Part shown: positions 1 through 64,000 of the stretch, piece by piece | Numbering within the stretch: position 1 is the stretch's first letter | Layout of the letters: the number at the start of each line of letters is the position of its first letter | Assembly (NCBI GenBank): GCA_037144045.1 | Contig: JBAWXN010000002.1 | Location: 54,734-118,733, forward strand | DNA length: 64,000 bases | Reading direction: 5' to 3' | Source of the DNA: a bacterium | Lineage (GTDB): Bacteria > Patescibacteriota > Minisyncoccia > Phycocordibacterales > UBA1006 | Made by a program: the position numbers and the translations under genes | Notes under the pieces: model-generated | What the model saw: the letters and a program-made list of their open reading frames with translations, nothing else | What the model was told of the DNA's origin: nothing | Database searches by the model: none

Positions 1-441
1 GTTGGCGAAAAACCAACGGTTGCTTTTTTCGAAGGCCGTGAAGCCGTCGAGCAAGTAATTATGGAAATGCTGTACTGCAAGAAAAAACAGGTTGATTCCA
101 TTGTTCCGAAAGAAAACTTCTTCTGGCAAGTAGGTCGCGATTTTGTAAGTAAATTTGTAAATGAACGTCGACGACGAGGTATTCACACGAAAAACATTTG
201 GCAAGTGGAAGTCGAACCTGAACTTATCCATAAATACTACCCAAGCCCGTCTGAGGTTCGGATTGCCCCTGATTCGATGAAAAAGTTTGATAGCACCGTG
301 TTCCTCTATGATGATAAAACACTCTATGTATCGTCAAAGAAAAATGGCTATGCCATCCTTATGACATCCCAGGAACATCACGATACCATGCGCGCTTGGT
401 TCAATGCTATTTGGGCATCAGCACGTGCACACCAAAAATAA
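1..441 (+). CDS. TrmB-like transcriptional regulator, C-terminal part (5'-truncated at window edge; reading frame open from nt 1)
   Basis: Frame-1 ORF continues upstream of nt 1. The C-terminal region (FLYDDKTLYV...MRAWFNAIWASA) aligns with the C-terminal domains of the TrmB-like paralogs at 31014, 48805 and 52061, sharing the FxxxW/IWxAS tail. Confidence 0.45.
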   Translation, partial: VGEKPTVAFFEGREAVEQVIMEMLYCKKKQVDSIVPKENFFWQVGRDFVSKFVNERRRRGIHTKNIWQVEVEPELIHKYYPSPSEVRIAPDSMKKFDSTVFLYDDKTLYVSSKKNGYAILMTSQEHHDTMRAWFNAIWASARAHQK

Positions 442-461
442 TGCGTGCTATACTTATTTGT

Positions 462-1019
462 ATGAAACACTTTAACCTACAACGCACTATTATCGGTTCC
501 TTGCTCACATTTACCATTCTGGTTAGTCCCGTGTTCGCTGCAGCAGCCGTTGATCAAAACCTTGAACTTAAAAAAGAATTTGCGAAAGATGTTCCAACGA
601 GTTATTCAGACGCTATTAAAAATGGGATGAGTGGTAACATTAGCGCAACTGCATCGGTTACCACACCTATAGCACCTGTGGACGCTCAATTTACTTTTTC
701 ACAATCTGATCAAGATCAAGTACGCGTCGTATATATGGGTCACGCATTATTATTTGGGTTCCTCCCAGTACCCATCGAAATAGAAGCAGCAGTTGATGCA
801 TCAGGACAAGTACGCATTGCATTGCCATGGTACCGGTTTGCATTACGATCAGAAGATTCCGCAACGGTTGAAAATAGTATTTCAACAACCATCCAAGCGC
901 AGACGACTCTTCCTTCACCTGACAATACCTTGTCGCAACACGAACAAGACCTCCTTATGAAGATCTTAAAAGACACGCTTCCGCTACACTTTACCCAAGC
1001 AGGACTTATTAATACGTAA
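462..1019 (+). CDS. hypothetical secreted protein (signal peptide)
   Basis: ORF 396..1019. The internal ATG at 462 gives an N-terminus MKHFNLQRTIIGSLLTFTILVSPVFAAAAV, typical of a signal peptide. No recognisable domain. Confidence 0.35.
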   Translation: MKHFNLQRTIIGSLLTFTILVSPVFAAAAVDQNLELKKEFAKDVPTSYSDAIKNGMSGNISATASVTTPIAPVDAQFTFSQSDQDQVRVVYMGHALLFGFLPVPIEIEAAVDASGQVRIALPWYRFALRSEDSATVENSISTTIQAQTTLPSPDNTLSQHEQDLLMKILKDTLPLHFTQAGLINT

Positions 1020-1033
1020 TACCTATTCTTTAT

Positions 1034-1285
1034 ATGGCAACACCCGGCAGTATGGAATTTAAATTCCCCACCAACGATGCAGGTATGTTCGTTTCTCAAG
1101 AAGAACTTACCAAGCAACAAGACGAGCTCAAAATTCAAGAAATTTCAAAACTCACCAAGGCAGTGCCTCATGTGATCAAAAAAGAAGCTGACGGCGAATG
1201 GACCGTAAGCGGATTCACTATTGAAGACTATCTACGCCTTCATGAAGGTAATGATAATAGTGACATGTGGAAACGTAACAAATAG
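1034..1285 (+). CDS. hypothetical small protein
   Basis: 83-aa ORF followed by a strong bidirectional terminator. No motif recognised. Confidence 0.3.
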   Translation: MATPGSMEFKFPTNDAGMFVSQEELTKQQDELKIQEISKLTKAVPHVIKKEADGEWTVSGFTIEDYLRLHEGNDNSDMWKRNK

Positions 1286-1293
1286 AGATACTA

Positions 1294-1323
1294 AAAGGCC
1301 GGTCGCTGCGCGACCGGCCTTTT
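1294..1323. terminator. Rho-independent bidirectional terminator
   Basis: GGCCGGTCGC-tgc-GCGACCGGCC perfect 10-bp GC stem flanked by an A-run and a T-run, between convergent genes. Confidence 0.55.
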
Positions 1324-1338
1324 AGTTATAACAACTAC

Positions 1339-1971
1339 TTATTCCAATTCCACAATAACATCACTCTGCGCAAATCGCATCTTTGGCATAGCCGCAGCGG
1401 TATCATCTGCAGATCTAAATCCAACCCCTGCAATTACTACCGTGGTTAGGTGTTGTTCTGATAATCCTAGGATTGTATCAAATTGCGCCGGATCAAATCC
1501 CTCCATTGGTGCTGCATCAATTGATTCATGAGCCAATGATGTGAGTAATGTTCCGAGTGCAATATAAGCCTGACGTGCTGCCCATTCAGTTACAGCTGCA
1601 GGCGTCATTCCAGAAACCTTTCCTTTAATCATGTCACCATATCCTTTGAGAACATCTTCTGAAATTCCTTTGACTTCCGCAACGTGTTTAATAAATTGAT
1701 CTACGTACGCACTATCAAGGTTGGTAGGCACTGTAAATACTACGAGTTGTGAAGCGTCAGTAATTTGTGGTTGACCGTATCCAGCGGCGCGCAGTTTTTC
1801 ACGTAGTTCAGTATTACTAATAATAAAAAATTTCCATGGTTGTACCCCGAATGATGATGGTGCCAATCGCAATGATTCTTTTACTAGTTCAAATTGTTCG
1901 TTTGATAATTTTTTACTAGCGTCAAAGTGCTTTGTTGCATAACGCCAGTTAAGAGCTTCGATACTGTTCAT
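1339..1971 (-). CDS. NAD(P)H nitroreductase family protein
   Basis: 210 aa. The N-terminus EALNWRYATKHFD and the dimeric nitroreductase-like organisation resemble NfsB/NfnB-type oxygen-insensitive nitroreductases. Confidence 0.7.
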   Translation of the reverse strand: MNSIEALNWRYATKHFDASKKLSNEQFELVKESLRLAPSSFGVQPWKFFIISNTELREKLRAAGYGQPQITDASQLVVFTVPTNLDSAYVDQFIKHVAEVKGISEDVLKGYGDMIKGKVSGMTPAAVTEWAARQAYIALGTLLTSLAHESIDAAPMEGFDPAQFDTILGLSEQHLTTVVIAGVGFRSADDTAAAMPKMRFAQSDVIVELE

Positions 1972-2062
1972 AATAGATACTATATTTTATATTAATAGAA
2001 TACGAGTATACACCCGTTACTTTACTTTGTAAAGTAGTTATATATTATGCTACACTCTCACT

Positions 2063-2290
2063 ATGAACCTTATTCGCGTCAAAGCTTTTCCTGATGCTAA
2101 AAAAGAACACGTCGAGGAAGTATCCCCAAACGTGCTCCGTATATTTATCCGTGAATCCGCAGAACGCAACATGGCGAATCACGCTGTAATAAAGGCAACT
2201 GCAAAATTCTACAACATTCCCGAGAAGAGACTTATTATCAAAACCGACCACCGCGCGCAAAACAAAACCCTCTTGATTCTTGGCTCATAA
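2063..2290 (+). CDS. DUF167/YggU family protein
   Basis: 75 aa. IRVKAFPDAKKEHVEEV...RLIIKTDHRAQNKTLLILG matches the YggU (UPF0235) pattern. Confidence 0.55.
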   Translation: MNLIRVKAFPDAKKEHVEEVSPNVLRIFIRESAERNMANHAVIKATAKFYNIPEKRLIIKTDHRAQNKTLLILGS

Positions 2291-2332
2291 ATGTCTATAC
2301 TGCCACCATTATCCTTAATTAATACTATTCTT

Positions 2333-2872
2333 ATGAACCTTTGGCACGATATTCCACGAGGAAAAGACATTCCTAACGAATTTAATACCATTATTGAAAT
2401 CCCAAAAGGATCTTTCAATAAATACGAAATCGATAAAGAAACCGGGCTTATCGCTCTCGACCGAGCGAACTATTCTGCGGCCCCTTATCCATTCGATTAT
2501 GGATATGTTCCCCAAACCCTGTGGGGTGATGGTGACCCTCTTGATGTCATTCTCCTTACTACCTATCCATTATTCCCAGGAATCTTGGTAAAGGCGCGAC
2601 CTATCGCAGTTATGGATATGACCGATACTGGTGAATCAGATGCAAAAATTATTGCAGTTCCGGTAGACGATAAACGATTCGATGATGTACATGATCTTGC
2701 CGACTTGAATAAGCACAACCTTAAGGAATTCACCCATTTCTGGGAAACCTATAAAGAACTCAAGAAGGGTGAAAAAGGTACGGTTTCTATTAATGGTATT
2801 TACGACAAGGCAACCGCTATTGCAAATATTAACGAAAGTATTAAGTTATACGACGAAAAATACGGGAAATAA
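2333..2872 (+). CDS. ppa: inorganic pyrophosphatase (family I)
   Basis: EIPKGS..KYEID, DGDPLDVIL and DTGESDAKIIAV are classical soluble PPase motifs. The start was chosen at the internal MNLWHDIP because the ORF 2291..2872 has an atypical N-terminal extension. Confidence 0.85.
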   Translation: MNLWHDIPRGKDIPNEFNTIIEIPKGSFNKYEIDKETGLIALDRANYSAAPYPFDYGYVPQTLWGDGDPLDVILLTTYPLFPGILVKARPIAVMDMTDTGESDAKIIAVPVDDKRFDDVHDLADLNKHNLKEFTHFWETYKELKKGEKGTVSINGIYDKATAIANINESIKLYDEKYGK

Positions 2873-2934
2873 CTATTTTCGGTTATCCACAGAGATCCTG
2901 ACAATCAGGGTCTTTTGTGTTATTATAAGAGTAT

Positions 2935-3243
2935 ATGACATTTAAGACCTTTATTGGTGCAACAACCCTTGCTTTAGCCCTTACCGTTCAAGCAGGATTT
3001 GTATACGCAGCAGAACCTGAAACACTCCCTGTTTCAGAAACTGTTACTGTTGCCACCGAACCAACAACCGAAGTAGCTATCACTGCTTCAAGTACTGACC
3101 CGATCGTACTTGCAACAGAAGAACTTGCTTCTCTCAAACTTCGCGAACAAGACCCAGAAACAGGTTCATTCACCAAGTTCCTCCTTCGATTTAAAATCCG
3201 ACAATTGGAAAACCAGTTGAACATTAAAAAAGCACTGAAATAG
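2935..3243 (+). CDS. small secreted Thr/Glu-rich hypothetical protein
   Basis: Signal peptide MTFKTFIGATTLALALTVQAGFVYA, then a low-complexity region. A terminator overlaps the stop codon. Confidence 0.35.
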   Translation: MTFKTFIGATTLALALTVQAGFVYAAEPETLPVSETVTVATEPTTEVAITASSTDPIVLATEELASLKLREQDPETGSFTKFLLRFKIRQLENQLNIKKALK

Positions 3244-3252
3244 TGCTTTTTT
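3226..3252 (+). terminator. Rho-independent terminator
   Basis: AGCACT-gaaat-AGTGCT followed by TTTTTT. Confidence 0.5.
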
Positions 3253-3278
3253 AATTATTTATGTTACAGTAAAACCCT

Positions 3279-4340
3279 ATGTCACAGCCAACAATCACAA
3301 AACTTGAAAAGTCTCGTGTTGAAATTAAAGCAGTAGTTCCTGCTGCAACATTCGACAGTTATAAGCAAAAAGCCCTTGAATCTATTGGAAAAGTTGCAAA
3401 AATTGATGGATTCCGTCCCGGCCATATTCCAGCGAACGTGGTGGAAAAGCACGTAGGTGATGCTGGCATCCTCGATGAAATGGCGCAAATTGCTATCATG
3501 GACGCTTACCCAACCATTCTTACTGAAAATAAGATCGACGCTATTGGGCGCCCAGAAATTCAAATTACTAAAATTGCCATGGGTAACGATTTGGAATTTA
3601 CTGCGACAACCGCAGTGCTTCCTACTGTTGAACTTGCTGACTACAAAAAAATTGCAAAGGAATCAAATAAGTCAGAAACTGAGGTATCAGTAGACGAAAC
3701 CGAAATAAATGCAGCACTTACTGAATTGCGACAAATGCGCGCGCATAACGAACTCCATGAACTAGGTGTTGAACATCACGATCATGACCATACTAAAATT
3801 TCAGAAGAAAGCCTTCCTGAACTTACTGATGATTTTGTAAAAACACTCGGTAAATTCGAAGGGATCGAAGACTTCAAAACTAAACTTCGTGAAAACCTAT
3901 TGAAAGAAAAACAAGCAAAGGAAGTAGAAAAGAAACGAGTAACCCTTATTGATGGCATCATCGATGGATCAACTATCGATTTACCGGACATACTTGTTGA
4001 TTTCGAACTCGATAAAATGATGCAACAATTCGCTCACGACATTTCTATGATGGGAATGACTATGGATGATTACATGAAGCGCATCGAAAAATCTGAAGCT
4101 GACCTTAAAAAGGACTGGTACGATAACGCAGTAAAACGAGCAAAGATGCAGCTCATTCTCGATGAAATTGCCACTCAAGAAAAACTAGCTCCGACCGATG
4201 AAGAAATTCAAGCAGAAGTTGCAAAGATTATGGATATGTATAAAGACGCAAAAGACATTTCGGAAGACCGAGCTCGCGCGTATGTAATGCAAATCCTCAC
4301 TAACGCAAAAGCGTTTGAATATTTGGAAGGATTGAAGTAA
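3279..4340 (+). CDS. tig: trigger factor (short form, apparently lacking a full PPIase domain)
   Basis: N-terminal ribosome-binding signature KIDGFRPGHIP (GFRxGxxP). 353 aa, so shorter than canonical Tig. Conserved tig-clpP synteny. Confidence 0.75.
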   Translation: MSQPTITKLEKSRVEIKAVVPAATFDSYKQKALESIGKVAKIDGFRPGHIPANVVEKHVGDAGILDEMAQIAIMDAYPTILTENKIDAIGRPEIQITKIAMGNDLEFTATTAVLPTVELADYKKIAKESNKSETEVSVDETEINAALTELRQMRAHNELHELGVEHHDHDHTKISEESLPELTDDFVKTLGKFEGIEDFKTKLRENLLKEKQAKEVEKKRVTLIDGIIDGSTIDLPDILVDFELDKMMQQFAHDISMMGMTMDDYMKRIEKSEADLKKDWYDNAVKRAKMQLILDEIATQEKLAPTDEEIQAEVAKIMDMYKDAKDISEDRARAYVMQILTNAKAFEYLEGLK

Positions 4341-4347
4341 TTCCCAC

Positions 4348-4369
4348 CAAATCCCCTAGGGGATTTTTT
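4348..4369 (+). terminator. Rho-independent terminator after tig
   Basis: AAATCCCCTAGGGGATTTTTT hairpin plus T-run. Member of a recurrent AAAATCCCC/GGGGATTTT hairpin family (also at 35561 and 36741). Confidence 0.55.
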
Positions 4370-4374
4370 GGTAC

Positions 4375-4404
4375 TAAAAAACCCGATGCAATTTGCATCG
4401 GGGG
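4375..4404 (-). terminator. Rho-independent terminator of minus-strand gene 4431..4769
   Basis: CCCGATGCAAATTTGCATCGGG hairpin with a T-run on the minus strand. Confidence 0.5.
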
Positions 4405-4430
4405 CGTCATGAATAAACCAATACACTGTA

Positions 4431-4769
4431 TTACAGTGAAGCTTTCTGCAGCTGTTTAGTGTTTGCCTGCGATCCTATAGCGCGTTGTACATATCCGTAC
4501 TTCGCCTCATCGGATTTTACCATGTCGGCTTTAAACGGCATTTTATGCTCCAGCAGTACCTTTCGTGGTACGCGGGCAGTGATCGTATCGCCACTGTTTG
4601 TTACTACATCACACAGCGGGGTACCGATAGTTCCGGCAGTTATTACATGGTCAGAAACAGTATTATTCTGATGCAGACCAATCACTGTTACCACGTGGTG
4701 CTGAGCACAGCTTTGAAGCATTGCTGCAATAATCATTACCATAAAACCGTTGAAGATTGTTTTTTTCAC
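4431..4769 (-). CDS. small secreted/lipoprotein-like hypothetical protein
   Basis: N-terminal hydrophobic segment ending in LQSC (lipobox-like). 112 aa, no known domain. Confidence 0.35.
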   Translation of the reverse strand: MKKTIFNGFMVMIIAAMLQSCAQHHVVTVIGLHQNNTVSDHVITAGTIGTPLCDVVTNSGDTITARVPRKVLLEHKMPFKADMVKSDEAKYGYVQRAIGSQANTKQLQKASL

Positions 4770-4959
4770 GTTATTCGTTTTTAGTTATTGAATTGTTATA
4801 TAAATATATTAGCATAATAATATAGTTTTGTCAAGTATCTATTATGCCTTTAAGTGAACTACGTTACGTGATATACTCCCCTCGGGATACTGATTTCTAC
4901 AACTGACGAACCAACTGACCCCATACTATTACCTCTTATATTCGAACTATTTTACATTT

Positions 4960-5544
4960 ATGTCATACCTCGTACCAACCGTACTCGAAAAAACATCAAT
5001 GGGTGAACGTGCCTATGATATTTATTCACGTTTATTAAAAGAACGTATTATTTTTATTGGTGGCGCGATTGATGCTGAAATTGCAAACCTGATTATTGCG
5101 CAGCTCATCTTCCTTGAAAACGAAGACAATAAAAAAGACATTACCATCTACATCAATTCACCAGGTGGTTCGGTAACTGCTGGAATGGCAATTATCGACA
5201 CGATGCATTTTGTGAAACCTGACGTTTCAACCGTATGTATTGGAATGGCAGCATCAATGGGTGCTATGATCCTTTCTGCAGGAACCAAAGGAAAACGCTT
5301 TATCCTTCCTAATGCGGAAGTGATGATTCACCAACCCCTTGGTGGAACTGAAGGACAAGCATCGGACATTGCTATCGCTGCTGAACATATTTTGAAGACC
5401 AAGAAAACACTCTACGAAATGCTTGCAAAGAACACTGGAAAAACCCTCGCGCAAATTGAAAAAGATGCCGACCGTGATTATTGGATGTCTTCAAGTGAAT
5501 CCGTTAAGTATGGAATTGTTGATAAAACAATTACGAAGCGATAA
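4960..5544 (+). CDS. clpP: ATP-dependent Clp protease proteolytic subunit
   Basis: Near-canonical ClpP sequence: catalytic region GMAASMGA (Ser), IHQPLGG (His), [15 protein letters not shown]. 194 aa. Confidence 0.95.
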
Positions 5545-5570
5545 AAAAACCAGCCGAGGCTGGTTTTTTT
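5543..5570. terminator. bidirectional Rho-independent terminator
   Basis: AACCAGCC-gag-GCTGGTT flanked by A7 and T7. Confidence 0.55.
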
Positions 5571-5572
5571 AA

Positions 5573-6028
5573 TTAAACGAATTGTTCAGAAGAAACTTCA
5601 AATGGTTTTTTGCTTTTGTTTTTATACCCATTTACAGTTACCTTATTAAAAGTTATTCGTGGTCCAATTTTAAAAACAACACCAACTTCTCTCAAAGACT
5701 CTGGTATTTGCTCTAGAAAATAGTACCTACTCGTCATTTCTTGTTCTCCAATGCCGTAATCGGTGTACCCCCACGGCACTAATGCAACCTTTTCACCTTC
5801 AAGGTATTTAATTACAAAAATCTTACCTGCGTCATCTGCAGTGAACCGATCTGGATTCATTCGAGAATAGCTTTCACGAGAGAGATCCATCGCAGTGCCG
5901 ACCAGAACACCATACACACATAAACCAACTAGTGTACCGGCGAATCTACTCGCTCCGTCAGAGGTTGTGCAAAAAAGCCATACTAGGAATCCAACGTAGA
6001 GCAGCGTAATAAAAGCAACTTTTTTCAT
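5573..6028 (-). CDS. hypothetical membrane protein
   Basis: ORF 5573..6199 overlaps the upstream gene. The internal start MKKVAFITLLYVGFLVWLF (nt 6028) gives a TM-anchored protein of about 151 aa. Confidence 0.3.
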   Translation of the reverse strand: MKKVAFITLLYVGFLVWLFCTTSDGASRFAGTLVGLCVYGVLVGTAMDLSRESYSRMNPDRFTADDAGKIFVIKYLEGEKVALVPWGYTDYGIGEQEMTSRYYFLEQIPESLREVGVVFKIGPRITFNKVTVNGYKNKSKKPFEVSSEQFV

Positions 6029-6107
6029 GACTATGTTTTGCAACCAAGTTACCAAATAGAACTGAAAAAGTAAATAGTTGTTCAAAAATAAAACACTCTT
6101 GGGTGTT

Positions 6108-6602
6108 TTATTTTTGAAGCATTGATTTAACATAATCCACACACGTTTCCAAACTTTCAAAAGTAGGAATTGCATTACGTTCGCAAACAATATCAACATT
6201 ACCCTTCCTCCAAAATCCTTGAGGGCAAATCATGAGACACTTGCCTTCTTTTGCATGTAACCCAAGTTCAAGGAGTGTAACTGGTGATTTAGTATTGGGA
6301 TCAAAGTAGAAAATAATATAATCAGCCATATCCATTCCATTTAATTCCCACTCTACTTGCTTTTTAAATTCTATATTTTCTATTGATTGTATCCATGATG
6401 GATCCCAAGCATCGCGACGAGGATTAAGCAGAGTTACATCAGTATTGCCGAACAATTGCACAACATGGTCTTGCCATTGTTCTGCTACTCCTTCTTCGAT
6501 ACTCCCTGCGAGGAATATTTTAGGCGATGACACCGTAGGAACCAATTCTGGCGCTTTAAACTGAATCATATTACCAGTTTTCTTGGCGAATTGATTCACC
6601 AA
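6108..6602 (-). CDS. nucleoside 2-deoxyribosyltransferase-like (Rcl/DNPH1-fold) protein
   Basis: PKIFLAGSIEEG...LLNPRR...ADYIIFYFD...TLLELGLH fits the flavodoxin-like N-deoxyribosyltransferase/N-glycosidase superfamily. The start may be the internal MIQFKA, avoiding the overlap with prs. Confidence 0.4.
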   Translation of the reverse strand: MVNQFAKKTGNMIQFKAPELVPTVSSPKIFLAGSIEEGVAEQWQDHVVQLFGNTDVTLLNPRRDAWDPSWIQSIENIEFKKQVEWELNGMDMADYIIFYFDPNTKSPVTLLELGLHAKEGKCLMICPQGFWRKGNVDIVCERNAIPTFESLETCVDYVKSMLQK

Positions 6603-7557
6603 GTTTACTGTTAATAATTACTTGAGCAAGCATAGGCGCAAGTGACACTACTTCAAGTTTTTCAAATTTCTTTTCAGGTGCAATGTAAAGACTGTCAGTT
6701 ACAAACACTTTGGTAAATTTAGAATTCTGAAGAATTTCTGGAGCTTCACCATTAAGCAATGCATGTGATGCTGCCATAATTACTTCCTTTGCGCCATGTT
6801 TTTCAATGAGCGCATTCCCCGCTTTTACAGCAGTACTTCCCGTATCAATCATATCATCATACATAAATACCCGTTTACCCGTTACGTCACCGAAAAATTC
6901 CATGTGTTCAATTTCATTAGGTCCAGATCGATATTTAGAAAATGCTGCATTTCCTGTTCCTACTTTTTTTGCAAATGTACGGCCCTCCTTCACAGCGCCT
7001 TCATCCGGACTACAGATCACCCATTCTTCTGGGTTAAGTGTTTCACCTTGTGATTCTAAATATTTTTTCAAGTAATCCCAGAATAATTTTTTCGTTCCAA
7101 TTTTATCTACGGGCACACTCATAAATCCTTCAATGGCGTTGTTATGCAAATGAACACTGGTTAAGTGACTCATTCCTGCAAGTTCGTACATTTTCCCAAG
7201 CAATGATGCATTAATTGACTCGCGACTGTCCGTGGTTTTGTCTTGGCGTTCATAATAATAATACGGAAGCACTACACTAATGCGTGCTGCACCTGATCTG
7301 CGTAATGCGTCGATATAAAACACGAGTCGTAGTACCTCAGTATCAATTGGGTCTTCCATGGTTGAAATCAGCGCAATGTCTTTACCTCGAACCGAAGTTT
7401 CGATAACGGCTTTTTGTTCTCCGTTTTTAAATGTAACTACCGAGCTTTTAATTTCTTCTACTGATTCGTGTTTTTTACGCAACTCATCGATAATTTTTTT
7501 TGGGAGGTCGTGATCGTTTTGAACACCACACACGTAGATAGTTTCTGGTTTGGTCAT
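6571..7557 (-). CDS. prs: ribose-phosphate pyrophosphokinase (PRPP synthetase)
   Basis: PRPP-binding loop VFMYDDMIDTGSTAV, LPYYYYERQDK and N-terminal Prs fold motifs. 328 aa. Confidence 0.9.
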   Translation of the reverse strand: MTKPETIYVCGVQNDHDLPKKIIDELRKKHESVEEIKSSVVTFKNGEQKAVIETSVRGKDIALISTMEDPIDTEVLRLVFYIDALRRSGAARISVVLPYYYYERQDKTTDSRESINASLLGKMYELAGMSHLTSVHLHNNAIEGFMSVPVDKIGTKKLFWDYLKKYLESQGETLNPEEWVICSPDEGAVKEGRTFAKKVGTGNAAFSKYRSGPNEIEHMEFFGDVTGKRVFMYDDMIDTGSTAVKAGNALIEKHGAKEVIMAASHALLNGEAPEILQNSKFTKVFVTDSLYIAPEKKFEKLEVVSLAPMLAQVIINSKLGESIRQENW

Positions 7558-7570
7558 AAATAATTAATAA

Positions 7571-8275
7571 TTACTTGGTTAATAAATAGCGGTCATATAA
7601 ATGAAGCATGGCAAGGGTTGTAGCGCAGTAGCAATACTTGGTAATGTCTTCGAAAGGTACTACACGAACAACAATATGTTCATATTCTTCTTCAAGTCCC
7701 ATCTTAAGTCCATGGTACGTATCCAGAACTTCTTGGGTCACTTCTTTTTCAACCAGGAACGGATAGATAGCTTCGTTGAGGATTCCAGGTGATAAATAAA
7801 ACGGTTTATCAAGGAGTGGAATAACATCATTCGGAGTAAGTCCTAATCGAGTTACCGCATGCGCTTCTTCTTCGAGTTCACGAAGGATCACTGATTCAGG
7901 CGACGTCTGATCGTCAATAAGACCCGCAACTGATTCCGAAATAGTATTTCCTACGGGAACGCGTGGCTGATCTAAGAGGAGCGCATATTTTTTACCTGCA
8001 CAAGTGAGCACGGTAAGTGCAGACACTGCATAATCACGAATCACCACAATCATTCCCGGGAGTTTACCCGCTGGATGAATAATATCTGCCTTAAGTTTTA
8101 TAAAGAGGATGCGTCCGCTTGGAACTCGATCAACCGATTGAATTTCGATTGCCTCGATAATCCATTCTGGATCAAAGGCGTCGAGCCAATTGGTGAACAG
8201 TAATTCTTGAGATATCGTTGCCGCTTCGATCCCTGTAATAGGAATCACCCGATTGTTTTTGGTGATGGTGTGCAT
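7571..8275 (-). CDS. ADP-ribose pyrophosphatase-like Nudix hydrolase (NudF-like)
   Basis: VAGLIDDQTSPESVILRELEEEAH closely resembles the NudF box PAGLIDEGESVEDVARREAIEEAGL. It sits between prs and nadE in the NAD cluster. Confidence 0.55.
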   Translation of the reverse strand: MHTITKNNRVIPITGIEAATISQELLFTNWLDAFDPEWIIEAIEIQSVDRVPSGRILFIKLKADIIHPAGKLPGMIVVIRDYAVSALTVLTCAGKKYALLLDQPRVPVGNTISESVAGLIDDQTSPESVILRELEEEAHAVTRLGLTPNDVIPLLDKPFYLSPGILNEAIYPFLVEKEVTQEVLDTYHGLKMGLEEEYEHIVVRVVPFEDITKYCYCATTLAMLHLYDRYLLTK

Positions 8276-8375
8276 ATGTGATAAAGTTAAAATACCTGAT
8301 AATCATAGCATGCTTGACTCGCGTCGTGCTATTTGCTATGGTAATTAGTGTACTAATAACACTATATCATATCCT

Positions 8376-10319
8376 ATGAAAAATTACAAGTCTCCTTCAA
8401 CCTTTGTTCGTGCTGCAACCATTACCCCTACCCTTACTGTAGGGAACGTTGCCGAAAACACCAAGATCTGCCTTGGCGCTATTAAACAAGCCTACGACGC
8501 CGGTGCACGCATCATCGCTCTGCCTGAACTCGCCCTAACCGGATATACGGCAGCAGACCTGTTTCATACTGACACTCTTAACGCAGCTGTAGAACAAGCG
8601 CTCGTTGATATTGCAGCAGCAACCAAAAAATACGAGGCCACCATCATTATTGGGGCCCCTATCCGAACAGTTCGAGGGATTATCAATGCGGCGGTAGTCT
8701 ACACAGACGGCGAAATTGTAGGGGTAGTGCCTAAAATGCACCTCCCTAACTACAAAGAATTTTATGAGAAACGATGGTTTATTTCTGGATTTGAAACTCC
8801 TGAACCAACTATTTCAATTAATAATGTTGAAGTTCCTTACGGGTCAAACATTTTGTTCACGGATAAAAATAACAAAAAGGTGACTATTGGAATTGAAATT
8901 TGTGAAGACGTATGGATGCCTATACCACCTACTACTGTACACGCACTGAATGGAGCAACTATCTTGATTAACCTTTCGGCGTCAAATGAAATTGTAGGTA
9001 AAGCGGCTTTTCGTAAAGACATGGTAGTAATGCAGTCAGCAAAAACTATCGCCGCGTACATTTACGTGTCATGTGGTGTTCACGAATCTACTACTGATGT
9101 TGTATTTTCTGGACATTCACTCATTGCAGAAAACGGAACACTCATTGCAGAATCACCTCGTTATGCTCGTGAAACCGTAATTACGTACGCCGACATTGAT
9201 ATTGATCACATTGTTACTGATCGCAACCGAACGAATTCATTCGCTGATAATCAAAATGTTGTAGATGTCCCTGCATGGAGCACTATTACGGTTTCTGCAC
9301 CTATTATTAACGGTGTGCCAACCCTTCGTCACGTATCACCTACCCCATTCCTTCCTGCTGACGCAACAAAACGAGCTATCGTTACTGATGATATTTTCAA
9401 TATTCAAGTAGCAGGACTTGCAAAACGACTTCAGAGTATCAATGCTAAAAAAGTAGTCATTGGACTTTCTGGAGGACTTGATTCTACACTTGCCTTCTTG
9501 GTGTGTGTAAAAGTATTTGATTTATTGAAACTTGATCGCAAAGATATTCACGCGATTACCATGCCAGGATTTGGAACAACATCTGGAACTAAAAATAACG
9601 CCTATGATCTAGCAGCTGCAGCTGGTGCAACTCTTGAAGAAATTTCAATTGTTGCAGGAGTGAATCAACACTTCAAAGACATTAAACACGATGACCAAGT
9701 TGAAAACTTTGTGTTTGAAAACAGCCAGGCACGTTATCGAACCATGATCTTGTTTAACAAAGCAAATCAACTAGGTGGTATTGTTGTTGGAACCGGAGAC
9801 CTTTCTGAAATGGCTCTCGGCTGGTGTACCTTCAATGGAGATCATATTTCAAACTACAACGTAAACGGCGGTATTCCAAAAACACTTATTAAATATGTAG
9901 TGCAGCACGTTGCAACAACTGGGGCACCTGATATGCAAAAAGTTCTTACCGACATTTTGGATACCCCTATTTCTCCAGAACTTAAACGAGCTGATAACGA
10001 TAAGATTACTCAGAAAACAGAAGATTTGGTTGGGCCTTACATCCTGCACGACTTCTTCTTGTACCACTTCTTGCGTTGGGGAAGTTCACCGGAAAAAATC
10101 CTTATGCTTGCTGACCTTGCATTCAAGGATTCTGAATTCGACACAGCAACCATTCGTAAATGGTTCAAGGAATTCATGACGCGATTCTTTAAAAATCAAT
10201 GGAAACGTTCAGTTATGGCTGACGGTCCAAAGGTCGGTTCCGTTGCTCTTTCACCTCGTGGTGATTGGCGCATGCCATCTGACGCTGATGTTGCAGAATG
10301 GATAAACAGTGTAGAATAG
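8376..10319 (+). CDS. nadE: glutamine-dependent NAD+ synthetase
   Basis: N-terminal CN-hydrolase domain (PELALTGY, GIEICEDVW with the catalytic Cys) fused to an NAD synthetase domain with the PP-loop GLSGGLDST. 647 aa. Confidence 0.9.
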   Translation: MKNYKSPSTFVRAATITPTLTVGNVAENTKICLGAIKQAYDAGARIIALPELALTGYTAADLFHTDTLNAAVEQALVDIAAATKKYEATIIIGAPIRTVRGIINAAVVYTDGEIVGVVPKMHLPNYKEFYEKRWFISGFETPEPTISINNVEVPYGSNILFTDKNNKKVTIGIEICEDVWMPIPPTTVHALNGATILINLSASNEIVGKAAFRKDMVVMQSAKTIAAYIYVSCGVHESTTDVVFSGHSLIAENGTLIAESPRYARETVITYADIDIDHIVTDRNRTNSFADNQNVVDVPAWSTITVSAPIINGVPTLRHVSPTPFLPADATKRAIVTDDIFNIQVAGLAKRLQSINAKKVVIGLSGGLDSTLAFLVCVKVFDLLKLDRKDIHAITMPGFGTTSGTKNNAYDLAAAAGATLEEISIVAGVNQHFKDIKHDDQVENFVFENSQARYRTMILFNKANQLGGIVVGTGDLSEMALGWCTFNGDHISNYNVNGGIPKTLIKYVVQHVATTGAPDMQKVLTDILDTPISPELKRADNDKITQKTEDLVGPYILHDFFLYHFLRWGSSPEKILMLADLAFKDSEFDTATIRKWFKEFMTRFFKNQWKRSVMADGPKVGSVALSPRGDWRMPSDADVAEWINSVE

Positions 10320-10323
10320 AACT

Positions 10324-10983
10324 ATGCCAGATAAATCATTTCTTAACCCAACGCTTGTGGTAGACATTGTATTATTCACCATTGAGGACGGTGATTTGAA
10401 AGTCCTCTTGATTAATCGTGACGGTGATCCTTTTAAAGGATTTGAAGCACTTCCCGGAGGTTACCTCCTTGCGGGTGAAACAACCAAGACTGCTGCAGAG
10501 CGAGTCCTCAAGGAAAAAGCTGGAGTATCCGATATTTATATCGAACAGCTCTACACGTTTGATGAACTCAATCGTGATCCTCGTGGACCAGTATTTTCAG
10601 TAACCTACCTTGCGCTCGTTCCGCCAGGACTCAATCCTGAAGAACAAGGAACGCAACATCCTAAATGGTTTTCCGTGAAAAAACTTCCTAAGTTAGGATT
10701 TGATCACAAAGCCATTATTGATTACGCTAAGGAACGTCTTCAAGGAAAAATTGAATATACTACTATTGCATTTGGAACCCTCCCTAAACTATTTACCTTA
10801 ACCCAAGTGCAGCAAGTATACGAAGCGATTCTTGAAAAAGAAATTGATAAACGAAATTTCCGTAAGAAGATCGACCAACTTGGCTTCCTTAAAGAAACCA
10901 AGCAAACCCTATCTGGTATGCGCCAGCGCCCTGCGAAGTTGTACACCTTAGGTGCGAAATCTAAAACGATTAAATTGTTTTAA
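10324..10983 (+). CDS. nrtR: NrtR-like Nudix-related transcriptional regulator of NAD metabolism
   Basis: N-terminal Nudix fold with a degenerate box (LPGGYLLAGETTKTAAERVLKEKAGV, Glu replaced by Lys). C-terminal winged helix with NFRKKIDQLGFL...RPAKLYTL, characteristic of NrtR. Embedded among nadE/nadD/pncAB/prs. Confidence 0.6.
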   Translation: MPDKSFLNPTLVVDIVLFTIEDGDLKVLLINRDGDPFKGFEALPGGYLLAGETTKTAAERVLKEKAGVSDIYIEQLYTFDELNRDPRGPVFSVTYLALVPPGLNPEEQGTQHPKWFSVKKLPKLGFDHKAIIDYAKERLQGKIEYTTIAFGTLPKLFTLTQVQQVYEAILEKEIDKRNFRKKIDQLGFLKETKQTLSGMRQRPAKLYTLGAKSKTIKLF

Positions 10984-10984
10984 C

Positions 10985-11020
10985 AAAAAACCCTGTCACT
11001 ATGTGACAGGGTTTCCGTTT
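10985..11020 (+). terminator. Rho-independent terminator
   Basis: ACCCTGTCAC-tat-GTGACAGGGT hairpin followed by a T-rich tract. Confidence 0.5.
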
Positions 11021-11036
11021 TACTAAACGAAAAAAA

Positions 11037-11486
11037 TTAAAGGTTTTGAAGTATCACCAGCGCTTCGTCTTTTGTAATAATTTTATAGTTATTACTGTCT
11101 GAAACCGCAGTATAGTCTTCTTTACCATCTTCAAATCGAACATGGTAGCACAGTCGTAATGTGCCATCATCAAGCTTGAAGAATACTACTGCAATAATTT
11201 CAGCAGGCACATCTCTTCTAAAAGAAAAACTATGTGTGCCAACTAAATATGCTCTTTCGCACTTGGCACGATTTAGATGATCTTCTACTTCTACTTCTGT
11301 TGCAAAAATTGGCTTTAAGCCCGGAAGGAGTTCACCATTATCAGCATAAGCATTGTCACCTAGCCGCTTGGTTTTGTACGGTAAATTATCGAAATGAATC
11401 ATGTCATTTCCGCCAGGGTTGTGATTCATAACAAACACCTCGCCAGGTTTAAGTTCTGGATGATTTTTATTGAATTGCATTCGCAC
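11037..11486 (-). CDS. hypothetical protein (unknown function, inside the NAD cluster)
   Basis: 149-aa ORF between nrtR and nadD. No motif recognised. Confidence 0.35.
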   Translation of the reverse strand: MRMQFNKNHPELKPGEVFVMNHNPGGNDMIHFDNLPYKTKRLGDNAYADNGELLPGLKPIFATEVEVEDHLNRAKCERAYLVGTHSFSFRRDVPAEIIAVVFFKLDDGTLRLCYHVRFEDGKEDYTAVSDSNNYKIITKDEALVILQNL

Positions 11487-11553
11487 ATTTTTAGTTAAAC
11501 AAAGAAATACACTTATTTATAATATCATAAATAAGTGTATTTGTCAATATATC

Positions 11554-12156
11554 TTATCGATACAAGCCTTTTTCCTCGATATAATCATGCACCGCCTGCG
11601 GAATTACTTCTGTGGGTTTTTGATTTCCAGAAATCATGCCCCGTACATCGGTTGCGGATAGTTCTAGAACCCCCGGTAAAAAGGTTGCACGAATACCATG
11701 AGGCACGTCTACAGGAATATTTGAACGATTACGCACAATTAAATCGTGATACGTAACAATTTCATCACCGTATTCCCATGCCAAGATCGATCGCAAGATA
11801 TCATCCCCGGCAATGATTGAAAACGCATAATCAATATGTTTTGCTCGCAATGCACGCAGCGTGTGAAACGTATATGATGGCCGAGGCAGTTCGTCTTCGA
11901 TATCGCACACCTGCATATCCGGATTACTTACCGTTGCACGTCGTACCATTTCAAGGCGGTCTTCGAATGGAGCAAGGCTCCCTAATGGTTTATCAGGATT
12001 ATGTGGCGAAACCACATACCACACCTCGTTCACTAATCCTGCATCAAGGGCCGCTTGCCCAAGTGCAATATGACCGTTGTGAACAGGGTTAAATGAGCCA
12101 AAGAGTAAGCCAACTTTTTTCTTTTCTGCGTATTTCATAGGAATACTATAGCACAA
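11554..12156 (-). CDS. nadD: nicotinate-nucleotide adenylyltransferase
   Basis: FGSFNPVHNGH (HxGH nucleotidyltransferase motif) and the C-terminal LSATDVRGMI (ISSTxIR motif). 200 aa. Confidence 0.85.
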   Translation of the reverse strand: MCYSIPMKYAEKKKVGLLFGSFNPVHNGHIALGQAALDAGLVNEVWYVVSPHNPDKPLGSLAPFEDRLEMVRRATVSNPDMQVCDIEDELPRPSYTFHTLRALRAKHIDYAFSIIAGDDILRSILAWEYGDEIVTYHDLIVRNRSNIPVDVPHGIRATFLPGVLELSATDVRGMISGNQKPTEVIPQAVHDYIEEKGLYR

Positions 12157-12210
12157 GGAGCTACATTGACTTTTTATATAATATGTGATTAATTATAAAA
12201 AAATTTACAA

Positions 12211-13077
12211 ATGAAGAACAAAACAAGCACGTTTTTTGCACTCATCCTGAAATCACCCAAACTTCTGAAACTTTTCAAAATATTAAAATTAATGAAGTTT
12301 GCAAAACCCATGGTGACCATCATTACTATTGCAATTTCAATACTGGCATATTCTATCGTTTATAGTCCATGGATAGCAGTAGGACTCGTGACACTCATTT
12401 TTGTACACGAGATGGGCCACGTCATTGCAATGAACCGACTCGGATTTAAAACAAGTGGACCAGTATTCATACCGTTTCTAGGTGCCGCACTTTTTGCACC
12501 GAGAGACATGACCAGAAAACAAGAAGCCATTCTTGGTATTGGCGGTCCACTACTCGGTAGCCTCTTTGCTTTTCTTGTTGCCGGTATTGCATACCTTACA
12601 CATTCAAAAGAACTCATGATGATCGGTTATCTAGGTATTTTTATAAACCTATTTAATATGGTACCTATTAGTCCCCTTGACAGTGGAAGAGTTACTCAGG
12701 CGGTTGGTAAATTTTTTCCAATTATTGGCTTCTTAATACTTATCGGTGTCACGCTTGCTTTTAAATCTCCGGGGATACTCCTTATTTGGATCTTAGTTCT
12801 TTTTGATTTTACCTTCATGAAGGTTCAGCTACGCTTCTTTTTTGCTCTAATTGTTGAGCTTGCCATGATTTTCATGTTAACTCAAGGAATTGGCATTAGT
12901 GACGATGGTCAATTTTGGTCAGTATTCGCAGACGTAATTATTGGTGGCCTTTACTTATTACTCATTGGAGCAAGTATTGCCTCTGACGCAAAGAAGACGG
13001 AGGAAGTTTTTCTGAAGGCGCAAACCGCGAAGCTCTTACATTTAAAGAAAAACTGTTCTGGTTTTTTACATGGTTAA
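12211..13077 (+). CDS. site-2 protease family (peptidase M50) membrane metalloprotease
   Basis: HEMGH zinc motif in a TM helix. NMVPISPLDSGR matches the second M50 signature (NxxPxxxLDGG). Multiple TM segments. Confidence 0.7.
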   Translation: MKNKTSTFFALILKSPKLLKLFKILKLMKFAKPMVTIITIAISILAYSIVYSPWIAVGLVTLIFVHEMGHVIAMNRLGFKTSGPVFIPFLGAALFAPRDMTRKQEAILGIGGPLLGSLFAFLVAGIAYLTHSKELMMIGYLGIFINLFNMVPISPLDSGRVTQAVGKFFPIIGFLILIGVTLAFKSPGILLIWILVLFDFTFMKVQLRFFFALIVELAMIFMLTQGIGISDDGQFWSVFADVIIGGLYLLLIGASIASDAKKTEEVFLKAQTAKLLHLKKNCSGFLHG

Positions 13078-13259
13078 GTACATCTACAGTTTTACTGGTG
13101 TCATTATTCTATATAAAAAGCTCATTACAAGTTTTTGCACTTACTTAATATATACCTCCCTACAATTTTGCGGGGAGGTTATTTTGTTACTTGACTTTAA
13201 ACGTAATTCATGCTATTGTGTATACGGAAGTTTTTCCAAAACAAAAAATTTAAGAAACA

Positions 13260-13799
13260 ATGAAAGGAGCACTTATCGGATTTGGACTTTTTGCCGTAAT
13301 TGGCTTAGGCCTATTTTTTTACTACATCGGTTTGAAAAACACTGAACAACGCCAACGTAACGCAGTAAATGCACAAACACAGGCAGCGCAGGTTAATTTT
13401 GACGCCATGTGGAAAATCATTAAAGAACAAGCCGGTGTGGCTGATAAGCACAAGGATGCATTTAAGGAAATTTTTATTGGGCAGGCAGAGGCTCGCTATT
13501 CAAAAGACGGGAACCTTATGTTCAAAATGATTACCGAAGACAATCCTGCTTTCACACCCGAACTATATGCAAAATTAATGACTTCTATTGAAGCAAACCG
13601 TAAGGCGTTTGAATTCGAACAGAAAAAATTAATTAGCATGAACCAGGTGCACACCGATTTTGTAACTACATTCCCCGGTAGCATACTTGGCAAAGAAGTA
13701 ATTGAAATTAAATTAGTAACTTCAGCCAGAACAAAAAATGCTTACGAAACCGGTGAAGACAACGAAACATTAATTGACGAGAAGAAACCCACTAAGTAA
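13260..13799 (+). CDS. membrane-anchored hypothetical protein (LemA-like topology, motifs not conserved)
   Basis: Single N-terminal TM followed by a helical soluble domain. It lacks the LemA RRxDLIPNLV motif. Immediately precedes the Cys-rich membrane protein. Confidence 0.35.
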   Translation: MKGALIGFGLFAVIGLGLFFYYIGLKNTEQRQRNAVNAQTQAAQVNFDAMWKIIKEQAGVADKHKDAFKEIFIGQAEARYSKDGNLMFKMITEDNPAFTPELYAKLMTSIEANRKAFEFEQKKLISMNQVHTDFVTTFPGSILGKEVIEIKLVTSARTKNAYETGEDNETLIDEKKPTK

Positions 13800-13802
13800 C
13801 CC

Positions 13803-14939
13803 ATGGTAATATACGGAGCCGTACTTATCTCGATTATTGTTACCGCGCTCCTCTTCCTTTATTTTAGAAAGCAAATCGCGTGGTGGGAATATTTTATTCC
13901 CATCCCGGTTTCTTTACTATTAGTAATTGGAATGAAGGCCATGATTGAACAAACCCAAGTAACCTCTACGGAATACTGGGGCAGCATGGTTGCGCGCGTT
14001 GAATACTACGAAGACTGGGATGAGTGGATCACTCAAACCTGCTACAAAGAGTGCTGCTGTGATAAAGATGGTAAAAACTGTGGTCAAGAGCCATACGACT
14101 GCTCCCACAGAGACTACCATTCAGCCTACTGGCAAATCATTACTACAACAGGAGAAACGATTTCGATAACCGAATCGGAGTACGCCCGTATCAAAGGCAT
14201 ACTTGGCAATGAAACATTCAAAGATCTTGGTCGTGATTATTACACCAAGGACGGAGATGAATACTATTGCACCTGGGATGGGAGTGAAGCAAAAGCAATA
14301 CCTGTTACAACGGTTCACAGTTACGAAAACCGCGTAAAAGCAACCGACCTCAACGTGTTTCACTTTGACAAGGTTGATGATAGTACTAAAGTTCACTACG
14401 AACTGAAAGACTATCCCGGCATGGTAAACAATAACTACACTCAAAATTCATTACTCGGAGATAATTCCCCCGATGCAGTCCAAGCTAATAAAAAGCTTAA
14501 CTACATCAACGGGAAACTCGGACCTAAAAAACAGGTTCGCGTATTCCTCCTTGTTTTCAAAGACCAACCACTTGATGCAGGAATGTACCAAGAATGGTAC
14601 TGGGCCGGAGGAAACAAAAATGAGTTTGTGGTATGCGTTGGCATTGACCGTAACCGTAATGTTACCTGGTGCAAACCTATTAGTTGGACGTACAACGAAA
14701 CACTTAAGGTTGAGACCCGTGATTTTGTTACCCAGCAGAAGCAAGTGAACTTAACCGCTATCGCCAACTACTTGGAATCAGCCATAGATACCAAATTCCA
14801 AAGAAGACATTTCAAGGAGTTTAACTATCTAACGGTTGAACCACCAACGTGGGCCATTGTTCTTACCTACATCATTACTCTATTAGTCAATTTTGGAATC
14901 GGCTACTGGGTAATCAATAACGAATTTGACGAAGAGTAA
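13803..14939 (+). CDS. Cys-rich membrane protein with N- and C-terminal TM helices
   Basis: 378 aa. TM at both ends, a central domain with CYKECCCDKDGKNCG...YDCSH...YYCTWDG, and several N-glycosylation-like NxT/S sites. No known family recognised. Confidence 0.35.
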   Translation: MVIYGAVLISIIVTALLFLYFRKQIAWWEYFIPIPVSLLLVIGMKAMIEQTQVTSTEYWGSMVARVEYYEDWDEWITQTCYKECCCDKDGKNCGQEPYDCSHRDYHSAYWQIITTTGETISITESEYARIKGILGNETFKDLGRDYYTKDGDEYYCTWDGSEAKAIPVTTVHSYENRVKATDLNVFHFDKVDDSTKVHYELKDYPGMVNNNYTQNSLLGDNSPDAVQANKKLNYINGKLGPKKQVRVFLLVFKDQPLDAGMYQEWYWAGGNKNEFVVCVGIDRNRNVTWCKPISWTYNETLKVETRDFVTQQKQVNLTAIANYLESAIDTKFQRRHFKEFNYLTVEPPTWAIVLTYIITLLVNFGIGYWVINNEFDEE

Positions 14940-15009
14940 TCTTCATATCCCTTCTCTTAATTGAGGAGGGATTTTTTTAGGTAAATAAATCCAGTCCATT
15001 TTCTAACTA

Positions 15010-15038
15010 TTGACTTTTATCTATTAATATGTTATATT
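15010..15038 (+). promoter_or_regulatory. sigma70-like promoter upstream of pncA
   Basis: TTGACT-N17-TATATT about 90 nt upstream of the pncA start, in an AT-rich spacer. Confidence 0.35.
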
Positions 15039-15124
15039 AGTATAGATAGAGTATACAAAATATCATGTCTGTGATATATTGTACTTAATACACTAATTAG
15101 TTCATCTTAATAAATTTCATCAAT

Positions 15125-15748
15125 ATGATTGCATTCCTAATTACCATTCTCTTTCTGGTTGCCATAGTATATGTCCTTACCAGAATTATAGCTCTACTAA
15201 ACATCGACATGCAAAATGGTTTCACTCCAGGCGGAGAGCTTGGCGTGAAAGAAGGTGACGTAATTATACCAATAATTAACCGACTCACCTTCTGGTTCAT
15301 CCATATCTTTCGCGCTCTTGTCGTATTTTCTAGAGACTGGCATCCGCGTGTTTCTAAACACTTCAAGGAATTTGGCGGCAATTGGTCAACCCACTGTGTA
15401 ATTAATACACATAGTGCGGAATTCCATAAGGATTTGTTTGTTCCGAAAAATGCCAACATTCTTTCAAAAGGTTTGTACGAAGACGACCAAGCCTACTCGG
15501 CATTCGATAAGAATGCTCGCATCAACGGCATGGACCTAGCCACCTACTTGCGCAAGAAAGGAATAAAGATCCTCTTTGTCACCGGTCTCGCAACAGACTG
15601 GTGTGTGAAGGAAACTGTCCTAGATGCGCGAAAAAATGGATTCTGGGTATTTGTAATCACGAGCGCTATGCGTCCCGTGAATTTGAAACCTGGAGACGAA
15701 GAACGTGCCATCAAGGAAATGAAGGCCGCCGGTGCCATCATTATCTAA
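15125..15748 (+). CDS. pncA: nicotinamidase/pyrazinamidase (isochorismatase family)
   Basis: ALLNIDMQNGF (Asp), FSRDWHP, WSTHCV (catalytic Cys) and GLATDWCV. The N-terminus has an extra 20-aa hydrophobic extension, so the start is uncertain. Confidence 0.8.
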   Translation: MIAFLITILFLVAIVYVLTRIIALLNIDMQNGFTPGGELGVKEGDVIIPIINRLTFWFIHIFRALVVFSRDWHPRVSKHFKEFGGNWSTHCVINTHSAEFHKDLFVPKNANILSKGLYEDDQAYSAFDKNARINGMDLATYLRKKGIKILFVTGLATDWCVKETVLDARKNGFWVFVITSAMRPVNLKPGDEERAIKEMKAAGAIII

Positions 15749-15754
15749 TTTCCA

Positions 15755-15787
15755 AAAACAGCGCCCGGCTAACCCGGGCGTTTTTAT
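15755..15787 (+). terminator. Rho-independent terminator after pncA
   Basis: CGCCCGG-ctaac-CCGGGCG followed by TTTTTATT. Confidence 0.55.
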
Positions 15788-15816
15788 TACTCTAAGTTCG
15801 TGATATATTTAATTTT

Positions 15817-17136
15817 ATGACAACCAATAGAACTACAGAAAACCCAAAAACATTCTCAAGTCTTAATCTCGGACAGCTCGACGATTCGATGTTGAACGGC
15901 CAGATTGTTACTTCACTTCTTGAAGATGACTTTTATAAATTTTCCATGGGACAGGTGCTTTTCGACCATCCAGAATATGGCAATGAAATAATGGTTTGGC
16001 GATTCAAATGCCGAACTAAAATCGCACTTGGTGAATATATTACCGAGGCAGATTTCATGAACGAATACCACCATGTCACGAAACTGCGAGCAACAAAGAC
16101 TGAACTACATTACCTCCGAGGAACCAATGAATACGATGTCCGCATGTTTACTGAAGAGTACCTCGAACACCTTGCAAATCTCCAGGTACCTCCCGCAACA
16201 TTTCATGTAACCCCTGATAATCATATCGAAATTGAAGTCGCAGGACCATGGAGTCATGTGATGCATGCAGAAATGCCCATTTTGAAAATAATCAACACCC
16301 TCTTCTATCGCAGTCAGTTAAAAAATATGTCTCGGATACAACGAGAAGCGATCTATGCAGAAGGAATTAAACGACTCCATGGAACGATACAGCAAATCAA
16401 GGAGCATCCGCATGTTAAATTTTCTGATTTTGGAAACCGTCGCGCATTCGGACCCGTGTGGCATGATTATGTAGTGGCTCGATGTGCGGAAGAATTAGGT
16501 GACCAATTTATTGGGACTTCGAACGTTGCCCTTGCATCTAAATATGATCTGTCACCTATCGGAACCTGTGCTCACGAACTTTCTATGGGAATCACTGCAC
16601 TTATGTTCGACGGCACCGGACAGTCCGTAAAGGATTCACTCAACCGACTCCATGAAATTTGGTGGAATAAGTATGGTCAAGGACTCTCAATTAGTCTTCC
16701 CGATACCTACGGCACGACATTCACCCTTGATCTTATGACGGAACAAATGCTCCGCGACTGGAAAGGATTCCGTATCGATTCCAAAGACCCCATGGTGGCT
16801 ATTCCCGAATTGATCGAAAAATATACCGCTCTAGGTATCGATCCAAAAACAAAAATGGCAATTCCTAGTGACGGGCTCACTGTTGAATCAATGATCGCCA
16901 TCGCTGATACATTCCAAGGACAGATGAAAGTATCGTTTGGTATTGGAACGAATCTTACGAACAATATGGGTCTCAAACAACTCTCTATTGTGGTAAAACC
17001 ATATTCACTCGGAGGAAAATACTGCGTGAAACTTTCCGACAACCTCGAAAAGGCTATGGGAGAACCAGAGACCGTTGCTGCTTACAAGAAAGCACTCGGA
17101 TATCACGAAACCTATGACAAAGAAACTATTGTTTAA
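15817..17136 (+). CDS. pncB: nicotinate phosphoribosyltransferase
   Basis: LLEDDFYKFSM (PncB N-terminus), DFGNRRA and GTSNV motifs. 439 aa. Confidence 0.85.
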   Translation: MTTNRTTENPKTFSSLNLGQLDDSMLNGQIVTSLLEDDFYKFSMGQVLFDHPEYGNEIMVWRFKCRTKIALGEYITEADFMNEYHHVTKLRATKTELHYLRGTNEYDVRMFTEEYLEHLANLQVPPATFHVTPDNHIEIEVAGPWSHVMHAEMPILKIINTLFYRSQLKNMSRIQREAIYAEGIKRLHGTIQQIKEHPHVKFSDFGNRRAFGPVWHDYVVARCAEELGDQFIGTSNVALASKYDLSPIGTCAHELSMGITALMFDGTGQSVKDSLNRLHEIWWNKYGQGLSISLPDTYGTTFTLDLMTEQMLRDWKGFRIDSKDPMVAIPELIEKYTALGIDPKTKMAIPSDGLTVESMIAIADTFQGQMKVSFGIGTNLTNNMGLKQLSIVVKPYSLGGKYCVKLSDNLEKAMGEPETVAAYKKALGYHETYDKETIV

Positions 17137-17264
17137 GTAGTCTAAAAAAGATCCTAAGAAGGGTCTTTTTTGGTTGTTAAAAACAAGTATTGACTTTTCG
17201 TAAAAATATTATACAATAATTTCAACAATTCCCTTTTACGTTCATTCATAAAAAAATTATATCC

Positions 17265-18926
17265 ATGAATTCACCAAACGAACAAACACTGAGAGATGCT
17301 GTTTTTGATAAGCTCTCACAGATATTCGAGTTAATTCCGGACGCGACTCAAGATTTATGGAGTGCAGCCACTCGTGGAGCATTCCCTACTGAAACCCTTG
17401 CTGCCATCTACGATGACCTTGGGCTATTTCTGGATTCATATCCCGAATACCGAAGACTTGTGTTGTACATCCCATTTGAGTTACTACCCTATTGCAATGA
17501 CAACTGCACAGTTATGAGTGCGAAACTCAACCAATCTGCACAAACATTCCTCGTCTCTTACCTCAAGAGATGGAACGAGTTACTACACATCAGTGATGTG
17601 CGTGCTAATTTCATGAACGGAGACGTTCCAGAAGACCACCTCTTAACTGAACCCCTGCATCGCACGACCAAAGCAGCGCAGTTGATTCCCTTGCTCATAC
17701 GTAAGAATATTCTGTCTCGAAAACACGCTCAAACATTGTGGCTCGAGTCTGATGGGTTACTTAATGAGACCCTCACAGAAGTTCTTGGTTATACAAGCGT
17801 GCCCACACCGGACGATCTATTTTCTTCATGCGAAATCATTGAGAATCAATTTATCGTTGATAGTCATAATCTGACTGATGCACGAGCAAACTGGCTACGC
17901 CAGGTGCGCATCCATGCACTTACAGAAAAAAATGCGTTGCAGCTTGTGGAAAAAATCAAATTAGGTAATGGTTCGATAGATGATCTGAAAAAATATCTAT
18001 CGGCTCATAGTAGTCCTACGGTTCACCAAACAGGAATTATAGCTCTTCGTGAATATGCTCAGCATCTCGCAAAGACTGACCTGTTATCGGCTCAGCAGTT
18101 AGCAAGCTCGTTTGCAGAACTATTAACAGCGTTATGGGAGACCGCTTCTCATGAGAACAAGGACCTGATAGGAACTCTCGTATCGCATTTTGCATACTTG
18201 AAAATAATTCCGGAAGATAGTTCTTTGTTGCAACTAACTCAGATCCCTTTCCCGTCATTTGCGCGCTTCTTTATAGAAACAACCCATGAAACGAATCAGC
18301 TTTTGGATGAACTGAAACGATTAACTTTGACTATTGAGACCGATGAAGTATCGCAGTATGTCTATCCAATAATTATTGCGTATGGTTCGCAGATAAAAGG
18401 ATACAGTGGAATTGGTGCAGACATTGATAGTGCTGTACTTATAAAACCGGGCACTGAGGTTTCGAAGCGTGAATATATTCATGAAAGGCTCAGTCAGATT
18501 CTGGTCCATGAAAAAATAAAAGAGTTGCCAACTGAGTTTTGGATTACTGAAAGTAACGGAACCATTGGTATTCGAGATTATAAAAGTTTCTCGCATCCTG
18601 ATAATCAGATTGGTGATTCATTATTTATTCATATCCTGCTTCAATGTCCCTGGATCGGAAACAGTGAACTGATTCAGTTACTCAAACCAGCAGTTCACTC
18701 TATCTATACTCGAAACACGATTCCTACCAATCGAAATCTTTGGGCAGAATCACTCGAACACGATATCATTCAGTATCGACTCCTACACAAAGGCTATGCG
18801 AGACTGTTTCCTAAACAAATTCCGGCCACACTTCCTAATGTTATTGATGTTGAAAGTACGTTCTGGGATTCTGGATTCAGAAGACTTGCAACACTTTTGT
18901 ATATCAAGAAGGTCATAGTTCCGTAA
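17265..18926 (+). CDS. large hypothetical protein with a C-terminal minimal nucleotidyltransferase (MNT/Pol-beta-like) domain
   Basis: 553 aa. Residues about 365-395, IIAYGSQIKGYSGIGADIDSAVLI, form a G[S]-x10-DxD nucleotidyltransferase-fold signature. The helical N-terminal region of about 360 aa has no recognisable family. Confidence 0.45.
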   Translation: MNSPNEQTLRDAVFDKLSQIFELIPDATQDLWSAATRGAFPTETLAAIYDDLGLFLDSYPEYRRLVLYIPFELLPYCNDNCTVMSAKLNQSAQTFLVSYLKRWNELLHISDVRANFMNGDVPEDHLLTEPLHRTTKAAQLIPLLIRKNILSRKHAQTLWLESDGLLNETLTEVLGYTSVPTPDDLFSSCEIIENQFIVDSHNLTDARANWLRQVRIHALTEKNALQLVEKIKLGNGSIDDLKKYLSAHSSPTVHQTGIIALREYAQHLAKTDLLSAQQLASSFAELLTALWETASHENKDLIGTLVSHFAYLKIIPEDSSLLQLTQIPFPSFARFFIETTHETNQLLDELKRLTLTIETDEVSQYVYPIIIAYGSQIKGYSGIGADIDSAVLIKPGTEVSKREYIHERLSQILVHEKIKELPTEFWITESNGTIGIRDYKSFSHPDNQIGDSLFIHILLQCPWIGNSELIQLLKPAVHSIYTRNTIPTNRNLWAESLEHDIIQYRLLHKGYARLFPKQIPATLPNVIDVESTFWDSGFRRLATLLYIKKVIVP

Positions 18927-18943
18927 AAAAAAATCATACAAAG

Positions 18944-18976
18944 AAAAACCCGCACGTAATCGTGCGGGAATTTTTA
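18944..18976. terminator. bidirectional Rho-independent terminator
   Basis: CCCGCACG-taat-CGTGCGGG with flanking A/T runs, between convergent genes. Confidence 0.55.
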
Positions 18977-18996
18977 TTTAATTGGAAAGGATAACC

Positions 18997-20190
18997 TTAT
19001 ACTCTTGTACGAACTTTACCATTACCACCAATTCCTGATAAGCCTTTGTCGAGCTTGTCCCATGGAATGGTCGCACCTAACTGAATCATGGCCGCAATAT
19101 AACGGTATTCTTCATCAGGAACAGTAATTTTAGGGAATTCGATAATTGCCAAGGTGAAGCGAGTAATGTTTCTTTCTAAGCGAACATAATCGGCACCAAC
19201 TGCAATATCAAGCTGCTTCAGCATTTGATCGCGATTGATTGCGCCTACTGCGGCAGGAAGAGATGGATTCTCTAAAACCTCTTTAATGCGCGTAGCGTCA
19301 TAAGCCAAGGCTTTTGCAATCGGAATACCGAGTCCTGCAAACACCTTATTAATGCTTTCATTCACTGCTTCTGCTTCGTCATGCAAGCCGTTAGTTTCTG
19401 GTGGGGTAATCATACCAGACATTAAGCCAGTCTTTCCACCACCTAACTGTCCCATTAATAACATCGCAATATTGGCACTACTACCCGCTCCTGCATTGTA
19501 TGCTTCAAGCCACTGTGAAAGCATTTCGTTGAAGCCACGCAATGAACCCCAAAGATTTGCTTCTAATTTTGCAAGAAATGCTTTTTGGCGAGCATCGCTC
19601 ATGAATGAGCCTTCGATTCCCATAGCGTTCAATACCTCAGCATAACTTCTGGTAACAACCAGCTTTTGAAGCTTAAAGTACTCAGCTCCTACCGGTTCAG
19701 CTTGCTCTTCTGCAAACACTTCCATTTTTTCTTTGATAATCTTTGGGAGTCCAAACAGTCCAAGCTTATTTGCTATTCCTGCTTTTACAGCAGAAAGCAC
19801 TTCAGTCTTTCCTACTTTCAACTCACCACCAACTTTCAGAGAAGCAACAAAGCTTTCATCTTCGGGCACACTTGGCAATACTGCATCATACGCATTTGGA
19901 GTAGCACGTTCCTCTGCAACTACAACCGGCGCACCGCGCAATTTAGCGAGGTTCAACTTAAGTTTCCCTAATGGGATATTAAGCGACCCAAGCGCTTTAA
20001 TTAATTCCTCATCGCTGAAAGCTTCCTTACTGGAAAGCACTTCGAGAGCCGCAGTAGCTGATTTTTCATCCACTGGATCGCCAGTGTGAACTGCAAGCAA
20101 CGCAGAAATTTCATCGAGGTTTTTTTCTACCGCCTCGGCAAAGGGCTGAACTCTGTCGTTCCAACCCTTAAAATAATTTGTTGTACTCAT
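18997..20190 (-). CDS. hypothetical protein (397 aa)
   Basis: No confident family. Contains a Gly-rich stretch NAGAGSSANIAMLLMGQLGGGKTGLMSG. Confidence 0.3.
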   Translation of the reverse strand: MSTTNYFKGWNDRVQPFAEAVEKNLDEISALLAVHTGDPVDEKSATAALEVLSSKEAFSDEELIKALGSLNIPLGKLKLNLAKLRGAPVVVAEERATPNAYDAVLPSVPEDESFVASLKVGGELKVGKTEVLSAVKAGIANKLGLFGLPKIIKEKMEVFAEEQAEPVGAEYFKLQKLVVTRSYAEVLNAMGIEGSFMSDARQKAFLAKLEANLWGSLRGFNEMLSQWLEAYNAGAGSSANIAMLLMGQLGGGKTGLMSGMITPPETNGLHDEAEAVNESINKVFAGLGIPIAKALAYDATRIKEVLENPSLPAAVGAINRDQMLKQLDIAVGADYVRLERNITRFTLAIIEFPKITVPDEEYRYIAAMIQLGATIPWDKLDKGLSGIGGNGKVRTRV

Positions 20191-20342
20191 TACTTTTTCT
20201 TTTTTAGTTTAAAAATACAATTTCTACAATCAAGATATCCCATTTAAAGATATTTGTCAAGCAACCTGTGGATAAGTGTAATTTGTACACTAAAAAACAG
20301 ATTCTTGCGAATCTGTTGATACTATCTCCTAGTATTATGTTG

Positions 20343-21737
20343 TTATAAGAGCATTTTATCATCCTCCGTAGGGCCAAATGATACCATTCTAACCGGAACC
20401 TTGAGCTGCTCCATCAACTGCTGTGCGCAGAGCTCGGCAATTGCACCATCATCAGCGTAATCTAAAAGATTATGACTAACAATGTTTGGCGTGCACTGCT
20501 GTAGCAGTTCCCCGAGCTTTTGTTGACGGCTGAAGCAGTCCTCAGGTTTTCCAGTAAACAATTTCATGTCACCGTGTTCGGTAAAAAACGAAGGATCTGT
20601 AGCATTGGTATAGCTCGTGCATAGTTTCCAATCACCCATTACTTTTACTTGATCAAACCAAGTAATTGCAAGTGCATCGAAAAATTGAGGACCACCGCAG
20701 GCAGCAATCGCATAACGAAGCGCTACAGCATCAAGCGGACCGATACGAATCTTCCCCTGCCAACGATTATCGTCCTTACTACTATCAGGTAGCATATGCG
20801 GAAGCATTTCTGGAGATTCGGTAACGAGAGGGCCTGCACCGTGGCGGACTTGGTATGCACGACTAATGCCAAGCTTTACCATACGTCCATCATACCCACA
20901 TTCATTAATCATCTGGAGTGTATTACTCGGCAAGGTTTTAAGATAGCTGGTATGCGGATGAAAGCCAACATAACGATCAGTAAGAACCCCATGAGAACTT
21001 TCCACAATAACCTTACCTTCCTGTCCTAAAATATCGCGCTTCAGATATTCCAAATCAACTATTTTTACCAGACTTGCGAACTTGTTAAATTCTAGAACAA
21101 TGCGATTTACAAAATCATCGTCATTTAATAGTTCTAATTGCTGACTCGCAATCATCCGGTCAGTATCTGGAAATTTCTGAACTAATTCAACAATAGGTCG
21201 GAGTTCTACACGTTTCATAGTGCGTACTGCCTCCAATCGTGCGCGTAATGTAGATGCATTACAATCTTTCGCATAAATCGCGAGCTCAGGATATTGCTCT
21301 GCATCTTTCAGCGCTTCTCCACCTCCTATTCCTACCGTACCTTTTGGTTTATCGCCTCGCGCTAATTCTTTGAGCTTTGAGGAAATACTATGGAACGGAG
21401 TAATGCAGAGCGCATCCTCATCAACAGTGACAAGGTCATACACATTACTCACTCCTGATTCATATTTCAGAATATTAGCTTCGTGGATAAAGCGATAAGG
21501 TTCAATTACAAACAATTTACTGATGTGGGTTCTGAGTCCTTCAAAGGTCCCACAGCCCATCTGACTAAATACTCCTGATTGACCACGACTTGTTTTAACT
21601 CCGTGACCACCCTGAGCACCTCCAACTTTGATGACGGTATGTGCACCTGGGAAGGTACACAACTTATGTACCACACCTCCCTTGCCTCCATCACCAGGAC
21701 CTAGATCGGTTACTGTATAGAGTGTTTTGTCTTCCAT
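20343..21737 (-). CDS. divergent adenylosuccinate synthetase (PurA/PurZ) family ligase
   Basis: Core PurA blocks are recognisable: LGPGDGGKGG (cf. GDEGKGK; Asp13 kept, Lys18 replaced by Gly), GGAQGGHGV (cf. NAGHT; catalytic His kept), ESSHGVLTD (cf. EGAQGT), RAYQVRHGAGPLVTE (cf. KAYTTRVGGGPFPTE), and IGPLDAVALRYAI (cf. GWLDLVALRYA). 464 aa with insertions. Confidence 0.55.
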   Translation of the reverse strand: MEDKTLYTVTDLGPGDGGKGGVVHKLCTFPGAHTVIKVGGAQGGHGVKTSRGQSGVFSQMGCGTFEGLRTHISKLFVIEPYRFIHEANILKYESGVSNVYDLVTVDEDALCITPFHSISSKLKELARGDKPKGTVGIGGGEALKDAEQYPELAIYAKDCNASTLRARLEAVRTMKRVELRPIVELVQKFPDTDRMIASQQLELLNDDDFVNRIVLEFNKFASLVKIVDLEYLKRDILGQEGKVIVESSHGVLTDRYVGFHPHTSYLKTLPSNTLQMINECGYDGRMVKLGISRAYQVRHGAGPLVTESPEMLPHMLPDSSKDDNRWQGKIRIGPLDAVALRYAIAACGGPQFFDALAITWFDQVKVMGDWKLCTSYTNATDPSFFTEHGDMKLFTGKPEDCFSRQQKLGELLQQCTPNIVSHNLLDYADDGAIAELCAQQLMEQLKVPVRMVSFGPTEDDKMLL

Positions 21738-21782
21738 ATCTCAATAATTTACTGTTGAAAATGTTTTTGAAAAATGTGTGTA

Positions 21783-21812
21783 AAAAAGGGCGGCATGATC
21801 GCCGCCCCTATT
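21783..21812 (-). terminator. Rho-independent terminator of the vWA/kinase-like operon (minus strand)
   Basis: GGGCGGC-atgatc-GCCGCCC stem followed by a T-run when read on the minus strand. Confidence 0.5.
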
Positions 21813-21843
21813 GAATTGTGGAACTAATAACTAAAAGCTGCGT

Positions 21844-22995
21844 TTAGAGCCAAATGTTTGATTCGTTCTTTTTGGCTTTTCGGGTATCTGTGGCGCCCTT
21901 ATCAATTTCTTCCGAAGCATCTGCTACGTCAGAACCAATAGGCCACAAATCGTTTTTATCAGCGAACATATCACCTGCTACGGGCAATTTTGAAAAATTC
22001 TCAAGTGCAGCCTGAGCCCCAATCGGAATTTTAGAAACTGCGCGAACAATGGTTGATGCCACACTACTGGAAAGCTTGGCTTCGTTTACTAAAAACGCTT
22101 CAAGGTTTTGTAAATCAAGCGTACCTTCTGTTAAGCCAATAATTGCTGCCTGCACCTCTGGTAGGTATTTGGTATCCTCCAAAATAATTACTCTATCATT
22201 ACCATAAATCTCTTTCCAGAAATTGGTAACGCTCGAATTAGTACCTATTTGCAACATAAATGCATGGGCTCGGGTTAGTAAATCATTCACCACCTGCTTG
22301 AGCTCTGGTAATTGTTTTTCATTGATGTCGTGTCCGTTTTCACGAACCTTATCGAGCACCTCTTCACCAAAGACTCTTTTAAGGTTGCTTACACTGAATT
22401 TTTTTCTGCTATCCGCATCGGTAGCCATAAAATGATAATGTTTCAATTCATAGCGCTGTAGCTGGGTATGCGTCAGATAAGCCGCACCAAACAATCCATA
22501 GTGTGGATCCTCTGTTCCATCACCGCCCTGCTTTTCAGGAACCATCAGGCGCATTTGCTCTGCAATTTGCTCATCCATTTCAGCCTGAGAACGGCACAGA
22601 ATGTAATTATCTGTCACGTCTCCGAAAATTGCTGTAATCATTTGCACATCATAGCGCGAAAGTGGTGCCAGAGGACCCCTTGCTAACAGGTTATACGTTT
22701 TTGGAAGTGAATGAAACGCAAGGTCCACATTACCTCCCATTGATCCTGTTGTGTCGAGCTCCATTTCAATAAGCATCGCAACACCCCGAACCAAGGTAAA
22801 GCGTTTTCCTTTTGCTTCAAACGGTCCATAAGATCGTCTGATAACACCGTAGCCTTTTGGGTCTACTAATTCATGAAGGCCTTTACCTTCTTTATGGCGT
22901 TGCTCACCTTTACTGGTTGCTGATCCGCCATCTTCTTTTACTTCAGTAGCTACACGTTTGTAAGCTGTTTCTGAAAATGTACTTCTTCCTGACAT
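21844..22995 (-). CDS. vWA (von Willebrand factor A) domain protein
   Basis: MIDAS motif LDTTGSMGGN and the downstream ITAIFGDVTDNY block fit a vWA fold. The start was chosen at the internal MSGRSTF because ORF 21844..23154 overlaps the upstream gene. Confidence 0.5.
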   Translation of the reverse strand: MSGRSTFSETAYKRVATEVKEDGGSATSKGEQRHKEGKGLHELVDPKGYGVIRRSYGPFEAKGKRFTLVRGVAMLIEMELDTTGSMGGNVDLAFHSLPKTYNLLARGPLAPLSRYDVQMITAIFGDVTDNYILCRSQAEMDEQIAEQMRLMVPEKQGGDGTEDPHYGLFGAAYLTHTQLQRYELKHYHFMATDADSRKKFSVSNLKRVFGEEVLDKVRENGHDINEKQLPELKQVVNDLLTRAHAFMLQIGTNSSVTNFWKEIYGNDRVIILEDTKYLPEVQAAIIGLTEGTLDLQNLEAFLVNEAKLSSSVASTIVRAVSKIPIGAQAALENFSKLPVAGDMFADKNDLWPIGSDVADASEEIDKGATDTRKAKKNESNIWL

Positions 22996-23065
22996 TGGTA
23001 CTCTTTTTTTGTTTTGGTTAAAAAATAAATAGTTAAATACAATTAGTGATTCTTGCGATACCTTA

Positions 23066-23926
23066 CTATACAGGATAGGCTGCGAACTTGTGAAACCCAA
23101 GAGGCCAGAGTGACTTGATGAGCTTGTAAAATCGAGTATGTGCTTGTTGTGCATCTGATTCTGCTCCCGCTTTGAATTCTTTCAATAGATCTTCATAGCT
23201 AGAATTAATCATTTGCTCATCCGGCACAAGAGTCCCTGTTTCTAAATCTGCACCTAATACCTCAAGAACCGCATCGGTAACCGCTGCGATTTCCTCGGTA
23301 GTTTCCTGTGGAGAAAGCTTAGTTTCAATAACCGCCTTACTCCAATCGAATACTGCCACATAGTGCTGTTCACGATTGATTAGAATGTTTTCTGTGGTTA
23401 AATTATTAATAACCACATTAATACTCTGAGTGAATACCAACATTTTGAGTAGCTTACCAAGTATCCACGCGCTCGTTCTCGGATCCACACGGACCTGGTC
23501 GCGAGACGTTATGAACGACAAAGGTGCAAGCTCGTTTAATTTTCCCGAAGGGTTAATGTTTGGAAATCCAAGCACGATTACCCTGCGGTTTTCATGCTCG
23601 GTCATAACAAAGGTCTCAACGACCTCAGGAAAACAAAAGTGATAATTCAAAGGTATCTTTTCAGGATACTTTTTCGCAAATTCTGCTTCGATTACATCTG
23701 ATTCGCTACGCATCGTTTTTAAAAGGTACGCCTCACGGTCGAGCACAGGATTGTGCTCAGCCTTTTTGGCTACCTTAAAAATTGCCGTAGTTCCGTCTTC
23801 GAGTACGCATTCGCGTAATCGGTAAATGTCAGTCTCGCCAATTTCTTGCCTGACCTGGTACGTCTTGCCCGCTGGGCTTCTTATTACTATGTCCATTACT
23901 GTTTCTTTTTTAAATTTAGTTATCAA
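23066..23926 (-). CDS. protein-kinase-like fold protein lacking the catalytic HRD Asp (putative pseudokinase)
   Basis: Gly-loop-like EIGETDIYRL, VAIK-like AIFKVAKK, an alphaC Glu, NNLTTENILI in place of HRDLKPENIL, and DWS in place of DFG. About 70 nt upstream of the vWA gene. Confidence 0.4.
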   Translation of the reverse strand: MITKFKKETVMDIVIRSPAGKTYQVRQEIGETDIYRLRECVLEDGTTAIFKVAKKAEHNPVLDREAYLLKTMRSESDVIEAEFAKKYPEKIPLNYHFCFPEVVETFVMTEHENRRVIVLGFPNINPSGKLNELAPLSFITSRDQVRVDPRTSAWILGKLLKMLVFTQSINVVINNLTTENILINREQHYVAVFDWSKAVIETKLSPQETTEEIAAVTDAVLEVLGADLETGTLVPDEQMINSSYEDLLKEFKAGAESDAQQAHTRFYKLIKSLWPLGFHKFAAYPV

Positions 23927-24100
23927 AAAACAAATATGCCGTATATGTTATATCAAATTATTAGGATATGTCAATACTTCTCGATGAACTGTATAATTTG
24001 TTGCATTATGGCTTATTTAGTGTTATTATAACACTAAGAATGATCATGTGCAAGCACCTCCTAGTCCCCCTCCCTTGTAAAAGCATGCTACTATAATTCT

Positions 24101-25048
24101 ATGCAACAATTTAGATTTTTTAAAAAAGTAGATGAATATCGTACCTATATCTACGAAGAAATATTCACCCATCACGAATTTAGAAATAACCTTTTTTATC
24201 GTGGACTTATCGAATTCATTATTGAACACCGCGCCCCTATATTCTTCTCACTAACCAAAGACGAGGAATTCTCACATTTTACCCAATACTTTAACGCAGT
24301 GCTCGATCGAGGGGACTACTACAAAAATGATTTCATAAGAAGCATGTATTTTGCGCATGATTTTGTGCATATGCTTTTTAACAATCCTTTGCGTCCTCGT
24401 GATATGACTTTTGAAAAGTATTGCGAAGTACTCAACGTAAACGAATGGATTGCGTCTAATGAAACTGAAGTTTATACCTATTTTAGAATCGATGGTGCAC
24501 GTCACCACGGATTAGATTATACGATTCTCTATGATCTCCTAAAATACGCTGGGCACTCACAACCTGAAATAAAAAAACTGCTTGAGTTTAGAAAGCACGT
24601 AATTGGTGGTGGCGGTGAAGCAGTTCTTGAACAACACCCAGAAGCCACCATGGTGTTTAATTACTTGAGAAAGTTTAAAGAAAACAACAAAGCCTGGTGT
24701 AAGCTTTGGTATGAAGGCTTCCCTGAAATACCTGCGGCTTATACTGACGAACGCATGTGCCTCCCTGTACTTGAATACGATAAAATACTACGACACTACA
24801 CTCCTGGTATCCACGTGAACAATCAACAAGAGGCCTACGAGTACAACATGTTGCTCAACATTAAAAACCTTGCACTCCTTGCAGGGTTACCAGAAGAGCA
24901 TATTCCAAAAACTTTTGACGATTGCGAAAAAACACTTGAGCAACTCGAAGGAAAAATCATTATGCCTAAAGTCGCCGAGGAATTTCATTATACTTATATC
25001 AAAAATAAGAAGGTGGGAACTCCTGAGAAAAAAGAACTGAATCCATAA
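24101..25048 (+). CDS. hypothetical protein (315 aa)
   Basis: ORF with its own terminator. No family recognised. Confidence 0.35.
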   Translation: MQQFRFFKKVDEYRTYIYEEIFTHHEFRNNLFYRGLIEFIIEHRAPIFFSLTKDEEFSHFTQYFNAVLDRGDYYKNDFIRSMYFAHDFVHMLFNNPLRPRDMTFEKYCEVLNVNEWIASNETEVYTYFRIDGARHHGLDYTILYDLLKYAGHSQPEIKKLLEFRKHVIGGGGEAVLEQHPEATMVFNYLRKFKENNKAWCKLWYEGFPEIPAAYTDERMCLPVLEYDKILRHYTPGIHVNNQQEAYEYNMLLNIKNLALLAGLPEEHIPKTFDDCEKTLEQLEGKIIMPKVAEEFHYTYIKNKKVGTPEKKELNP

Positions 25049-25051
25049 TAA

Positions 25052-25090
25052 AAAATAAAAACCCGCTATCGTGAGCGGGTTGTTTTTTTT
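25052..25090. terminator. bidirectional Rho-independent terminator
   Basis: ACCCGCTATCGTGAGCGGGT hairpin with a T8 run, shared by convergent genes. Confidence 0.55.
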
Positions 25091-25105
25091 AGAGAATGTT
25101 TGTGA

Positions 25106-26461
25106 TCATCCTACTAAAGCTGATTGTTTCTCTGTGCCGTAATACTCTTCATACTTTTCAGTATTGAATGAGTAAGCACCCTGGAAAAATTCAATGACTT
25201 TTTTAGTATCACGTAGTGCATTAGCAGGAGCAATAGAAGCGCCTGGTGAAGGAGCAATATTACCTAAGAAATTTGGTCCGACTACTTGAGTATCACCTAA
25301 TTCTAATGTTCGCTTGATGGTATCTACTAATTGCGGGCGTAAGCCTCTTCCTTTGTGGAAAACTAACTGAGAAGATTGCAAACTTGGAATAATCTTGCGC
25401 GCTGATTGTGTAAATAAATCTTTGCCAATCAGTGGTAACTGAAATGACATATTCTGTGCCATGTACCCTAACATTTCAGGGTCTGCAAGTATTCCCGTGA
25501 GGGTTGCAACGCCGTCCCATGTTGGAACTGAAACACGTAAGAAGTCCATTACTGTTGACCAATCACCGTCTACCAATGTAGGCAACACAATTGCAGTAGG
25601 TCCGAAACGAGTAATGTTTGGATTATGCATTTCAGCATCACCATGCACGGCAGCAAACGGACGCTTAGGGTTTTGTACCGTGTACACCTTTCCGATAAGT
25701 AACGGTACTATCGAATCGTAAAAATTTCCTCCGATAGGTAAAATACCCAAATGTTGTCCCAAGCCTAGCGCTTTTGCAGCGATAAGACTATAGGCACCGG
25801 TTGCAAAGATAACCACATCCGCAGTGTACTGAAAACCTTTTGAATCAGTCAGTAAGTACTTATCACCAATGCGAGTTATCTGGCGTTCCATAATACGCGT
25901 ATTCATATAGCGCAACAATCGGCCAGTACTCACCGCATCATTAACATACCATTGTGCAAGTAATCCAAAATCAATCGTGTAGCCAGGATTAGAAATTGCC
26001 ACTACGTTTTCCTTCGGATTGCGCCCCTTCATTACCATTGGTTCTCTACGTGCAATTTCTGCACCATAAATGAGTTCCATTTCAGGAAAGAAGGGACTAA
26101 ATTCCTCGCTGCGAGTTGATACAATGTCACACTCTTCATCACCTACACCCAACAAAAATTTGGGTCCTTTGCGATACATGTCTGGGTTAACACCAATCAA
26201 CTTTTTAAGGTCAGTAACGGTGATATCCGTATCTGCTTTTACTTTTACCACTTTGTCACGTTTGTAGTGTTCAGTACTGCCATCGTGAATGGTTCCCGAA
26301 TTATTGGTTACTTTACTATTAAGGTTACCTATAGTATCCCCCATTTCAAAGAGTGCAATTGTAGGTATATCGGTAAAACGCACTAACTTGTTTACTAGTG
26401 AACCACCTACTACGCCACCACCTACTACTGCAACGTTTACGTGTCTTTCTATTCTGTTCAT
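25106..26461 (-). CDS. FAD-dependent oxidoreductase of the malate:quinone oxidoreductase / L-2-hydroxyglutarate oxidase family
   Basis: Rossmann VAVVGGGVVGGSL. NSKVTNNSGTIHDGSTEHY resembles the Mqo block [20 protein letters not shown]. 451 aa. Confidence 0.55.
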   Translation of the reverse strand: MNRIERHVNVAVVGGGVVGGSLVNKLVRFTDIPTIALFEMGDTIGNLNSKVTNNSGTIHDGSTEHYKRDKVVKVKADTDITVTDLKKLIGVNPDMYRKGPKFLLGVGDEECDIVSTRSEEFSPFFPEMELIYGAEIARREPMVMKGRNPKENVVAISNPGYTIDFGLLAQWYVNDAVSTGRLLRYMNTRIMERQITRIGDKYLLTDSKGFQYTADVVIFATGAYSLIAAKALGLGQHLGILPIGGNFYDSIVPLLIGKVYTVQNPKRPFAAVHGDAEMHNPNITRFGPTAIVLPTLVDGDWSTVMDFLRVSVPTWDGVATLTGILADPEMLGYMAQNMSFQLPLIGKDLFTQSARKIIPSLQSSQLVFHKGRGLRPQLVDTIKRTLELGDTQVVGPNFLGNIAPSPGASIAPANALRDTKKVIEFFQGAYSFNTEKYEEYYGTEKQSALVG

Positions 26462-26540
26462 TCTTTCTTTTATTTATGTTTGAGTGAGCAATATTTTTGT
26501 CTCTTATATAATAGCACATTTTCAATGAAAAGTCAACCTA

Positions 26541-27647
26541 TTACTTGGTATTTTCAAGCTTGTTTATAACGGTTTCTAAACCATTCCCCTTACAAAGGGC
26601 AGTGGTATCAGCAACGATATTGTTTGTGTACTTATCAAGATTTTCCAAAAATAATTTGAATGTCTCGGAATCTATTGCATCATGCATAACTCCAAAATTA
26701 TTTTCCTCAATAATATGCGCGTTCATTTGTTGCTCGTAAATAGGAAGCGGTATTGCGTAGACGGGTATTTCTAAATACATCGCTTCAGCAATTAATGTAT
26801 GCCCTGCAGTTGTAATAATTCCGTTTACTAACACTAATACTTTCATGAACTCCTCGTCATTATACTTATTCCAATATACGTTTACGGGCAATTGAGTCTG
26901 TGGGATACTCTGGGCAAAAACATGAAACACAACATCAGGGAATTTTTTAAAAACAGAGACGATAGATTCATGAGATTGTTTAATATCTTGATTGCTCGTT
27001 AAATACACAAGAATATTTTTCTGTTTAGAATTAGTACTTCTTTTCAAATGAACAACCGATTCTTTTATGATTGCAGGAACCACTAAAACATTCATACCCT
27101 CCTTTCCTTTTTTAGACACCTTAAAGAATGAACACGCAATACGTTCTACTGCAGTCGGGAAAAATAATTGCAACCTAGCTACCTCATCGGCATAGGTACA
27201 ATTATTAAGTGTTTCGGGAAAATCTCCGATTAAATATTTACTTTGTTGGTCAATGGTTACCAATGGTACGGCGTGTTCATAGGCGATACCTGCGCTGACC
27301 GGTTCGTAGTCACTTACTACAAGATCAGGAATTCCTAGCCAAGCTATCATTTCTATAATCGCCTTATTATTTATTGCGTCAAAATCAATATTATTTTTTT
27401 CAAGTTTTTTTGTCGCTTTAAAATCTATTCCTGTTTTATTTCCCACATAAAAAGGCACAGCAACTTCAAGTACTTTTATATTAATATCACCACCGAATAA
27501 AATATTACTGGTTTGGAAACTGGAACCGTAAGCAAAAATAGCAATTCGATTTGTTTTAGCAAGATGTTGAATAATAGGTAATTGTCGTTGCATGTGACCA
27601 TTTCCTATTCCACATATTCCATAGAGAATCTTTTTTTTGTTATTCAT
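26541..27647 (-). CDS. GT-B fold glycosyltransferase (GT1/MurG-like)
   Basis: N-terminal ICGIGNGHMQR loop. C-terminal TAGHTLIAEAMYLEIPVYAIPL..EQQMNA, the classic GT-B donor-binding region. 4-nt overlap (ATGA) with the upstream gene. Confidence 0.6.
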   Translation of the reverse strand: MNNKKKILYGICGIGNGHMQRQLPIIQHLAKTNRIAIFAYGSSFQTSNILFGGDINIKVLEVAVPFYVGNKTGIDFKATKKLEKNNIDFDAINNKAIIEMIAWLGIPDLVVSDYEPVSAGIAYEHAVPLVTIDQQSKYLIGDFPETLNNCTYADEVARLQLFFPTAVERIACSFFKVSKKGKEGMNVLVVPAIIKESVVHLKRSTNSKQKNILVYLTSNQDIKQSHESIVSVFKKFPDVVFHVFAQSIPQTQLPVNVYWNKYNDEEFMKVLVLVNGIITTAGHTLIAEAMYLEIPVYAIPLPIYEQQMNAHIIEENNFGVMHDAIDSETFKLFLENLDKYTNNIVADTTALCKGNGLETVINKLENTK

Positions 27648-28429
27648 AGTTTTTTTATTTCATCCGTCACAAATTCAAGTGCTCCTTCGATGGTGTATAC
27701 AGGTACTGTGGTTTTTCTCAGGTGTTGCGATAAATAACGCTCCGTTCCTTCTGGCGCTCTACCCACTAGTACATCATCATTATCATCTAACACAACATCA
27801 GCGTTTACCGCATCCATGAAATAGGGATAGAGCATGTGCACTCGTGAATCACCCACTACTTGTTTTAAAATATTTTTATAACTATTCAATTTTACTACAA
27901 CAACCGCATCTATTTCCCCGTAAGCTTCTGATTGATAATCAATAATAATTCTGTCCCAAACTTCTACTCGATTATTACTCATCAAGATATCAGGGATTGA
28001 ATCAGTATTTTTTATACTTACCGCAGTGGTACCTGCATTCATAAATAACTTATCGTTAATAAACGAAACGATTGTTTTATTTCCAGAATCAATTCTTGCT
28101 CCTTGTTCTAATAAATTCAAAGCAACTGTTGTTTTCCCTGAGCCTGAATGACCAATGATAAGTACCCGTTTATGGATCGAAACACATGCACCATGCACAC
28201 AGAACTGTTTTCTTGTGAGTAACTCCCTGCGCAGCAAACCATAGAGTTTTTGTGCGAAACCAGCTACTCCATCATACGTAACTGACAGGTCTATTTTTTC
28301 CGGCACTTGAGAGCTTTTTTTAATTCCGGGAACATAAGCGCTTAACACAAGCTCTTCGTTTTGAGTAATACCCTGTTCATGGATAAGCTCTATTGTTATT
28401 TGATTTTCGACACTATAGTAAGTTTTCAT
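27644..28429 (-). CDS. HprK C-terminal-domain-like P-loop protein (putative small-molecule or protein kinase)
   Basis: VHGACVSIHKRVLIIGHSGSGKTTVALNLLEQGARIDSGNKTIV aligns with the HprK/P C-domain block [43 protein letters not shown]. Translationally coupled to both flanking glycosyltransferases. Confidence 0.55.
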   Translation of the reverse strand: MKTYYSVENQITIELIHEQGITQNEELVLSAYVPGIKKSSQVPEKIDLSVTYDGVAGFAQKLYGLLRRELLTRKQFCVHGACVSIHKRVLIIGHSGSGKTTVALNLLEQGARIDSGNKTIVSFINDKLFMNAGTTAVSIKNTDSIPDILMSNNRVEVWDRIIIDYQSEAYGEIDAVVVVKLNSYKNILKQVVGDSRVHMLYPYFMDAVNADVVLDDNDDVLVGRAPEGTERYLSQHLRKTTVPVYTIEGALEFVTDEIKKL

Positions 28430-29415
28430 AATGATTTAATTGCTTTGTAAACAGCAACGCCTCCGTCACTTCCAAATTCATCTAATAATGTTTTTGTGCC
28501 ACATATTGTCGGCAAGTTTCCTTCTAAACTATTTTCATCGCTTATCGATGCACTTACTAATCCCTTTTGTTTCATAAGTTCTAATTGTTCTTTCTGGCTT
28601 TCATTAGCAGGAGGTAACCACACTGTAGGAATATCGTAACTTGCTGTGTCATAAATATTTCCAAGTCCTGGGGTCATGAATGCCAATTTTGTTCTCTTGA
28701 GCAGTTCCTCCATTTCATCACGCGCATAGCTTTTTACATTGAATTCTGAAAGACGTTCTGCTACCGCACTACTGGTTGCAATAACAACCTTGTCCAATGA
28801 ACCTAATAAGGCTTGGACTGTTTTAATATTCTGGCGCGCATAGTCTTCGACATCATCTAATTTCCAATGCGGATTTTGTAGACCACCCATATTCAGTAAC
28901 ACAACATCTTTATTCTTTGCAGGTTCTTGAACAGAAACGATTGGGGGTACTACTATTGTATTTTTAGAAAATTTATTACGCTCATTCTTAATGCGGTCCG
29001 TTACTCCAATAAAGTTTTGTGCGATATACATATCACATCCTGTAATTACCGGATGAATGTCTTTCCAAAACCAAGTCAGGGGGTCATAAATAATTACCTG
29101 GAGTCCTAATGATTGAGCACGAGCTGCCATTTCAAAATCAAGTGCGGTAATAAATACGTCATATTTCTTTATAATCAAATCAAGCTCAGTAGGTTCATAA
29201 TCAGCACTATCATACACCGCATCGTAAGCGAGCGATCGTTGGAGATCAAGAGTATGACGAGTACCCATATATGCCAGGGTTTCATAGTCATTCCTTAAGT
29301 AAGGAAAGAATGTAGCAATGGCTGCTGCTGGCCCAAATCCAAACGGTTCGGCATTGAGTAAAATTTTACGTGATGTTTTTTTCATATGATTCAATTCCAT
29401 ACATGAGTTTTCCAA
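28426..29415 (-). CDS. GT-B-like glycosyltransferase (divergent)
   Basis: N-terminal Gly-rich NAEPFGFGPAAAIATFF. C-terminal TPGLGNIYDTASYDIPTVWLPPANESQKEQ fits the GT-B C-domain pattern. The start may be an internal Met (29400 or 29385), which reduces the overlap with the PhyH gene. Confidence 0.45.
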   Translation of the reverse strand: MENSCMELNHMKKTSRKILLNAEPFGFGPAAAIATFFPYLRNDYETLAYMGTRHTLDLQRSLAYDAVYDSADYEPTELDLIIKKYDVFITALDFEMAARAQSLGLQVIIYDPLTWFWKDIHPVITGCDMYIAQNFIGVTDRIKNERNKFSKNTIVVPPIVSVQEPAKNKDVVLLNMGGLQNPHWKLDDVEDYARQNIKTVQALLGSLDKVVIATSSAVAERLSEFNVKSYARDEMEELLKRTKLAFMTPGLGNIYDTASYDIPTVWLPPANESQKEQLELMKQKGLVSASISDENSLEGNLPTICGTKTLLDEFGSDGGVAVYKAIKSL

Positions 29416-30502
29416 GTAAGGATAACTGTTCTGGTTTTCTTACTTCTTCTAACATTTTCGGATTAGTATATCTTGGTTTTTTACTCGCATGCATGAGTGC
29501 TTCGCGGTTATTACTTCCTATTCCAGAACGAAACGCTTCGTGACGTGCATTCACTAGTGTATGATCAGTTTCGCAAGCAGGCCCGGCTGCAGTATAGGCA
29601 ACATACCGAATATCTTGAGAAATATTTTCAGTATTTGCATGAGTAGTACGACTATCCCATAATACCAAATCGCCTTTACGTAGTGGAAATGCTTGAAGCT
29701 GTTTATCGATCCAAGAAACACCTGCAAGAGATTCTGGTAGTTCAACATATTCACCCTTGTTCGGTACATGCGGCTTATAATCAAGAAAATGGTTTCGTGA
29801 TCCAATTGCCGCAACGAACGTTCCTCGCTCAACTGGACAATCTACTAGGGCAAGCACGCCTTGAACCGTTCTAAAGTCAGGATGAATCAACGGATTCTGA
29901 TCGACATGTAACGATAGTGCTTTTGATTCTGCATGGTGAGGCAATTTGACTCCTAACCGATCAAAACTAGTCCAAATATCGTATCTATTCCAAATAAGTA
30001 CCTGAGCCAAGTAATGAATTACCGACTGACGAATTTGTGCAAGTATATCATCATGATACAACTCGAAGAATCCTCGAGAGATAAATGGAGTACCTGCATC
30101 ATCAACAGGGATAGCATTCCACGAATCAGCATTATTCAATTCGCAAACACCATTACTCATCAGCTTAACCACTTCATTCATTCTTGCAATAGTTGCATCA
30201 CATTGATGTACACTTATTACATTCTTGATAACTACTACACCAAATTTGCTCCAAGTATCTACTAACGAAGCTTCATCAGCAAGTGGATCGAATGCGATCG
30301 CATATCCATCACGATCAAGAGGATACTTTTCAGCCCGGCGAACAGAAACCAACTTTTTCAAATTTGTAGACGAACTGTTTGTTTTAAGACTTTCTTTAAC
30401 CTCTGAAATAAGTTTGATAACATCAGTATCTGATGACGAATTGGTTTTCGTATTTAATTGTAATTTCGTAGCTAGCTGCTTAATAATTGGTGTAATAATC
30501 AT
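29366..30502 (-). CDS. phytanoyl-CoA dioxygenase (PhyH)-family Fe(II)/2-oxoglutarate oxygenase
   Basis: HVDQNP (HxD) and a distal His in TTHANTEN, in a 378-aa protein with PhyH-like spacing. Confidence 0.6.
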   Translation of the reverse strand: MIITPIIKQLATKLQLNTKTNSSSDTDVIKLISEVKESLKTNSSSTNLKKLVSVRRAEKYPLDRDGYAIAFDPLADEASLVDTWSKFGVVVIKNVISVHQCDATIARMNEVVKLMSNGVCELNNADSWNAIPVDDAGTPFISRGFFELYHDDILAQIRQSVIHYLAQVLIWNRYDIWTSFDRLGVKLPHHAESKALSLHVDQNPLIHPDFRTVQGVLALVDCPVERGTFVAAIGSRNHFLDYKPHVPNKGEYVELPESLAGVSWIDKQLQAFPLRKGDLVLWDSRTTHANTENISQDIRYVAYTAAGPACETDHTLVNARHEAFRSGIGSNNREALMHASKKPRYTNPKMLEEVRKPEQLSLLGKLMYGIESYEKNIT

Positions 30503-30542
30503 AAGGAAAAGAAAACCTGCGCGAGCGCAGGTGCATTAATAA

Positions 30543-30836
30543 TTAACTGTTAGGATGTAGCGCATGCTTCTTTTTGAGACTCATGCGGTATTCACCACTC
30601 GGACGAGTTCCATAAATGCGAATACTCGATGAAAGTTTCACATCAGTTTCCGCACCACAACAAGGACAACAAAACGTAGTGTAATAATCGGTTGAGCCGT
30701 CATAACATTCATGACGTGTTTGGTATAAATCCATTTGAGAGACGAGGAGCACTGCTCCGCATCCAAGATCACCGTTTCCGGATCCTGTGCAAGTAAATTC
30801 CTTACCTGCAGCTCCACCTTCTTGTATAACTTTCAT
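30543..30836 (-). CDS. small Cys-rich protein (97 aa), first gene of the modification cassette
   Basis: Seven Cys including FTCTGSGNGDLGCG and TTFCCPCCGAETD. Could be a zinc-binding protein or a modified-peptide substrate. Confidence 0.3.
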   Translation of the reverse strand: MKVIQEGGAAGKEFTCTGSGNGDLGCGAVLLVSQMDLYQTRHECYDGSTDYYTTFCCPCCGAETDVKLSSSIRIYGTRPSGEYRMSLKKKHALHPNS

Positions 30837-30985
30837 ATGATTGTTTTTTGAATTGAAAAGAATGATACATACCCAGTATATTCAGAAATAAAATTTGTAC
30901 CGAAAAAATACGAGCACTTGTAACAAGCACCAGTGGTTAATCTAGAAACCCTTTATTTTTAATAGTATTTTGCTATACTTACCAT

Positions 30986-31001
30986 GTAACAAATTTGTTA
31001 C
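30986..31001. promoter_or_regulatory. perfect 16-bp palindrome GTAACAAATTTGTTAC, candidate TrmB-type operator
   Basis: Lies 12 bp upstream of the start of the TrmB-like gene at 31014. It sits in the divergent promoter region shared with the Cys-rich/PhyH/GT cassette. A related CTTGTAACAAG lies about 70 bp upstream. Confidence 0.4.
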
Positions 31002-31013
31002 AGATATTACTCT

Positions 31014-31742
31014 ATGAACACGATTACCACCTCCCTTACCCAATTAGGTCTTTCAGTCCACGCTGCTGATATGTATGTATTCCTCCTTGAACGTGGACAA
31101 AAAACCGCAACTGAATTAGTTTCAGGATTACGACTCCATCGCCCGCAAGTCTATCGAGCCCTTGGCGAACTGCACGAATCACAACTTATTGTTCAAACCA
31201 CTTCTGGAAGTCAGAAAAAGTATTACGCTGAACCACCCAAGAAACTCGACCGCCTTGCCAAAGATGTTGCCGATCGCATTACCACTATCATTCCAGAACT
31301 CGAGGAACGCAGCTTACGCAAAAATAACCAACCTTTTGTGAAAATACTTGAAGGATCCAAAGGGATACGAGCCGTGTTCGACGACCTTGTGGAATCATGC
31401 AGCAAAGGCGAGATTTTTTATCGGTACACCTCGGAGCTTGATCTCGATAAAGTGAATAGCTTCCTTCCCAAAGATTATCGGATACGTCGTGACACAAAAA
31501 AACTTGAGCGGTTCGTTATTAGTAATAAATTATCCGGAAGTCAAAAAAAACAACGCCTCGAACGTACCCTAAAATTTATTCCTCAAGATGACCCGTTTAA
31601 TCAAAATATTATTGAACTGATCTATGCAAATAAGGTCGCCATTATTGACCTGAACACTCAGACGAGCCTCCTGATCGAAAATGAAAGTATTGCAGCATTT
31701 CAAAAGGTAATCTTCCGAAATTTGTACAAACGACTCATATAA
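31014..31742 (+). CDS. TrmB-like transcriptional regulator
   Basis: N-terminal wHTH LGLSVHAADMYVFLLERGQKTATELVSGLRLHRPQVYRALGELHESQLI, plus the C-terminal domain shared with the paralogs. Confidence 0.6.
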   Translation: MNTITTSLTQLGLSVHAADMYVFLLERGQKTATELVSGLRLHRPQVYRALGELHESQLIVQTTSGSQKKYYAEPPKKLDRLAKDVADRITTIIPELEERSLRKNNQPFVKILEGSKGIRAVFDDLVESCSKGEIFYRYTSELDLDKVNSFLPKDYRIRRDTKKLERFVISNKLSGSQKKQRLERTLKFIPQDDPFNQNIIELIYANKVAIIDLNTQTSLLIENESIAAFQKVIFRNLYKRLI

Positions 31743-31867
31743 GGTTCCTGTACACCTCGAATATTTTCTGGTATGGTGAAACCAGAGATGTCCCGTTATT
31801 CTTATACGATCCAACCTCTTTATCTCTCTTAACTGACTTTTAAAAAACGGCATAACTGCCCTGACTT

Positions 31868-33391
31868 ATGAAATTTTTAATACTTACCGACATTATTGCG
31901 GTAATCCTTGGGATTATTGCTGGGTACTATGTGCGACAAATAGTGGCACGATTCCAAAAACGCTCTCTTGAAACAAACGTTAAGGAACTCATGCTTCGCG
32001 CCCGAGAAGACGCGACACGAATCACCGAAGACGCCGATCGCCGTGCAGAACATCGTTTACACGAATTGCGTAACCTAGAACGCGAACACGAAATTGAATT
32101 CAAAAAAAATAAAGACTTCCTCGTAAAAAAGGAGAGTCTTTTAGATGCCCGACAAATGGAAATTGATGTAAACTACGAAGACCTGAAGAAGAAGATCGAG
32201 GAAGTACGTGCACTGAAAGACAAAATGAATGAGGCTACCGCACGACAAGAACAAGAACTCGTACGTCTTGCAGGAATGAATCGAGAAGAAGCCCGCGATA
32301 TCATTGTTGCAAGTGCAGAAGAAAAATATAGTGAAGATATTTTGGTACGCCTCCGTAAACTCGAACTTTATGGCGAAGAAAAATATAAAGAGCGCGCTCG
32401 TTCAATACTCGTAACGGCAATTCATCGCCTGGCGAGTTCTACAGCCCATGACGTAACTACTACCGCGGTCGAAATTCCTAACGAGGAAACTAAAGGAAAA
32501 ATCATCGGAAAGGAGGGACGCAATATTAGAACCTTTGAACGCATTACCGGTGTTGAACTCATTATTGATGAGTCACCAGATGAAATTATTATTTCATCAT
32601 TTGATCCGGTGCGACGACAAATTGCTAAGGTTGCCATGGAAGAACTTATTAAGGACGGCCGCATTCAACCAGCAAAAATTGAGGAATTTTTTGAAAAAGC
32701 GAAAGATGATATCAATGAAATCATTAGACGCAAAGGTGAAGACGCGGTACACGAATGTGGTATCTATACCCTTGATCCGCGCATTGTTGCTATTATTGGT
32801 CGCCTACACTTCCGAACCAGTTATGGACAAAACGTATTGCAGCACTCAATTGAAGTGGCTCACCTATGTGAAATGCTTGCAACCGAGTTAGGCGCGGATC
32901 CTATGATTGCAAAAGTTGCAGGACTCGTTCACGACATTGGTAAAGCGCTCGATCATGAAGTTGAAGGAACCCATATCGATATTGGTATGCGCATCCTTGA
33001 AAAATTTGGCGCTGATCCGCGAGTTATCACCGCCATGAAATCACATCACGATGATTGGCCTCATGAAACCATTGAAGCAGTTATTGTACAAGTAGCTGAC
33101 ATGATTTCAGGTTCTCGTCCTGGCGCACGTCGTGATACTCTTGAAAATTACTTGAAGCGACTCCGTGAACTCGAAGCTGTAGTGAACACCTTTACCGGAG
33201 TTCAAAAATCATACGCACTCCAAGCAGGTCGCGAGATCCGAGTCTTTGTACACCCTGATCAAGTAAGTGACCTTGAAGCGAAACGAGCTGCCCGCGCTAT
33301 GGCTGTTCGTATCGAACAAGAGCTACGGTATCCTGGTGAAATCAAAGTAACCGTAATTCGTGAAAACCGTATTATTGAATACGCGCGGTAA
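31868..33391 (+). CDS. rny: ribonuclease Y
   Basis: N-terminal TM, coiled coil, KH domain GKIIGKEGRNIR, HD domain HSIEVAHLCEMLATELG...LVHDIGKA. 507 aa. Confidence 0.9.
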   Translation: MKFLILTDIIAVILGIIAGYYVRQIVARFQKRSLETNVKELMLRAREDATRITEDADRRAEHRLHELRNLEREHEIEFKKNKDFLVKKESLLDARQMEIDVNYEDLKKKIEEVRALKDKMNEATARQEQELVRLAGMNREEARDIIVASAEEKYSEDILVRLRKLELYGEEKYKERARSILVTAIHRLASSTAHDVTTTAVEIPNEETKGKIIGKEGRNIRTFERITGVELIIDESPDEIIISSFDPVRRQIAKVAMEELIKDGRIQPAKIEEFFEKAKDDINEIIRRKGEDAVHECGIYTLDPRIVAIIGRLHFRTSYGQNVLQHSIEVAHLCEMLATELGADPMIAKVAGLVHDIGKALDHEVEGTHIDIGMRILEKFGADPRVITAMKSHHDDWPHETIEAVIVQVADMISGSRPGARRDTLENYLKRLRELEAVVNTFTGVQKSYALQAGREIRVFVHPDQVSDLEAKRAARAMAVRIEQELRYPGEIKVTVIRENRIIEYAR

Positions 33392-33394
33392 ATA

Positions 33395-33433
33395 AAAAAA
33401 ACAAACCCTTTGGTGTTACCAAAGGGTTTTTGT
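33395..33433. terminator. bidirectional Rho-independent terminator
   Basis: AAACCCTTTGG-tgtta-CCAAAGGGTTT with flanking A/T runs. Confidence 0.6.
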
Positions 33434-33756
33434 TAAATATTATTTTTTTCTACAAGCGCCTGTTCATAGTCTGCAAGTGGAGCAATGTCCCATCCTAATT
33501 CTTTAGCAACCGCCTCAGCAGTTTCCTGACTCGTGGGAAGTAGCTCTAATAGTGTTGCAACTACTATTCGTCCATTCTGGAAATGTGCATTTGGAATTGA
33601 TTCAAGCAATATGTTTTTTGAGTGTTCATAGCGACTACTTGTGTCAAACTCCTCACCACCTTCCCATGAAACTATTACTTCAATCTTACCTTTGTAAAAA
33701 ATTACTTTCCTTCGATTAAGAAGGTTAGCGAAACGAAACCAAAATTCAATCTTCAT
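33433..33756 (-). CDS. hypothetical protein (107 aa)
   Basis: ORF only. Confidence 0.3.
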   Translation of the reverse strand: MKIEFWFRFANLLNRRKVIFYKGKIEVIVSWEGGEEFDTSSRYEHSKNILLESIPNAHFQNGRIVVATLLELLPTSQETAEAVAKELGWDIAPLADYEQALVEKNNI

Positions 33757-33774
33757 AGTTATTACTTTAATACA

Positions 33775-33939
33775 TTACATGGCCTTACGTGGGATATGCT
33801 TCATTTGTGATCGTCCCCCTCCTTTAAGTGCTTTGGTGTTTACTGAACGATTCCCTACATTAACACCTTGTCTTTGGGTATCTAAAAATGTACTTCTTTT
33901 CTTAGAGTTATGAGTTCCTTTACGGTTTTTGTTTGGCAT
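33775..33939 (-). CDS. small highly basic protein (possibly ribosomal-protein-like)
   Basis: MPNKNRKGTHNSKKRSTF...GNRSVNTKALKGGGRSQ. Lys/Arg-rich, 54 aa from the internal Met. Loosely L34/L28-like but not assignable. Confidence 0.25.
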   Translation of the reverse strand: MPNKNRKGTHNSKKRSTFLDTQRQGVNVGNRSVNTKALKGGGRSQMKHIPRKAM

Positions 33940-34024
33940 AATATAGTTTTTTATACTATATAACAATTTATAATAAAGTCAAGTATTTTGAGACTTCCCC
34001 TCCCGATGTGTTATACTCATTTAT

Positions 34025-34498
34025 ATGGCAACAGAAACCGAACGCAAGTTCCTCTTGAAAGACAATTCTTGGAACACAGGAATTACAGGGACAGAATATA
34101 AACAAGGATACCTCGTGAGTAGTCCCGAGCGAACTGCACGCATTAGAATTGCAGGGAACAAAGGATACATTACTATTAAAGGTCCAGGTGCTGAAGGTTC
34201 GCTTACACGACCTGAATATGAATACGAAATCCCTCTTGCTGATGCAGAAGAACTATTTAACAACCTCTGTGAACCTGAAAAAATTGAAAAAACGCGATAC
34301 AAAATTCCTTTCGAAAACCATGTTTGGGAAGTAGATGTGTTTCACGGAACCAACGAAGGTCTTATCATGGCAGAAGTAGAGCTCGCAGATGAACACGAAG
34401 AAGTTATTATTCCACCCTGGATTGGTGATGAAGTGTCTGACGATCCTCGCTATTTCAATAGCAAACTCGCAAAAAATCCGTTTACTACTTGGGAATAG
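34025..34498 (+). CDS. CYTH-domain protein (CyaB/thiamine-triphosphatase-like triphosphate tunnel metalloenzyme)
   Basis: N-terminal ETERKFLL (ExExK), with Glu/Lys/Arg ladders across the beta strands typical of CYTH. 157 aa. Confidence 0.75.
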   Translation: MATETERKFLLKDNSWNTGITGTEYKQGYLVSSPERTARIRIAGNKGYITIKGPGAEGSLTRPEYEYEIPLADAEELFNNLCEPEKIEKTRYKIPFENHVWEVDVFHGTNEGLIMAEVELADEHEEVIIPPWIGDEVSDDPRYFNSKLAKNPFTTWE

Positions 34499-34568
34499 GT
34501 CTTTACGAAACAACGATTTAATGTATAATCACATTAAATCTTTTTGTTTCACTTTAATTGCGTAATCC

Positions 34569-35063
34569 ATGAGCACTGCAGCACTAGCACCTGAAAAAAC
34601 AGGTTTTCGTTTCTTTTCCCTTACTGAGTCAGGCCTCATCGAGCCAGGAATTCCAAGCTTTAAACAGCATGATGGCACATTATTAATAAAGCCACGGGGG
34701 AAACGAGGCCGCCAATTTAAAATATTTGCCAACACCACAATAAGCACAACCACTGCGGTCGTAAATAAAAGCGGTACATTCTATATCCAGTCTGGACTCA
34801 TTCAAGAATTCAACGAGGACAATGTGCTTCAAATACGAGATGCGTTGTCTTATTCTTTCGATAAAGTTGCTGTGTACCTTCCTGTTAACTTAGGGCGTAA
34901 ACTATTACTAGAAGAAACCCAAGGGTACGTAAACGAGCTTGCTCATTCATTTCTGATTTTGAAAGACAATACTTCATTTACCGTATGCCTTGGGAGGTCA
35001 TTTTACAAAGTTACCTACCTCAATAAAGAACTGACATGCACTTTAGTTCCTTTTACAGACTAA
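34569..35063 (+). CDS. hypothetical protein (164 aa)
   Basis: ORF only. Confidence 0.3.
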   Translation: MSTAALAPEKTGFRFFSLTESGLIEPGIPSFKQHDGTLLIKPRGKRGRQFKIFANTTISTTTAVVNKSGTFYIQSGLIQEFNEDNVLQIRDALSYSFDKVAVYLPVNLGRKLLLEETQGYVNELAHSFLILKDNTSFTVCLGRSFYKVTYLNKELTCTLVPFTD

Positions 35064-35267
35064 TATTCTCATATTAAATAAAACGCCTGAATCATAAATA
35101 ATGATTCAGGCGTTTTTTGTCAAGTTTCCCTCCGAAAAAACCTTATGGTATAATGATTTCGCTTTTGGTATTCGAAAAAACCAAACAGCTAAGCTTAGCA
35201 TTACAAGTAAGGTAATTTAATTTAAGAACGAAGTATCGGCCGATATCTCGTTCACATCATAATTTCT

Positions 35268-35540
35268 ATGAACAAAGCAGCTCTCGCAGATCTTATCCAC
35301 GCTAAAATTGGTGGAACAAAAACACAATCAGAAGAAGTAGTACAAATGATCATTGATTCAATCATTTCAACTTTGAAAAAAGGAGATGAAGTTTCACTAG
35401 CTGGTCTTGGAATCTTCTCAGTAAAAGACCGAGCAGCCCGAGAAGCTCGAAACCCAAAAACTGGTGAAACAGTTAAGGTTGCCGCTACAAAGGTTCCTAA
35501 GTTCCGAGCTGCTAAAGCTTTGAAAGACGCTGTTAAATAA
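35268..35540 (+). CDS. hup: DNA-binding protein HU
   Basis: MNKAALADLIHAKIGGTKTQSEEVV...GLGIFSVKDRAAREARNPKTGE is near-canonical HU/IHF. 90 aa. Confidence 0.9.
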   Translation: MNKAALADLIHAKIGGTKTQSEEVVQMIIDSIISTLKKGDEVSLAGLGIFSVKDRAAREARNPKTGETVKVAATKVPKFRAAKALKDAVK

Positions 35541-35560
35541 TATCCATTCAGATAAACAAA

Positions 35561-35590
35561 AAATCCCTTTAGGGGATTTTTTGTTTTGTG
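35561..35590 (+). terminator. Rho-independent terminator after hup
   Basis: AAAAATCCCTTTAGGGGATTTTTTG hairpin plus T-run. Confidence 0.55.
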
Positions 35591-35661
35591 TGCGGCGCAA
35601 GGGAATCGAACCCTTATCCACTGCTTGGAAGGCAGTTATTCTACCACTAAACTAGCACCGC
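35591..35661 (-). tRNA. tRNA-Gly (anticodon TCC), CCA not encoded
   Basis: Minus-strand cloverleaf: acceptor GCGGTGC/GCGCCGC, D-arm TAGTTTAGTGGTAGAA, anticodon stem-loop ACTGC-CTTCCAA-GCAGT, T-arm GGGTTCGATTCCC. Confidence 0.8.
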
Positions 35662-35792
35662 ATTATTTTCGTTCGCCGATGAGGCGAGCGCAAGTTTTCC
35701 TATCATAGCAGATTATCTAAAAAACTCAAGTACATCTTTTCCTTATAACTTGATAATGATATACTAATCACGTTAACTAATTAATTTACTTT

Positions 35793-36230
35793 ATGAAACA
35801 TTTAAAACATTTACACAAACCACATTTAGGAATCCTCTTGCTCCGCATTGTTGTGGGTGCAGTATTCGTATATGCAGGATATCAAAAACTTCATGATATG
35901 CCGCAAACCGTTCAATTCTTTGGAATGATTGGATTTTCTCCATTCTGGGCTTGGGTTACCGCACTCACCGAATTCATCGGAGGAATTATGATTATCGTTG
36001 GATATGGAATGCGCATTGCAGGATTCCTCCTTGCAGTTACTATGGTAGTTGCTGCGGTTAAAGTTGCTCCTCAAGCTGGATTTATGGGCGCATTGTCCCC
36101 TATCCTCCTTGCTACAACATCACTTTATTTTGTAACTTCAGGATGCGGAAAATATAGCGCTTGCAGTATGCTTCACGGAAAAAATTGCAATGATTGTAAA
36201 GCTGCTGGTAAATGCGATTGCCAACACTAA
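35793..36230 (+). CDS. DoxX-family membrane protein with a C-terminal Cys-rich tail
   Basis: LLLRIVVGAVFVYAGYQKL plus four TM helices typical of DoxX. C-terminus CGKYSACSMLHGKNCNDCKAAGKCDCQH. Confidence 0.6.
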   Translation: MKHLKHLHKPHLGILLLRIVVGAVFVYAGYQKLHDMPQTVQFFGMIGFSPFWAWVTALTEFIGGIMIIVGYGMRIAGFLLAVTMVVAAVKVAPQAGFMGALSPILLATTSLYFVTSGCGKYSACSMLHGKNCNDCKAAGKCDCQH

Positions 36231-36262
36231 TAAAAAACTCCTCACTATGAGGAGTTTTTTAT
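36231..36262. terminator. bidirectional Rho-independent terminator
   Basis: ACTCCTCA-cta-TGAGGAGT with A6/T6 flanks. Confidence 0.6.
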
Positions 36263-36271
36263 TATAAACAA

Positions 36272-36754
36272 TTATTGAAATACAACAGGTACTGAATACG
36301 ATGCATCAAATTGTGGTTCACCTGAAGGATTATCCTTAGTAAACACGAGCGTACCTGCGCCTTGATAGTTTGTTACCGGAAGGGTTACAGAAAAAGGAAT
36401 TGAATTAGTAGTCATCCAATCCTGTGATGAATGGGCAAGCGCTACCCCAATTTGGTTTCCATTAATGTCTTTCATGAATACTGGAAACGATCCCTCAAAA
36501 AACCAATTCCCTACCACCATTCCTGTAACTGTCATAGGTAGCGTAATAGCTTGTCCAGAAGTTAATGAATCTATAGTAACAGGATTTGTAGTTGACTGAT
36601 TTTGTTGAGGAGTTTCAGGAACTGATGGAATTGTTTCCGTGCGATATTTCCATAACAAGACACTTCCCAAAATAACCACTCCAAGTCCAATAATGATTGC
36701 AATTGATTTTATGTGCTTCATGCATAAAGTATACCATATGAAAAATCCCCTCAC
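36272..36754 (-). CDS. secreted Ig-like (Gmad2-like) hypothetical protein
   Basis: N-terminal TM/signal, then a beta-rich domain. GTG start. Low-confidence family assignment. Confidence 0.3.
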   Translation of the reverse strand: MRGFFIWYTLCMKHIKSIAIIIGLGVVILGSVLLWKYRTETIPSVPETPQQNQSTTNPVTIDSLTSGQAITLPMTVTGMVVGNWFFEGSFPVFMKDINGNQIGVALAHSSQDWMTTNSIPFSVTLPVTNYQGAGTLVFTKDNPSGEPQFDASYSVPVVFQ

Positions 36755-36768
36755 GGGGATTTTTCATA

Positions 36769-36844
36769 TGGTCGGAGTGCAGGGATTCGAACCCTGAGTC
36801 ACCTGCTCCCAAAGCAGGCATGTTAGCCGTTACACCACACTCCG
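36769..36844 (-). tRNA. tRNA-Pro (anticodon TGG), CCA encoded
   Basis: Acceptor CGGAGTG/CACTCCG, D-arm with GG, anticodon stem-loop CCTGC-TTTGGGA-GCAGG, T-arm GGGTTCGAATCCC, 3' ACCA. Confidence 0.8.
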
Positions 36845-36930
36845 TTATTAAGCGACAATGCTCATACTAACACATTCCACCAAAAAGAAAAGCCTCACTT
36901 GCTCGTAATGAGAAGTGAGACTTCATATTA

Positions 36931-37488
36931 TTAGACCGTTAAGGCCTCATGAGGAACTGGCTGCAGCTCCTGTTTTTTCTTTTTTACTACCGGTTGCTTC
37001 TGATAGAAATAACTATCACGTAGCACCACATTTGCTTTGTTTGTGGTATCGAACTGTTCCTTGTGCTTAAAGCACAAGTCGCCGGTCTGATACAGACCAA
37101 TTACTTCACAAATACTTGTAAAGCGCAGTGTCAGGAATGGGTCATTACTAGCCTCTATTTTATTCTTGTACGTGTTAATGAATTTCCACAACTCGTTTAT
37201 CGCTAGGAGCTGTTTCTCAGAGTCTTTGATGTGTTCCATCTTTTCCTCTGTTTTGTAGGCTCTTTCTGGATCAGCGATGTCCTTCACCGTGCCATTTAGC
37301 TTTCCCTTAGTAAGCTGAAATAATACTTTGCCCAGGAATTTCATACGGGAATTCCCTTCCTTGTTTCCTAGTTTCAGTAGGTACTTAGTCTTCTCGGCAA
37401 GTTGTTGTTTAAATTCATCCCAGGTTACCAGGGATTCGCGACCAAGCTGTTGCTTCGATGCCGCTGCAAGTACTGCTGCTGTCTTCAT
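36931..37488 (-). CDS. hypothetical protein (185 aa)
   Basis: ORF only. Lies between tRNA-Pro and tRNA-Arg. Confidence 0.3.
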   Translation of the reverse strand: MKTAAVLAAASKQQLGRESLVTWDEFKQQLAEKTKYLLKLGNKEGNSRMKFLGKVLFQLTKGKLNGTVKDIADPERAYKTEEKMEHIKDSEKQLLAINELWKFINTYKNKIEASNDPFLTLRFTSICEVIGLYQTGDLCFKHKEQFDTTNKANVVLRDSYFYQKQPVVKKKKQELQPVPHEALTV

Positions 37489-37606
37489 ATAAAGTTGTTT
37501 AATGAAAAATGAATATCAATATACCACACGTGAAGTATTTTGCAATAAAATAAGGGGCTCCTTGCGGAACCCCTCTTCACAACCCACTGACCACATATTT
37601 TATTTA

Positions 37607-38164
37607 TTATGCAACCGGGAGACCAACTCTTCTTAAGAGCTCATCTCTACCAGCCTTTGTTTCAGGTTTTGAAACTTCAGGCCTGTTTGCGGTTATATAG
37701 TTGAACGCTGCAATTGATGATTGTTTCTCGCGATGGAAATCATCAATGTTTGCATTTCCTGTAGCGAATTTCGTAAAAATATCGTAAATAAGCCAGAAAA
37801 CGAATTTTTCATACAAATCTCTGTCTTCTTGGTGCGCTATACCTTGCAGCGCATTAAGGCCTTCTGCCCAAGCTTTCGAAACTTTTGTTTTTTGTGTCGA
37901 ATTTGGGCGATTGGTTTTAAAGTTCTCAATCGTCTTTCTTGTTTTTTCCTGGTCGAACAGAAACGTAATCTGTTCACCTTTTTTATTCAACAGGATAGCT
38001 TCTGCTAACCGAACTAAATGTTTGTAGTGCGAACACTTACACTCAGAACCAACAGTATAGATTTTTAATAGCGGTTCTCTTACAACGGCTATTATTTCTA
38101 AAATGGCCGGAGACTGCTGTCCTCCAATATCCGCGAACGGTTCCTTATTCTTTTTTTCCTGCAT
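37607..38164 (-). CDS. hypothetical protein (185 aa)
   Basis: ORF only. Lies between tRNA-Pro and tRNA-Arg. Confidence 0.3.
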   Translation of the reverse strand: MQEKKNKEPFADIGGQQSPAILEIIAVVREPLLKIYTVGSECKCSHYKHLVRLAEAILLNKKGEQITFLFDQEKTRKTIENFKTNRPNSTQKTKVSKAWAEGLNALQGIAHQEDRDLYEKFVFWLIYDIFTKFATGNANIDDFHREKQSSIAAFNYITANRPEVSKPETKAGRDELLRRVGLPVA

Positions 38165-38193
38165 ATGTTAGATTTGAAAGAGAATACCACATA

Positions 38194-38589
38194 TTATATA
38201 TTTGCGCAAGTATCGGTAATATTCCAGATGGTGCTCAATTTTGCAATCCTTGTTTCACGATTAATATGTACCGCTACCGCATCCAGCATATATTTTGTTT
38301 CATGTGAAACCTTTCGTTCAGCTAAATACCATAAAACAGTCTTTTTAATCTTGGCTATTTTGTAGCCAGTTATATTTTCAAAAGGATTATAGCAGGATCC
38401 GTATTTTATAAGTGTTTTAACTTCTATAAAATGGAGTACTGGACCTAAGCGGGCTACTATATCTATTTCACCAATCTTCTTAGTATAATTTCTTTCAACA
38501 ATGATAAAGCCTCGTGAAACGAGATAGTCTACGGTGATTGACTCACCAAGTTCCCCTATTTTCTGTTTCTCAGAACTAAACTGTTTCAT
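38194..38589 (-). CDS. YraN/UPF0102-family endonuclease-like protein
   Basis: GEIDIVARLGPVLHFIEVKT matches the UPF0102 core GEIDLIA...FVEVKTR (PD-(D/E)xK-like). 131 aa. Confidence 0.65.
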   Translation of the reverse strand: MKQFSSEKQKIGELGESITVDYLVSRGFIIVERNYTKKIGEIDIVARLGPVLHFIEVKTLIKYGSCYNPFENITGYKIAKIKKTVLWYLAERKVSHETKYMLDAVAVHINRETRIAKLSTIWNITDTCANI

Positions 38590-38676
38590 ATATCTATAGT
38601 AACAAACGACAATAAATAACTAATCAGTAATTAATAAAAGACACATTATCGTCATTATCGACAAATATATGACGTT

Positions 38677-38742
38677 TTATCCACTATTTACCCTTAGTTA
38701 TTAACACTTACCCCCAAGTTATCCACAGTTTTAGTGGATAAC
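38677..38742. promoter_or_regulatory. cluster of three DnaA-box-like 9-mers in an AT-rich spacer
   Basis: TTATCCACT (38677-38685), a perfect TTATCCACA (38719-38727) and an inverted TTATCCAC(T) (38734-38742, GTGGATAAC on the plus strand). They sit within 66 bp in the AT-rich YraN-to-tRNA-Arg intergenic region. Confidence 0.3.
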
Positions 38743-38766
38743 TGTCGTTAATGTCGATTAGGTTTC

Positions 38767-38812
38767 ATCTATAGAAAAAGACACTCATGGTTGAGTGTCT
38801 TTTTCTATAGAT
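38767..38812. repeat. 46-bp perfect palindrome (21-bp arms, 4-bp spacer); likely bidirectional terminator or recombination site
   Basis: ATCTATAGAAAAAGACACTCA-tggt-TGAGTGTCTTTTTCTATAGAT immediately 3' of tRNA-Arg. Confidence 0.5.
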
Positions 38813-38819
38813 TATTATG

Positions 38820-38891
38820 TGCACCCGCTAGGACTCGAACCTAGAACGACAGTTCCGAAGACTGTAGTGATATCCGTTTCACTACGGGTGC
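38820..38891 (-). tRNA. tRNA-Arg (anticodon TCG), CCA not encoded
   Basis: Acceptor GCACCCG/CGGGTGC, anticodon stem-loop ACAGT-CTTCGGA-ACTGT, T-arm AGGTTCGAGTCCT. Confidence 0.8.
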
Positions 38892-39021
38892 ATATTACGT
38901 TCTCAGGCACTATAAGCGCTTTCGATTGTTGAAACACTATACATGATATCTTACGATAAATCAAATAATACTGAACGTCTTCTTGAGAAAATAAGGCAAA
39001 TAAGGTATAGTATCCCTGCTT

Positions 39022-39095
39022 GCGGCCATGGTTTAGTGGTAGAACACGTCCTTGCCAAGGATGAGATGGGAGTCCGATTCTCCCTGGCCGCACCA
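39022..39095 (+). tRNA. tRNA-Gly (anticodon GCC), CCA encoded
   Basis: Acceptor GCGGCCA/TGGCCGC, D-loop AGTGGTAG, anticodon stem-loop CGTCC-TTGCCAA-GGATG, T-arm GGGAGTCCGATTCTCCC, 3' ACCA. Abuts the cca start. Confidence 0.8.
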
Positions 39096-39097
39096 AC

Positions 39098-40628
39098 GTT
39101 TCACATGAAACACTCTATTAATACTCATTTAATCCCCCAACATGTTTCGCATGTAACAGAATCCCTTAAAGCCGCAGGTTTTGAGGCTTTTGTGGTGGGT
39201 GGATGTGTCCGGGATATTATTATGGGGCGTACACCTAAAGACTGGGACATTACCACAGACGCAGTACCTGAACAGATCATTAGCCTTTTTGAGTCTCAGG
39301 GTAAAAAAGTAGTTTACGAGAATGCTTTTGGGACAGTTGCTCTCATAGAAGAAAACGAACCATTTGATTCAGTTACTCGCCAGATTGAGATTACCCCATT
39401 CCGCAGTGAAACAACCTATTCCGATAATCGACACCCTGATGCTGTTACTTTTTCTAAAACATTGAATGAGGATTTAAAACGACGTGACTTCACTATTAAC
39501 GCACTTGCCTATGACATTGAAAACGACATACTGATCGATAATTATCAAGGTTTAAACGACATTGAAAACGACATACTAAAAACCGTTGGAAATGCTGAAG
39601 AACGGCTTTCTGAGGACGCACTACGTATCCTTCGAGGTATCAGATTTGCCGCACAACTAGGATTTACTGTTTCACATGAAACAATCAATGCTATGTTTCA
39701 CGTGAAACATTTATTGAATAACATATCTCAGGAACGAATTCGGGATGAATTCGTTAAAATGATCGATTCGAACCACCCAATTATTGCACTAGGAATCATG
39801 AAGCAATTGGGTATACTGGAAATGATTATACCTGAATTACTTGAAGGTGATGGCTGTGAACAAGGCGGAGTTCATAAATACGATGTTTTTGAACATTTAT
39901 TGCATGCTTGCCAGCACGCAGCAGATAAAGATTATACGTTCCACGTGAAACTTGCAGCTCTGTTTCATGATATTGGGAAACCAAGAACACGGAGACCTGG
40001 ACAGAAGAAAGCTTGGACCTTCTATGGTCATGAAGTCGTAGGAGCTCGAATGTCGTTAAAGATCATGGAACGGCTCAGGTTTCCTAAGTCAGACGCAGAA
40101 CTTGTTGTGAAACTTGTCCGTTATCATATGTTCTTCAGCGACACTGAACAGATCACACTATCTGCGGTTCGTCGTATGATTGCGAATGTTTCACGTGAAA
40201 ACATTTGGACCTTGATGCAAATTCGAGAATGTGACCGCGTCGGTATGGCAAAACCTGAAGCTCCTTATCGCTTACGTAAGTACCACGCAATGATCGAAGA
40301 GTGCCTTCGTGATCCAATATCTGTTTCACAGCTTAAGATTGATGGCAATTACCTTATGAAGGAGTTACACGTGAAACCAGGTCCTCGTATGGGATGGATG
40401 TTACACGCACTTCTTGAAGAGGTGCTAGAAAACCCTGAAAAGAACACAATTGAGTATCTTTCTGCAAGAATCAACACTTTCCAAGGTTTCACAGATTTAG
40501 AACTTAGAAAATTAGGCGAACAAGGTAAGCAAACTAAAGAAGAATTGGATGATGCTGAAATCACCAAGTTACACGTGAAACATGGGGTTGCAGCTCAATC
40601 AAAGAAGAAGTAATGTTTCACGTGAAAC
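39098..40628. repeat. array of eight near-perfect copies of the 14-bp palindrome GTTTCACGTGAAAC (CACGTG/CATGTG core) within and flanking the cca CDS
   Basis: Copies at 39098-39111 (overlapping the ATG), 39669-39682, 39695-39708, 39938-39951, 40188-40201, 40364-40377, 40568-40581 and 40615-40628 (2 nt after the stop). More copies lie just outside at 38297-38310 and 40812-40825, with half-sites at 39405, 40323 and 40911. The copies sit in two different reading frames. Confidence 0.6.
39105..40613 (+). CDS. cca: CCA-adding tRNA nucleotidyltransferase with C-terminal HD domain
   Basis: GGCVRDIIMGRTPKDWDITT (class II NTase GGxVRD...DxD), RRDFTINALA, and an HD domain ALFHDIGK. ORF 38943..40613 runs through the tRNA-Gly gene, so the start was placed at the first ATG after the tRNA (MKHSINTHL). 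Confidence 0.8.
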   Translation: MKHSINTHLIPQHVSHVTESLKAAGFEAFVVGGCVRDIIMGRTPKDWDITTDAVPEQIISLFESQGKKVVYENAFGTVALIEENEPFDSVTRQIEITPFRSETTYSDNRHPDAVTFSKTLNEDLKRRDFTINALAYDIENDILIDNYQGLNDIENDILKTVGNAEERLSEDALRILRGIRFAAQLGFTVSHETINAMFHVKHLLNNISQERIRDEFVKMIDSNHPIIALGIMKQLGILEMIIPELLEGDGCEQGGVHKYDVFEHLLHACQHAADKDYTFHVKLAALFHDIGKPRTRRPGQKKAWTFYGHEVVGARMSLKIMERLRFPKSDAELVVKLVRYHMFFSDTEQITLSAVRRMIANVSRENIWTLMQIRECDRVGMAKPEAPYRLRKYHAMIEECLRDPISVSQLKIDGNYLMKELHVKPGPRMGWMLHALLEEVLENPEKNTIEYLSARINTFQGFTDLELRKLGEQGKQTKEELDDAEITKLHVKHGVAAQSKKK

Positions 40629-40637
40629 AAAAAGGCC

Positions 40638-42266
40638 TCATTGGGTCTTTTTTGTTTCTATAGCTGCTTTTATGAGACCATCAAACAAAGGATGTGGCTT
40701 GTCTGGTCGGGATAGGAATTCAGGATGACTTTGAGTTCCTACAAAATAGGGATGCATTTCTGGATTTAATTCAATCATTTCTACAAGATAATCTTCGGGA
40801 TTATCTCCAATGTTTCCCGTGAAACGTCCTGAAATAAGCATTCCACGATCTTCTAATTGTTTTACATATTGATTTTGGACTTCTAGGCGGTGTCTGTGAC
40901 GTTCTATGGTCTGTGAAACACCGAATAGCGATGCAATTTTGGTTTCTGGCTGTATATCACACCTGTAATCGCCCAGGCGCATAGTCCCGCCTTTTTGCGT
41001 AATTTTGAGTTGTTCCGGAATGAAGTCGATAATGAAATCTGAATCTGGTGAAGTGTTTTCCATTTCTCGGGATACGGCGCGCGGAATGCCGCAGGCATTC
41101 CGCGCGAACTCAACTACAGCAAGCTGCATTCCTAAACAGATACCAAAATAGGGCACCTTGTGCATACGCACATACTCAATCGCTTTTATTTTGCCTTCCA
41201 TTCCACGCGAACCGAATCCACCGGGAACAATAACAGCATCGTACGTCTTCAATTCAGTAATCAGTGCATCGTCGTCAGCATCTAAAATAGTTACTACGCA
41301 ATCAACATTGTTGGCAGCTGCAGCTATTTTAACCGATTCTATAACGCTCAAATAAGCATCTGATAATTTCGTATACTTAGATACCAATGCAACTTTTACT
41401 TTTATTTCCTTAGGTTTTTGAATATCATGGAAAAACCGAGGAAGCTTAATGTGCAGGTCTCTATCCATAAATTCAGCAAGTACTTCCGATATCTTGGTAT
41501 TTTCAAGTAAATGAATGGGTACCGAATAAATACTCGACATATCAGGGCAGGGGATGACTCGATCTTGATTCAAGTTTCCAAATAGAGCAATTTTTTCAAG
41601 GAGTCCTAGTGGTAAATCACCATGATCGGGCTCATAGCGTGCCGCAATAATATCAGGCTGAATTCCTAAACGAAGCAGTTCTCGTAATGAATTTTGCAGC
41701 GGTTTTGACTTATATTCACCAGAAACCTTAAGGAAGGGTACATATCCCAAGTGAATATGAAGGACTTTACCTGGGTGATCGCGCCGAAATTGACGTAACC
41801 CCTCCAAAAACACTTCTGCTTCCATGTCGCCCGTAGAGCCTCCAATTTCGATAACTTTTACATCACTTTCTGTTCCTGAGTATATTTTCTTAATATAATC
41901 AGTTATATGAGGAATAAGTTGTACCGTATGACCCAAAAAGACCCCTTCACGCTCCTGATCAAGGATTGATTGGTAAATACGTCCAGCACTCATCGTTGAT
42001 CGTTTGGTAAGATGGGTTTGGAGGAAGCGTTCGTAGTGGCCTAAATCAAGGTCTGTTTCCGCGCCGTCCCCAAGTACATATACCTCACCATGTTCGTAAG
42101 GCGACATGGTTCCAGGATCAACATTCAAATAGGGGTCCATTTTTAAAGCTTCGACGCTGATGCCGCTTGATTTAAGAATCAAGCCAATGCTTGCACCAAT
42201 GATGCCCTTCCCGAGTCCAGACACCACTCCGCCAGTAACTACAATGTAGCGTGCGCCGGTATTCAC
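40638..42266 (-). CDS. pyrG: CTP synthase
   Basis: YIVVTGGVVSGLGKG N-terminus, amidoligase domain, and a C-terminal glutamine amidotransferase domain (GICLGMQ). Confidence 0.95.
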   Translation of the reverse strand: MNTGARYIVVTGGVVSGLGKGIIGASIGLILKSSGISVEALKMDPYLNVDPGTMSPYEHGEVYVLGDGAETDLDLGHYERFLQTHLTKRSTMSAGRIYQSILDQEREGVFLGHTVQLIPHITDYIKKIYSGTESDVKVIEIGGSTGDMEAEVFLEGLRQFRRDHPGKVLHIHLGYVPFLKVSGEYKSKPLQNSLRELLRLGIQPDIIAARYEPDHGDLPLGLLEKIALFGNLNQDRVIPCPDMSSIYSVPIHLLENTKISEVLAEFMDRDLHIKLPRFFHDIQKPKEIKVKVALVSKYTKLSDAYLSVIESVKIAAAANNVDCVVTILDADDDALITELKTYDAVIVPGGFGSRGMEGKIKAIEYVRMHKVPYFGICLGMQLAVVEFARNACGIPRAVSREMENTSPDSDFIIDFIPEQLKITQKGGTMRLGDYRCDIQPETKIASLFGVSQTIERHRHRLEVQNQYVKQLEDRGMLISGRFTGNIGDNPEDYLVEMIELNPEMHPYFVGTQSHPEFLSRPDKPHPLFDGLIKAAIETKKTQ

Positions 42267-42344
42267 AAACGTAATTATAACAAATCATTACTAAGAAGCT
42301 AATAAAAAAACTATCCACAAAATTACACCACAAATTTTTAAAAT

Positions 42345-43373
42345 GTGCTATACTCTTTTTTATCTATGAACTTGATTATTCAGGCCGCTATTATTATTAC
42401 TATTACAGGTTTCTTTGGAATGCTCGAAGCTGCACTATTTACAGTTCCTATATCGCGTGCACGCGTTCTCGCTTCACAAAAAAAGAGTGGCGCGGAAGCA
42501 CTGCTCACCCTTAAGCGCTCTATGGCACGACCTATTTTCCTATTGGTTGTTTTCGTTAACGTATCCACAGTACTCGGAAGTATTATCCTTGGTAAAAATG
42601 CTGGGGAAACAGCTGGTGTTTCAGTAGGACTCGTATCAGCACTCATGACTATTGGAATTATTATTTTTGGAGAACTCCTTCCTAAAAGTTTTGGTGACAA
42701 GCACGCTGAAACTATTGCGCGGTTTTTTGCACCATTTTTAATTTTTATTACAAAAATATTTACTCCTATTGTTTGGCTCTATGAAAAGGGAATTACTTTG
42801 TTACTAGGAAGTCATACGACCCCGGTATCAGAAGATGATCTACGCGTTTTATCTGAAACAAGTCACACAGAAGGGGGAATCGAAGCTGATGAAAAAGAAA
42901 TCATCCTTAACACGTTTCGCATGAATGATACTCATGCACGCGACATTATGACCCCTCGCGTTAACATTGAAGCACTTCCTGAACATACCACCCTTCAAGA
43001 AGCGTTGATAATTATCGGCGATAAACCGTTTTCGCGAATGCCGGTGTATAGTAAAAACATAGATGATATTGTTGGTGTTGTAACATCGAAAGACATTTTA
43101 CGTGCATTAGCCCATGATGAACACGCAAACCATGTTTCACAATATATTCGACCCCATACAACCGTAAGCGAAACCATGCGAGCAGACCACTTACTTGGAA
43201 TGTTTCAAAAACAAAAAATGCACTGCGCGATTGTGATTGATGATTTCGGTGGAACTGCTGGGTTTATTACTCTTGAAGACGTACTCGAAGTACTCGTAGG
43301 CGAAATCATGGATGAAACCGACGAAATTGAAGATTTACGTAAACCACAACACCATTCTAACAACCCAGCCTAG
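42345..43373 (+). CDS. CNNM/CorC-HlyC-family transporter (DUF21 plus CBS pair)
   Basis: N-terminal DUF21 membrane domain (GELLPKSFG), two CBS-like motifs (DIMTPRV.., GVVTSKDIL) and a C-terminal acidic tail. It lacks an obvious CorC_HlyC transporter-associated domain. Confidence 0.7.
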   Translation: MLYSFLSMNLIIQAAIIITITGFFGMLEAALFTVPISRARVLASQKKSGAEALLTLKRSMARPIFLLVVFVNVSTVLGSIILGKNAGETAGVSVGLVSALMTIGIIIFGELLPKSFGDKHAETIARFFAPFLIFITKIFTPIVWLYEKGITLLLGSHTTPVSEDDLRVLSETSHTEGGIEADEKEIILNTFRMNDTHARDIMTPRVNIEALPEHTTLQEALIIIGDKPFSRMPVYSKNIDDIVGVVTSKDILRALAHDEHANHVSQYIRPHTTVSETMRADHLLGMFQKQKMHCAIVIDDFGGTAGFITLEDVLEVLVGEIMDETDEIEDLRKPQHHSNNPA

Positions 43374-43460
43374 TGTTGGGTTGTTATTTGCTTTAAATCG
43401 AAAAGTATGGTTTAATACTGACCAACCTATTTTTATTTATGTACTTCTAAAAATTGAACT

Positions 43461-43826
43461 GTGCCAGAACAAACACAAGGAACCATGTTTTTACTCGTTG
43501 AAGGGAAAATTACAAAAGCCAAGGGCGAGGATCGAAAGTTACAAGTAATATTTCGAGAAGATGGTACGAGTCATCCTATTGAAAAAAAGTTATGGCTTGG
43601 TTCTATTACGGTAATAGAACGAGGTGACAAAAAGTTTTTTTCTGAGACTGTTTTTATTAACAACAACAATCAAAAAATTATTCTCGGCACTGCGGAGGGT
43701 GATGTCCACAAAAGAGAATTTCCTCACTTACTAGACGAGGAGAGAAAACAAGGTCTCTTTTCCTTGTATAAAGAACAAGACATTCCTCGCATTTTTATCC
43801 TTAATAAAGCATTACTTTCTGAATAA
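43461..43826 (+). CDS. hypothetical protein (121 aa)
   Basis: ORF followed by a bidirectional terminator. Confidence 0.3.
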   Translation: MPEQTQGTMFLLVEGKITKAKGEDRKLQVIFREDGTSHPIEKKLWLGSITVIERGDKKFFSETVFINNNNQKIILGTAEGDVHKREFPHLLDEERKQGLFSLYKEQDIPRIFILNKALLSE

Positions 43827-43830
43827 ACTA

Positions 43831-43858
43831 ATAAAACCCTACTTCTGTAGGGTTTATT
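43831..43858. terminator. bidirectional Rho-independent terminator
   Basis: ACCCTAC-ttct-GTAGGGT with A/T flanks. Confidence 0.5.
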
Positions 43859-43861
43859 TTA

Positions 43862-44215
43862 TTAGTTCTTATTTTCTAGTGCTGCAGCTGCAGTATATTT
43901 TCTAATAGTATCAGCATTTGTTCCAGCAACTACATTAAGTGAGTCATTCATACTCTTCTGAAACTCTTCAGTTTTTTCAAGAGCTTCTGCCTCTGCAAGG
44001 AGTTCTCTTGCTTTATCAAGCATGCCAAGCTTTCTGAATTCTCGGCTTAATGAAAATAATTCCTCAAGGTTCGCAAGGTGGTCATTACTTAGCGCAAGTG
44101 CTGCGTGCCGTTCCAGCAGTTTTGCTTTTTCAGTTTCAACTTCGGTTTGATTTGGAGCCAACATGTTTTCGTGATTCATGAGATAAGTATACCAGTAATT
44201 ACTTTGATAATTCAA
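43862..44215 (-). CDS. hypothetical coiled-coil protein (117 aa)
   Basis: ORF with heptad-like Ala/Glu/Leu content. Confidence 0.3.
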   Translation of the reverse strand: MNYQSNYWYTYLMNHENMLAPNQTEVETEKAKLLERHAALALSNDHLANLEELFSLSREFRKLGMLDKARELLAEAEALEKTEEFQKSMNDSLNVVAGTNADTIRKYTAAAALENKN

Positions 44216-44993
44216 GCACTACTGGACAATGGTCTGATCCCATTTGTTGAGGGAGTATCGTACATGATTTTACTCGAGTCTTTAATTTTTCAGACACAAA
44301 CCAATAATCAATTCTCCAACCAATGTTCCGGACTCGTGAATTGGCGAAATTACTCCACCAACTATAGTGACCATTGCCTTGGGTAAACATACGAAATGTG
44401 TCAATAAACCCAGTTTTAATCATCTTATCTATTCCTGACCGTTCTTCTGCAGTAAACCCATGTGTACGCTCATTTGATTTGGGATTTGCGAGATCGTCTG
44501 GAGTATGCGCTACATTCAGGTCTCCGCAGAACACTACTGGTTTTTTCTTCTCGAGGAGTTTACAGTGATCAAGGAATGCTGGGTCCCAGTTTTTCTCTCG
44601 CAGTTCAAGGCGTGACAGATCACCTTTTGAATTGGGTGTATATACATTAACCACATAAAAATCTTTGAACTCAGCCGTAATCACACGACCCTCAGTAGTA
44701 GTGTCTCCATAAGAATCTGCAAGACGGTATTTTTTAGCAACGGCATCTGTAAATCCCAACTGGATCGACAATGGTTCAACTTTAGAAAAAATTGCAACGC
44801 CACTATAACCTTTTTTCTGTGCTGAGTGCCAGTATTCATGATAATCAGAGAGGTCAACAGGGGACTCGTGTTGCTGCGCCTTGGTTTCTTGAAAACAAAT
44901 AATGTCTGGTTGTTCTGATTCAATAAAAGGTACCAATAGTCCCTTTTTATGCACTGCACGGATTCCATTTACGTTCCAGGTGATGAGTTTCAT
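44199..44993 (-). CDS. xth: exodeoxyribonuclease III / AP endonuclease
   Basis: MKLITWNVNGIRA...ICFQETK, DSYGDTTTEGR, and a C-terminal SDHCPV, all typical of Xth-family endonucleases. The start was placed at the internal Met; the track ORF begins with TTG at 45023. Confidence 0.85.
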   Translation of the reverse strand: MKLITWNVNGIRAVHKKGLLVPFIESEQPDIICFQETKAQQHESPVDLSDYHEYWHSAQKKGYSGVAIFSKVEPLSIQLGFTDAVAKKYRLADSYGDTTTEGRVITAEFKDFYVVNVYTPNSKGDLSRLELREKNWDPAFLDHCKLLEKKKPVVFCGDLNVAHTPDDLANPKSNERTHGFTAEERSGIDKMIKTGFIDTFRMFTQGNGHYSWWSNFANSRVRNIGWRIDYWFVSEKLKTRVKSCTILPQQMGSDHCPVVLELSK

Positions 44994-45037
44994 GAAAAAG
45001 AGTATACCATACCAAAAATTCAAAAAATAAGTTGTGT

Positions 45038-45068
45038 AAAAAGCCGAACAATAGTTCGGCTTTTAATT
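45038..45068. terminator. bidirectional Rho-independent terminator
   Basis: AGCCGAAC-aata-GTTCGGCT with A5/T4 flanks. Confidence 0.55.
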
Positions 45069-45083
45069 TAATTGTGTTAACTA

Positions 45084-45545
45084 CTAATATTCACACACAG
45101 AAGACATTGCTATGCGAAACGCTGTGTAATCAAGGTCTTCTAATTCGCGCCAGTAACTAAAGTAGCCAAACCTACCCATGAAATGCTTGTCTACTTTTTC
45201 ATCAGGCACACCATCTTTGTTTAGATCTTGAATAATTGAAAAGTTTCCGAAAACACCTGTTTTTATTAGTTTGAATCTACCCCAACTTCTAATAAGATAG
45301 TACTCTGACAGTTCGCCATCACCTTTCCAAATTTCTTTCGAATAAGTTAACGGGATAATGACCCAGACAAAGAAAGCACTGCCAACAATTCCAAGCAATA
45401 TTACTATCTTAAACGAGTCCTCCCCGCAAACAAGCCTAATAAGAGCTGGGGACACTAAGACTACTGCCAATGCGGCTAACCTGAATATAACCTTCCCAGC
45501 CTCTGTAATATCATACCTAAGCCATTTCCATGTATTTTCCATCAT
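45084..45545 (-). CDS. hypothetical membrane protein (153 aa)
   Basis: Two predicted TM helices. No family. Confidence 0.3.
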   Translation of the reverse strand: MMENTWKWLRYDITEAGKVIFRLAALAVVLVSPALIRLVCGEDSFKIVILLGIVGSAFFVWVIIPLTYSKEIWKGDGELSEYYLIRSWGRFKLIKTGVFGNFSIIQDLNKDGVPDEKVDKHFMGRFGYFSYWRELEDLDYTAFRIAMSSVCEY

Positions 45546-45687
45546 TATTTAATTTAATTTTGAAAGAATATCCTTTCTTGTATGTATTAAACCATATTTT
45601 TATAATTTTGTCTAATTATATGTATATTATAGTATATAAGTAAAAGAATTTTTTACTTATTACATATTTATATGGTAGAATACCTAT

Positions 45688-46551
45688 ATGAATATATTAA
45701 AACCTCAGTCCATCGAGGAATACATCGTTTCTCTCCTTCAAAAAAATTCTCGTTCTGGCTCAGAACTTCTTACAGCTATTCAATCCAAACGTCCAGGAAC
45801 CACTAAACAGGCTCTGTATGCATCACTCCGAAAACTAAGATCCGATGAAATCGTAGTGGTGCACAAAATGCGGATATCATTATCCAGTATCTGGGTCACC
45901 AAAATGGCCGAATTCTTTACCCTTGCAAAACACTTCTATACCAAAACCACTACAACCGACGAAGGATTTCTTAACCTTGAAGATGGTGACCGGGTGACGT
46001 ATTCATTTAAAAACCCTAATGTTACTGACATTTTCTGGGGACACGCATTCGATATTCTTGCAGAAATTACTCCCATTACTGAACCAGTGTTTCTATACAA
46101 TCCACATGATTGGTTTATGCTAGCTCGTCCAGAAACGGAGAAATTATTGTTTAAGAAGTTTGCTAAAGCAGGGAAGCAATTATTAATATTAGTAGGAGAT
46201 GCCAAGCCACTTGATAAATATATTATTAAAGAATTCGATGGAACGATTGCTCAGTACCATCCAACGAATGAACTTGTTTTTGATAAACGAAATTATTACG
46301 TAAACATCTTTGATGATTTCATTATCGAAGTCCATCTTGATGAAATCACTACAAAGAAAATTGACGAGTTCTACAACACAGCGAATGACTGGAATCCCGA
46401 AAACGAGGCTGTCTTGAAAAAAATTATCGCAAATGAAGGTAAAAATAAGCTTACTATTTCAAAGAATCGAAAGAAGGCGGAACACTTGAAAAAAATATTC
46501 AGGAAATATTTTTATATTAAATCCTTGAAACAAAATACAACCCATATATAA
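45688..46551 (+). CDS. winged-helix transcriptional regulator with a C-terminal domain of unknown function (TrmB-like architecture, fifth paralog candidate)
   Basis: N-terminal wHTH YIVSLLQKNSRSGSELLTAIQSKRPGTTKQALYASLRKLRSDEIV, followed by a 200-aa domain with weak similarity to the other TrmB-like C-domains. Confidence 0.4.
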   Translation: MNILKPQSIEEYIVSLLQKNSRSGSELLTAIQSKRPGTTKQALYASLRKLRSDEIVVVHKMRISLSSIWVTKMAEFFTLAKHFYTKTTTTDEGFLNLEDGDRVTYSFKNPNVTDIFWGHAFDILAEITPITEPVFLYNPHDWFMLARPETEKLLFKKFAKAGKQLLILVGDAKPLDKYIIKEFDGTIAQYHPTNELVFDKRNYYVNIFDDFIIEVHLDEITTKKIDEFYNTANDWNPENEAVLKKIIANEGKNKLTISKNRKKAEHLKKIFRKYFYIKSLKQNTTHI

Positions 46552-46558
46552 TACATTT

Positions 46559-47011
46559 ATGACACATATTATATTGATTACCCTTATAGGAGCTTTGATA
46601 TCTATTATTATTGGAAGCATCTGGTATTCAGACAAAACCCCGATGGGACAACTACACATGCAAGTACTTGGTTTTGATAAATTATCAAAAGAACAACAGC
46701 AACAGCTTATTGAGGAAGCGAAACCACACATGTGGAAATCATTCCTTGGACAATTTATTCTTTCGGGACTCACTGCATTTTTCATTGCACTAGTAAGCGT
46801 ACAAGGGAGTCAGAACGGTGAAACTATGGGTATGATTGCAGGTTATAGTGTTCTAGCCTGGCTTTGTTTCATGGTTCCAATTATTGGATCAAACATTATT
46901 TGGGGTAACATAGATCGAAAAATTGCATTCAAGAAATTTATTTTTGATATTCTTGCCAATTTAGTAACCATTGGATTAGTACTCGTAATTGCATATTTGT
47001 TTGTAAAATAA
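46559..47011 (+). CDS. hypothetical membrane protein (DUF1761-like)
   Basis: Four hydrophobic segments, 150 aa. Confidence 0.3.
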   Translation: MTHIILITLIGALISIIIGSIWYSDKTPMGQLHMQVLGFDKLSKEQQQQLIEEAKPHMWKSFLGQFILSGLTAFFIALVSVQGSQNGETMGMIAGYSVLAWLCFMVPIIGSNIIWGNIDRKIAFKKFIFDILANLVTIGLVLVIAYLFVK

Positions 47012-47040
47012 TAAAACCGGACAGTACGTCCGGTTTTATA
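47012..47040. terminator. bidirectional Rho-independent terminator
   Basis: CCGGAC-agtac-GTCCGG with A4/T4 flanks. Confidence 0.5.
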
Positions 47041-47698
47041 GTGCTTTGTACAATGAAAATATGAGTGCCAGTTGGTCGCCAGGATCAGTACGAGCATCGA
47101 AGAATTCAACACGTTGATCTACTACTTGTAATCCCACTGAGCCAAAGAGGGTATTAAGCTCGTCTTTCGTAAAAAAGTAATACGAGACACCAAATTTTTC
47201 AAACTGTGAATCAGGTGAAATTTTAGGTCGGAACCCAAGGAACCGCTGTGTTTCTTTTGAAAGAGAAACATTAAGCACGTAGCCACCTGATTTCACGACA
47301 CGCTGTATTTCAGATATATATTGATTCCAATCAATAGGATCAAGGTGCTGGAGTACTCCAATATCAGTAACCGCATCAAACGAATTATCAACAAGGGGAA
47401 TGTCGCGTACGTCACCGTGAACAAATCGCGCACGATCAGCATATCCTTCACGTTTGATTTCGCGATTACCTTTTTGAACCACATCATTAATATATTCAAG
47501 TCCGATAACACGGTTTCCATCAGCAACTAATTTTCCTATCCAAAGCCCACGACCTGCACCTACGTCTAACACCAACGCATCAGGCGCAAGAGGGGGAAGT
47601 ACTTGCAAGGCAATGTGATGATAGGGAATATGAGTCCACACATCAGAACCAGTACGATACGCAATTTCAAAATAATTTTTCTGAGCACTGTAATCCAT
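47036..47698 (-). CDS. class I SAM-dependent methyltransferase
   Basis: Motif I VLDVGAGRG, motif II-like RFVHGDVRDIP, post-I acidic residue. Has a small-molecule (UbiE/Type 11) rather than DNA-MTase character. 220 aa. Confidence 0.7.
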   Translation of the reverse strand: MDYSAQKNYFEIAYRTGSDVWTHIPYHHIALQVLPPLAPDALVLDVGAGRGLWIGKLVADGNRVIGLEYINDVVQKGNREIKREGYADRARFVHGDVRDIPLVDNSFDAVTDIGVLQHLDPIDWNQYISEIQRVVKSGGYVLNVSLSKETQRFLGFRPKISPDSQFEKFGVSYYFFTKDELNTLFGSVGLQVVDQRVEFFDARTDPGDQLALIFSLYKAL

Positions 47699-47751
47699 TA
47701 CTAAAAGTATATCATGAAAAAACCTACCGAGGAGGTAGGTTTATTTATTTA

Positions 47752-48726
47752 TCACTTGTTCTTGTACTCGTTCACCATGCGTACCTCTAGATGAGCAAGT
47801 GGGTGAAGTGGAGTAGGGAGGTTGTCTAATGTGACCCATTTGATTTCATCAAATTTATGCGGCTCACCATTTATGACTTGTTCGCGATCTACTTCAACGA
47901 GGAAAATCATACATAACCAATGTCGCAAACCTCGATCTGATGTACGAAATAAATCATGGTATCCTAGGAAATTTATTTCTTTTGGAGTAACACCATATTC
48001 TTCTCGTAATTCTTTATGAACGGTTTGCACGATCGAATCACCGAATTCAACACGACCACCTCCGAAGTCCCATGCACCATGTTCGTCATTACATTGAATA
48101 CTGCGCTTGTTCATTAAATAATTTCCTTGACCATCATGGCATACATAACAAATAGTAATTGCTGGATAGTCGAGCCCTCTCCGCGACTCAATTTGTTTTC
48201 TTAGTGTGTCATGTTCTCCGAAACATTCGGAAATTACTTTTTTATTTACTTCAAAATTTTCTTCGAAAGAATAATTCGAATTAACTACATAGTTGAAGCA
48301 GGTCGTCCGATCATACACCTCGTTATAAAAATTACAGAAAGATAAGATAGTAGCGACACCTCGTTCCTCGAACAAGGTCATAGGCTTCTCTGATGAGACC
48401 ATATTAATGACAATGTCTCGCCTCGGGTCAAACAAAACACAAAAGTCTCGAGGATTGCGTACGCCATCAAAAATATTTCCCAAATCCTTACTTGAATTAT
48501 TTTTTGCGTGATTAGCAAAAAAATCTGGATCAATTTTTAAAAACTCTTTTGATTGATTGGTTATTCGTTGCGTGTAATCAAATAATGATTCACCTTCATG
48601 CCGTGGAAACTGTTGTTTCAAGTAAGAAGATAGTTGAACCCGCTTATAGTTAAATTGCTCTATAAGAAAATTTCCAAGTGTTGTTTTGCCGGTCCCTGTA
48701 GAACCAATGATAAATACATTTTTCAT
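47752..48726 (-). CDS. fusion protein: N-terminal nicotinamide-riboside-kinase-like P-loop kinase plus C-terminal Nudix hydrolase
   Basis: N-terminus MKNVFIIGSTGTGKTTLGNFL and DPDFF resemble human NRK1 (MKTFIIGISGVTNSGKTTLAKNL; QDDFF). The C-terminus FGGGRVEFGDSIVQTVHKELREEYGV is a canonical Nudix box. Confidence 0.5.
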   Translation of the reverse strand: MKNVFIIGSTGTGKTTLGNFLIEQFNYKRVQLSSYLKQQFPRHEGESLFDYTQRITNQSKEFLKIDPDFFANHAKNNSSKDLGNIFDGVRNPRDFCVLFDPRRDIVINMVSSEKPMTLFEERGVATILSFCNFYNEVYDRTTCFNYVVNSNYSFEENFEVNKKVISECFGEHDTLRKQIESRRGLDYPAITICYVCHDGQGNYLMNKRSIQCNDEHGAWDFGGGRVEFGDSIVQTVHKELREEYGVTPKEINFLGYHDLFRTSDRGLRHWLCMIFLVEVDREQVINGEPHKFDEIKWVTLDNLPTPLHPLAHLEVRMVNEYKNK

Positions 48727-48804
48727 ACGATTTTTTTAGTGAAACTATTTGTTTGTTAAGGAATATTACTTGCACGATAGCAGGGAATAGCTATACTTGT
48801 ATAC

Positions 48805-49620
48805 ATGTCAGACAATATTCGACAACATAAACCCTCCACGAACCCCGAGGACCTGTTATCTAGACTAGGCCTCAGCGATAAAGAATCACATATCTACCTC
48901 GACTTGTTACAAAACGGTCCACGACCTGTCGCAGTTATTGCCAAACGCGCCGGAGTAACGCGCACCAATGGATATGACCTCGTAAAAAACCTCGAGAAGA
49001 AAGGACTCTGTTTTAGCAGTGGAACCACCTATGGTAAAAAAATTCATGCTCATGATCCTGTCGTATTCAAAGAAATTATTGCAGAAAAAAAGCGATCTCT
49101 TGATCACTTAGCAGCAGAACTTAACGACAGTGTTCATGTCTTTAAAAAAACAAAAACGACACCCTACACCAATCATGAGGTCACCTATCTGGAGGGTACA
49201 GAAAATATTAAGAAAATATTTCCCATGATGGCAGCACCTCATGTTTCACAGGTATATGGTGTTGGCTCTGAATTAGAACTCGAAGAATATGTTGGTCGTG
49301 AAACACTTGAGCAATTCCATGAGCAGCGTAAGCGCAATAACACCCACCTTTCAGTCCTCCGAGCAGGACCCCAACGTCTTTCGGGAAATGCGTTTCACGA
49401 TGATGTCGCCTATTTGCGCGAAGTCCGGATTCGCCCTAAAGGTAAGGTTCGACTGAAATCGCAGCTGTATTTATTTGATAACACCATCATTTTCTTAAAC
49501 CTATTCGACAAACCATTCGCAACCATTATTCACAACGAACCCATGTTTATTATGTTTCACTCATGGTACGAATTCATCTGGAATGCTTCTGAAACAGTGG
49601 TTTCACGGAAAAGTAAATAA
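48805..49620 (+). CDS. TrmB-like transcriptional regulator
   Basis: N-terminal wHTH LGLSDKESHIYLDLLQNGPRPVAVIAKRAGVTRTNGYDLVKNLEKKGL. The C-terminal domain ends in the FHSWYEFIWNAS motif shared with the paralogs. The coding sequence carries seven GTTTCAC/GTGAAAC heptamers. Confidence 0.6.
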   Translation: MSDNIRQHKPSTNPEDLLSRLGLSDKESHIYLDLLQNGPRPVAVIAKRAGVTRTNGYDLVKNLEKKGLCFSSGTTYGKKIHAHDPVVFKEIIAEKKRSLDHLAAELNDSVHVFKKTKTTPYTNHEVTYLEGTENIKKIFPMMAAPHVSQVYGVGSELELEEYVGRETLEQFHEQRKRNNTHLSVLRAGPQRLSGNAFHDDVAYLREVRIRPKGKVRLKSQLYLFDNTIIFLNLFDKPFATIIHNEPMFIMFHSWYEFIWNASETVVSRKSK

Positions 49621-49642
49621 CTTCTAAAGTTTTTATAAGCAA

Positions 49643-49677
49643 AAAATAAACCCATCTTGTTACAGATGGGTTTTTGT
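49643..49677. terminator. bidirectional Rho-independent terminator
   Basis: AACCCATCT-tgttacag-ATGGGTTT with A/T flanks. Confidence 0.5.
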
Positions 49678-49690
49678 GAAACGTTTCACA
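49675..49690. promoter_or_regulatory. perfect CRP/FNR-like palindrome TGTGAAACGTTTCACA (swapped-half version of the cca palindrome)
   Basis: TGTGA-N6-TCACA consensus, located between the convergent 3' ends of the TrmB-like gene and the HAD-NadM-Nudix gene. Confidence 0.3.
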
Positions 49691-51190
49691 TTAATTAATG
49701 AGAGCAATAATATCTTGCTCTTCCTCATCAATGAGTTTAGCTAACTGACTTTTAGTTACATAGCGAACTTCAGCGATTTGCGCACCGCGGTAATGAGGAC
49801 TCACGCGCGCAGACTTTTCAATATCCACTTCATAAATCATAGCGCGAGTTTTTATACCCGCCTCACGATGACGCCAATCAGGCACCGCAACATCACCTAA
49901 AAACTTTAACGGTTTTCCACTCAGTTGGGTTTCAAGTTTTGTTGTAACCTTTCTGGTAAGCGCCTCTTCGAAGGTAGTATCCTTTGAAGGTACCATATAC
50001 CCACCAGGGAAACGAAATTTTCTCTCGTCTGACGATGCATACCTAACAATCGCAATTTTACCTTTCGCATTTTTAATGATAGCGCGTACCTGCATAAACA
50101 GCAGCACCTTCGGCTGTCGCAACTGTGCAGCAATAATTCCATGCGCATACGTCACATTAAGTGATTTATGCGACAGTACACGTCTCCGCAAATCAGTGGC
50201 GTTTACATCTGGTATTTCTTCAACACCATACACCGGAAACCTTCCCGTAGGAATGTAATGCTTTCCAAAGCCATCACGACCTTCAATAAGACATACGTCA
50301 TCATTAGCAAGATCTGGTTTCTGAATAAGTGAGGCAATTTGTTTTTCAATTTCAGTAGTCCAAACGCTGTTATAGCGCTGGTTGCGTAATGGAAAAATTT
50401 CATACTGCCTATCGCCATACCCAGCTTCAGTAATTGCTTCTTCAAAAAGTTTTTTGCGAACCCAGAATGGTAACACATTTCTCCCTGAAGGGAACGAGCG
50501 ATCGCACGCTAAAAAAATAATAACCATTTCGCCACGAGCAAACGCTTCATGAACTACTTGCATGTGCCCAACTGTTGGACCATCGGGACTGTGTGTACGC
50601 ATCACTGTCGATGCAACTAAAAATTTCTTTTTAGGACCTGTCAGCAATGGAGTAACCTTGACTGCCTCCAAAAGAAGTGACCAGTGTTTTTTTGGATCAA
50701 AGCCTGCTTTGTCATCCAAAATTAAATTCATGTATGGCTTCTTCGAAAAATCGGCATAGTGAGTATTACCCTGTTCGGGATTTTCGTTTACATAGGTAAA
50801 AATTATTCCTAACTTTTCAAACATTGCCTTGTACTGTTCCACATGATCATCTTTCGATGATGTGTAAATAACAAGCACTATGTCTTTTCGTGCGGAAAGA
50901 GCCTGAAGGGTCGCGAGTGCTCCATCAAAAAAATTTCTAGATATGTCACCACCCGTATAACTGGAACCTAGTACGGTGTCGTGCAAATCTACAAAAATGT
51001 AAATTTTGTCCCATTCGCGTGTACGAGCTTTTACAAACTCAGCAAACCATTTCGCAATAAGGGAATCTTTCATTAATTCTTCTATATTCATTTTTAATCG
51101 TTTTGCGTATTTAACCATTAAAATATGAATAAGTAAAGGGTCTTCATATTTGTAGCATGTCGTGCTATTGTGATCAAAATAAAACAGCAT
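49691..51190 (-). CDS. three-domain protein: HAD-like phosphatase plus NadM-type nicotinamide-nucleotide adenylyltransferase plus degenerate Nudix domain
   Basis: N-terminal HAD-like domain (IYIFVDLHDTVL; LILDDKAGF). The central part matches archaeal-type NMNAT: PTVGHMQVVHEAF (TxGH), NSVWTTEIE (cf. NSIWVSYVE) and NATDLRRRVL (cf. SGTEIRRRML). C-terminus FPGGYMVPSKDTTFEEALTRKVTTKLE is a Nudix box with the catalytic Glu residues lost. Confidence 0.5.
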   Translation of the reverse strand: MLFYFDHNSTTCYKYEDPLLIHILMVKYAKRLKMNIEELMKDSLIAKWFAEFVKARTREWDKIYIFVDLHDTVLGSSYTGGDISRNFFDGALATLQALSARKDIVLVIYTSSKDDHVEQYKAMFEKLGIIFTYVNENPEQGNTHYADFSKKPYMNLILDDKAGFDPKKHWSLLLEAVKVTPLLTGPKKKFLVASTVMRTHSPDGPTVGHMQVVHEAFARGEMVIIFLACDRSFPSGRNVLPFWVRKKLFEEAITEAGYGDRQYEIFPLRNQRYNSVWTTEIEKQIASLIQKPDLANDDVCLIEGRDGFGKHYIPTGRFPVYGVEEIPDVNATDLRRRVLSHKSLNVTYAHGIIAAQLRQPKVLLFMQVRAIIKNAKGKIAIVRYASSDERKFRFPGGYMVPSKDTTFEEALTRKVTTKLETQLSGKPLKFLGDVAVPDWRHREAGIKTRAMIYEVDIEKSARVSPHYRGAQIAEVRYVTKSQLAKLIDEEEQDIIALIN

Positions 51191-51733
51191 ATGAACATTA
51201 AAAAAGCAGTGGTATCGTTCCTTGTTATGAACTTAGGAACATCAGACAGTCCTTGGAATTTATTCTGTGGCTTTGATCCAGAAAAAAACCGTATTGTGTT
51301 TTTCAAAACCCTACGACTTCGATCAATCCCTAACTATTTTTCGCAAGACTCGGTAACTATCACCGTGACTCGTGATAACCAATTTTTTTCTTCGGGAAGT
51401 CCTCAACTTGTGGGACCTAACCATGAAGCGTATCAGCTCGATGGATTGCGAGAAATCTGTGGAGTAAAACATTCAACTGATCAACTAGACGCATTTCATT
51501 TCAATGATGGCGATATCGTTACCGTTGAAAAATCTGACTGGGCTCATGATGAAAACCCTATTGATATCCTTGCCACCCGTAGAACCGTTGGCACACCTCT
51601 TCATCAGGTTTACTCTGTGAATCAACGCACTATCGACCAGTTTAAGAATTTCTTCCAGGATCATCTTAACGTATTAACTACAACAGTGGTTGTGGAAAGT
51701 AATCCGGGACCCAACTACATGAAATATTTCTAA
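51191..51733 (+). CDS. hypothetical protein (possible signal peptide)
   Basis: ORF 51170..51733. The internal start MNIKKAVVSFLVMNLGTS avoids the overlap with the preceding gene. No family. Confidence 0.3.
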   Translation: MNIKKAVVSFLVMNLGTSDSPWNLFCGFDPEKNRIVFFKTLRLRSIPNYFSQDSVTITVTRDNQFFSSGSPQLVGPNHEAYQLDGLREICGVKHSTDQLDAFHFNDGDIVTVEKSDWAHDENPIDILATRRTVGTPLHQVYSVNQRTIDQFKNFFQDHLNVLTTTVVVESNPGPNYMKYF

Positions 51734-51767
51734 TTAAAAAAACGGCTTCGTGCCGTTTTATTTTAAT

Positions 51768-51992
51768 TTAGTTGTAAACATCAACCTTTCCACATTTTTC
51801 ACATTGGTATTTAATCCATGCGGGATCACCGTCTGGTCGAAACGTGCTTTGACTATGGTGCTGCATAGTGTGCAATCCACCTTTGGGGCAGATATCATCT
51901 GCGCTAATAATTGGTGTTTGAGGATTTTGATCCTCTGGATAATCATACTCATGGAAAATAGGATTCCAGGTTCCGTGCTTCTTGTCTGACAT
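51768..51992 (-). CDS. small hypothetical protein with a C-terminal CxxGG...CxxCG zinc-ribbon-like motif
   Basis: CPKGG...CEKCG near the C-terminus. Start placed at the internal MSDKKHG. Confidence 0.25.
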   Translation of the reverse strand: MSDKKHGTWNPIFHEYDYPEDQNPQTPIISADDICPKGGLHTMQHHSQSTFRPDGDPAWIKYQCEKCGKVDVYN

Positions 51993-52060
51993 TTTATTTT
52001 GGTTTAGTGAACAATATAGTTCGTCCCAACTAGTATACCAAATTCTGTTTAGTTGAAACA

Positions 52061-52822
52061 CTACTTATTCCAGAGCTCTTTGAACACTTCACGCATATTG
52101 TGTGCCATTACAGAATCATGAATTTCAACCAGATAACAAGGTTTCTGCGCTGTAACAATAAGAACTATATACGAGCCAATAATCCACTGAGTACCGGTAA
52201 TATTATTTGTTCCTTTCCAGAAACGAATGTTTCTTTGGTTGATTTTTTCACTCTGCATTTGTGACTCAATATCTGAATCATTTGAAAACATTTTAAGGTT
52301 CACTTCTTTAGGTGCGTGTTTCCAAAACCAAACAATCCAATTTTTGTATTTTTCGACAAAGGTATGATCCTGAAAACCCCACCACGTAGGGTCATTTGCC
52401 AGATTACTTTCGATCCACCGAGGTGTTGCATCATGTAAATACTTATCAATATCTTCCTCGGCAACGAATCTGATTTTTGGTATTGAAAAAGTAGTAGATT
52501 GAGATACCAGTTTTAAAGCATCTTTTAATTCATGGAGACCTTCTTCCTTTTCCCTAAACTCTTTTCTGTCGTGCTCCAAAATTTTGTCTATTTCTTCAGG
52601 TTGAGCAGGGAGATAGTATAATGTCTTGCTTCCAAGATCTTCAATAATAAGACCTCGTGCTTTTAGCTCGTTTGCAACGCTATACACTGTAGTCCGATTT
52701 ATACCTGTTTTTCGTGAAATAGTTACTGGTGCAATTTTTCCGCTTTCTAAGATTAATTTATACACCTTTTTTGCTTTTATAGTTAACCCAAGCTTTTCTA
52801 AGATTTTGTCTAAGTTATCCAT
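52061..52822 (-). CDS. TrmB-like transcriptional regulator
   Basis: N-terminal wHTH LGLTIKAKKVYKLILESGKIAPVTISRKTGINRTTVYSVANELKARGLI. C-terminal domain ending HNMREVFKELWNK. Divergent from the ABC transporter operon. Confidence 0.6.
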   Translation of the reverse strand: MDNLDKILEKLGLTIKAKKVYKLILESGKIAPVTISRKTGINRTTVYSVANELKARGLIIEDLGSKTLYYLPAQPEEIDKILEHDRKEFREKEEGLHELKDALKLVSQSTTFSIPKIRFVAEEDIDKYLHDATPRWIESNLANDPTWWGFQDHTFVEKYKNWIVWFWKHAPKEVNLKMFSNDSDIESQMQSEKINQRNIRFWKGTNNITGTQWIIGSYIVLIVTAQKPCYLVEIHDSVMAHNMREVFKELWNK

Positions 52823-52983
52823 ACGACTTTATAGTACCAGTGTTGTCTATTTATTGTCAACACATTTTTTTATTATTCTATTAAAGTGTTAGAAAATAAG
52901 TGTTTTTTTGTTATTATATATTGACATATATTGATATATGTGCTATATATAATAAGTATTATTAATCGGATTTATTAAACATT

Positions 52984-53808
52984 ATGAAAAAATATTCAAT
53001 CATTATTATTGGAATAATTGCAGTAATCGCCCTTATATTAGGCATTACAACATTATCAAGAAACAAATCTATATCTGTAGCAGAACGAGTTGTAAGTAAA
53101 GGAGAAATCCGGATTGGATACATTGTGTATCCACCATTACTCCTTAAGAACCCAGTAACAGGCGAACTTTCAGGCATTTCATACGACCTCGTTGAAGCTG
53201 CAGCAAAAAATCTGGGACTAAAAACTAACTGGGTCGAAGAAGTCGGATGGGGAACTGCAATCGAAGGACTAAAAACAAAGCGTTACGACATTCTAGGAAC
53301 TCAAATGTGGCCAAACTCTGCTCGTGCACGTGAAGCTGCATTTTCATTAGCTCCAATGAATAGTACTATCTATCCCTACGCACGACCTAACGATTATCGC
53401 TTTAATTCTCTTGAAAGTATTAATTCCTCGAATATTACTATCGGGGTTCTCGACGGAGAAATGGCATCATTTATTGCAGAACAAGATTATCCTAACGCTA
53501 AAGTAAACGCGCTTCCTCAACTTTCATCTTATTCTGAAGTTTTTCTTAATATTCTTAACAAGAAATCAGATGTTGCATTTGTCGAACCATCAGTTGCAAA
53601 TGATTTTCTGGAAAAGAATCCCGGCTCTGTTGTACGTATAGGAAACGAGCCCGTTCGTACTCTTGGGAACAGTTTCGCTTTTGCTCGAGGAGAAGATTCT
53701 ATGGTTACTATGTGGAATATTGCTATGCAGGAGCTTATTAACGATGGTACCGTAAAACGAACTCTCGAAAAGTACAATGTTTCTAAAGAATACACTATTA
53801 CTAAATAA
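52984..53808 (+). CDS. ABC transporter substrate-binding protein (family 3, polar amino acid type)
   Basis: Signal/TM anchor, then an SBP_bac_3-like domain (IRIGYIVYPP...SGISYDL...YDILGTQM). Confidence 0.7.
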   Translation: MKKYSIIIIGIIAVIALILGITTLSRNKSISVAERVVSKGEIRIGYIVYPPLLLKNPVTGELSGISYDLVEAAAKNLGLKTNWVEEVGWGTAIEGLKTKRYDILGTQMWPNSARAREAAFSLAPMNSTIYPYARPNDYRFNSLESINSSNITIGVLDGEMASFIAEQDYPNAKVNALPQLSSYSEVFLNILNKKSDVAFVEPSVANDFLEKNPGSVVRIGNEPVRTLGNSFAFARGEDSMVTMWNIAMQELINDGTVKRTLEKYNVSKEYTITK

Positions 53809-53820
53809 TTAATCACCTAC

Positions 53821-54474
53821 ATGTTCCAAGTTCTCATACAATACCACCACCTCTGGCTACATGGGTTTTTCATGACCTTGAAGCTACTAGGCACTATAAT
53901 ACTGATTGGAATTCCTACAGGGATCACTCTCGGAGTAATTGGGGGAAAATTTAGCACAGAACTTGGAGTCATTATCAAGGGCGCAAGATTCGTAACTAAA
54001 GTCATCCCGGTTCTTGTTCTTTTGTTTTGGCTACACTATCCACTACAAGGAATGTTGCACGTTGTAATAAATCCATTTTGGACAACCGTTATTGCACTGG
54101 GCCTTATTAATATGATTGCAACAGCATCCATTATTAGTATTGAACTACAACTAATTCCAAAAGCATACCGAGAAGCAGGAATCACTTTAGGCATGAATTC
54201 ACTGCAAATTGTGAAGTATATTGAACTTCCACTTTTACTCCGTCGAACCCTTCCCCAAATTCTCTTAGGTCAGGCATCCATACTCGAGTACACATTATTC
54301 GCTAGTCTCATTTCTGTACCAGAATTATTTCGTGTCGCGCAAACTATTAACGCTATGGCTTATAAACCTATTGCCATTTATTCACTTCTTGTTATTTTTT
54401 TTCTATTAATCCTAGGACCTCTTCATATATTAATTAACTGGATCAAGGAAAAATATATTGCCGAATATGCTTAA
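53821..54474 (+). CDS. ABC transporter permease (His/Glu/Gln/Arg/opine family)
   Basis: Five TM helices with the EAA-like loop region (EAGITLGMNSLQIVKYIELPL). 217 aa. Confidence 0.7.
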   Translation: MFQVLIQYHHLWLHGFFMTLKLLGTIILIGIPTGITLGVIGGKFSTELGVIIKGARFVTKVIPVLVLLFWLHYPLQGMLHVVINPFWTTVIALGLINMIATASIISIELQLIPKAYREAGITLGMNSLQIVKYIELPLLLRRTLPQILLGQASILEYTLFASLISVPELFRVAQTINAMAYKPIAIYSLLVIFFLLILGPLHILINWIKEKYIAEYA

Positions 54475-55588
54475 CATTACCCACGCTACAAAAAAATATT
54501 CTCGAGGAAATTTAGTTCGAGGCATAACCGACGTTTCTTTAAAAGTAGAGACCGGGGAAATCGTTTGTATTCTCGGCTCAAGCGGTTCAGGTAAAAGCAC
54601 CTTACTTCGGGTTGCTGCCGGACTTGAACCACTTGATAGTGGATCACTTACACAAGATCCCAACATTTTTTCTAGTTATGTTTCACAAGAATACACTCTT
54701 TGGCCCCATCTCACTATTATTGAAAACATGACTCTCGCACCAAAACTTAACACAGCCACATCAATTGAAAATCTTCGCACGGAAGCACTTACCCTGCTCA
54801 AGCGATTTGAATTAGAAGATTATGCCGATACTTATCCCACGCAACTTTCTGGAGGTCAACGTCAACGCGTAGCGCTCTTACGAGCGGTTATTATGAAACC
54901 AAGAATTCTACTCTTGGATGAAATTACATCAGCTCTCGATCCGGAACTTACCAAAAGCGTTCTTGATCTTATTCGAGCACTAGCTAAAGATGGGTACACC
55001 ATGATTATCGTAACGCATCACATGTCATTCGCTTTATCAGTTGCAGATAGAATTATTTTTCTCAAAAACGGCTCTGTCGCAGCTGACCAAACTACTCATG
55101 AATTCTTTTTTAATCAGTCAAACCCAGAGATAAAATCCTTCATTATTGATATAGCAAAAAAAGATGACATGGTTGAAATTTTCAAAGGCGTTGAACAGTT
55201 TCAAGCCTATCATATAGGACTCATCAGAAAACTTCCTGAATGCTCAATTATTCATGTTGCAGGCGCCGTTGGCAATAGTTGGTATATTCCAATGGGTGAC
55301 TTTTATGAAAAATACGAACACCTCCGTCACCAAAAGAAAATAATTTGGAAAATGGTTACTTACGAACAGGGAGTCATTGATAAAAGACTCCTCAAGGAAT
55401 TTCCAGAATATAATCAATACCGACAAATGCCTCGAGCATTGCAGAACCCTGCAAACTATAATGTATTTGGTGACACGGTCATTACGCAAATCTTCGAAAA
55501 CGAACCTACGATTATTCAGATAAGAAGCCAGCATGTTGCGAATGCATACTTAAGGTTTTTTGAAGAACTTTGGGAGCTGTCAAAATAA
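54458..55588 (+). CDS. ABC transporter ATP-binding protein with a C-terminal TrmB-C-domain-like extension
   Basis: Walker A GSSGSGKST, signature LSGGQRQRVAL, Walker B LLLDEITSALD, H-loop. The extra 130-aa C-terminal region is not part of the ABC fold. Its blocks DFYEKYEHLRHQKKIIWKMV and HVANAYLRFFEELWELSK parallel HTFVEKYKNWIVWFWKHAPKEV and MAHNMREVFKELWNK of the adjacent TrmB-like protein. Confidence 0.7.
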   Translation: MPNMLNITHATKKYSRGNLVRGITDVSLKVETGEIVCILGSSGSGKSTLLRVAAGLEPLDSGSLTQDPNIFSSYVSQEYTLWPHLTIIENMTLAPKLNTATSIENLRTEALTLLKRFELEDYADTYPTQLSGGQRQRVALLRAVIMKPRILLLDEITSALDPELTKSVLDLIRALAKDGYTMIIVTHHMSFALSVADRIIFLKNGSVAADQTTHEFFFNQSNPEIKSFIIDIAKKDDMVEIFKGVEQFQAYHIGLIRKLPECSIIHVAGAVGNSWYIPMGDFYEKYEHLRHQKKIIWKMVTYEQGVIDKRLLKEFPEYNQYRQMPRALQNPANYNVFGDTVITQIFENEPTIIQIRSQHVANAYLRFFEELWELSK

Positions 55589-55612
55589 AAAGACTGTTAC
55601 AGTCTTTTTATT
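55588..55612. terminator. bidirectional Rho-independent terminator
   Basis: AGACTG-ttac-AGTCT with A5/T5 flanks. Confidence 0.5.
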
Positions 55613-56504
55613 TTCCATGAAATTTTTTATGAACTTCACGTAATTGTTTATCGGTAACATGGGTATAGACTTGAGTTGTAGCAATATTGGCATGTCCCAG
55701 CATTATCTGCACACTACGCATATCAGCACCATTTGAAAGTAAGTCAGTTGCGAAACTGTGACGCAATACGTGCGGGGTAACCTTTTTATAAATACCTGCC
55801 TTGATTGCGTAGTGTTTCACAATGCGTTGAATAGACCGCGGCGTAAGTCGAGCATCAGAACCTTCATTAAAAGATTCACTTACAAATAATGGATCCGCCA
55901 TATCTTTACGTGATTTAAGGTAATCTCGCAAAACACTTTTAGCGCGATCTGATAGAAACACTACGCGCACCTTGTCTCCTTTTCCTCGAATTGAAAACTC
56001 ATCCTTAGATAAATCAATATCACGATTGAGTGAACATAATTCAGAAAGACGTAGCCCTGTAGAAAAAAAGAGTTCTAAAATAGCTAAATCTCGAGCGTTG
56101 TCACTTGCTGCTGCAAGGAATCGTTTGAGTTCAGCTCCCGAAAGAGGGTCAATGTCTCGCGATCCCGTCTTTGCAAGTTCGATCACATCCGGAGCCACTG
56201 AAGGAATGTTACACTTCTTCATGTATTTCAAGAAAGAGCGTAGTGCAATTAAATAGTAATTCTGCGTTGCCTTTTTCATAGTTCCCTGAGTTTGTCCTTT
56301 TACCTTAACTCCTTTAGAGCGATTCAAGTTAAGGCGAAATTCACGAATCATGGTCTCAGTAATATCAGCAGGGGATTTCACTTTACCAAACTCAAAAAAA
56401 ACATTGAGATAGTGCTCATAATTCCGAACGGTATTAAGTGCTCGCCCTTTTTCAATTTCTACATATTCAAGGAATTGGCGCTTCAGATCGTGAACGTCAT
56501 ACAT
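55608..56504 (-). CDS. tyrosine site-specific recombinase (XerC/XerD family)
   Basis: C-terminal catalytic region LRHSFATDLLSNGADMRSVQIMLGHANIATTQVYTHV (R..HxxR...Y). The start was placed at the internal MYDVHDLKRQFLEY because the track ORF extends to 56633. Confidence 0.8.
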   Translation of the reverse strand: MYDVHDLKRQFLEYVEIEKGRALNTVRNYEHYLNVFFEFGKVKSPADITETMIREFRLNLNRSKGVKVKGQTQGTMKKATQNYYLIALRSFLKYMKKCNIPSVAPDVIELAKTGSRDIDPLSGAELKRFLAAASDNARDLAILELFFSTGLRLSELCSLNRDIDLSKDEFSIRGKGDKVRVVFLSDRAKSVLRDYLKSRKDMADPLFVSESFNEGSDARLTPRSIQRIVKHYAIKAGIYKKVTPHVLRHSFATDLLSNGADMRSVQIMLGHANIATTQVYTHVTDKQLREVHKKFHGK

Positions 56505-56523
56505 ATGTAAGTATTGTACCACG

Positions 56524-56829
56524 TTGACAAAAAGCATAAAAAGGGGATACTTGAACAAATCTTCTATTATGAGCATAAGAACTGCTTTTCTAGCAATTGC
56601 CTGGCTTCTTGGCATTATTATACAATTAGCCATTACCGGGATTATTATTTTTATAGCGTACCACCTTAAAAACTATAGTGCCGTGCACTTTTCGGAGTCC
56701 ACCTCTCACTTCACCTCACTAATTCCGATTGGAATCTGGATCCTTCAGTTATTCTTTTTCTTGCAATGGGCTGGGCTAATACCTAATAAAATAAGGAATT
56801 CCCAGGAAAGACACGAACTATTATCCTAA
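56524..56829 (+). CDS. small membrane protein (101 aa)
   Basis: Three hydrophobic helices, followed by a strong terminator. Confidence 0.3.
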   Translation: MTKSIKRGYLNKSSIMSIRTAFLAIAWLLGIIIQLAITGIIIFIAYHLKNYSAVHFSESTSHFTSLIPIGIWILQLFFFLQWAGLIPNKIRNSQERHELLS

Positions 56830-56833
56830 CCAT

Positions 56834-56872
56834 ACCCCCTGGAACACGTTCTCGCGTTCCAGGGGGATTTTA
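56834..56872 (+). terminator. Rho-independent terminator
   Basis: CCCCCTGGAACACG-ttctcg-CGTTCCAGGGGG 14-bp stem followed by ATTTT. Confidence 0.55.
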
Positions 56873-56911
56873 CTTGCATAAAAACAGAATGTGTGATAAA
56901 GTCATAGCACT

Positions 56912-57175
56912 ATGTTAACGACAGCCAAAAAACAAAAAGTGATGGCGGCATCAGCTCGAAAAGACGGAGATACTGGTTCACCAGAAGTACAAATCGCCCT
57001 TATTTCTGAACAAATCAGTCAATTGACGACTCACTTGCAAACCCACAAGAAAGACAACCATTCTCGCCGAGGATTGGTGATTATGGTAGCGCAACGACGA
57101 AAACTCTTAAATTACCTTAAGAAGTCAGACGTTAAAGCATACGAAAAAACACTTAAACTTGTTGGATTAAAGTAA
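56912..57175 (+). CDS. rpsO: 30S ribosomal protein S15
   Basis: Canonical S15: GSPEVQIALISEQISQLTTHLQTHKKDNHSRRGL..MVAQRRKLLNYL. 87 aa. Confidence 0.9.
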   Translation: MLTTAKKQKVMAASARKDGDTGSPEVQIALISEQISQLTTHLQTHKKDNHSRRGLVIMVAQRRKLLNYLKKSDVKAYEKTLKLVGLK

Positions 57176-57176
57176 T

Positions 57177-57203
57177 AAAAAACACCCTAAGGGTGTTTTT
57201 TAT
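57177..57203 (+). terminator. Rho-independent terminator after rpsO
   Basis: ACACCCT-aa-GGGTGT followed by T6. Confidence 0.6.
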
Positions 57204-57499
57204 TTGACCTGGTTCAGTAAACCAGTATACTACAACAAATAACTCTGTATGTTTTTTATAGATGATGATGAAGATGCCGCATGGGAGCAAGAACGCGAAC
57301 GTAACCGCAAATCAAAAAAATCGAATCGTAACGGATTTGATATGATCCATGCCGCACAACTCCTGAGACAAATACTTAACGAACTTTGTATTCCTGTAAT
57401 GGACCACCAACAACAACGTGCATTTGATAGGCGCAATAAAAATGGAACCAAGTAACCCTTGGTTTTTATTTATGCACAATAATTGATATACTGCACCTA

Positions 57500-59176
57500 A
57501 TGAAAACTGCGTATATTTTCCACGACGCCTTTTGCGATCCATTTTCAGAATGGTATCCATGGATGAAAACAACCCTCGAATCAAAAGGGTATTTAGTTAT
57601 CGTTCCAAAGTTTCCCAGCCCCGCAGGACAATCCTACGAATCTTGGAAAGTAGTTATAAAAAATTATATTAATACATTCGACAGTGACACGATTATCATC
57701 GGACATGGAACTGGTGGCGTATTTGGGTTACGGATCGTACAAGAACTTACTCAAAAGATTCAAGGATTGTTCCTGGTTGCAAGCTATGGCGAGCCGATTG
57801 GTAATATTGGATACGATCGTATTAATAAAACATTTTATGAACCTGCCCTGGATTGGAAAAAAATAAAGGAACACGCGATAACGATTCGCATCTTCGCAGG
57901 TGACCAAGACCCGTTTGTACCTCTTGCTATTACTGAACGACTTGCTGAAGGCCTTGGCGAAAACGTTGAAACCATTCCTGAGGGTGGCCACTTAGGAAAA
58001 GCTGCGGGGTTTACTCAATTAGTACCTGTAGCGTCTCGCATTTTTGAAAGTCTTTCTGAAATTGATAAATCTATTACTGTTGAAAAAAATACTGACGATG
58101 AAATAGCTGTATTAGCACCTATTGCAGTAAACCCGGTCGCACCTCAACAAGAACCTATTTCCCAGGCAGATAAACCTGTTCATAATCCGGAACTCCACGC
58201 TCATACAATGTATCAAGACATGTCACACCTGGTTAATTCCAATAAAGGAACGGTTGCCTCATCACTCCTGACTAAGGCTCGTACCGACAAAGCAGTGGCC
58301 GATGCAGCATCACCCGCATCTGGGAAAAATATTATGTATACCTTGTTTTCAATTTTCCTCATCGGAGCAACACTCGGTATTGTAATATTCCTCGTTCAAA
58401 AATATGCACCCACACCAACTATTCCACCAACTCCTGAAGTGCTCTCATTGATTAAGTCTGAAGAACATAAAAAAATAACTCTCAGTGGCGAACCAGTATT
58501 CCTCCTTGATCAGAAAATTAGGAATGTTTTTGAACAGCCCATGACTGATGGCACGATTAGAGATATTTATTATGTTAATGCAACGGGTCGCGCATCATTT
58601 AGCGATCTGATTACTGCACTTGGTATTACTAACTTACCAGCGGGACTTACTGACGAATTCCCAAGTAGTGAAAACAGTGTTCCAGTGTTCATGCATGGAC
58701 TTTCTACTAAAAACCAAGTTGCACGCCATTTCTTAGTTATTAAGATAAACAATTACGATATAACGTTTGCGTTTATGAAGCAGTGGGAACGAACCATGCT
58801 TAAAGACCTTGGACCGCTCATGAATATTTCATCAGATTTTTTAAAAACACGATTAGGTAAAGACGTGTTTCAAGATGAATTATTACAGAATAAAAACGTT
58901 CGCACGTTGCGCTATCGTAAACCAGTGACAATTAGTTTAGATGATACCTCTACCGCGGTCACATCTACTACTTCGTCAGCATTAGATTCTATAAGTTCAA
59001 CCGTGCAAACTGTTCTTGCTAACAATCCGTTTACGAATCAGTCAGCTCCGTATCAGGAAAAAGATCTCATGATTTCGTACTTTTTCTTGAATGAAAAAAC
59101 GCTCGTAATCACTGATAACCTTGAATTAGTTCCTGAACTCCTCAAGCGTTACGCCAACAGCCAAATATACCAGTAA
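57500..59176 (+). CDS. membrane-anchored protein with an N-terminal YdeN/RBBP9-like alpha/beta-hydrolase domain (nucleophile position GHGTGG)
   Basis: YIFHDAFCDPFSEWYPWMKTTL (HW.PWL pattern). IIIGHGTGGVFG sits where the family has GHSxG, so Thr replaces Ser. Then a TM helix (LFSIFLIGATLGIVIFLV) and a 280-aa extracytoplasmic domain. Confidence 0.45.
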   Translation: MKTAYIFHDAFCDPFSEWYPWMKTTLESKGYLVIVPKFPSPAGQSYESWKVVIKNYINTFDSDTIIIGHGTGGVFGLRIVQELTQKIQGLFLVASYGEPIGNIGYDRINKTFYEPALDWKKIKEHAITIRIFAGDQDPFVPLAITERLAEGLGENVETIPEGGHLGKAAGFTQLVPVASRIFESLSEIDKSITVEKNTDDEIAVLAPIAVNPVAPQQEPISQADKPVHNPELHAHTMYQDMSHLVNSNKGTVASSLLTKARTDKAVADAASPASGKNIMYTLFSIFLIGATLGIVIFLVQKYAPTPTIPPTPEVLSLIKSEEHKKITLSGEPVFLLDQKIRNVFEQPMTDGTIRDIYYVNATGRASFSDLITALGITNLPAGLTDEFPSSENSVPVFMHGLSTKNQVARHFLVIKINNYDITFAFMKQWERTMLKDLGPLMNISSDFLKTRLGKDVFQDELLQNKNVRTLRYRKPVTISLDDTSTAVTSTTSSALDSISSTVQTVLANNPFTNQSAPYQEKDLMISYFFLNEKTLVITDNLELVPELLKRYANSQIYQ

Positions 59177-59180
59177 TCAT

Positions 59181-60191
59181 ATGAAAAAATTTTTAATTTA
59201 TAACCTAATAGTAATGCCACTGGTAGTGCTTGGAGTACTCGGATCAACAGCTGTATTTCCTCTGGCAGTTAATCATGCTAACGCAGAGAACACTGTCAAC
59301 GTACAAAATAATGACTTCTCCACCGGAGTCTCCGACGCCTGCACCGGTAAAGACTGTTACAGTTTGTTCTCTGGATTTGCAACAGCACTTGGAGGTAAGT
59401 TTGATAACATACAGAATGCAGACAGTATTGGAGGATTAGTAAATGCACTCATTGCCTTTGGTATAGGACTTGGGGGAGTACTTGCGGTTGCTATGATCAT
59501 GTATCAAGGATTCTTGTACATGAAAACTGATAATACTAATACTAAGTTAAATACTAAAGGTAAGATTATTAATACCATTGTAGGATTTCTCTTATTACTT
59601 ACGATCTATACCATATTGAAGACAATTAATCCTGATTTGTTGAATTTGATGCCGCGTATTGATTATTCACAACTTGACCCAGGTGAAAACGGAGACGGTA
59701 GACCTCAAGATGCTGTAACAGGCGCTGACACTAATGGAACTCCACCTCCACCAACAACCGTATCAGGATGTAGAGCTGGTATTGTAACCGTTCAAAACAT
59801 CAAGATTTGTAAAAACTTAGCCAAAGGACTCGACGATATGATTACCGCTGCAAAACAAGCAGGATTCACATTAACTGGATACGGATGGCGTAGTTCACAA
59901 AGCCAAATCAACCTTCGTATTAAAAACTGTGGGGGAAACAACAATTACAATATTTATGAAAAACCATCTGGTCAATGTAATCCTGAAACAGCAATACCCG
60001 GAAGGTCGCGTCACGAACAAGGTCTTGCAGTGGACTTCCTCTGCGCAGGGGTACAGATTAATCGATCAGCGTCACCATCGACTACCGGATGCTTTAACTG
60101 GCTCTATAATAACGCTGCTAAATATGGTTTCTACAACCTTAAGAGTAACACTCGAACAGAGGATTGGCACTGGTCAAGCGACGCACATTAA
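59181..60191 (+). CDS. peptidase M15 (VanY/D,D-carboxypeptidase-like LAS metallopeptidase) with an N-terminal pilin-like two-helix membrane region
   Basis: C-terminal SRHEQGLAVDF...TEDWHWS (the HxxxxxxD and ExxH zinc ligands of the M15/LAS fold). The N-terminal 150 aa has a signal/TM plus a second hydrophobic helix, resembling conjugative/VirB2-like pilins. A Pro/Thr-rich linker joins the two. Confidence 0.5.
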   Translation: MKKFLIYNLIVMPLVVLGVLGSTAVFPLAVNHANAENTVNVQNNDFSTGVSDACTGKDCYSLFSGFATALGGKFDNIQNADSIGGLVNALIAFGIGLGGVLAVAMIMYQGFLYMKTDNTNTKLNTKGKIINTIVGFLLLLTIYTILKTINPDLLNLMPRIDYSQLDPGENGDGRPQDAVTGADTNGTPPPPTTVSGCRAGIVTVQNIKICKNLAKGLDDMITAAKQAGFTLTGYGWRSSQSQINLRIKNCGGNNNYNIYEKPSGQCNPETAIPGRSRHEQGLAVDFLCAGVQINRSASPSTTGCFNWLYNNAAKYGFYNLKSNTRTEDWHWSSDAH

Positions 60192-60244
60192 TTAATCAAC
60201 TCTGTCAAATTTCTTTTTAAGCCCATCTATGCTAAGCTGGTTCC

Positions 60245-60604
60245 ATGAAAAAAGAACGCATCAATTACTTTAAAGAAAAACTCACTGCTGAAAAAGCTAT
60301 TCTTGAAGATGAGCTCCAAAGTATTGGTGTAAAAGACGCTAATGGTGACTGGAGTGCTGTTCCAGAAGCACATACAGACGTAGAAGGTGACGAGGGGGAT
60401 CAAGCTGAATTCATTCAAGACTTCGATTCTAAGATTGCTCGCCTTGGATCACTCGAAACAAAATATCATCAAGTAGTAGATGCTCTCGCACGTATCGAAA
60501 ACGAAACCTATGGAATCTGTTTAAAGTCCGGAGCTCCTATCGAGGAAGACCGCCTTGAAGCAAATCCAGCCGCAGAAACCTGTAAGGCAATGATGAATAG
60601 TTAA
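60245..60604 (+). CDS. DksA/TraR-family C4 zinc-finger protein
   Basis: N-terminal coiled coil plus C-terminal CLKSGAPIEEDRLEANPAAETC (the CxxC-x17-CxxC-like DksA/TraR finger). 119 aa. Confidence 0.6.
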   Translation: MKKERINYFKEKLTAEKAILEDELQSIGVKDANGDWSAVPEAHTDVEGDEGDQAEFIQDFDSKIARLGSLETKYHQVVDALARIENETYGICLKSGAPIEEDRLEANPAAETCKAMMNS

Positions 60605-60670
60605 TCGAAAATCCCATTTATATGGGTTTTTCTTTATAAAAAATTTACCTCTTGTTGGTACTATTTACCC

Positions 60671-62209
60671 ATGGCAAAAAACTTTTCACGCATTTATTCA
60701 GCACAACCCTATCACTTGGAAGGACATATCGTGTCAGTGGAAATTGATATCACTAATGGTCTCCATTCGTTTTCTATTGTAGGACTTCCTGATAAAGCCG
60801 TAGAAGAATCGCGCGATCGTGTAGCAAGTGCTATTAAAAATTCTGGATTTACTTCACCAAAACAAGAAAATCATAAAACAGTTGTTTCACTTGCACCTGC
60901 TGAACTCCGTAAGGAAGGCTCATATTTTGATTGTGCTATTGCCGTTGGATATTTACTTGCAGGGCACCATATAGAATTTTCACCTGACAAAAAATTGTTT
61001 ATCGGTGAACTTTCCTTAAACGGTGAACTACAACCAATACATGGAATACTTCCTATTGTCCAAACCGCCAAAAAACATGGTTTCACTGAGCTATTTATTC
61101 CAGAAAAAAATACACTCGAGGCAGCGCTTATTTCTGGTATTACTATTTATCCAGCCAAAAACCTCTCCGAGATTATCAACCACATCGATGAATCATCTGA
61201 TACCAGAATCTATATCCGCCCACAACCTGTTACCCTAATTCCACAACCAGAGCCGCTTGCGGTAAATAATTTTAATACTATCTTCGGTCAAGAAACCGCA
61301 AAGCGAGGACTCGAGATTGCTGCATCAGGAGGACACAACATCATTATGTCAGGACCCCCTGGAACTGGAAAAACTCTGCTGGCTCGTGCGTTTAACGAAC
61401 TCCTTCCACCTCTTCCTATTGAATCCATTCTTGAAGTAACAGGGATCCATAGCGTGGCAGGACTTCTTAATAACCATGTTCGACCCTTGGTTGTACAACC
61501 ACCGTTCAGATCGCCTCATCATACCTCAAGTTATGTTTCGCTCATCGGCGGTGGATCTATTCCACGTCCAGGCGAAGTAACCCTTGCACATCGAGGAGTA
61601 TTATTCCTTGATGAATTTCCTGAATTTGATAAACGGGTTATTGAATCGTTACGACAGCCTATTGAGGATCGTATGGTTACGATTGCACGCGCTCGTGGCA
61701 GTGCTTTATTTCCAGCTCAATTCACCCTTATTGCAGCAATGAATCCATGTCCTTGTGGAAACTTTGGGTCACTTCATAAAATATGTGTTTGCAATCCTCA
61801 TGAAATAGGTCGCTATCGTAAAAAAATATCAGGACCCATTCTTGATCGCATTGATATTTGGCTTGCAGTAGAACATATTGATTATAATAAACTATCTACG
61901 TCGAGTACTATCCCTGAATCCAGTGAAGCAGTAAGAGCGCGCGTAATCAGTGCTCGAAAAACTCAGCAAGAACGATTCAGTAGCTCAGTAAAATTAAACG
62001 CTCACATGAGTAATAAAGATATTCAGTCAATTCACTTAACGCCCGATGTAAGAAAACTCCTTGTTGAAAGTAGTGAACTTTTTAAACTATCACCGCGGTC
62101 ATTTCATCGAATTATTAAAATAGCACGAACTATAGCTGATTTGGACGGGTCCAAAGAATTAACTACTGATCACATACTTGAAGCGTTTCACTATAGGCCG
62201 AGACAATAA
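60671..62209 (+). CDS. comM: YifB/ComM-family Mg-chelatase-like AAA+ ATPase
   Basis: N-terminal Lon-protease-like domain, Walker A GPPGTGKT, Walker B LFLDEFPEF, a Cys cluster CPCGNFG..CVC, and a C-terminal ChlI-like domain. 512 aa. Confidence 0.9.
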   Translation: MAKNFSRIYSAQPYHLEGHIVSVEIDITNGLHSFSIVGLPDKAVEESRDRVASAIKNSGFTSPKQENHKTVVSLAPAELRKEGSYFDCAIAVGYLLAGHHIEFSPDKKLFIGELSLNGELQPIHGILPIVQTAKKHGFTELFIPEKNTLEAALISGITIYPAKNLSEIINHIDESSDTRIYIRPQPVTLIPQPEPLAVNNFNTIFGQETAKRGLEIAASGGHNIIMSGPPGTGKTLLARAFNELLPPLPIESILEVTGIHSVAGLLNNHVRPLVVQPPFRSPHHTSSYVSLIGGGSIPRPGEVTLAHRGVLFLDEFPEFDKRVIESLRQPIEDRMVTIARARGSALFPAQFTLIAAMNPCPCGNFGSLHKICVCNPHEIGRYRKKISGPILDRIDIWLAVEHIDYNKLSTSSTIPESSEAVRARVISARKTQQERFSSSVKLNAHMSNKDIQSIHLTPDVRKLLVESSELFKLSPRSFHRIIKIARTIADLDGSKELTTDHILEAFHYRPRQ

Positions 62210-62218
62210 ATTATGTAA

Positions 62219-62247
62219 TAAAAAACTCTGCACTGCAGAGTTTTTTA
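62219..62247. terminator. bidirectional Rho-independent terminator
   Basis: CTCTGCA-c-TGCAGAG with A6/T6 flanks. Confidence 0.55.
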
Positions 62248-63417
62248 TTAATACAATACCGGGGTAGGGTATACTCCTCGAATCTCGTAGTGGAGATGTG
62301 GACCTGTTGATTTTCCTGTATTTCCAGTATATCCAATTATCTGACCCTGCGAGACACGTTCACCAGAACTTACACTAATCTTACTTTGATGAGCATACAG
62401 CGTTTGTGAACTATTTCCGTGCGTAATAATAGTAAGTCCTCCATACCCTCCATTATAACCATTCGGAGACTTAGTAACAATAACGGTTCCATCCGCCATT
62501 GCTCTAATAGGAGTACCTACTGGAGCACCTACATCGATAGCATTATATCGTGTGTGGAATCCTTGAGTTTTTCGAATTCGACCACCATCGGGTACAACCG
62601 GTTGAATGTAGTAACCTTTTGAAGAAGGAACTCCTGTTTTCTTTACTCCTGAACCTGGAACAATCTTCGTTGTCTTAGTAGGAGTACTTACGGTTACGAT
62701 TTCACCATCGGGAATAATTAATACCTCGCCCTGTCTTAAGATATCACTCGCGACTAAATCGTTATAATCAGTAATATCGGTAACGTCTACCTTATACTTT
62801 TTAGCGATACTTTGAATTGTTTCACCTTTCTGAACTTTATGTTTCACCCCAGTAATAGGAAGGATTACTAGATTTTGTCCACGCTGTAATACATCTTTTT
62901 TACCTAATCCATTTGCCCAACGTACCGTGTTTTCAGAGACTCCGAATTTTGTGGCAACTTTTGCTACCGTGTCGCCTGGTTGAACAATATAAGTACTAAT
63001 AGTATCGGTTACTGGAATATCAACAAGGTCTGCCAAAGTTCCTGATGACCCTATATCGGCGACAATAGCTTCACTATCAGCAATGTGAATATCTGCATCT
63101 GGATCTACCGGCTTAAGATCGGACATCATTCCTACCTCAGAAGACAATAACGGCATATTTTGCGCACTATCAGCACTTACGGTTGATTGAAAACTAGGAT
63201 CACTTTGTGCAAACGCAGACGAAAAGAACCAGGCCTGACTCGTAGCTGGTGTAATCATAAGAACCACTAGTGTAATACTAGCGATGAGAGGTAGACCTAT
63301 AGCTTCCAAGTGTTTTTTAGATGAAAAAAGACTTAGTTTTTTTGAGAAGTGTATTATAAGCCAAGAAAAAGATATCAAAAACGCGAGACCAAAGATTAAA
63401 AAAATAAATGTAAACAC
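62248..63417 (-). CDS. LysM-domain M23 peptidase (cell-wall endopeptidase)
   Basis: N-terminal TM, two LysM repeats (YIVQPGDTVAKVATKFGVS..; HKVQKGETIQSIAKKYKVD..), and a C-terminal M23 domain with HGNSSQTLYAH..GNTGKSTGPHLHYEI. Confidence 0.8.
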   Translation of the reverse strand: MFTFIFLIFGLAFLISFSWLIIHFSKKLSLFSSKKHLEAIGLPLIASITLVVLMITPATSQAWFFSSAFAQSDPSFQSTVSADSAQNMPLLSSEVGMMSDLKPVDPDADIHIADSEAIVADIGSSGTLADLVDIPVTDTISTYIVQPGDTVAKVATKFGVSENTVRWANGLGKKDVLQRGQNLVILPITGVKHKVQKGETIQSIAKKYKVDVTDITDYNDLVASDILRQGEVLIIPDGEIVTVSTPTKTTKIVPGSGVKKTGVPSSKGYYIQPVVPDGGRIRKTQGFHTRYNAIDVGAPVGTPIRAMADGTVIVTKSPNGYNGGYGGLTIITHGNSSQTLYAHQSKISVSSGERVSQGQIIGYTGNTGKSTGPHLHYEIRGVYPTPVLY

Positions 63418-63621
63418 GTTTTTGAAATTACTCGAATATCTGAAATTCGGCCAGGTCTATCGTACTGCTTTCCAACCAGGGCAAAGCCCCATACCTAACC
63501 AGGGTACCAAACTGACCGAATGGGTCAACAGGGAATGGGGATAGCCTATTTTTTGACAAGTTGTAAACAAATGTGTTCTTGTTTGTAGCGTTCTCATCCT
63601 AATTCATTTATAATAATTTCA

Positions 63622-64000
63622 TATGGGCATTAAAGACATTCCTCTTTCAACAACACCCGCTTCTGCACAAGCCATCCCTGTGCCCCCTTCACTTGAATCT
63701 ATTATTCAAACTGCCAAGGGACAAATAAGTAACGACCCGCAATCAGGGAGTATCTTGAAACTGCTTAGTGAAAACGGATTTAAAGAAAAGATTCAAGAAG
63801 GTTACAAAAATGGAAGAACTTACACCATTCTCCATGCAGCACCAAGTCCTGATTTTACTCTTATTGAAAATTGGACAGAAACCACGAAAGACGAAAATGG
63901 TAATAGTGTTTCCAATCCGAGAAAAACATACCAGTTCTTTAAAATTGTCATAGACACTCCACCAGTTCAAGAAACGAGCCAGCCAGCAACCCCGTTAGAG
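63622..64000 (+). CDS. hypothetical protein, 3'-truncated at window edge
   Basis: ATG at 63622 opens a frame that runs to the window end (MGIKDIPLSTTPASAQAIPVPPSLES...). No family. Confidence 0.2.

Follow-up and report, generated by a model that had tools for sequence, protein, structure and literature searches.

Introduction

NrtR regulons of NAD metabolism have been described by Rodionov et al. 2008 (PMC2330246). The locus reported here lies in a 64,000-nucleotide stretch of patescibacterial DNA (the window) and resembles them in several ways: its repressor joins a degenerate Nudix box to a wHTH, its operator is a 21-bp palindrome that has a GT-N7-AC core and overlaps promoters, its predicted targets include pncA, nadE, prs and nrtR, and nrtR sits next to NAD genes. 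As such, an NAD salvage cluster next to an nrtR gene with an operator is an ordinary arrangement of a known kind. The locus differs in its host, which belongs to a lineage that the 2008 survey did not cover (the same motif occurs in DPANN archaeal contigs), and in its lineage-specific consensus TTAGTGT-N7-ACACTAA. In addition, nadD and pncB have no sites of their own here, and the putative regulon gains a catalytic Nudix enzyme, a PF15891 enzyme, a gene for a 397-aa protein and an operon of kinase-like, vWA and adenylosuccinate-synthetase-like (AdSS-like) genes.

Among solved regulators, the ADP-ribose-responsive NrtR of Shewanella oneidensis (SoNrtR; PDB 3GZ5/3GZ6/3GZ8) aligns with the regulator of this locus over its full length at ~30% identity by inspection, with a different operator sequence. 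The arabinose-responsive AraR of Bacteroides thetaiotaomicron (BtAraR; PDB 5BS6) is the top solved homologue and shares the same two-domain fold. For the kinase-like and vWA genes, the closest described system is the TerY-P triad of a vWA protein, a PP2C phosphatase and a Ser/Thr kinase, a proposed phosphorylation switch; modules like TerY-P serve as antiphage systems (Gao 2020, cited in PMC11090510).

Gene Content of the NAD Cluster

Profile models confirmed all nine genes named in an earlier sequence-only reading of the locus, the 149-aa ORF among them being without a family. The host is a Patescibacteria-type bacterium with a small genome, and its nearest named relatives are Nomurabacteria/Paceibacteria.

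6108-6602, minus: PF15891 (Nuc_deoxyri_tr2) ORF, 114 bits
6108..6569, minus: ndt-like gene (PF15891) from its likely start, last gene of the nudix-prs-ndt operon
6571..7557, minus: prs, ribose-phosphate diphosphokinase (PRPP supply); TIGR01251 267.8 bits, cutoff 113
7571..8275, minus: Nudix hydrolase with an intact REx2EE core; PF00293 24.5 bits
8376..10319, plus: nadE, glutamine-dependent NAD synthetase; NF002730 818.8 bits, cutoff 473
10324..10983, plus: nrtR, Nudix-related repressor
10988..11014, unstranded: terminator-like hairpin (12-pair stem) in the convergent gap between nrtR and the 149-aa ORF
11037..11486, minus: 149-aa ORF, no family
11505..11542, unstranded: near-perfect 19+19 palindrome, not an NrtR site, conserved in relative L001
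11554..12156, minus: nadD, nicotinate-nucleotide adenylyltransferase; TIGR00482 125 bits, cutoff 112.45
12211..14939, plus: three interposed genes unrelated to NAD, in the nadD-pncA gap
12211-13077, plus: M50-like membrane protein gene, absent in L001
13260-13799, plus: LemA-like protein gene
13803-14939, plus: 378-aa membrane protein gene
15125..15748, plus: pncA, nicotinamidase (isochorismatase type); Isochorismatase 93.3 bits
15760..15782, plus: GC-rich terminator-like hairpin in the pncA-pncB gap (9-pair stem, 7 GC pairs, T tail)
15817..17136, plus: pncB, nicotinate phosphoribosyltransferase; NAPRTase 136.9 bits, NAPRTase_N 77.3 bits

According to the profile models, the locus encodes the Preiss-Handler route together with Prs and a Nudix hydrolase. 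The genes do not lie contiguously in one 11-kb locus, as had been proposed, since the three unrelated genes at 12211-14939 split nadD from pncA; in relative L087, the cluster is more compact than in the window. The Prs product matches Pfam Pribosyltran_N and Pribosyl_synth, and that of nadE contains CN_hydrolase and NAD_synthase domains. PncA scores 143.9 bits against NF008623, under the cutoff of 174, and displays by inspection the D/K/C triad and the DWHP..H metal site behind a hydrophobic N-terminus of ~22 residues. PncB reaches 261.6 bits against TIGR01514, slightly under the cutoff of 269.55. In some relatives pncA is a 47%-identical xenologue, pncA-pncB having been xenologously replaced.

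Of the proposed NudF-like ADP-ribose pyrophosphatase at 7571..8275, the Nudix assignment stands, while its match to YffH/AdpP is weak, as are those to ADP-sugar pyrophosphatases, Thermus thermophilus Ndx2 and NUDT5. Its stretch AGLIDDQTSPESVILRELEEEA aligns with a 22-letter segment of NUDT5, and the enzyme is probably an ADP-ribose or ADP-sugar pyrophosphatase. The ndt-like gene likely starts at 6569, as in the gene calls of relatives L001 and L002, which gives a product of 153 aa that is predicted to be an N-glycosidase or a transferase; among solved structures its best relative is 4MCJ (E 5e-22), which is uncharacterised. That this deoxyribosyltransferase-like gene could be a new member of the group is supported by its repeated occurrence together with NrtR/NAD genes in relatives (L001, L083, L087, L018, L020 and L051).

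The same proposal for the 149-aa ORF found no support. This ORF is strain-specific, with no family match in profile searches and three homologues among 5.8 billion proteins, all in near-identical strains. It is absent from L083 and L087, and unrelated genes take its place in L083, where NrtR is 80% identical. No NrtR operator lies upstream of it; it has a strong promoter-like site of its own (11547-11519, minus strand), the best sigma-70-like one of the region, which the palindrome at 11505..11542 overlaps.

The Regulator and Its Ligand

The reading of the 10324 product as NrtR-like, with a degenerate Nudix domain and a C-terminal wHTH, held up in profile comparison (NUDIX 47.6 bits; NrtR_WHD, PF21906, 84.5 bits). 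Against the narrow NrtR equivalog of NCBIfam it reaches 146.8 bits, far under the cutoff of 400. Judging from sequence, we consider it quite likely that the protein is a non-catalytic NrtR-family repressor, which would govern the NAD salvage and recycling cluster as well as operators outside it.

A regulator of this family might also sense another ligand, such as NAD (as Corynebacterium NdnR does) or a pentose (as AraR/XylR do), in which case product feedback or sugar sensing would take the place of sensing NAD breakdown. NAD- and arabinose-responsive members of the family are documented, and the protein scores higher against BtAraR (140 bits) than against SoNrtR (109.5 bits). The ADP-ribose contacts of SoNrtR are retained at four of six positions: R41, K76, R98 and F15 correspond to R32, K65, R87 and F6, whereas N43 gives way to Gly, and the N-terminus is too short to include a counterpart of Y10. 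The retained residues include K65 and R87, which contact phosphate and ribose, and the adenine-stacking F6. In contrast to AraR, where F36, L67 and G89 close the cleft, the alignment places G, K and R at these positions. With no pentose-utilisation genes nearby, and with recognised targets that are all NAD rather than arabinose genes, we regard another ligand as unlikely.

Operators

The predicted NrtR operator is a 21-bp palindrome, TTAGTGT-N7-ACACTAA, with the canonical GT-N7-AC core. A position weight matrix (PWM) recognises exactly four sites in the window.

8345..8365, unstranded: operator 1 (TTAGTGTACTAATAACACTAT), in the divergent nudix-prs-ndt / nadE-nrtR region; 24.8 bits
15076..15096, unstranded: operator 2 (ATATTGTACTTAATACACTAA), upstream of pncA; 22.3 bits
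20273..20293, unstranded: operator 3 (TAAGTGTAATTTGTACACTAA), between the AdSS-like terminator and the promoter-like site of the 397-aa gene; 23.1 bits
24017..24037, unstranded: operator 4 (TTAGTGTTATTATAACACTAA), between the kinase-like/vWA/AdSS-like operon and the divergent gene 24101-25048; 25.5 bits

These sites score 22-25.5 bits, the next best in the window 6.6 bits, and the highest score in 200 simulated 64-kb sequences is 19.1; the scores are not fully independent, because the training sites were picked by likeness to the window's own motif, albeit from loci that leave out the window and its near-identical strains. All four lie between genes, each overlapping or adjoining promoter-like hexamers; these hexamers are consensus matches no more numerous than in shuffled sequence.

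Operator 1, which came to light through its inverted match to the pncA site, deviates from the consensus by one mismatch. Relative to the promoter-like site 8314-8342, it begins 3 nt past the -10 element, and on the minus strand it covers part of the -10 of site 8389-8361. It is conserved in L001, L003, L083, L087, L073, L018 and L009. The nrtR gene lies only 4 nt downstream of nadE and would therefore be autoregulated through this operator. Operator 2 overlaps the -10 of the site 15052-15080, and its equivalents precede pncA in L001, L083, L087, L073, L018 and L009, persisting even where pncA is the xenologue. Operator 3 is found at the matching place in L083, L090 and L098; its centre lies ~58 nt ahead of the predicted start, unlike a classic repression site. 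Operator 4 matches the consensus without a mismatch and shares bases with the -10 of the minus-strand promoter-like site 24052-24025.

Sites are kept at orthologous positions in relatives whose NrtR is 49-81% identical. In a set of 84 loci with an NrtR gene, 92 sites score 18 bits or more; they are located upstream of nrtR (20), nadE (11), pncA (10), nadD (4), nudF (3) and pncB (2), and the motif adjoins nrtR genes in various bacterial phyla and in DPANN archaea.

A shared palindrome had been anticipated in five gaps; it is present in 8276-8375 and 14940-15124, and absent from 11487-11553, 12157-12210 (upstream of nadD) and 15749-15816 (upstream of pncB). The view that NrtR controls the cluster thus applies to nudix-prs-ndt, nadE-nrtR and pncA, and not to nadD, the 149-aa ORF or pncB. 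Predicted control extends to only part of the cluster because nadD and pncB are without an operator and a hairpin separates pncA from pncB. At the same time, the two further operators carry the predicted regulon beyond the range first considered, to 18997-24037.

By analogy with the NrtR proteins of Shewanella and Synechocystis, we infer a logic of release by ADP-ribose. NrtR dimers would bind the palindrome. At operator 1 they would cover the start region of the promoter for nadE-nrtR as well as the -10 of the nudix-prs-ndt promoter, which faces the other way; at operator 2 they would overlap the pncA promoter. Upon cleavage of NAD, ADP-ribose would build up, fill the degenerate Nudix pocket and take the repressor off the DNA. 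Induction would then provide PncA for nicotinamide deamidation, PncB perhaps by read-through, NadE for the final amidation step, the Nudix enzyme to split ADP-ribose into AMP and ribose-5-phosphate, Prs for PRPP formation, the N-glycosidase-like PF15891 enzyme, plausibly freeing a base and ribose-5-phosphate from a pyridine or adenine nucleotide, and the repressor itself. The nadD gene and the 149-aa ORF would stay outside direct control, while the same NrtR may also govern the 397-aa gene and the kinase-like/vWA/AdSS-like operon via the two outside operators.

Genes Outside the Cluster

17265..18926, plus: 553-aa protein with a weak Pol-beta-type nucleotidyltransferase signature (weak Polbeta/NTP_transf_2 matches)
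18997..20190, minus: 397-aa protein with its own NrtR operator, syntenic in 18 loci
20343..21737, minus: divergent adenylosuccinate-synthetase-superfamily enzyme; PF00709 112 bits
21844..22995, minus: vWA (MIDAS-type) domain protein, by predicted structure and Foldseek
23066..23926, minus: protein-kinase-like protein (family profile), first gene of the trio operon

The 397-aa protein has no family match and no PDB match, and its Walker-A-like stretch is not conserved. Synteny of the 553-aa gene extends to L083, L073 and 13-15 metagenome loci, and in Patescibacteria the gene is accessory to the trio.

For the kinase-like protein, the family profile matches CK2-alpha (E 2.6e-12), and the protein is 30% identical to the "serine/threonine kinase" gp258 of phage Sauce (E 1e-14); the catalytic HRD Asp is not conserved. 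The vWA protein has no match in Pfam or, by sequence, in the PDB. Its AF2 model (pLDDT 93.1; 69-sequence alignment) matches integrin beta-I, vWF-A3, RGLG1 and SpaC in Foldseek (E 1.7e-5, prob 1.0), and residues D81/S85/D126/E139/D193 are invariant. The AdSS-like protein, always paired with kinase-like and vWA genes, is 33% identical over its full length to "PurA-like" proteins of Bixzunavirus. It shares with PurA and phage PurZ the fold family, the P-loop GDxGKG, the GH motif and the guanine-specificity Asp of TxxD, but at 81.8 bits it falls far under the TIGR00184 cutoff of 395.55 and is not an orthodox PurA. At what we take to be the Asp/IMP-contact positions (E. coli PurA numbering), its clade has WQGKxR for TTGRxR and ESSHG for EGAQG.

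Similar to TerY-P, the kinase-like and vWA genes are adjacent within one operon. Unlike TerY-P, the module in the window is without a PP2C gene, has the extra AdSS-like enzyme and has a kinase without the HRD aspartate; it matches none of the PADLOC models. Sister strains L001, L085 and L087 carry vWA, PP2C, kinase-like and isochorismatase-like genes behind NrtR operators.

The trio is widespread, recurring beside NrtR genes in other phyla, and is apparently an undescribed NrtR target. It is linked to nrtR or an operator in L083, L073 and 15 of 35 informative metagenome loci; at the remaining 20, neither nrtR nor the motif is found, which would suit a mere neighbour with a chance palindrome, belonging to an unrelated purine-salvage or signalling module. 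It also suits that reading that the operator between trio and pncA in L083 could serve pncA alone. In the window, however, pncA lies elsewhere, and the perfect 21-bp consensus precedes the operon by 91 nt. In 11 of the 35 loci, the 900 bp upstream contain a site scoring 15 bits or more, against a chance expectation that we estimate from simulations at <0.01 per kb. Moreover, nrtR is adjacent in 8 of 35, and nrtR itself is the leading gene of trio operons in the actinobacteria Verrucosispora and Actinomadura. A chance association is hence improbable in our judgement. As an NrtR target, the trio may provide a phosphorylation- or MIDAS-gated nucleotide-ligase function tied to NAD/ADP-ribose status.

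Repressor, Enzyme or Phage Cassette

Enzymatic activity is found in some NrtR members whose boxes are intact, and homologues of the 10324 product are labelled "8-oxo-dGTP diphosphatase" by JGI pipelines. The protein might hence act mainly as a catalytic ADP-ribose pyrophosphatase, with the palindromes serving another transcription factor. Set against the Nudix box GX5EX7REUXEEXGU, however, it reads G-YLLAG-E-TTKTAAE-R-V-L-K-E-K-A-G-V, having lost the first E of RE and the second E of EE, and this degenerate form (RVLKEK instead of REUxEE) runs throughout the clade. Moreover, the predicted regulon contains another Nudix gene, whose REx2EE is intact, and the motif stands beside nrtR genes, 20 of the 92 sites being directly upstream of nrtR. 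A mainly catalytic role is thus very improbable, which leaves the repressor as the favored reading.

That the region is a phage or mobile-element cassette for NAD reconstitution, a NARP-like counter-defence rather than chromosomal housekeeping, can practically be dismissed: PHROG matches for the LemA-like, 378-aa and AdSS-like proteins, the presence of the trio in mycobacteriophages (Bixzunavirus), tRNA genes scattered through the window and differing gene content among near-identical strains would fit it, but there are no nucleotide matches among 50,697 phage records and no capsid or terminase gene was found, NARP1-3 (Adps/Namat, NadV/NMNAT, PnuC/NadR) are unlike the pncA/pncB/nadD/nadE set, the flanking genes include tig, clpP, ppa, RNase Y, CCA enzyme, pyrG and comM, which indicates a cellular host, and the tig-clpP-NAD synteny is repeated in relatives.

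The NAD salvage locus and its host

The Preiss-Handler set is encoded in full, with PncA, PncB, NadD and NadE (4/4) all recognized by family models, which bears out the complete route from nicotinamide to NAD proposed in the sequence-only reading. ORF listing and profile searches likewise confirm the proposed list of genes:

6108-6569, minus strand: PF15891 nucleoside-2-deoxyribosyltransferase-like protein (114 bits)
6571-7557, minus strand: prs (TIGR01251, 268 bits)
7571-8275, minus strand: Nudix hydrolase of 234 aa, REx2EE intact
8376-10319, plus strand: nadE, glutamine-dependent (NF002730, 818.8 bits; cutoff 473)
10324-10983, plus strand: nrtR, NUDIX plus NrtR_WHD, starting 4 nt past nadE
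11037-11486, minus strand: 149-aa ORF, then nadD, also minus strand (TIGR00482, 125 bits; cutoff 112.45)
12211-14939, plus strand: M50-like, LemA-like and 378-aa membrane protein genes, unrelated to NAD
15125-15748, plus strand: pncA (Pfam, 93.3 bits; equivalog, 143.9 against 174)
15817-17136, plus strand: pncB (Pfam, 136.9 and 77.3 bits; equivalog, 261.6 against 269.55)

NadE and NadD score above their equivalog cutoffs; PncA and PncB fall just under theirs, yet pass Pfam, and by inspection PncA contains the catalytic D/K/C triad and the metal site. The genes had been described as contiguous, but the three unrelated plus-strand genes at 12211-14939 split nadD from pncA. In substance the proposed cluster holds up, with corrections of detail, and a NAD cluster as such is expected.

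The window also carries housekeeping genes (tig, clpP, inorganic pyrophosphatase, RNase Y, CCA-adding enzyme, CTP synthase and ComM), and these flanks settle its cellular origin. Among named homologues, those closest to the regulator come from Candidatus Nomurabacteria/Paceibacteria MAGs, and two near-identical strains, L001 and L002, were recovered (ENA metagenome, Logan assembly). The ENA scaffold GROS21-1_SAMEA9560624_METAG-scaffold_309 belongs to a near relative. A phage origin is rejected on account of these flanks, of PHROG matches only to generic families, and of a megablast search of the phage collection that returned no nucleotide match to the 11-kb region. The NARP1-3 phage NAD-reconstitution pathways were also considered; the gene set does not fit them. 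A search with Rfam gave no riboswitch in the window.

Between the window and L001, the products of pncA and pncB (15125-17136 and 13788-15737, respectively) share only 47% and 38% protein identity, while the other genes share 77-100%, about 91-100% for most. The pncA-pncB pair is a xenologous replacement between the two strains, with the NrtR operator kept upstream. The M50-like membrane protease gene (12211-13077), which in the window separates nadD from the LemA-like gene, is missing in L001 and is a strain-specific insertion within the cluster. The N-terminus of PncA displays a hydrophobic segment of ~22 residues (MIAFLITILFLVAIVYVLTRII, 15125-15190), similar in L001 and the relative L083, not in the relatives L087 and L073, which hints that the nicotinamidase may be membrane-anchored or exported.

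Two genes had been put forward as new members of the cluster. The 149-aa ORF has three homologues in 5.8 billion proteins, all from close strains, and matches no Pfam, NCBIfam or PHROG family, with a weak chance match only at relaxed thresholds. In L083 its position is taken by an unrelated 143-aa ORF and a transglutaminase-core gene, and in the window it has its own strong promoter-like site inside a 19+19 palindrome. Having no family and three homologues, this ORF is dropped as a regulon candidate. The deoxyribosyltransferase-like gene holds up as a member, as the PF15891 gene travels with the cluster, following prs in L001 and L083, following nrtR in L087, and lying near nrtR in three further retrieved loci (L018, L020, L051). 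The sole solved relative of its product is 4MCJ, an uncharacterised protein. Enzymes of the DrHyd/deoxyribosyltransferase superfamily break or swap N-glycosidic bonds, in some cases with NAD as substrate (PMC9503650). Because of these activities, we infer that the PF15891 enzyme might act ahead of Prs, splitting a pyridine or adenine nucleotide into base and ribose-5-P. We nominate it as a candidate for a real NAD-recycling component. The 234-aa Nudix protein reaches 22 bits against TIGR00052 (NudF / YffH-AdpP; cutoff 79.55), and its best PDB relatives are ADP-sugar pyrophosphatases, with weak matches (E 1e-4 to 1e-3).

The regulator

The product of 10324-10983 matches PF00293 (47.6 bits, residues 16-131) and PF21906, NrtR_WHD (84.5 bits, residues 150-209; cutoff 27), and aligns end to end with two solved structures, Bacteroides thetaiotaomicron AraR (BtAraR, 140 bits) and Shewanella oneidensis NrtR (SoNrtR, 109.5 bits). 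The Nudix signature GX5EX7REUXEEXGU takes the form G-YLLAG-E-TTKTAAE-R-V-L-K-E-K-A-G-V, in which two of the catalytic glutamates of REUxEE are missing. The same degeneration, with the consensus RILKEK, is present throughout 25 homologues. Both the domain architecture and the perturbed box agree with the initial description of an NrtR-like regulator with a degenerate Nudix domain and a C-terminal wHTH. The equivalog NF050029, 'ADPR responsive transcriptional repressor', is not reached (146.8 bits; cutoff 400), and by these profiles the protein is placed in the broad NrtR family, outside the narrow NCBIfam orthologous group.

The contacts of SoNrtR with ADP-ribose and their replacements in AraR have been listed (PMC4666351). 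Four of the six SoNrtR contacts are kept in the regulator, namely R41 (R32), K76 (K65), R98 (R87) and F15 (F6); N43 is replaced by Gly, and Y10 has no counterpart. Residues were mapped on the SoNrtR alignment with a constant chain offset of +3; the four residue types checked with this offset all fit. In contrast to AraR, the regulator does not have the cleft-filling residues F36, L67 and G89. The four kept contacts together with the missing AraR residues favour, and do not prove, a nucleotide-type effector such as ADP-ribose.

The operator

The sequence analysis shows gene identity and the presence, position, statistics and conservation of the operators. A repeat search pairs 8342-8369 with 15072-15099 in an inverted match of 28 nt, whose core is TAGTGT-N7-ACACTA, and a pattern search returns four good matches in 64 kb, all four intergenic. 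The predicted NrtR operators, of the form TTAGTGT-N7-ACACTAA, are:

8345-8365: operator 1
15076-15096: operator 2
20273-20293: operator 3
24017-24037: operator 4

With a PWM trained on 95 distinct sites from other NrtR-bearing loci, these sites score 22.3-25.5 bits, the next-best window position scores 6.6, and the top score in 200 simulated 64-kb sequences is 19.1. The geometry agrees with that of most NrtR groups, for which Rodionov et al. (PMC2330246) describe a 21-bp palindrome with a GT-N7-AC core.

The operator recurs 5' of nadE, pncA and pncB in the relatives L003, L083, L087, L073, L018 and L009, whose NrtR proteins are 49-81% identical to that of the window. In L001 it is retained ahead of pncA despite the low identity of PncA and PncB in a locus otherwise ~95% identical. 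In 84 NrtR-bearing loci, 1.3 Mb in all, 92 sites score 18 bits or more, lying upstream of nrtR (20), nadE (11), pncA (10), nadD (4), nudF (3) and pncB (2), among others. The same TTAGTGT-N7-ACACTAA also stands ahead of pncB and nrtR in three DPANN contigs labelled Woesearchaeota / Nanobdellati (L020, L052, L059), with NrtR homologues 47-49% identical, which suggests that regulator and motif are shared across domains among ultra-small episymbionts.

Operator 1 starts 3 nt past the -10 of a promoter-like consensus match, TTGACT-17-TATGGT (8314-8342), serving nadE-nrtR, and covers the -10 of a minus-strand promoter-like consensus match for nudix-prs-ndt. Since it abuts or overlaps both divergent promoter-like sites, this single site could repress both operons, nrtR itself included. 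Operator 2 overlaps the -10 of TATACA-17-TATATT (15052-15080; consensus match) 5' of pncA. The shared palindrome expected for the NAD genes is present upstream of nadE-nrtR, nudix-prs-ndt and pncA. However, the PWM scan of the window gives no operator ahead of pncB, nadD or the 149-aa ORF, so the claim that the whole supra-cluster stands under NrtR is borne out only in part. Between pncA and pncB there is a GC-rich hairpin with a T tail (15760-15782).

The palindrome at 11505-11542 (19+19 nt, 95% complementary, without spacer) is conserved in L001 and overlaps TTGACA-17-TATTAT, which of all matches in the region is the best one to a sigma-70-like promoter. We reject it as an NrtR site, with ACACT/AGTGT half-sites wrongly oriented and spaced and no PWM score. 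We treat it as a promoter/terminator element of the 149-aa ORF and nadD; another regulator may bind there, or the palindrome may terminate transcription in both directions.

A kinase-like/vWA/AdSS-like trio behind the operators

Operator 4 is a perfect consensus match located 91 nt 5' of a minus-strand operon of three genes:

23066-23926, minus strand: protein-kinase-like protein (family profile against CK2-alpha, E 2.6e-12)
21844-22995, minus strand: vWA domain protein (AlphaFold model and Foldseek)
20343-21737, minus strand: adenylosuccinate-synthetase-superfamily (AdSS-like) enzyme (TIGR00184, 81.8 bits; cutoff 395.55)

Operator 3 is flanked on one side by the terminator of the AdSS-like gene and on the other by the promoter-like site for a 397-aa protein (18997-20190), an arrangement repeated in L083 and two other retrieved loci (L090, L098). 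A Walker A motif (GQLGGGKT) in the 397-aa protein is rejected, as it is not conserved within the family.

The HRD aspartate is not conserved in the kinase-like family. By sequence, the vWA assignment is negative throughout (Pfam on 27 members, PDB profile searches, hhalign against classical vWA), and single-sequence AF2 gives a useless model (pLDDT 33.7). The AlphaFold model built from 69 homologues reaches pLDDT 93.1, and Foldseek relates it to the MIDAS domains of integrin beta-I, vWF-A3 and RGLG1 (E 1.7e-5, prob 1.0); the product is assigned as a vWA domain protein by this MSA-based model and Foldseek only. The AdSS-like protein retains the P-loop, GH motif and TxxD, and it differs at the positions that correspond to the residues with which E. 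coli PurA binds aspartate and IMP. With a score far under the cutoff and altered substrate-contact motifs, it is rejected as PurA and retained as a superfamily member only.

The trio recurs well beyond this genome. In L083, a block of 553-aa, 397-aa, AdSS-like, vWA and kinase-like genes sits inside the NAD cluster, and in the distant L073 (NrtR 49% identical) the same block adjoins nadD-nadE-nrtR and pncA-pncB. A metagenome scan with the AdSS-like alignment yields 80 loci, of which the 35 with at least 3.6 kb upstream were used for counts of context. Directly upstream of the AdSS-like gene there is a kinase-like gene in 30/35 and a vWA gene in 31/35. An nrtR homologue is adjacent in 8 of these 35 loci and a site of at least 15 bits lies within 900 bp in 11; 15 have either an adjacent nrtR or an operator site.

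In Verrucosispora sp. WMMA2044 (CP114913.1, 5.290-5.295 Mb) and Actinomadura scrupuli, one operon comprises nrtR, a 324/349-aa gene matching the kinase-like family, a 319/322-aa gene matching the vWA family, and an AdSS-like gene. It is preceded by a different palindrome, TTCTCA-N3/4-TGAGAA, which is presumably the operator of an actinobacterial NrtR clade and fits the known lineage variability of NrtR motifs. Tandem copies of this palindrome occur in the retrieved loci L170 (5100-5200) and L171 (4900-4960), and in L154, L159, L165 and L168 5' of nrtR. Bixzunavirus mycobacteriophages carry the same trio as gp258 'kinase', gp259 and gp260 'PurA-like'. The gp259 protein is annotated 'HNH endonuclease' (Mycobacterium phage Sauce, L089 5197-6984), and its similarity to the window vWA protein flanks both ends of a ~200-residue insert, so that it looks like a vWA protein interrupted by an inserted intein-like element.

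Behind NrtR operators, the sister strains L001, L085 and L087, and probably L003, carry a different set, composed of isochorismatase-like, classical vWA (DVTGS...GGYT...TDGGDN), PP2C phosphatase and kinase-like genes (L001 15849-20134; L085 10864-15194; L087 13926-18706). One or two NrtR operators precede this operon, and in L001 it lies directly 3' of pncB, where the window holds the block from the 553-aa to the kinase-like gene. Its vWA, PP2C and kinase-like genes resemble the TerY-P triad, whereas the window module has kinase-like and vWA genes without PP2C and does not make up that triad. Modules of the TerY-P-like type are reported to act against phages (PMC11090510). PADLOC gives no defence-system model for the trio or for the PP2C set of the relatives.

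Proposed circuit

The model with the best support is an NrtR circuit of the ordinary kind, though its host is unusual. A Nudix-wHTH repressor without catalytic activity would occupy the promoter-overlapping palindromes, and ADP-ribose, by analogy with characterised NrtR members, would free it from them. Release would then switch on nicotinamide salvage and the final step of NAD synthesis, together with the recycling of ADP-ribose, the supply of PRPP and the repressor's own expression; repression, effector and enzyme substrates are those we infer. With this circuit the well-described NrtR regulon reaches ultra-small Patescibacteria and, judged by the motif, contigs of DPANN archaea, and the operator consensus of both groups offers regulon prediction in thousands of uncultured genomes.

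The larger interest lies in a by-product, the trio repeatedly found under predicted NrtR control and carried by mycobacteriophages. On present evidence, operators and gene neighbourhoods point to it as a genuine NrtR-family target. More tentatively, and with some doubt on our part, the trio could be a second NrtR target beyond NAD and pentose genes, through which an ADP-ribose alarm would set off NAD replenishment and, alongside it, a stress or defence function that modifies nucleotides and is gated by phosphorylation. This joint reading covers a trio that occurs in Actinobacteria, in further metagenomic lineages and in Patescibacteria, where the 397-aa and a nucleotidyltransferase-like protein extend it, and that has been captured by Bixzunavirus. 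If true, one ADP-ribose-sensing repressor would couple NAD resynthesis to the trio in this genome and to an interchangeable TerY-P-like vWA/PP2C/kinase set in sister strains, a coupling that suggests ADP-ribose as an alarm signal of NAD cleavage. The trio would provide a testable link between NAD/ADP-ribose status and putative nucleotide-ligase chemistry, with cultivable Micromonospora/Verrucosispora and Actinomadura strains and Mycobacterium phages as experimental entry points. Our literature search found no paper on NrtR together with adenylosuccinate (synthetase), and none besides Rodionov et al. (2008) that names their uncharacterised NrtR targets nrtX-nrtY; part of the trio may have been seen then under these names.

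Other genes in the window

A 451-aa FAD-dependent oxidoreductase (Mqo/DAO-like; 25106-26461, minus strand) has no NrtR site of its own in the window. Its homologues (33% identity) on two DPANN archaeal contigs, L052 (~2024-3439) and L059 (~7614-9050), have a 24-bit NrtR operator directly 5'. Upstream of the oxidoreductase gene, the minus-strand run at 26541-30502 comprises glycosyltransferase (PF13528), HPr-kinase-C/P-loop-like, 329-aa and PhyH-type dioxygenase genes and may represent a small modification pathway. At 47752-48726 (minus strand), a 324-aa protein combines a P-loop kinase-like N-terminus (AAA_18, weak) with a good NUDIX domain (69.6 bits). Its gene has no NrtR site nearby, and the protein could be a further enzyme related to nucleotides or NAD. 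Four dispersed tRNAs, Gly-TCC, Pro-TGG, Arg-TCG and Gly-GCC, are found among short ORFs at 35590-39095. The mechanically listed ORF 38943-40613 contains the tRNA-Gly(GCC) gene (39022-39095), and the true start of the CCA-adding enzyme encoded there must therefore be downstream.

Follow-up and report, generated by a model that had tools for sequence, protein, structure and literature searches.

The canonical adenylosuccinate synthetase PurA (E. coli and Y. pestis; PDB 1ade and 3hid; PF00709) stands alone or near purine genes. A phage-associated derivative of it with changed substrate use, PurZ (phiVC8 and S-2L), takes dGMP together with ATP or dATP, carries Ser where PurA has Asp13, has deletions of the archaeal type and a length of about 340 aa, and is encoded in synteny with datZ/mazZ (PMC8342488). 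The other described systems that bear on the locus presented here are modules that join a vWA gene to a Ser/Thr-kinase gene, such as the vWA-kinase-PP2C triads, and the Pol-beta nucleotidyltransferases (NTases), both the minimal ones (HI0073/MntA) and those of the PAP/TUTase type. Conflict systems commonly include pairs of vWA and kinase-like proteins, as well as Pol-beta NTases, and PurZ provides the precedent for new nucleic-acid chemistry arising from re-tooled PurA enzymes. Searches of the literature on mycobacteriophage PurA-like genes, on adenylosuccinate enzymes of CPR bacteria and on vWA/kinase/PurA/NTase combinations gave no description of the system that we consider below.

The window, by which we mean the whole 64,000-nucleotide stretch of patescibacterial DNA that was analysed (contig JBAWXN010000002.1), contains on its minus strand a genuine open reading frame of 464 aa with an ATG start, here called gene C. 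An earlier note on this DNA had taken C to stand alone in an accessory-looking stretch. Its neighbours are instead conserved partners, found with it in 85 loci across the phylum, and these neighbours, whose importance the earlier note missed, are the key to our finding: the cluster points to an undescribed nucleotide-handling system. Its features, in the coordinates of the window, are as follows.

17265..18926, plus strand: gene E, 553 aa, convergent to A-D; nucleotidyltransferase of the Pol-beta superfamily, its N-terminal domain conserved and of unknown kind
18949..18968, both strands: bidirectional terminator-like hairpin between convergent D and E; GC-rich, 8-bp stem with 7 GC pairs, T-runs on both strands
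18997..20190, minus strand: gene D, all-alpha protein, 397 aa, with a weak HhH/SAM-like N-terminus; variable cluster member
20232..20260, minus strand: promoter-like site ahead of D, TTGACA-17-TATCTT; consensus match only
20296..20317, minus strand: terminator-like hairpin and T-run after C; 9-bp stem with 3 GC pairs, weak and AT-rich
20343..21737, minus strand: gene C, PurA-like ligase, 464 aa; GDGGKGG P-loop, His at the Gln224 position, NRWQGK loop, TWFD
21844..22995, minus strand: gene B, cytosolic vWA-domain protein, 383 aa, with an intact MIDAS-type motif
23066..23896, minus strand: gene A, protein-kinase-like, 276 aa, with a CK2-alpha profile match; directly upstream of B

Gene C within the PurA superfamily

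Judged by its sequence, C is neither an ordinary PurA nor a phage PurZ, but a divergent PurA-type enzyme. It has the fold and the overall length class of canonical PurA, matching Pfam PF00709 (Adenylsucc_synt) with 112 bits from residue 15 to residue 459 (positions 8-413 of the 416 in the model), and the profile of its family finds PurA structures in the PDB at E ~1e-20 and no PurZ structure at E<=0.01. At about 25% identity to canonical PurA, C falls far below the cutoffs of the NCBIfam purA equivalogs (83.5 against 402 bits for PRK01117, and 81.8 against 395.6 bits for TIGR00184). The insertions reported in the earlier note are borne out by a length of 464 aa, compared with 432 aa for E. coli PurA. 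In a distance-based neighbour-joining tree, in which canonical PurA is represented by just two references (E. coli and Acinetobacter), the CPR-type C proteins are monophyletic in 100/100 bootstraps, and the vWA-linked clade to which they belong splits from PurA and PurZ in 99/100. This clade, with about 1,376 cluster representatives at E<=1e-30, constitutes a second, larger and unexplored branch of re-tooled PurA. Its signature, which C carries, has three elements: an N-x-(W/F/Y/H)-Q-G loop where PurA has TTGRRRR, an R-H-G-x-G-P block substituting for R-V-G-x-G-P (the RHG hallmark is present across 150 clade representatives), and the loss of Arg143.

The earlier suspicion that C is not a housekeeping PurA is thus supported by a score of some 83 bits where the equivalog cutoffs lie near 400, by the family-wide replacement of substrate-site residues, and by placement in a clade separate from the E. 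coli and Acinetobacter enzymes. Clustering with the housekeeping PurA of related taxa, which the same note held would speak against this, is found only in a trivial sense, in that all relatives are labelled 'adenylosuccinate synthetase'; in substance it fails, as all of these relatives share the altered sites and the unusual partner genes.

At the same time, the scores leave little room for the PurZ-like alternative raised in the earlier note, in which C would convert dGMP to N6-succino-2-amino-dAMP for 2-aminoadenine (Z) DNA. We find this identity scarcely tenable and rejected it on model score, profile search, Asp13, length, lack of DatZ and tree position. C reaches 13.1 bits against the cutoff of 300 of the PurZ model NF038379, and a phmmer search of the window's ORFs with PurZ returned nothing at E<=1. 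C retains the Asp13 that is Ser in PurZ, and has insertions rather than archaeal-type deletions; no DatZ homologue occurs in the window, the conserved neighbours of C being A, B, D and E; and phiVC8 PurZ lies outside the vWA-linked clade, as an outgroup. What C does share with PurZ is membership of the superfamily and, in the alignment with phiVC8, a Trp at the position of Lys331. The label '2-aminooxy adenylosuccinate synthetase', which RefSeq and PHROG place on phage relatives of C, might also seem to favour the PurZ reading; going by the 56 bits that these phage PurA-like proteins score against the same cutoff of 300, it is a propagated family name.

We mapped active-site residues by MAFFT alignment and by HMMER profile alignment to Y. 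pestis PurA, with the Asp loop ambiguous by one position, and counted them family-wide in 120 homologues (positions below are in PurA numbering). As aligned, the phosphoryl-transfer core of PurA, that is the P-loop Gly/Lys, Asp13 and His41, is kept in C. Asp13 and His41, the catalytic residues that the earlier note had rightly recognised, would correspond to D16 and H45 of gene C, and an Asp stands at position 13 in 115 of the 120 family members. K16, T128, D333 and S414 likewise appear to be retained, and C has in common with canonical PurA the KAY-x-(T/I)R-x-G-x-GP block, the GxLD block and Ser414-x-Gly416. The altered P-loop is also real and family-wide: the N-terminal motif reads GPGDGGKGG, with Gly for E14 in 118/120 and for K18 in 113/120.

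The further claim that the IMP- and Asp-binding blocks are kept does not stand. In the alignment, two ligands of the IMP 5'-phosphate (T129 to V/I, and R143 to E/D in 100/120), Gln224 (His in 117/120), the L-aspartate loop and the guanine-stacking Lys331 are all replaced in C; N38 is Gln, and the sole IMP-site position that seems to be retained is T239, as S/T. V273H and the loss of R131 also set C apart from PurA. The L-aspartate loop, Gly298-x-Thr300-Thr301-Gly-Arg303-x-Arg305 in PurA (GATTGRRRR), has become an invariant N-R-(W/Y/F)-Q-G-K-(V/I)-R with a one-residue deletion (xNRWQGK-(V/I)R in the block as a whole), so that the Thr300/Thr301 pair of the Asp site is Trp/Gln family-wide. Among the elements of guanine specificity, Lys331 is Trp in 120/120, while Asp333 and Ser414 are kept.

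Partner genes, fusions and phage relatives

A, B, C, usually D, and the convergent E form a fixed cluster across the Patescibacteria. Among the 85 loci, which range from Paceibacteria to Saccharibacteria, BLAST finds B in 84, A in 79, E in 76 and D in 63 (up to 70 for D with HMMs). The B-type vWA gene lies immediately upstream of C in the window and in 84/85 of these CPR loci, and A lies directly upstream of B in 79/85. D is swapped or lost in some loci, and the flanks beyond the cluster vary from genome to genome. Genes of NAD and nucleotide salvage are found nearby in this window and in some relatives; we have not counted the NAD-salvage neighbours in the unit, since their conservation does not extend beyond the closest relatives and a handful of further loci. 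The Patescibacteria account for a large share of bacterial diversity and have tiny genomes that depend on hosts for nucleotides, and the persistence of five genes in fixed order in such genomes, from Paceibacteria to oral Saccharibacteria, makes it likely that the cluster is important to their biology. Four of its five proteins are without a family assignment.

A is probably a pseudokinase scaffold. Its start, the ATG at 23896, was picked by orthologue alignment; its profile matches the catalytic-loop region of CK2-alpha (E 4e-5), and Pfam Pkinase is weak, in 6/25 members. The beta3 Lys is present in just 41/80, the HRD Asp is missing, and the DFG position is occupied by Asp in 59 members and by Asn in 19, while W154, G157, H188 and Y267 are invariant. 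As in the described vWA-kinase modules, a vWA/MIDAS gene here adjoins a gene of the protein-kinase fold. Unlike in those modules, the cluster includes neither a PP2C phosphatase nor an FHA partner, the kinase-like protein is without conserved catalytic Lys and Asp residues, and the genes that accompany the pair encode a PurA-like ligase and a Pol-beta NTase. C differs from the solitary or purine-associated canonical PurA in the same respect, being encoded with vWA, pseudokinase-like and NTase partners. For B and D, sequence-profile searches of the PDB gave no match, and Pfam returned noise only on B family members and weak SAM/HhH traces on D family members.

The E profile matches the minimal NTase HI0073 (E 9e-6), and among its members Pfam finds Polbeta in 22/25, NTP_transf_2 in 16/25 and an MTPAP-like palm in 10/25. 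E has the G-S...D-x-D core of the minimal and PAP/TUTase-type enzymes, G374-S375 and D386-x-D388 being conserved in at least 74 of 77 members, and from this conservation it is apparently active. It departs from HI0073/MntA in its size (550-650 aa in the family, with a large conserved N-terminal domain and a C-terminal domain of unknown fold), in lacking a HepT/HEPN partner, and in scoring 16 with the MntA model against a cutoff of 60. E also diverges much faster than the other cluster genes (46% identity, against 65-86%). In some lineages, C and E are fused in one polypeptide. The proteins P0377 and P0421 each contain a full C and a full E, with E-values in P0377 of 4e-114 for the C domain and 3e-143 for the E domain, and at locus L094 the gene for the P0377 fusion follows A and B. 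This natural fusion of C to a nucleotidyltransferase narrows the functional hypotheses.

The pair of vWA and PurA-like genes, with or without the pseudokinase, also occurs in Bixzunavirus mycobacteriophages, in Rhizobium and Vibrio phages and in a jumbo-phage-like contig, and about 200 sequenced mycobacteriophages carry the module. The closest annotated relative of C is the Bixzunavirus 'PurA-like' protein (cluster C mycobacteriophages; Bxz1, Sebata gp263; PHROG 1211), which aligns with C over 99% of the length at 33% identity (E 1e-44 to 1e-57). This phage protein branches with the CPR type in 93/100 bootstraps, has the WQGK-x-R loop and the RHG-x-GP block, and is preceded by A and B homologues in the same order as in the CPR cluster; unlike C, it keeps Gln224, has a GDAGKGT P-loop, and is viral rather than chromosomal. 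In Sebata, where the A homologue is the 'Ser/Thr kinase' gp260 (E 3e-22) and the B homologue is found at E 2e-17, an 88-aa gene lies between B and C, and no D or E homologue occurs within the 8.6 kb examined. B homologues of the Rhizobium phage (E 3e-15) and the Vibrio phage (E 1.5e-16) were also found; phage B homologues are detectable only with family HMMs, and tblastn with single B, D and E sequences found nothing in phages. The B and C pair is further present in a second paralogue of locus L018 and in loci L094, L096 and L098. Regardless of their PurZ-derived mislabelling, the phage copies are tractable experimental systems.

The earlier note also gave C a terminator of its own, and we agree to the extent that a terminator-like hairpin with a T-run begins 26 nt past the C stop codon (20317-20296, minus strand), its stem being weak and AT-rich. 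Promoter-like sites such as that ahead of D are no more numerous in the region than shuffled sequence would lead one to expect.

Possible functions of the system

We believe that C is the ligase subunit of a conserved and so far undescribed multi-protein system, with A, B, C and E as its core and D as a variable member, a reading to which we assign a probability of about 0.5. [quoted passage not shown] The most likely substrate would be a 6-oxopurine nucleotide whose 5'-phosphate is already in diester linkage, since C is coupled, and in places fused, to an apparently active E and no longer has the residues that clamp a 5'-phosphate when it is a free monoester. Candidates would be a nucleotide attached by E to some acceptor, the 3' end of an RNA, or a dinucleotide. 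Scaffolding, substrate presentation or regulation would be the probable role of the vWA/pseudokinase pair. More tentatively, and at somewhat short of even odds, we propose that E and C act consecutively on one substrate, held on the vWA/pseudokinase scaffold, and that the product is a purine nucleotide conjugate of a new kind, N6-substituted or aminated in some other way, be it an RNA end carrying the modification, a nucleotide adduct on a protein, or a dinucleotide or cofactor that is itself novel, made by a system that is conserved in CPR bacteria and borrowed by, or shared with, large phages. If this is true, the conjugate would be a defining trait of how these host-dependent organisms live.

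Another account, which we consider unlikely, is that C is a strongly drifted housekeeping adenylosuccinate synthetase of the Patescibacteria, making adenylosuccinate from IMP, Asp and GTP, and that A, B, D and E are lineage-specific regulators. E might, for example, nucleotidylate C as GlnE does glutamine synthetase, and the C-E fusion is equally compatible with regulation of this kind. Phylum-wide conservation in very small genomes reliant on nucleotide salvage, and the salvage genes near C in the window and some relatives, are consistent with such a role, as is the current annotation of C homologues, which is adenylosuccinate synthase in all sources. The catalytic Asp, Lys and His are retained together with Asp333 and Ser414, and if Lys329 and Arg331 of C stand in for Arg303 and Arg305, the IMP/Asp/GTP reaction could be possible. 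This account must nonetheless accommodate the charge reversal at R143, the loss of T129, the His at Gln224 and the Trp/Gln at Thr300/Thr301 throughout the family, as well as scores far under every purA equivalog cutoff. A search for purB in the 64-kb window and in 1.44 Mb of DNA flanking the 85 related CPR loci was negative, and we know of no canonical PurA that requires a vWA/pseudokinase pair. Moreover, the vWA and PurA-like module is present in phages of Mycobacterium, Rhizobium and Vibrio, hosts that have their own purA and purB, and a plain adenylosuccinate synthetase would for that reason be redundant there. With C annotated everywhere as 'adenylosuccinate synthase', metabolic reconstructions may wrongly credit CPR bacteria with IMP-to-AMP conversion.

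The phage copies also bring to mind a biological-conflict module, serving defence in CPR bacteria and counter-defence or host takeover in phages, in which C would make or destroy a nucleotide-derived signal or toxin, or restore an attacked nucleotide pool. Occurrence in bacteria and in several unrelated phage lineages would fit, as would the vWA/kinase-like and NTase components typical of such systems, the fast evolution of E, the swapping and loss of D, and the genes found near the phage relatives of C (NAD-reconstitution-type genes, NADAR, Pnk and TROVE). We nevertheless hold this reading to be distinctly unlikely. None of the five proteins matches a defence system in PADLOC-DB v2, where A alone left a 10.9-bit trace to the kinase fold of PglW; the conservation is vertical, phylum-wide and single-copy with a fixed gene order, unlike that of patchy defence islands; the flanking genes are housekeeping or salvage genes; and a scan of IMG/VR found CPR-type C on one contig only. 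It is more improbable still that C is catalytically dead, or only an NTP-binding switch or scaffold in a vWA/pseudokinase signalling complex, although its P-loop lacks Glu14 and Lys18, Gln224 is replaced, and, with a partner A that is itself pseudokinase-like, one can conceive of a complex made up of degenerate enzymes. GDEGKG and Gln224 persist in less derived relatives, and among C family members with 38-91% identity there is no variation in Asp13, Lys16, Gly40-His41, the RHGAGP block, Asp333 and many Gly and Pro positions, as is typical where selection acts on an active site.

Gene C: a PurA-superfamily protein with altered substrate pockets

The open reading frame of gene C, the flagged PurA-like ligase, proved real, as the earlier note had it, and lies on the minus strand:

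20343..21737, minus strand: gene C, PurA-like ORF, 464 aa, ATG start, protein beginning MEDKTLYTVTDLGPGDGGKGG

Its product matches Pfam Adenylsucc_synt over its full length (112 bits) and scores 83.5 and 81.8 bits against the NCBI curated purA equivalog models, whose cutoffs are 402 and 396, and 13 bits against the PurZ model (cutoff 300); the top solved-structure match is a bacterial PurA, at an E-value of only 1e-11. More than 736 homologues were found, the two nearest at 91% and 78% identity and hundreds at 50-59% identity and 460-470 aa, nearly all from Patescibacteria/CPR MAGs and every one annotated 'adenylosuccinate synthase'. A scan of GTDB species representatives gave 80 loci spanning Paceibacteria, Falkow-, Uhr-, Moran-, Nomura-, Davies- and Wildermuthbacteria and, at 38-40% identity, Saccharibacteria including Nanosyncoccus. 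GC content is uniform over the window at about 40%, so the gene C region bears no foreign mark, and the CPR relatives, together with the 100% identity of gene B (the vWA/MIDAS protein) to NCBI MAG protein WCG20_01960 on a 219,750-bp contig, indicate that the window is CPR chromosome. The superfamily is known; the branch that this enzyme represents is large, new and has no name.

The query and 120 homologues were aligned with E. coli PurA, the PurA-like protein of mycobacteriophage Sebata and phiVC8 PurZ, and the residue map was cross-checked in two further alignments, one smaller and curated, the other made by HMMER between the family profile and Y. pestis PurA. Residue numbers are those of E. 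coli PurA, in which the roles of these residues are established. The family keeps Gly12, Asp13, Gly15, Lys16, Gly17, Gly40-His41, Thr128, Asp333, Ser414-x-Gly416 and the KAY-x-xR-x-G-x-GP and G-x-LD blocks. The IMP- and aspartate-binding blocks, which the earlier note held to be retained, survive in part: Thr239 remains (as Ser or Thr), and Thr129 (Val or Ile in 120/120), Gln224 (His in 117/120), Arg143 and the aspartate loop have changed. Arg143, in PurA the trans-subunit ligand of the IMP 5'-phosphate, is Glu or Asp in 100 of the 120 homologues, a charge reversal, and the PurA loop G-A-T-T-G-R-R-R-R has become x-N-R-(W/Y/F)-Q-G-K-(V/I)-R, one residue shorter. In the P-loop, Glu14 is replaced by Gly (118/120), as is Lys18 (113/120); family-wide, Asn38 is Gln, Val273 is His and Arg131 is lost. 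Of the guanine-specificity residues, Asp333 is kept and Lys331 is Trp in all 120 homologues; in the alignment this Trp resembles the ATP-using PurZ, and the donor may be GTP or ATP. The role of Arg303 and the PurZ equivalent of Arg143 are described in PMC8342488. Read from this map, gene C is a PurA-superfamily protein in which the catalytic core, the phosphoryl-transfer machinery, is conserved, and the pockets that in PurA receive L-aspartate, the 5'-phosphate and the 6-oxo/N7 edge are rebuilt.

The PurZ-like alternative raised in the earlier note was not borne out. PurZ has Ser in place of Asp13, uses ATP/dATP, shares deletions with the short archaeal PurA and is syntenic with datZ and mazZ (PMC8342488). 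Gene C, in contrast, retains Asp13, and its product exceeds PurA in length. With phmmer, neither phiVC8 PurZ nor DatZ matched any window ORF even at E<=1, so the datZ homologue that the same note suggested seeking did not appear there. Matches of the gene C family profile to PurA structures were numerous (E 1e-20 to 1e-13); archaeal PurA followed at 1e-8, and no PurZ structure was matched at E<=0.01. On these results, with the 13 of 300 bits, we regard PurZ as effectively excluded.

A conserved cluster around gene C

Cluster genes and transcription signals
23066..23896, minus strand: gene A, protein-kinase fold, 276 aa (profile match to the CK2 catalytic-loop region, E 4e-5)
20317-20296, minus strand: terminator-like hairpin and T-run after C, weak (3/9 pairs GC)
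before D: promoter-like TTGACA-17-TATCTT
18997..20190, minus strand: gene D, all-alpha, 397 aa (predicted structure, pLDDT 81)
18949-18968: strong GC-rich bidirectional hairpin between convergent D and E
17265..18926, plus strand: gene E, Pol-beta-superfamily nucleotidyltransferase, 553 aa (profile match to HI0073, E 9e-6)
L009:11413-12453, L012:11726-12766, L064:4873-5883, L082:11517-12620: D' genes, ~340-367 aa, at the D position in other loci

Gene C had been described as sitting alone; its neighbours A, B, D and E are, however, conserved partners across 85 loci. By blastp with the window proteins, 84 of these carry B, 79 A, 76 E and 63 D (family HMMs bring D to 70). The genes always run A, B, C, D, and E is convergent to them. 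The layout recurs, within differing outer flanks, in three relatives at 52-78% identity. Among the 15 loci without D, four are truncated directly past C, six have C abutting E, one (L086) has a differing 409-aa ORF at the D position, and in four that position is taken by D', which is unrelated to D; the D' copies are mutually homologous (45-62% identity) and the D HMM detects none. With D variable or absent in these loci, the core is A, B, C and E. Gene C is thereby tied genetically to a nucleotidyltransferase that seems active, a vWA/MIDAS protein and a pseudokinase-like protein.

Gene A matches Pfam Pkinase weakly; the beta3 Lys is present in only 41 of 80 members, the HRD Asp is missing and at the DFG position 59 members have Asp and 19 have Asn, with W154, G157, H188 and Y267 invariant. 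Judged by these residues, it is probably a pseudokinase scaffold. The predicted structure of D found no meaningful structural neighbour, and its N-terminus holds weak HhH/SAM-like traces only. Among 25 gene E members, Pfam assigned Polbeta to 22, NTP_transf_2 to 16 and an MTPAP-like palm to 10; G-S...D-x-D is kept in at least 74 of 77, and the N- and C-terminal regions are large, conserved and without recognised fold. Compared with the 78% relative (L008), identity is 86% for D, 78% for C, 77% for A, 65% for B and 46% for E; E (17265-18926 versus L008:12803-14542) diverges far faster than its partners.

Intergenic gaps measure 70 nt (A-B), 106 nt (B-C) and 152 nt (C-D), with 70 nt from the end of D to the end of E. 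Promoter-like sites do not exceed the shuffled expectation in total count, and the transcription signals are therefore leads only.

An exhaustive census of the PurA-like clade in 1.84 billion cluster representatives (E<=1e-30) gave 1,376 matches. Two representatives, P0377 (1129 aa) and P0421 (1102 aa), consist of a complete PurA-like domain fused to a complete E domain; in P0377 the C HMM covers residues 2-462 (E 4e-114) and the E HMM residues 510-1128 (E 3e-143), and at its locus, L094, A (E 6e-41) and B (E 3e-46) stand ahead of the fusion gene and D is absent. Such a fusion of proteins elsewhere encoded convergently is strong evidence that C and E act together.

Another PurA-like protein of the clade, P0440 (700 aa, JGI 3300071358 contig), has a C-terminal extension of ~230 aa that matched neither E nor any Pfam family; its gene is preceded by 318-, 314- and 399-aa genes. 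In a Paceibacteria genome, two genes from the cluster, lies a major-vault-protein-like gene (Vault_3 and MVP_shoulder in Pfam, 830-847 aa; L006:15044-17536, L007:12816-15359). Bacterial vault-protein homologues are unusual.

Phage and paralogue relatives

A tblastn search of gene C against 50,697 phage records gave 227 matches, 202 of them cluster C mycobacteriophages. Over 99% of the query, the Bixzunavirus enzymes (Bxz1, Sebata and others) are 33% identical to it (E ~1e-44), far closer than E. coli PurA at 25% identity and 55 bits. In Sebata the genes ahead of it encode a 'Ser/Thr kinase', recognised by the CPR family HMMs as A (E 3e-22), and a hypothetical protein of 340 aa, recognised as B (E 2e-17); a B-like gene lies directly upstream in Rhizobium phage RHph_TM3_3_6 (E 3e-15) and Vibrio phage phiKT1024 (1.5e-16). 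On a phage-like contig (L096/L097; 224 kb, 68% GC) an A-like gene is followed by a B-like and then a PurA-like one, and locus L098 carries B, C, convergent E and then D. In addition, CPR locus L018 holds a second PurA-like paralogue (L018:5229-7790), encoded on the strand opposite the main cluster, 1 kb away, and preceded by its own B-like vWA gene; it is less derived (GDEGKGT, Gln224 kept, ENRWQG loop) and most closely related to the mycobacteriophage type (37% identity).

These phage and paralogue enzymes fail the model cutoffs (100-166 against ~400 bits for purA, 37-56 against 300 for PurZ). Common to all of them are the N-x-(W/F/H)-Q-G loop and the RHG-x-GP block, and none has Arg143; GD(E/A)GKG and Gln224 persist in the phage and paralogue types, which makes the CPR type (GDGGKGG, His224) the most derived branch. 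In a distance-based NJ tree (443 columns, 100 bootstraps), the CPR type is monophyletic at 100 and joins the L018 paralogue and Sebata at 93, and the vWA-linked enzymes split at 99 from PurZ and the only two canonical PurA references, E. coli and Acinetobacter. In IMG/VR the CPR type occurs on one contig only, so this type is chromosomal.

The L096/L097 contig also carries many small co-oriented ORFs, a DNA ligase and, after the PurA-like gene, a 567-aa gene with a weak HATPase_c_3 match. Locus L092 (CAKLQH020000034.1, 'Acinetobacter phage MD-2021a') contains alaS, epd, hisZ, canonical purA, yggG and crp, and looks like a bacterial chromosome fragment labelled phage. The Bixzunavirus genes (Sebata, L002, and ~200 related records) bear the RefSeq/PHROG name '2-aminooxy adenylosuccinate synthetase', the PurZ label; they keep Asp13 and reach 56 bits against the PurZ cutoff of 300, and the label is probably a propagated over-annotation.

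Proposed activity, alternatives and surroundings

We propose that gene C would catalyse NTP-dependent O-phosphorylation of a carbonyl, most simply the purine 6-oxo group, followed by amine displacement. Because the ligands of a 5'-phosphate monoester are lost or charge-reversed and the aspartate loop is replaced, free IMP and L-aspartate are, on sequence grounds, an unlikely substrate pair. The coupling to E suggests instead a nucleotide whose 5'-phosphate would lie in a diester; it might be a dinucleotide, an RNA 3' end or a nucleotide moved by E onto an acceptor. Scaffolding, substrate presentation or regulation may fall to B and A. Genomic context offers weak hints of an RNA link (the HhH-like N-terminus of D, Pnk near the Sebata module, an exonuclease and TROVE near the Vibrio phage module) and hints of NAD/nucleotide salvage (NAD genes in the window, PRTase-like and NMNAT/NUDIX genes near the Rhizobium phage module, a Vibrio phage NADAR). 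We found no description of the four- or five-component system around gene C in the literature. If the proposal is true, a nucleotidyltransferase-plus-ligase pathway across CPR and phages would be categorically new.

A drifted housekeeping AdSS with lineage-specific regulators is an unlikely alternative that nonetheless deserves some weight: E could regulate such an enzyme by nucleotidylation, by analogy with GlnE and GlnA. Somewhat less probable is a role in a conflict system, which would be partly compatible with the ligase proposed here; none of the five cluster proteins matched a PADLOC defence model. The conservation pattern of gene C argues against a catalytically dead scaffold, which we think quite improbable.

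Adjoining the cluster is an NAD salvage/regulation island (window 6108-17136), recognised by Pfam and by synteny with the annotated relative L008:

6108-6602: nucleoside deoxyribosyltransferase-like gene
6571-7557: PRPP synthetase
7571-8275: NUDIX
8376-10319: NadE
10324-10983: NrtR-like regulator
11554-12156: NadD-like CTP_transf gene
15125-15748: PncA
15817-17136: PncB

Seven further CPR loci have pncA and/or pncB no more than 10 kb from the cluster. Since the NAD genes are common only to the closest relatives and a few other loci, we exclude them from the cluster unit. Elsewhere in the window, four ordinary tRNA genes unrelated to the cluster (Gly-TCC, Pro-TGG, Arg-TCG and Gly-GCC) lie within 3.5 kb at 35590-39095.

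Follow-up and report, generated by a model that had tools for sequence, protein, structure and literature searches.

The locus and its transcription signals

The window, meaning the whole 64,000-nt stretch of DNA analysed here, carries two adjacent genes on its minus strand, A and B; three further genes, C, D and E, are their neighbours.

23066..23896, minus strand: gene A, kinase-fold protein, predicted pseudokinase, 276 aa
22996..23065, minus strand: A–B spacer, 70 nt, terminator-free
21844..22995, minus strand: gene B, cytoplasmic vWA protein, 383 aa
21782..21809, minus strand: intrinsic terminator 3′ of B, confirmed by folding
24025..24052, minus strand: promoter-like site 5′ of A, TGCACA-16-TATAAT with an extended TG, by consensus match only
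20343..21737, minus strand: gene C, divergent PurA-family ligase, 464 aa
18997..20190, minus strand: gene D, conserved protein, 397 aa
17265..18926, plus strand: gene E, Polβ nucleotidyltransferase, 553 aa, convergent with D

A first-pass annotation of this DNA had reported two minus-strand genes separated by a 70-nt spacer, with a terminator after the vWA gene, in the layout of an operon, and all of these elements are present as it described them. For gene A the likeliest start is ATG 23896, given that its homologues begin at the equivalent position; the upstream TTG 23926 is a mechanical open reading frame start and was rejected. Gene B starts at ATG 22995, which gives a 383-residue protein 100% identical to a MAG protein in NCBI, while the 436-residue B reading frame from 23154 overlaps A and was set aside as not having the real start. 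The terminator was overlooked in a pattern scan and confirmed by folding (−17.9 kcal/mol, z = −3.25); its hairpin, about 35–62 nt past the stop codon of B, has a 9-pair stem with a G+C-rich core (GGGCGGC-GATCAT-GCCGCCC) and is followed by six U. The short spacer, the terminator-free gap and a median A–B gap of 23 nt over 64 loci suggest that A and B are co-transcribed. No riboswitch was found in the leader of A at Rfam gathering thresholds.

A phage origin of the window was considered and rejected: blastn against the phage collection gave no match, the B protein has an identical counterpart in a CPR MAG, and housekeeping genes are present, among them those for RNase Y, CTP synthase, trigger factor and the CCA-adding enzyme. 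The window is a Patescibacteria (CPR) chromosome.

Folds and active-site residues of A and B

Gene A had been described as encoding a kinase fold that lacks the HRD aspartate, and hence as either a pseudokinase or an atypical kinase. The structure model of A (AF2, pLDDT 96.6) has a bilobal kinase fold whose top matches in a Foldseek search of the PDB are the ePKs CASK, CaMKII, AAK1 and CDKs (E about 1e-9), and the profile of the A family aligns to the catalytic loop of CK2alpha (E 9e-7) with I-N-N of the window protein opposite H-R-D, so that both the fold and the missing aspartate are confirmed. The sequence itself scores 14.8 bits against Pfam Pkinase, under the gathering cut-off of 31.7. 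Among 108 A sequences, the HRD-Asp position holds an aspartate in only 14 (13%), the beta3 lysine is present in 67% and replaced by glutamine in 31%, and the alphaC glutamate is present in 67% and lost in 33%. There is no Gly-rich loop (GxGxxG) and no activation segment of the DFG...APE type, about 10 residues separating D184-W-S from the next helix (H196-213) in the model. On account of the scarcity of the HRD aspartate, the partial retention of the lysine and glutamate and the missing activation segment, pseudokinase appears, from sequence and model, to be the better reading of the two. In the same 108 sequences Asn170 is retained in 94% and the DFG-like Asp184, within ‘DWS’, in 82%, and because both are mostly kept A may have some catalytic or nucleotide-hydrolysing activity. 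The family also has a conserved set of non-canonical residues, with W144 and H178 at 100% and P90, D138 and S142 at 98–99%, and an invariant motif of its own, RVDPRTSAW...H178.

The closest parallels to A are ATP-pocket pseudokinases with an ePK fold, of the CASK, STK40, JAK JH2 and HER3 type. They share its bilobal fold, the pseudokinase domains of CASK and STK40 being among its best PDB matches, and they share the loss of the HRD aspartate with the catalytic-loop asparagine and DFG-like aspartate mostly kept. A differs from them in being a bacterial protein of 276 residues without Gly-rich loop or activation segment, in having its own conserved motif, and in being always paired with a vWA protein, to which it is once fused. 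Its probable role, as with them, is that of a scaffold or switch.

The description of B as a vWA protein is borne out by its modelled fold, and its motif residues appear to form a MIDAS-like site. The model (AF2, pLDDT 90.2) shows a Rossmann-like alpha/beta vWA fold, and D81, T83, S85, E162 and D193 are invariant among 124 non-redundant sequences; D81-x-T83-x-S85 and D193 are also kept in a phage homologue and in paralogues, while the position of the usual MIDAS threonine appears to be occupied by the invariant E162. Failure in profile searches had been named as grounds against this assignment. No VWA family profile in Pfam or NCBIfam matched B, and the B family profile found nothing among PDB sequences; only structure comparison recovered the vWA fold. 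The assignment thus relies on structure and motif and not on a sequence profile. At its N-terminus the protein has a conserved extension; its tail is disordered and closes with a near-invariant tryptophan. Identity is 50–60% across the closer relatives listed, and the family comprises 403 clusters among 1.84 billion representative proteins; judged by its model, B defines a small vWA family that is invisible to Pfam.

Compared with the vWA/MIDAS adaptors NorD, CbbO, CoxE, BchD and ViaA and with integrin beta I-like domains, B lacks a Pfam VWA match, has the motif D-x-T-x-S with an invariant glutamate in place of the usual threonine, bears specific N- and C-terminal extensions and is partnered by a pseudokinase instead of a MoxR ATPase. 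In the TerY-P triads (vWA, PP2C and kinase) and in ArnB/ArnC-D a vWA protein is likewise associated with a Ser/Thr kinase, but the kinase partner here has no catalytic aspartate and the conserved partners are a PurA-like ligase and a nucleotidyltransferase. Neither a PP2C phosphatase nor an FHA partner occurs among the conserved neighbour families (C, D, E and NAD-salvage genes), which were labelled by similarity to window proteins and to Pfam-annotated loci.

A conserved five-gene cluster with an NrtR-type operator

The first-pass annotation had the pair embedded between a PurA-like ligase and unknown genes. These neighbours are indeed there; their standing as mere background has to be revised, because a comparison of neighbourhoods over 85 loci recovered a syntenic cluster of five genes, in which they are conserved partners. 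B occurs in all 85 loci; the counts for C, A, E and D are 83, 73, 71 and 64. The prevailing order is A B C D, then E on the opposite strand, and all five genes occur in 35 of the 54 loci that have enough flanking sequence. The tightest linkage in the cluster is that of B to C, which adjoin in 83/85 loci. Synteny extends across classes of Patescibacteria, the genes having been followed through lineages that the MAG records label Paceibacteria, Saccharimonadia, Falkow-, Uhr- and Moranbacteria, and Peribacteria, and pairwise sequence distances among the five families correlate (r = 0.40–0.72). A and B are fused in one natural protein of 679 residues in the database, and paralogous second copies in loci L043 and L063 occur as A′–B′ pairs. 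One clade lacks A and D; in their stead it has a B paralogue together with an AAA+ ATPase and a protein resembling the pyruvate-kinase barrel.

Gene C matches the Pfam PurA family at family level (112 bits) but scores only 83.5 and 81.8 bits against the NCBIfam purA models, far below their equivalog cut-offs of 402 and 396. Its residues D16, which is nearly invariant, and K19 and H45, which are invariant with the phage homologue included, correspond to the PurA catalytic residues Asp13, Lys16 and His41 (E. coli numbering). A histidine stands at the equivalent of Q224, and the Asp-binding loop ‘TTGRRRR’ reads ‘WQGKVRV’. No purB was seen among the open reading frames annotated in the window. The N-terminus of D weakly, and not significantly, resembles the helix-hairpin-helix (HhH) domain at the N-terminus of Rad51 (E 0.033), and E combines an MNT-type Polβ nucleotidyltransferase core, with invariant GS...DxD, and a large helical N-terminal region.

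A 21-bp palindrome, TTAGTGT-N7-ACACTAA, links A–B and D to the genes of NAD salvage and is the strongest clue to function.

24017..24037, no strand assigned: NrtR-type operator TTAGTGTTATTATAACACTAA, common to A and the divergent gene 24101-25048
20274..20292, no strand assigned: NrtR-type site AAGTGTAATTTGTACACTA, upstream of gene D
8346..8364, no strand assigned: NrtR-type site, upstream of nadE-nrtR
8376-10319: nadE, with nrtR downstream of it
10324..10983, plus strand: nrtR, Nudix plus NrtR winged-helix regulator (NrtR_WHD 5.8e-24, NUDIX 2.1e-12)
15077..15095, no strand assigned: NrtR-type site, upstream of pncA and pncB
15125-15748: pncA
15817-17136: pncB

At the predicted A–B promoter the palindrome has its centre at TATAAT, the −10 box of the promoter-like site facing A. 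Across the window there are four sites with at most one mismatch, all of them intergenic, against 0.11 expected, and C and E, each of which has promoters or terminators of its own, carry no NrtR-type operator there. Other CPR loci (1.16 Mb) contain 41 sites against 0–7 in shuffled sequence. A site with at most one mismatch lies upstream of A in 14/72 loci, upstream of pncA in 7/10 and upstream of background open reading frames in 13/328; at up to two mismatches, the best site in front of A falls 132–250 nt before its start in 20/21 loci. In 20/85 loci the gene nrtR itself is no more than 8 kb from the cluster, often directly upstream of A, and its product is presumed to be the regulator of the cluster. 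Only about 19% of A upstream regions carry the operator at this one-mismatch level. Since NrtR motifs drift between lineages, this frequency may be a lower bound, or else regulation may be restricted to certain lineages. To our knowledge, none of the NrtR targets reported so far is a gene for a vWA protein, a pseudokinase or a Polβ nucleotidyltransferase.

The palindrome fits the published NrtR operator (PMC2330246), which is 21 bp long, palindromic and built round GT-N7-AC. As in the NrtR regulons described by Rodionov et al. (2008; PMC2330246), there is a gene for a Nudix-wHTH regulator close by, and a 21-bp palindrome with this core stands upstream of pncAB, nadDE and nrtR, and here also of the predicted A–B operon; ‘purA’, ‘adenylosuccinate’ or a PurA-like ligase is absent from that paper. 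The motif argues for control of the A–B operon by NrtR, and the cluster and the NAD-salvage genes are apparently switched on together.

The families of A, B and C recur in the same order in Bixzunavirus, the cluster C1 mycobacteriophages, as gp246, gp247 and gp249 (PHROGs 3043, 2971 and 1211). The phage A homologue also lacks the HRD aspartate, reading ‘HGAITPDN’ with H-G-A in its place, yet reaches the Pfam Pkinase threshold (37.9 bits), and among viral proteins the phage vWA protein gives the best structural match to B (E 2e-13). The phage trio differs in an N-terminal extension of the A homologue with a sub-threshold DnaJ/HPD match, and in an intein that splits the B homologue just before the beta4 Asp motif. 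No homologues of D and E were found in phages by tblastn; phage gp3, considered as a homologue of E, proved to be the unrelated nucleotidyltransferase RlaP (PF10127, 2.7e-50). The trio lies between Pnk (gp244) and this RlaP, a context of RNA repair and not of NAD. In IMG/VR the pair occurs on only one contig. Bixzunavirus phages are well studied and genetically tractable, and we know of no described function for gp246, gp247 or gp249.

A proposed pseudokinase–vWA unit in NAD/adenylate metabolism and competing readings

We propose, with a probability of roughly 0.4, that A and B are a pseudokinase–vWA adaptor or regulatory pair for the PurA-like enzyme in an NrtR-controlled module of NAD/adenylate homeostasis. 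The two proteins would form a two-subunit unit in which A is a pseudokinase with a nucleotide pocket, protein phosphorylation having been lost, and the MIDAS metal site of B clamps an acidic residue of a partner; adjacency and the single fusion suggest that A binds B, and possibly C as well. This unit would serve the five-gene cluster, the enzymes of which would be C and E, with D as a further partner. When NAD is consumed, ADP-ribose would release NrtR, and as the same operator stands at A–B, D, nadE-nrtR and pncA-pncB, the cluster would then be de-repressed. Its proposed role is in adenine-nucleotide/NAD homeostasis; A–B might, for example, control or assemble a ligase that re-makes an adenylate-type nucleotide for NAD salvage. 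Observed here are the two folds, the conserved site residues, the synteny, the common operator motif, the A–B fusion and the phage trio; what C acts on and which way regulation runs in such a module are inferred. Counted in favour of this reading were the folds and sites, the pseudokinase features of A, the coupling of A to B, the conservation of the cluster, the NrtR link and the retained catalytic residues of C.

Several observations were counted on the other side, namely the clade without A and D, the RNA-repair context in phages, the separate promoters or terminators of C and E, the low operator frequency upstream of A, the lack of a purB among the reading frames annotated in the window, and the retention of Asn170 and the DFG-like aspartate.

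A more specific version is possible though doubtful: the five genes would constitute an NrtR-controlled adenylate/NAD maintenance pathway, specific to Patescibacteria and partly common to large mycobacteriophages, in which a ligase of the PurA type whose substrate pocket has changed, acting perhaps on an IMP-containing or damaged dinucleotide, is gated or assembled by a pseudokinase–vWA heterodimer and modified by a dedicated nucleotidyltransferase. If true, such a pathway would bring a new logic of enzyme regulation and a new branch of NAD metabolism. Patescibacteria account for a large share of bacterial diversity, with tiny genomes that hold many conserved genes without known function, and they depend on hosts for nucleotides. 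The present comparison joins five of their conserved genes together, follows them across lineages and ties them by an operator to NAD salvage, turning ‘hypothetical proteins’ into a hypothesis that is testable in the few cultivable Saccharibacteria; it also defines a bacterial pseudokinase family with a fixed vWA partner.

An adaptor role is not the only one that such a pair might have. The vWA proteins CbbO, NorD and CoxE are partners of the MoxR-type AAA+ proteins CbbQ, NorQ and CoxD, and by analogy B could dock through its MIDAS on C, E or D so as to assemble, activate or metal-load it, with A taking the place of the ATPase as a nucleotide-dependent switch. The tight B–C linkage would suit a chaperone of this kind, as would the clade without A, where an AAA+ ATPase (PF00004, 1.1e-21) adjoins the B paralogue upstream of B-C-E. 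That AAA+ protein, however, is not of the MoxR type and occurs in only about six loci, the cluster contains no metal-cofactor enzyme, and we know of no PurA enzyme that needs a maturation factor, so that we consider a role in maturation or remodelling unlikely.

It is less likely still that A, though atypical, is an active phosphotransferase or nucleotidyl-transferase (compare SelO, SidJ and small-molecule kinases) that uses non-canonical residues and has as its substrate B, a nucleotide or a metabolite of the ADP-ribose type. The retained Asn170 and DFG-like aspartate, the invariant W144 and H178 with the near-invariant D138 and S142, from which an alternative active site could form, and the Pkinase-level score of the phage homologue would all accord with activity, but the HRD-Asp position is unconserved, the beta3 lysine and alphaC glutamate are each lost in about a third of sequences, the Gly-rich loop and activation segment are missing, and the fused A–B protein lacks the equivalents of both Asn170 and Asp184.

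The first-pass annotation had linked the pair to the signalling and anti-phage ‘conflict’ modules. In a module of this kind the vWA protein would sense an invader protein and the kinase-like partner relay the signal to effectors. Phage and host are known to contend over NAD metabolism, and phages do carry the A-B-C trio. Pairs of vWA proteins with kinases or ATPases are moreover found in conflict systems (PMC7159879). The classification nevertheless found no support. None of A, B, C, D, E or the neighbouring gene F matched a PADLOC-DB 2.0 defence model, no effector domain (nuclease, TIR, protease or pore-former) is present, and the pair is nearly absent from IMG/VR; its synteny and correlated divergence across Patescibacteria classes are neither patchy nor mobile in character, and the level of identity among B proteins resembles that of housekeeping genes. 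Immunity is thus an improbable function here, a caution that not every vWA–kinase pair is an immunity module.

Equally improbable is RNA-end repair or modification, with E and D acting on RNA and C and A–B providing or regulating nucleotides in parallel to the phage locus, for although the Pnk–RlaP surroundings of the phage trio, the MNT-type core of E and the HhH-like N-terminus of D point that way, E is not homologous to RlaP, ligase, RtcB and Pnk genes are absent from the CPR clusters, the HhH match is non-significant, and the NrtR operator indicates NAD metabolism and not RNA damage.

We found no mention of the cluster in the Patescibacteria Tn-seq paper and its supplements, nor in the jumbo-phage, NAD-ADPr, oral-microbiome kinase-like and intein surveys. 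A possible vault connection was dropped as coincidental, the MVP-like gene (Vault_3, MVP_shoulder) lying near the cluster only in L001 and L002, which come from overlapping assemblies of one MAG.

The five-gene cluster and its distribution

The kinase-like protein (gene A) and the vWA protein (gene B) are encoded on the minus strand of the window:

23896-23066, minus strand: gene A, 276 aa, ATG start
22995-21844, minus strand: gene B, 383 aa

Longer mechanical ORFs for both were discarded as homologue alignments do not back them. The 70-nt A-B spacer of the first-pass annotation is borne out, as is its terminator after B, a G+C-rich hairpin followed by six U (-17.9 kcal/mol, z = -3.25). The 383-aa product is 100% identical to a protein from an uncultured bacterial MAG, and homologues of B come nearly all from Patescibacteria (CPR), among them Paceibacterota, Minisyncoccia, Saccharimonadia, Sungbacteria, Ryanbacteria and others. 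A phage origin of the window was rejected, blastn of 20-26 kb against phages giving no match; the remainder holds ordinary bacterial housekeeping genes and four tRNAs. One mechanical ORF, of the CCA-adding/poly(A) polymerase family (38943-40613, plus strand), overlaps at its 5' end a tRNA-Gly (39022-39095, plus strand); translation must in fact start at a codon past the tRNA. Elsewhere, four consecutive genes on one strand have the appearance of a small cluster for modification or biosynthesis:

26541-30502, minus strand: Glyco_trans_1_3 glycosyltransferase; P-loop protein weakly resembling the HPr kinase C-terminal domain; hypothetical 329-aa protein; PhyH-type dioxygenase

ORFs were called and clustered in homologous loci, 79 from GTDB species representatives and a few from metagenomes. 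B is present in 85 loci, C (the PurA-like ligase) in 83, A in 73, E (here a Polβ nucleotidyltransferase of 550-650 aa) in 71 and D (about 400 aa) in 64; the commonest arrangement puts A, B, C and D, in that order, on the same strand and E opposite them. Of the 54 loci whose flanks are long enough, 35 have all five. The flanking genes vary by lineage. Median gaps are 23 nt (A-B) and 52 nt (B-C), and across the five families the pairwise divergences correlate (r = 0.40-0.72), which fits inheritance as a unit. The pairing of A and B noted at first is conserved, and the neighbours then listed, a divergent PurA-like ligase and unknown genes, proved to include recurrent partners in C, D and E. Paralogous A'-B' pairs occur in two loci (L043 and L063) and a C'-B' pair in a third (L031). 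A metagenomic protein of 679 aa, P0263, is a natural A-B fusion, providing a Rosetta-stone argument for physical interaction of A and B; its kinase-like half has lost both the catalytic-loop Asn and the DFG-like Asp. One Parcubacteria clade is without A and D, and variant genes precede B-C-E:

3768-7826 of locus L059 (similar in L070, L071, L075, L076 and L082): AAA+ ATPase, 345-aa vWA paralogue of B and 305-aa pyruvate-kinase-barrel/HpcH-like protein

Nine cluster-bearing loci (L029, L030, L034, L038, L039, L044, L048, L053 and L073) come from MAG records filed under Gammaproteobacteria, Omnitrophota, Bdellovibrionales, Deltaproteobacteria or Fimivivens; judging from gene content, the contigs are probably CPR, mis-binned or mislabelled. 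One gene past E, a Paceibacterota MAG encodes a protein of 830 aa that carries Vault_3 and MVP_shoulder, domains of the eukaryotic major vault protein (L001 16287-18779); it was seen only there and in L002, overlapping assemblies of one MAG.

Mycobacteriophage homologues

PHROGs gave the first pointer to phage homologues, and Bixzunavirus mycobacteriophages such as Alice (locus L085) carry the A, B and C families in unchanged order:

6647-7720 of L085: gp246, kinase-like
7756-9540 of L085: gp247, vWA homologue with 'DVTGS'
9806-11134 of L085: gp249, PurA-like, 33% identical to C

The 'HGAITPDN' of gp246 indicates that the HRD Asp is lacking here too. At its N-terminus gp246 is extended by about 80 aa, which contain an HPD motif and match DnaJ below threshold (E 0.0039, 17.7 bits), a hint at Hsp70 recruitment. 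The best viral structural match to B, gp247, is split at the predicted metal site, just ahead of the conserved beta4 'GDE' Asp motif, by a Hint-like intein ('CNTPD...' start, '...SSN' end before the first C-extein Cys). The searched literature describes no function for gp246, gp247 or gp249, and the searchable literature no such cluster; the domains are of known kinds, while the way they are combined, the probable NrtR control and their occurrence in both CPR bacteria and phages appear new.

Predicted properties of the cluster proteins

Structure prediction confirmed the kinase fold proposed for A (AF2 model, pLDDT 96.6), whose best PDB matches are the eukaryotic-type kinases and pseudokinases CASK, CaMKII, AAK1, CDK2 and STK40 rather than RIO, Kdo or APH. 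The family profile aligns with the CK2alpha catalytic loop at E 9e-7, setting 'HSQGIsvgkLsgdNILI..FDWS' opposite 'HSKGIMHRDVKPHNVMI..IDWG'.

Residue conservation in A (108 non-redundant sequences)
HRD-Asp position: Asp in 13%
beta3 Lys: 67%; Gln in 31%
alphaC Glu: 67%
Catalytic-loop Asn: 94%
DFG-like Asp: 82%
P90, D138, S142: 98-99%
W144, H178: 100%

The homologue alignment contains no Gly-rich loop, and only about 10 residues separate 'DWS' from the next helix in the model, which leaves A without an activation segment. Together with the conservation pattern, these features argue that selection is not on protein phosphotransfer; the pseudokinase reading of the lost HRD Asp is favoured, and an atypical active kinase is distinctly improbable.

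The B family is small: a complete HMMER search of 1.84 billion representative proteins found only 403 clusters. All 124 non-redundant sequences share D81, T83, S85, D126, E162 and D193, residues that the phage homologue and divergent paralogues also keep. The MIDAS-like metal site predicted for B comprises D81, T83, S85 and D193, with the invariant E162 apparently in the position of the usual Thr. The N-terminal extension is strongly conserved, and the disordered C-terminal tail, whose last residue is a near-invariant Trp, may serve as a docking peptide.

C (20343-21737) matches Pfam Adenylsucc_synt at 112 bits and scores far under the NCBIfam purA cut-offs. It retains equivalents of the catalytic Asp, Lys and His of E. 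coli PurA, has His at the equivalent of Gln224, and carries 'WQGKVRV' in place of 'TTGRRRR' in the Asp-binding loop. PHROG 1211 names the family '2-aminooxy adenylosuccinate synthetase', a PurZ-type label. Members from CPR and mycobacteriophages retain the catalytic triad but differ in the substrate pocket; for these the label is probably unreliable as a guide to function. D resembles the Rad51 N-terminal HhH domain only weakly. E has an MNT-type core (GS...DxD), and the phage trio is flanked by Pnk and an RlaP nucleotidyltransferase; a role in RNA repair is still very unlikely. The anti-phage conflict module first suggested is equally remote and the least supported of the four alternatives: none of the five proteins matched a PADLOC defence model, and B occurs on one IMG/VR contig only.

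An NrtR-type operator and a probable link to NAD

The NAD-salvage genes pncA, pncB, nadD and nadE recur around the cluster, and 20 of 85 loci (the window counted) have a gene for an NrtR-like Nudix regulator no more than 8 kb away, often directly upstream of A. The published NrtR operator is a palindrome of 21 bp built around GT-N7-AC (PMC2330246), a description that the window sites fit. The perfect palindrome TTAGTGTTATTATAACACTAA at 24017-24037 is centred on the TATAAT of a promoter-like site aimed at A, and the 64 kb contain four matches to TAGTGT-N7-ACACTA (at most 1 mismatch) against 0.11 expected, all of them intergenic:

8346-8364: NrtR-type site upstream of nadE-nrtR
15077-15095: NrtR-type site upstream of pncA-pncB
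20274-20292: NrtR-type site upstream of D
24018-24036: NrtR-type site within the palindrome, upstream of A and common to the divergent gene 24101-25048

Judged by sequence, these sites would group gene D and the A-B operon, along with the divergent gene, with nadE-nrtR and pncA-pncB in a small regulon of this genome. Across the other CPR loci the pattern turns up 41 times (0-7 in shuffles), ahead of A, nrtR, pncA, nadD/nadE, E and D. In the 350 nt preceding A, 14 of 72 loci have a site with at most 1 mismatch; pncA has one in 7 of 10 cases and background ORFs in 13 of 328. When up to 2 mismatches are tolerated, the best site ahead of A falls 132-250 nt from its start in 20 of 21 loci. A riboswitch search around A found none. 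The operator match and site statistics place the A-B operon very probably in the NrtR regulon, at least in lineages using this operator.

Beyond the observed folds, site conservation, synteny, fusion, operator statistics and phage trio, we propose that A and B may form a pseudokinase-vWA heterodimer, which would dock via the MIDAS site on a cluster partner, most likely C. ADP-ribose would relieve NrtR repression of the cluster alongside NAD salvage, and the cluster may serve adenylate/NAD homeostasis. Among the alternatives, a chaperone or maturation role for the cluster seems unlikely.

The gene divergent from A (24101-25048, plus strand), with which it has the operator region in common, encodes a 315-aa protein without a family match and adjoins a DAO/Mqo-like FAD oxidoreductase gene (25106-26461, minus strand). 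This pair lies beside the cluster in only four loci, whose genomes are presumably closely related to that of the window.
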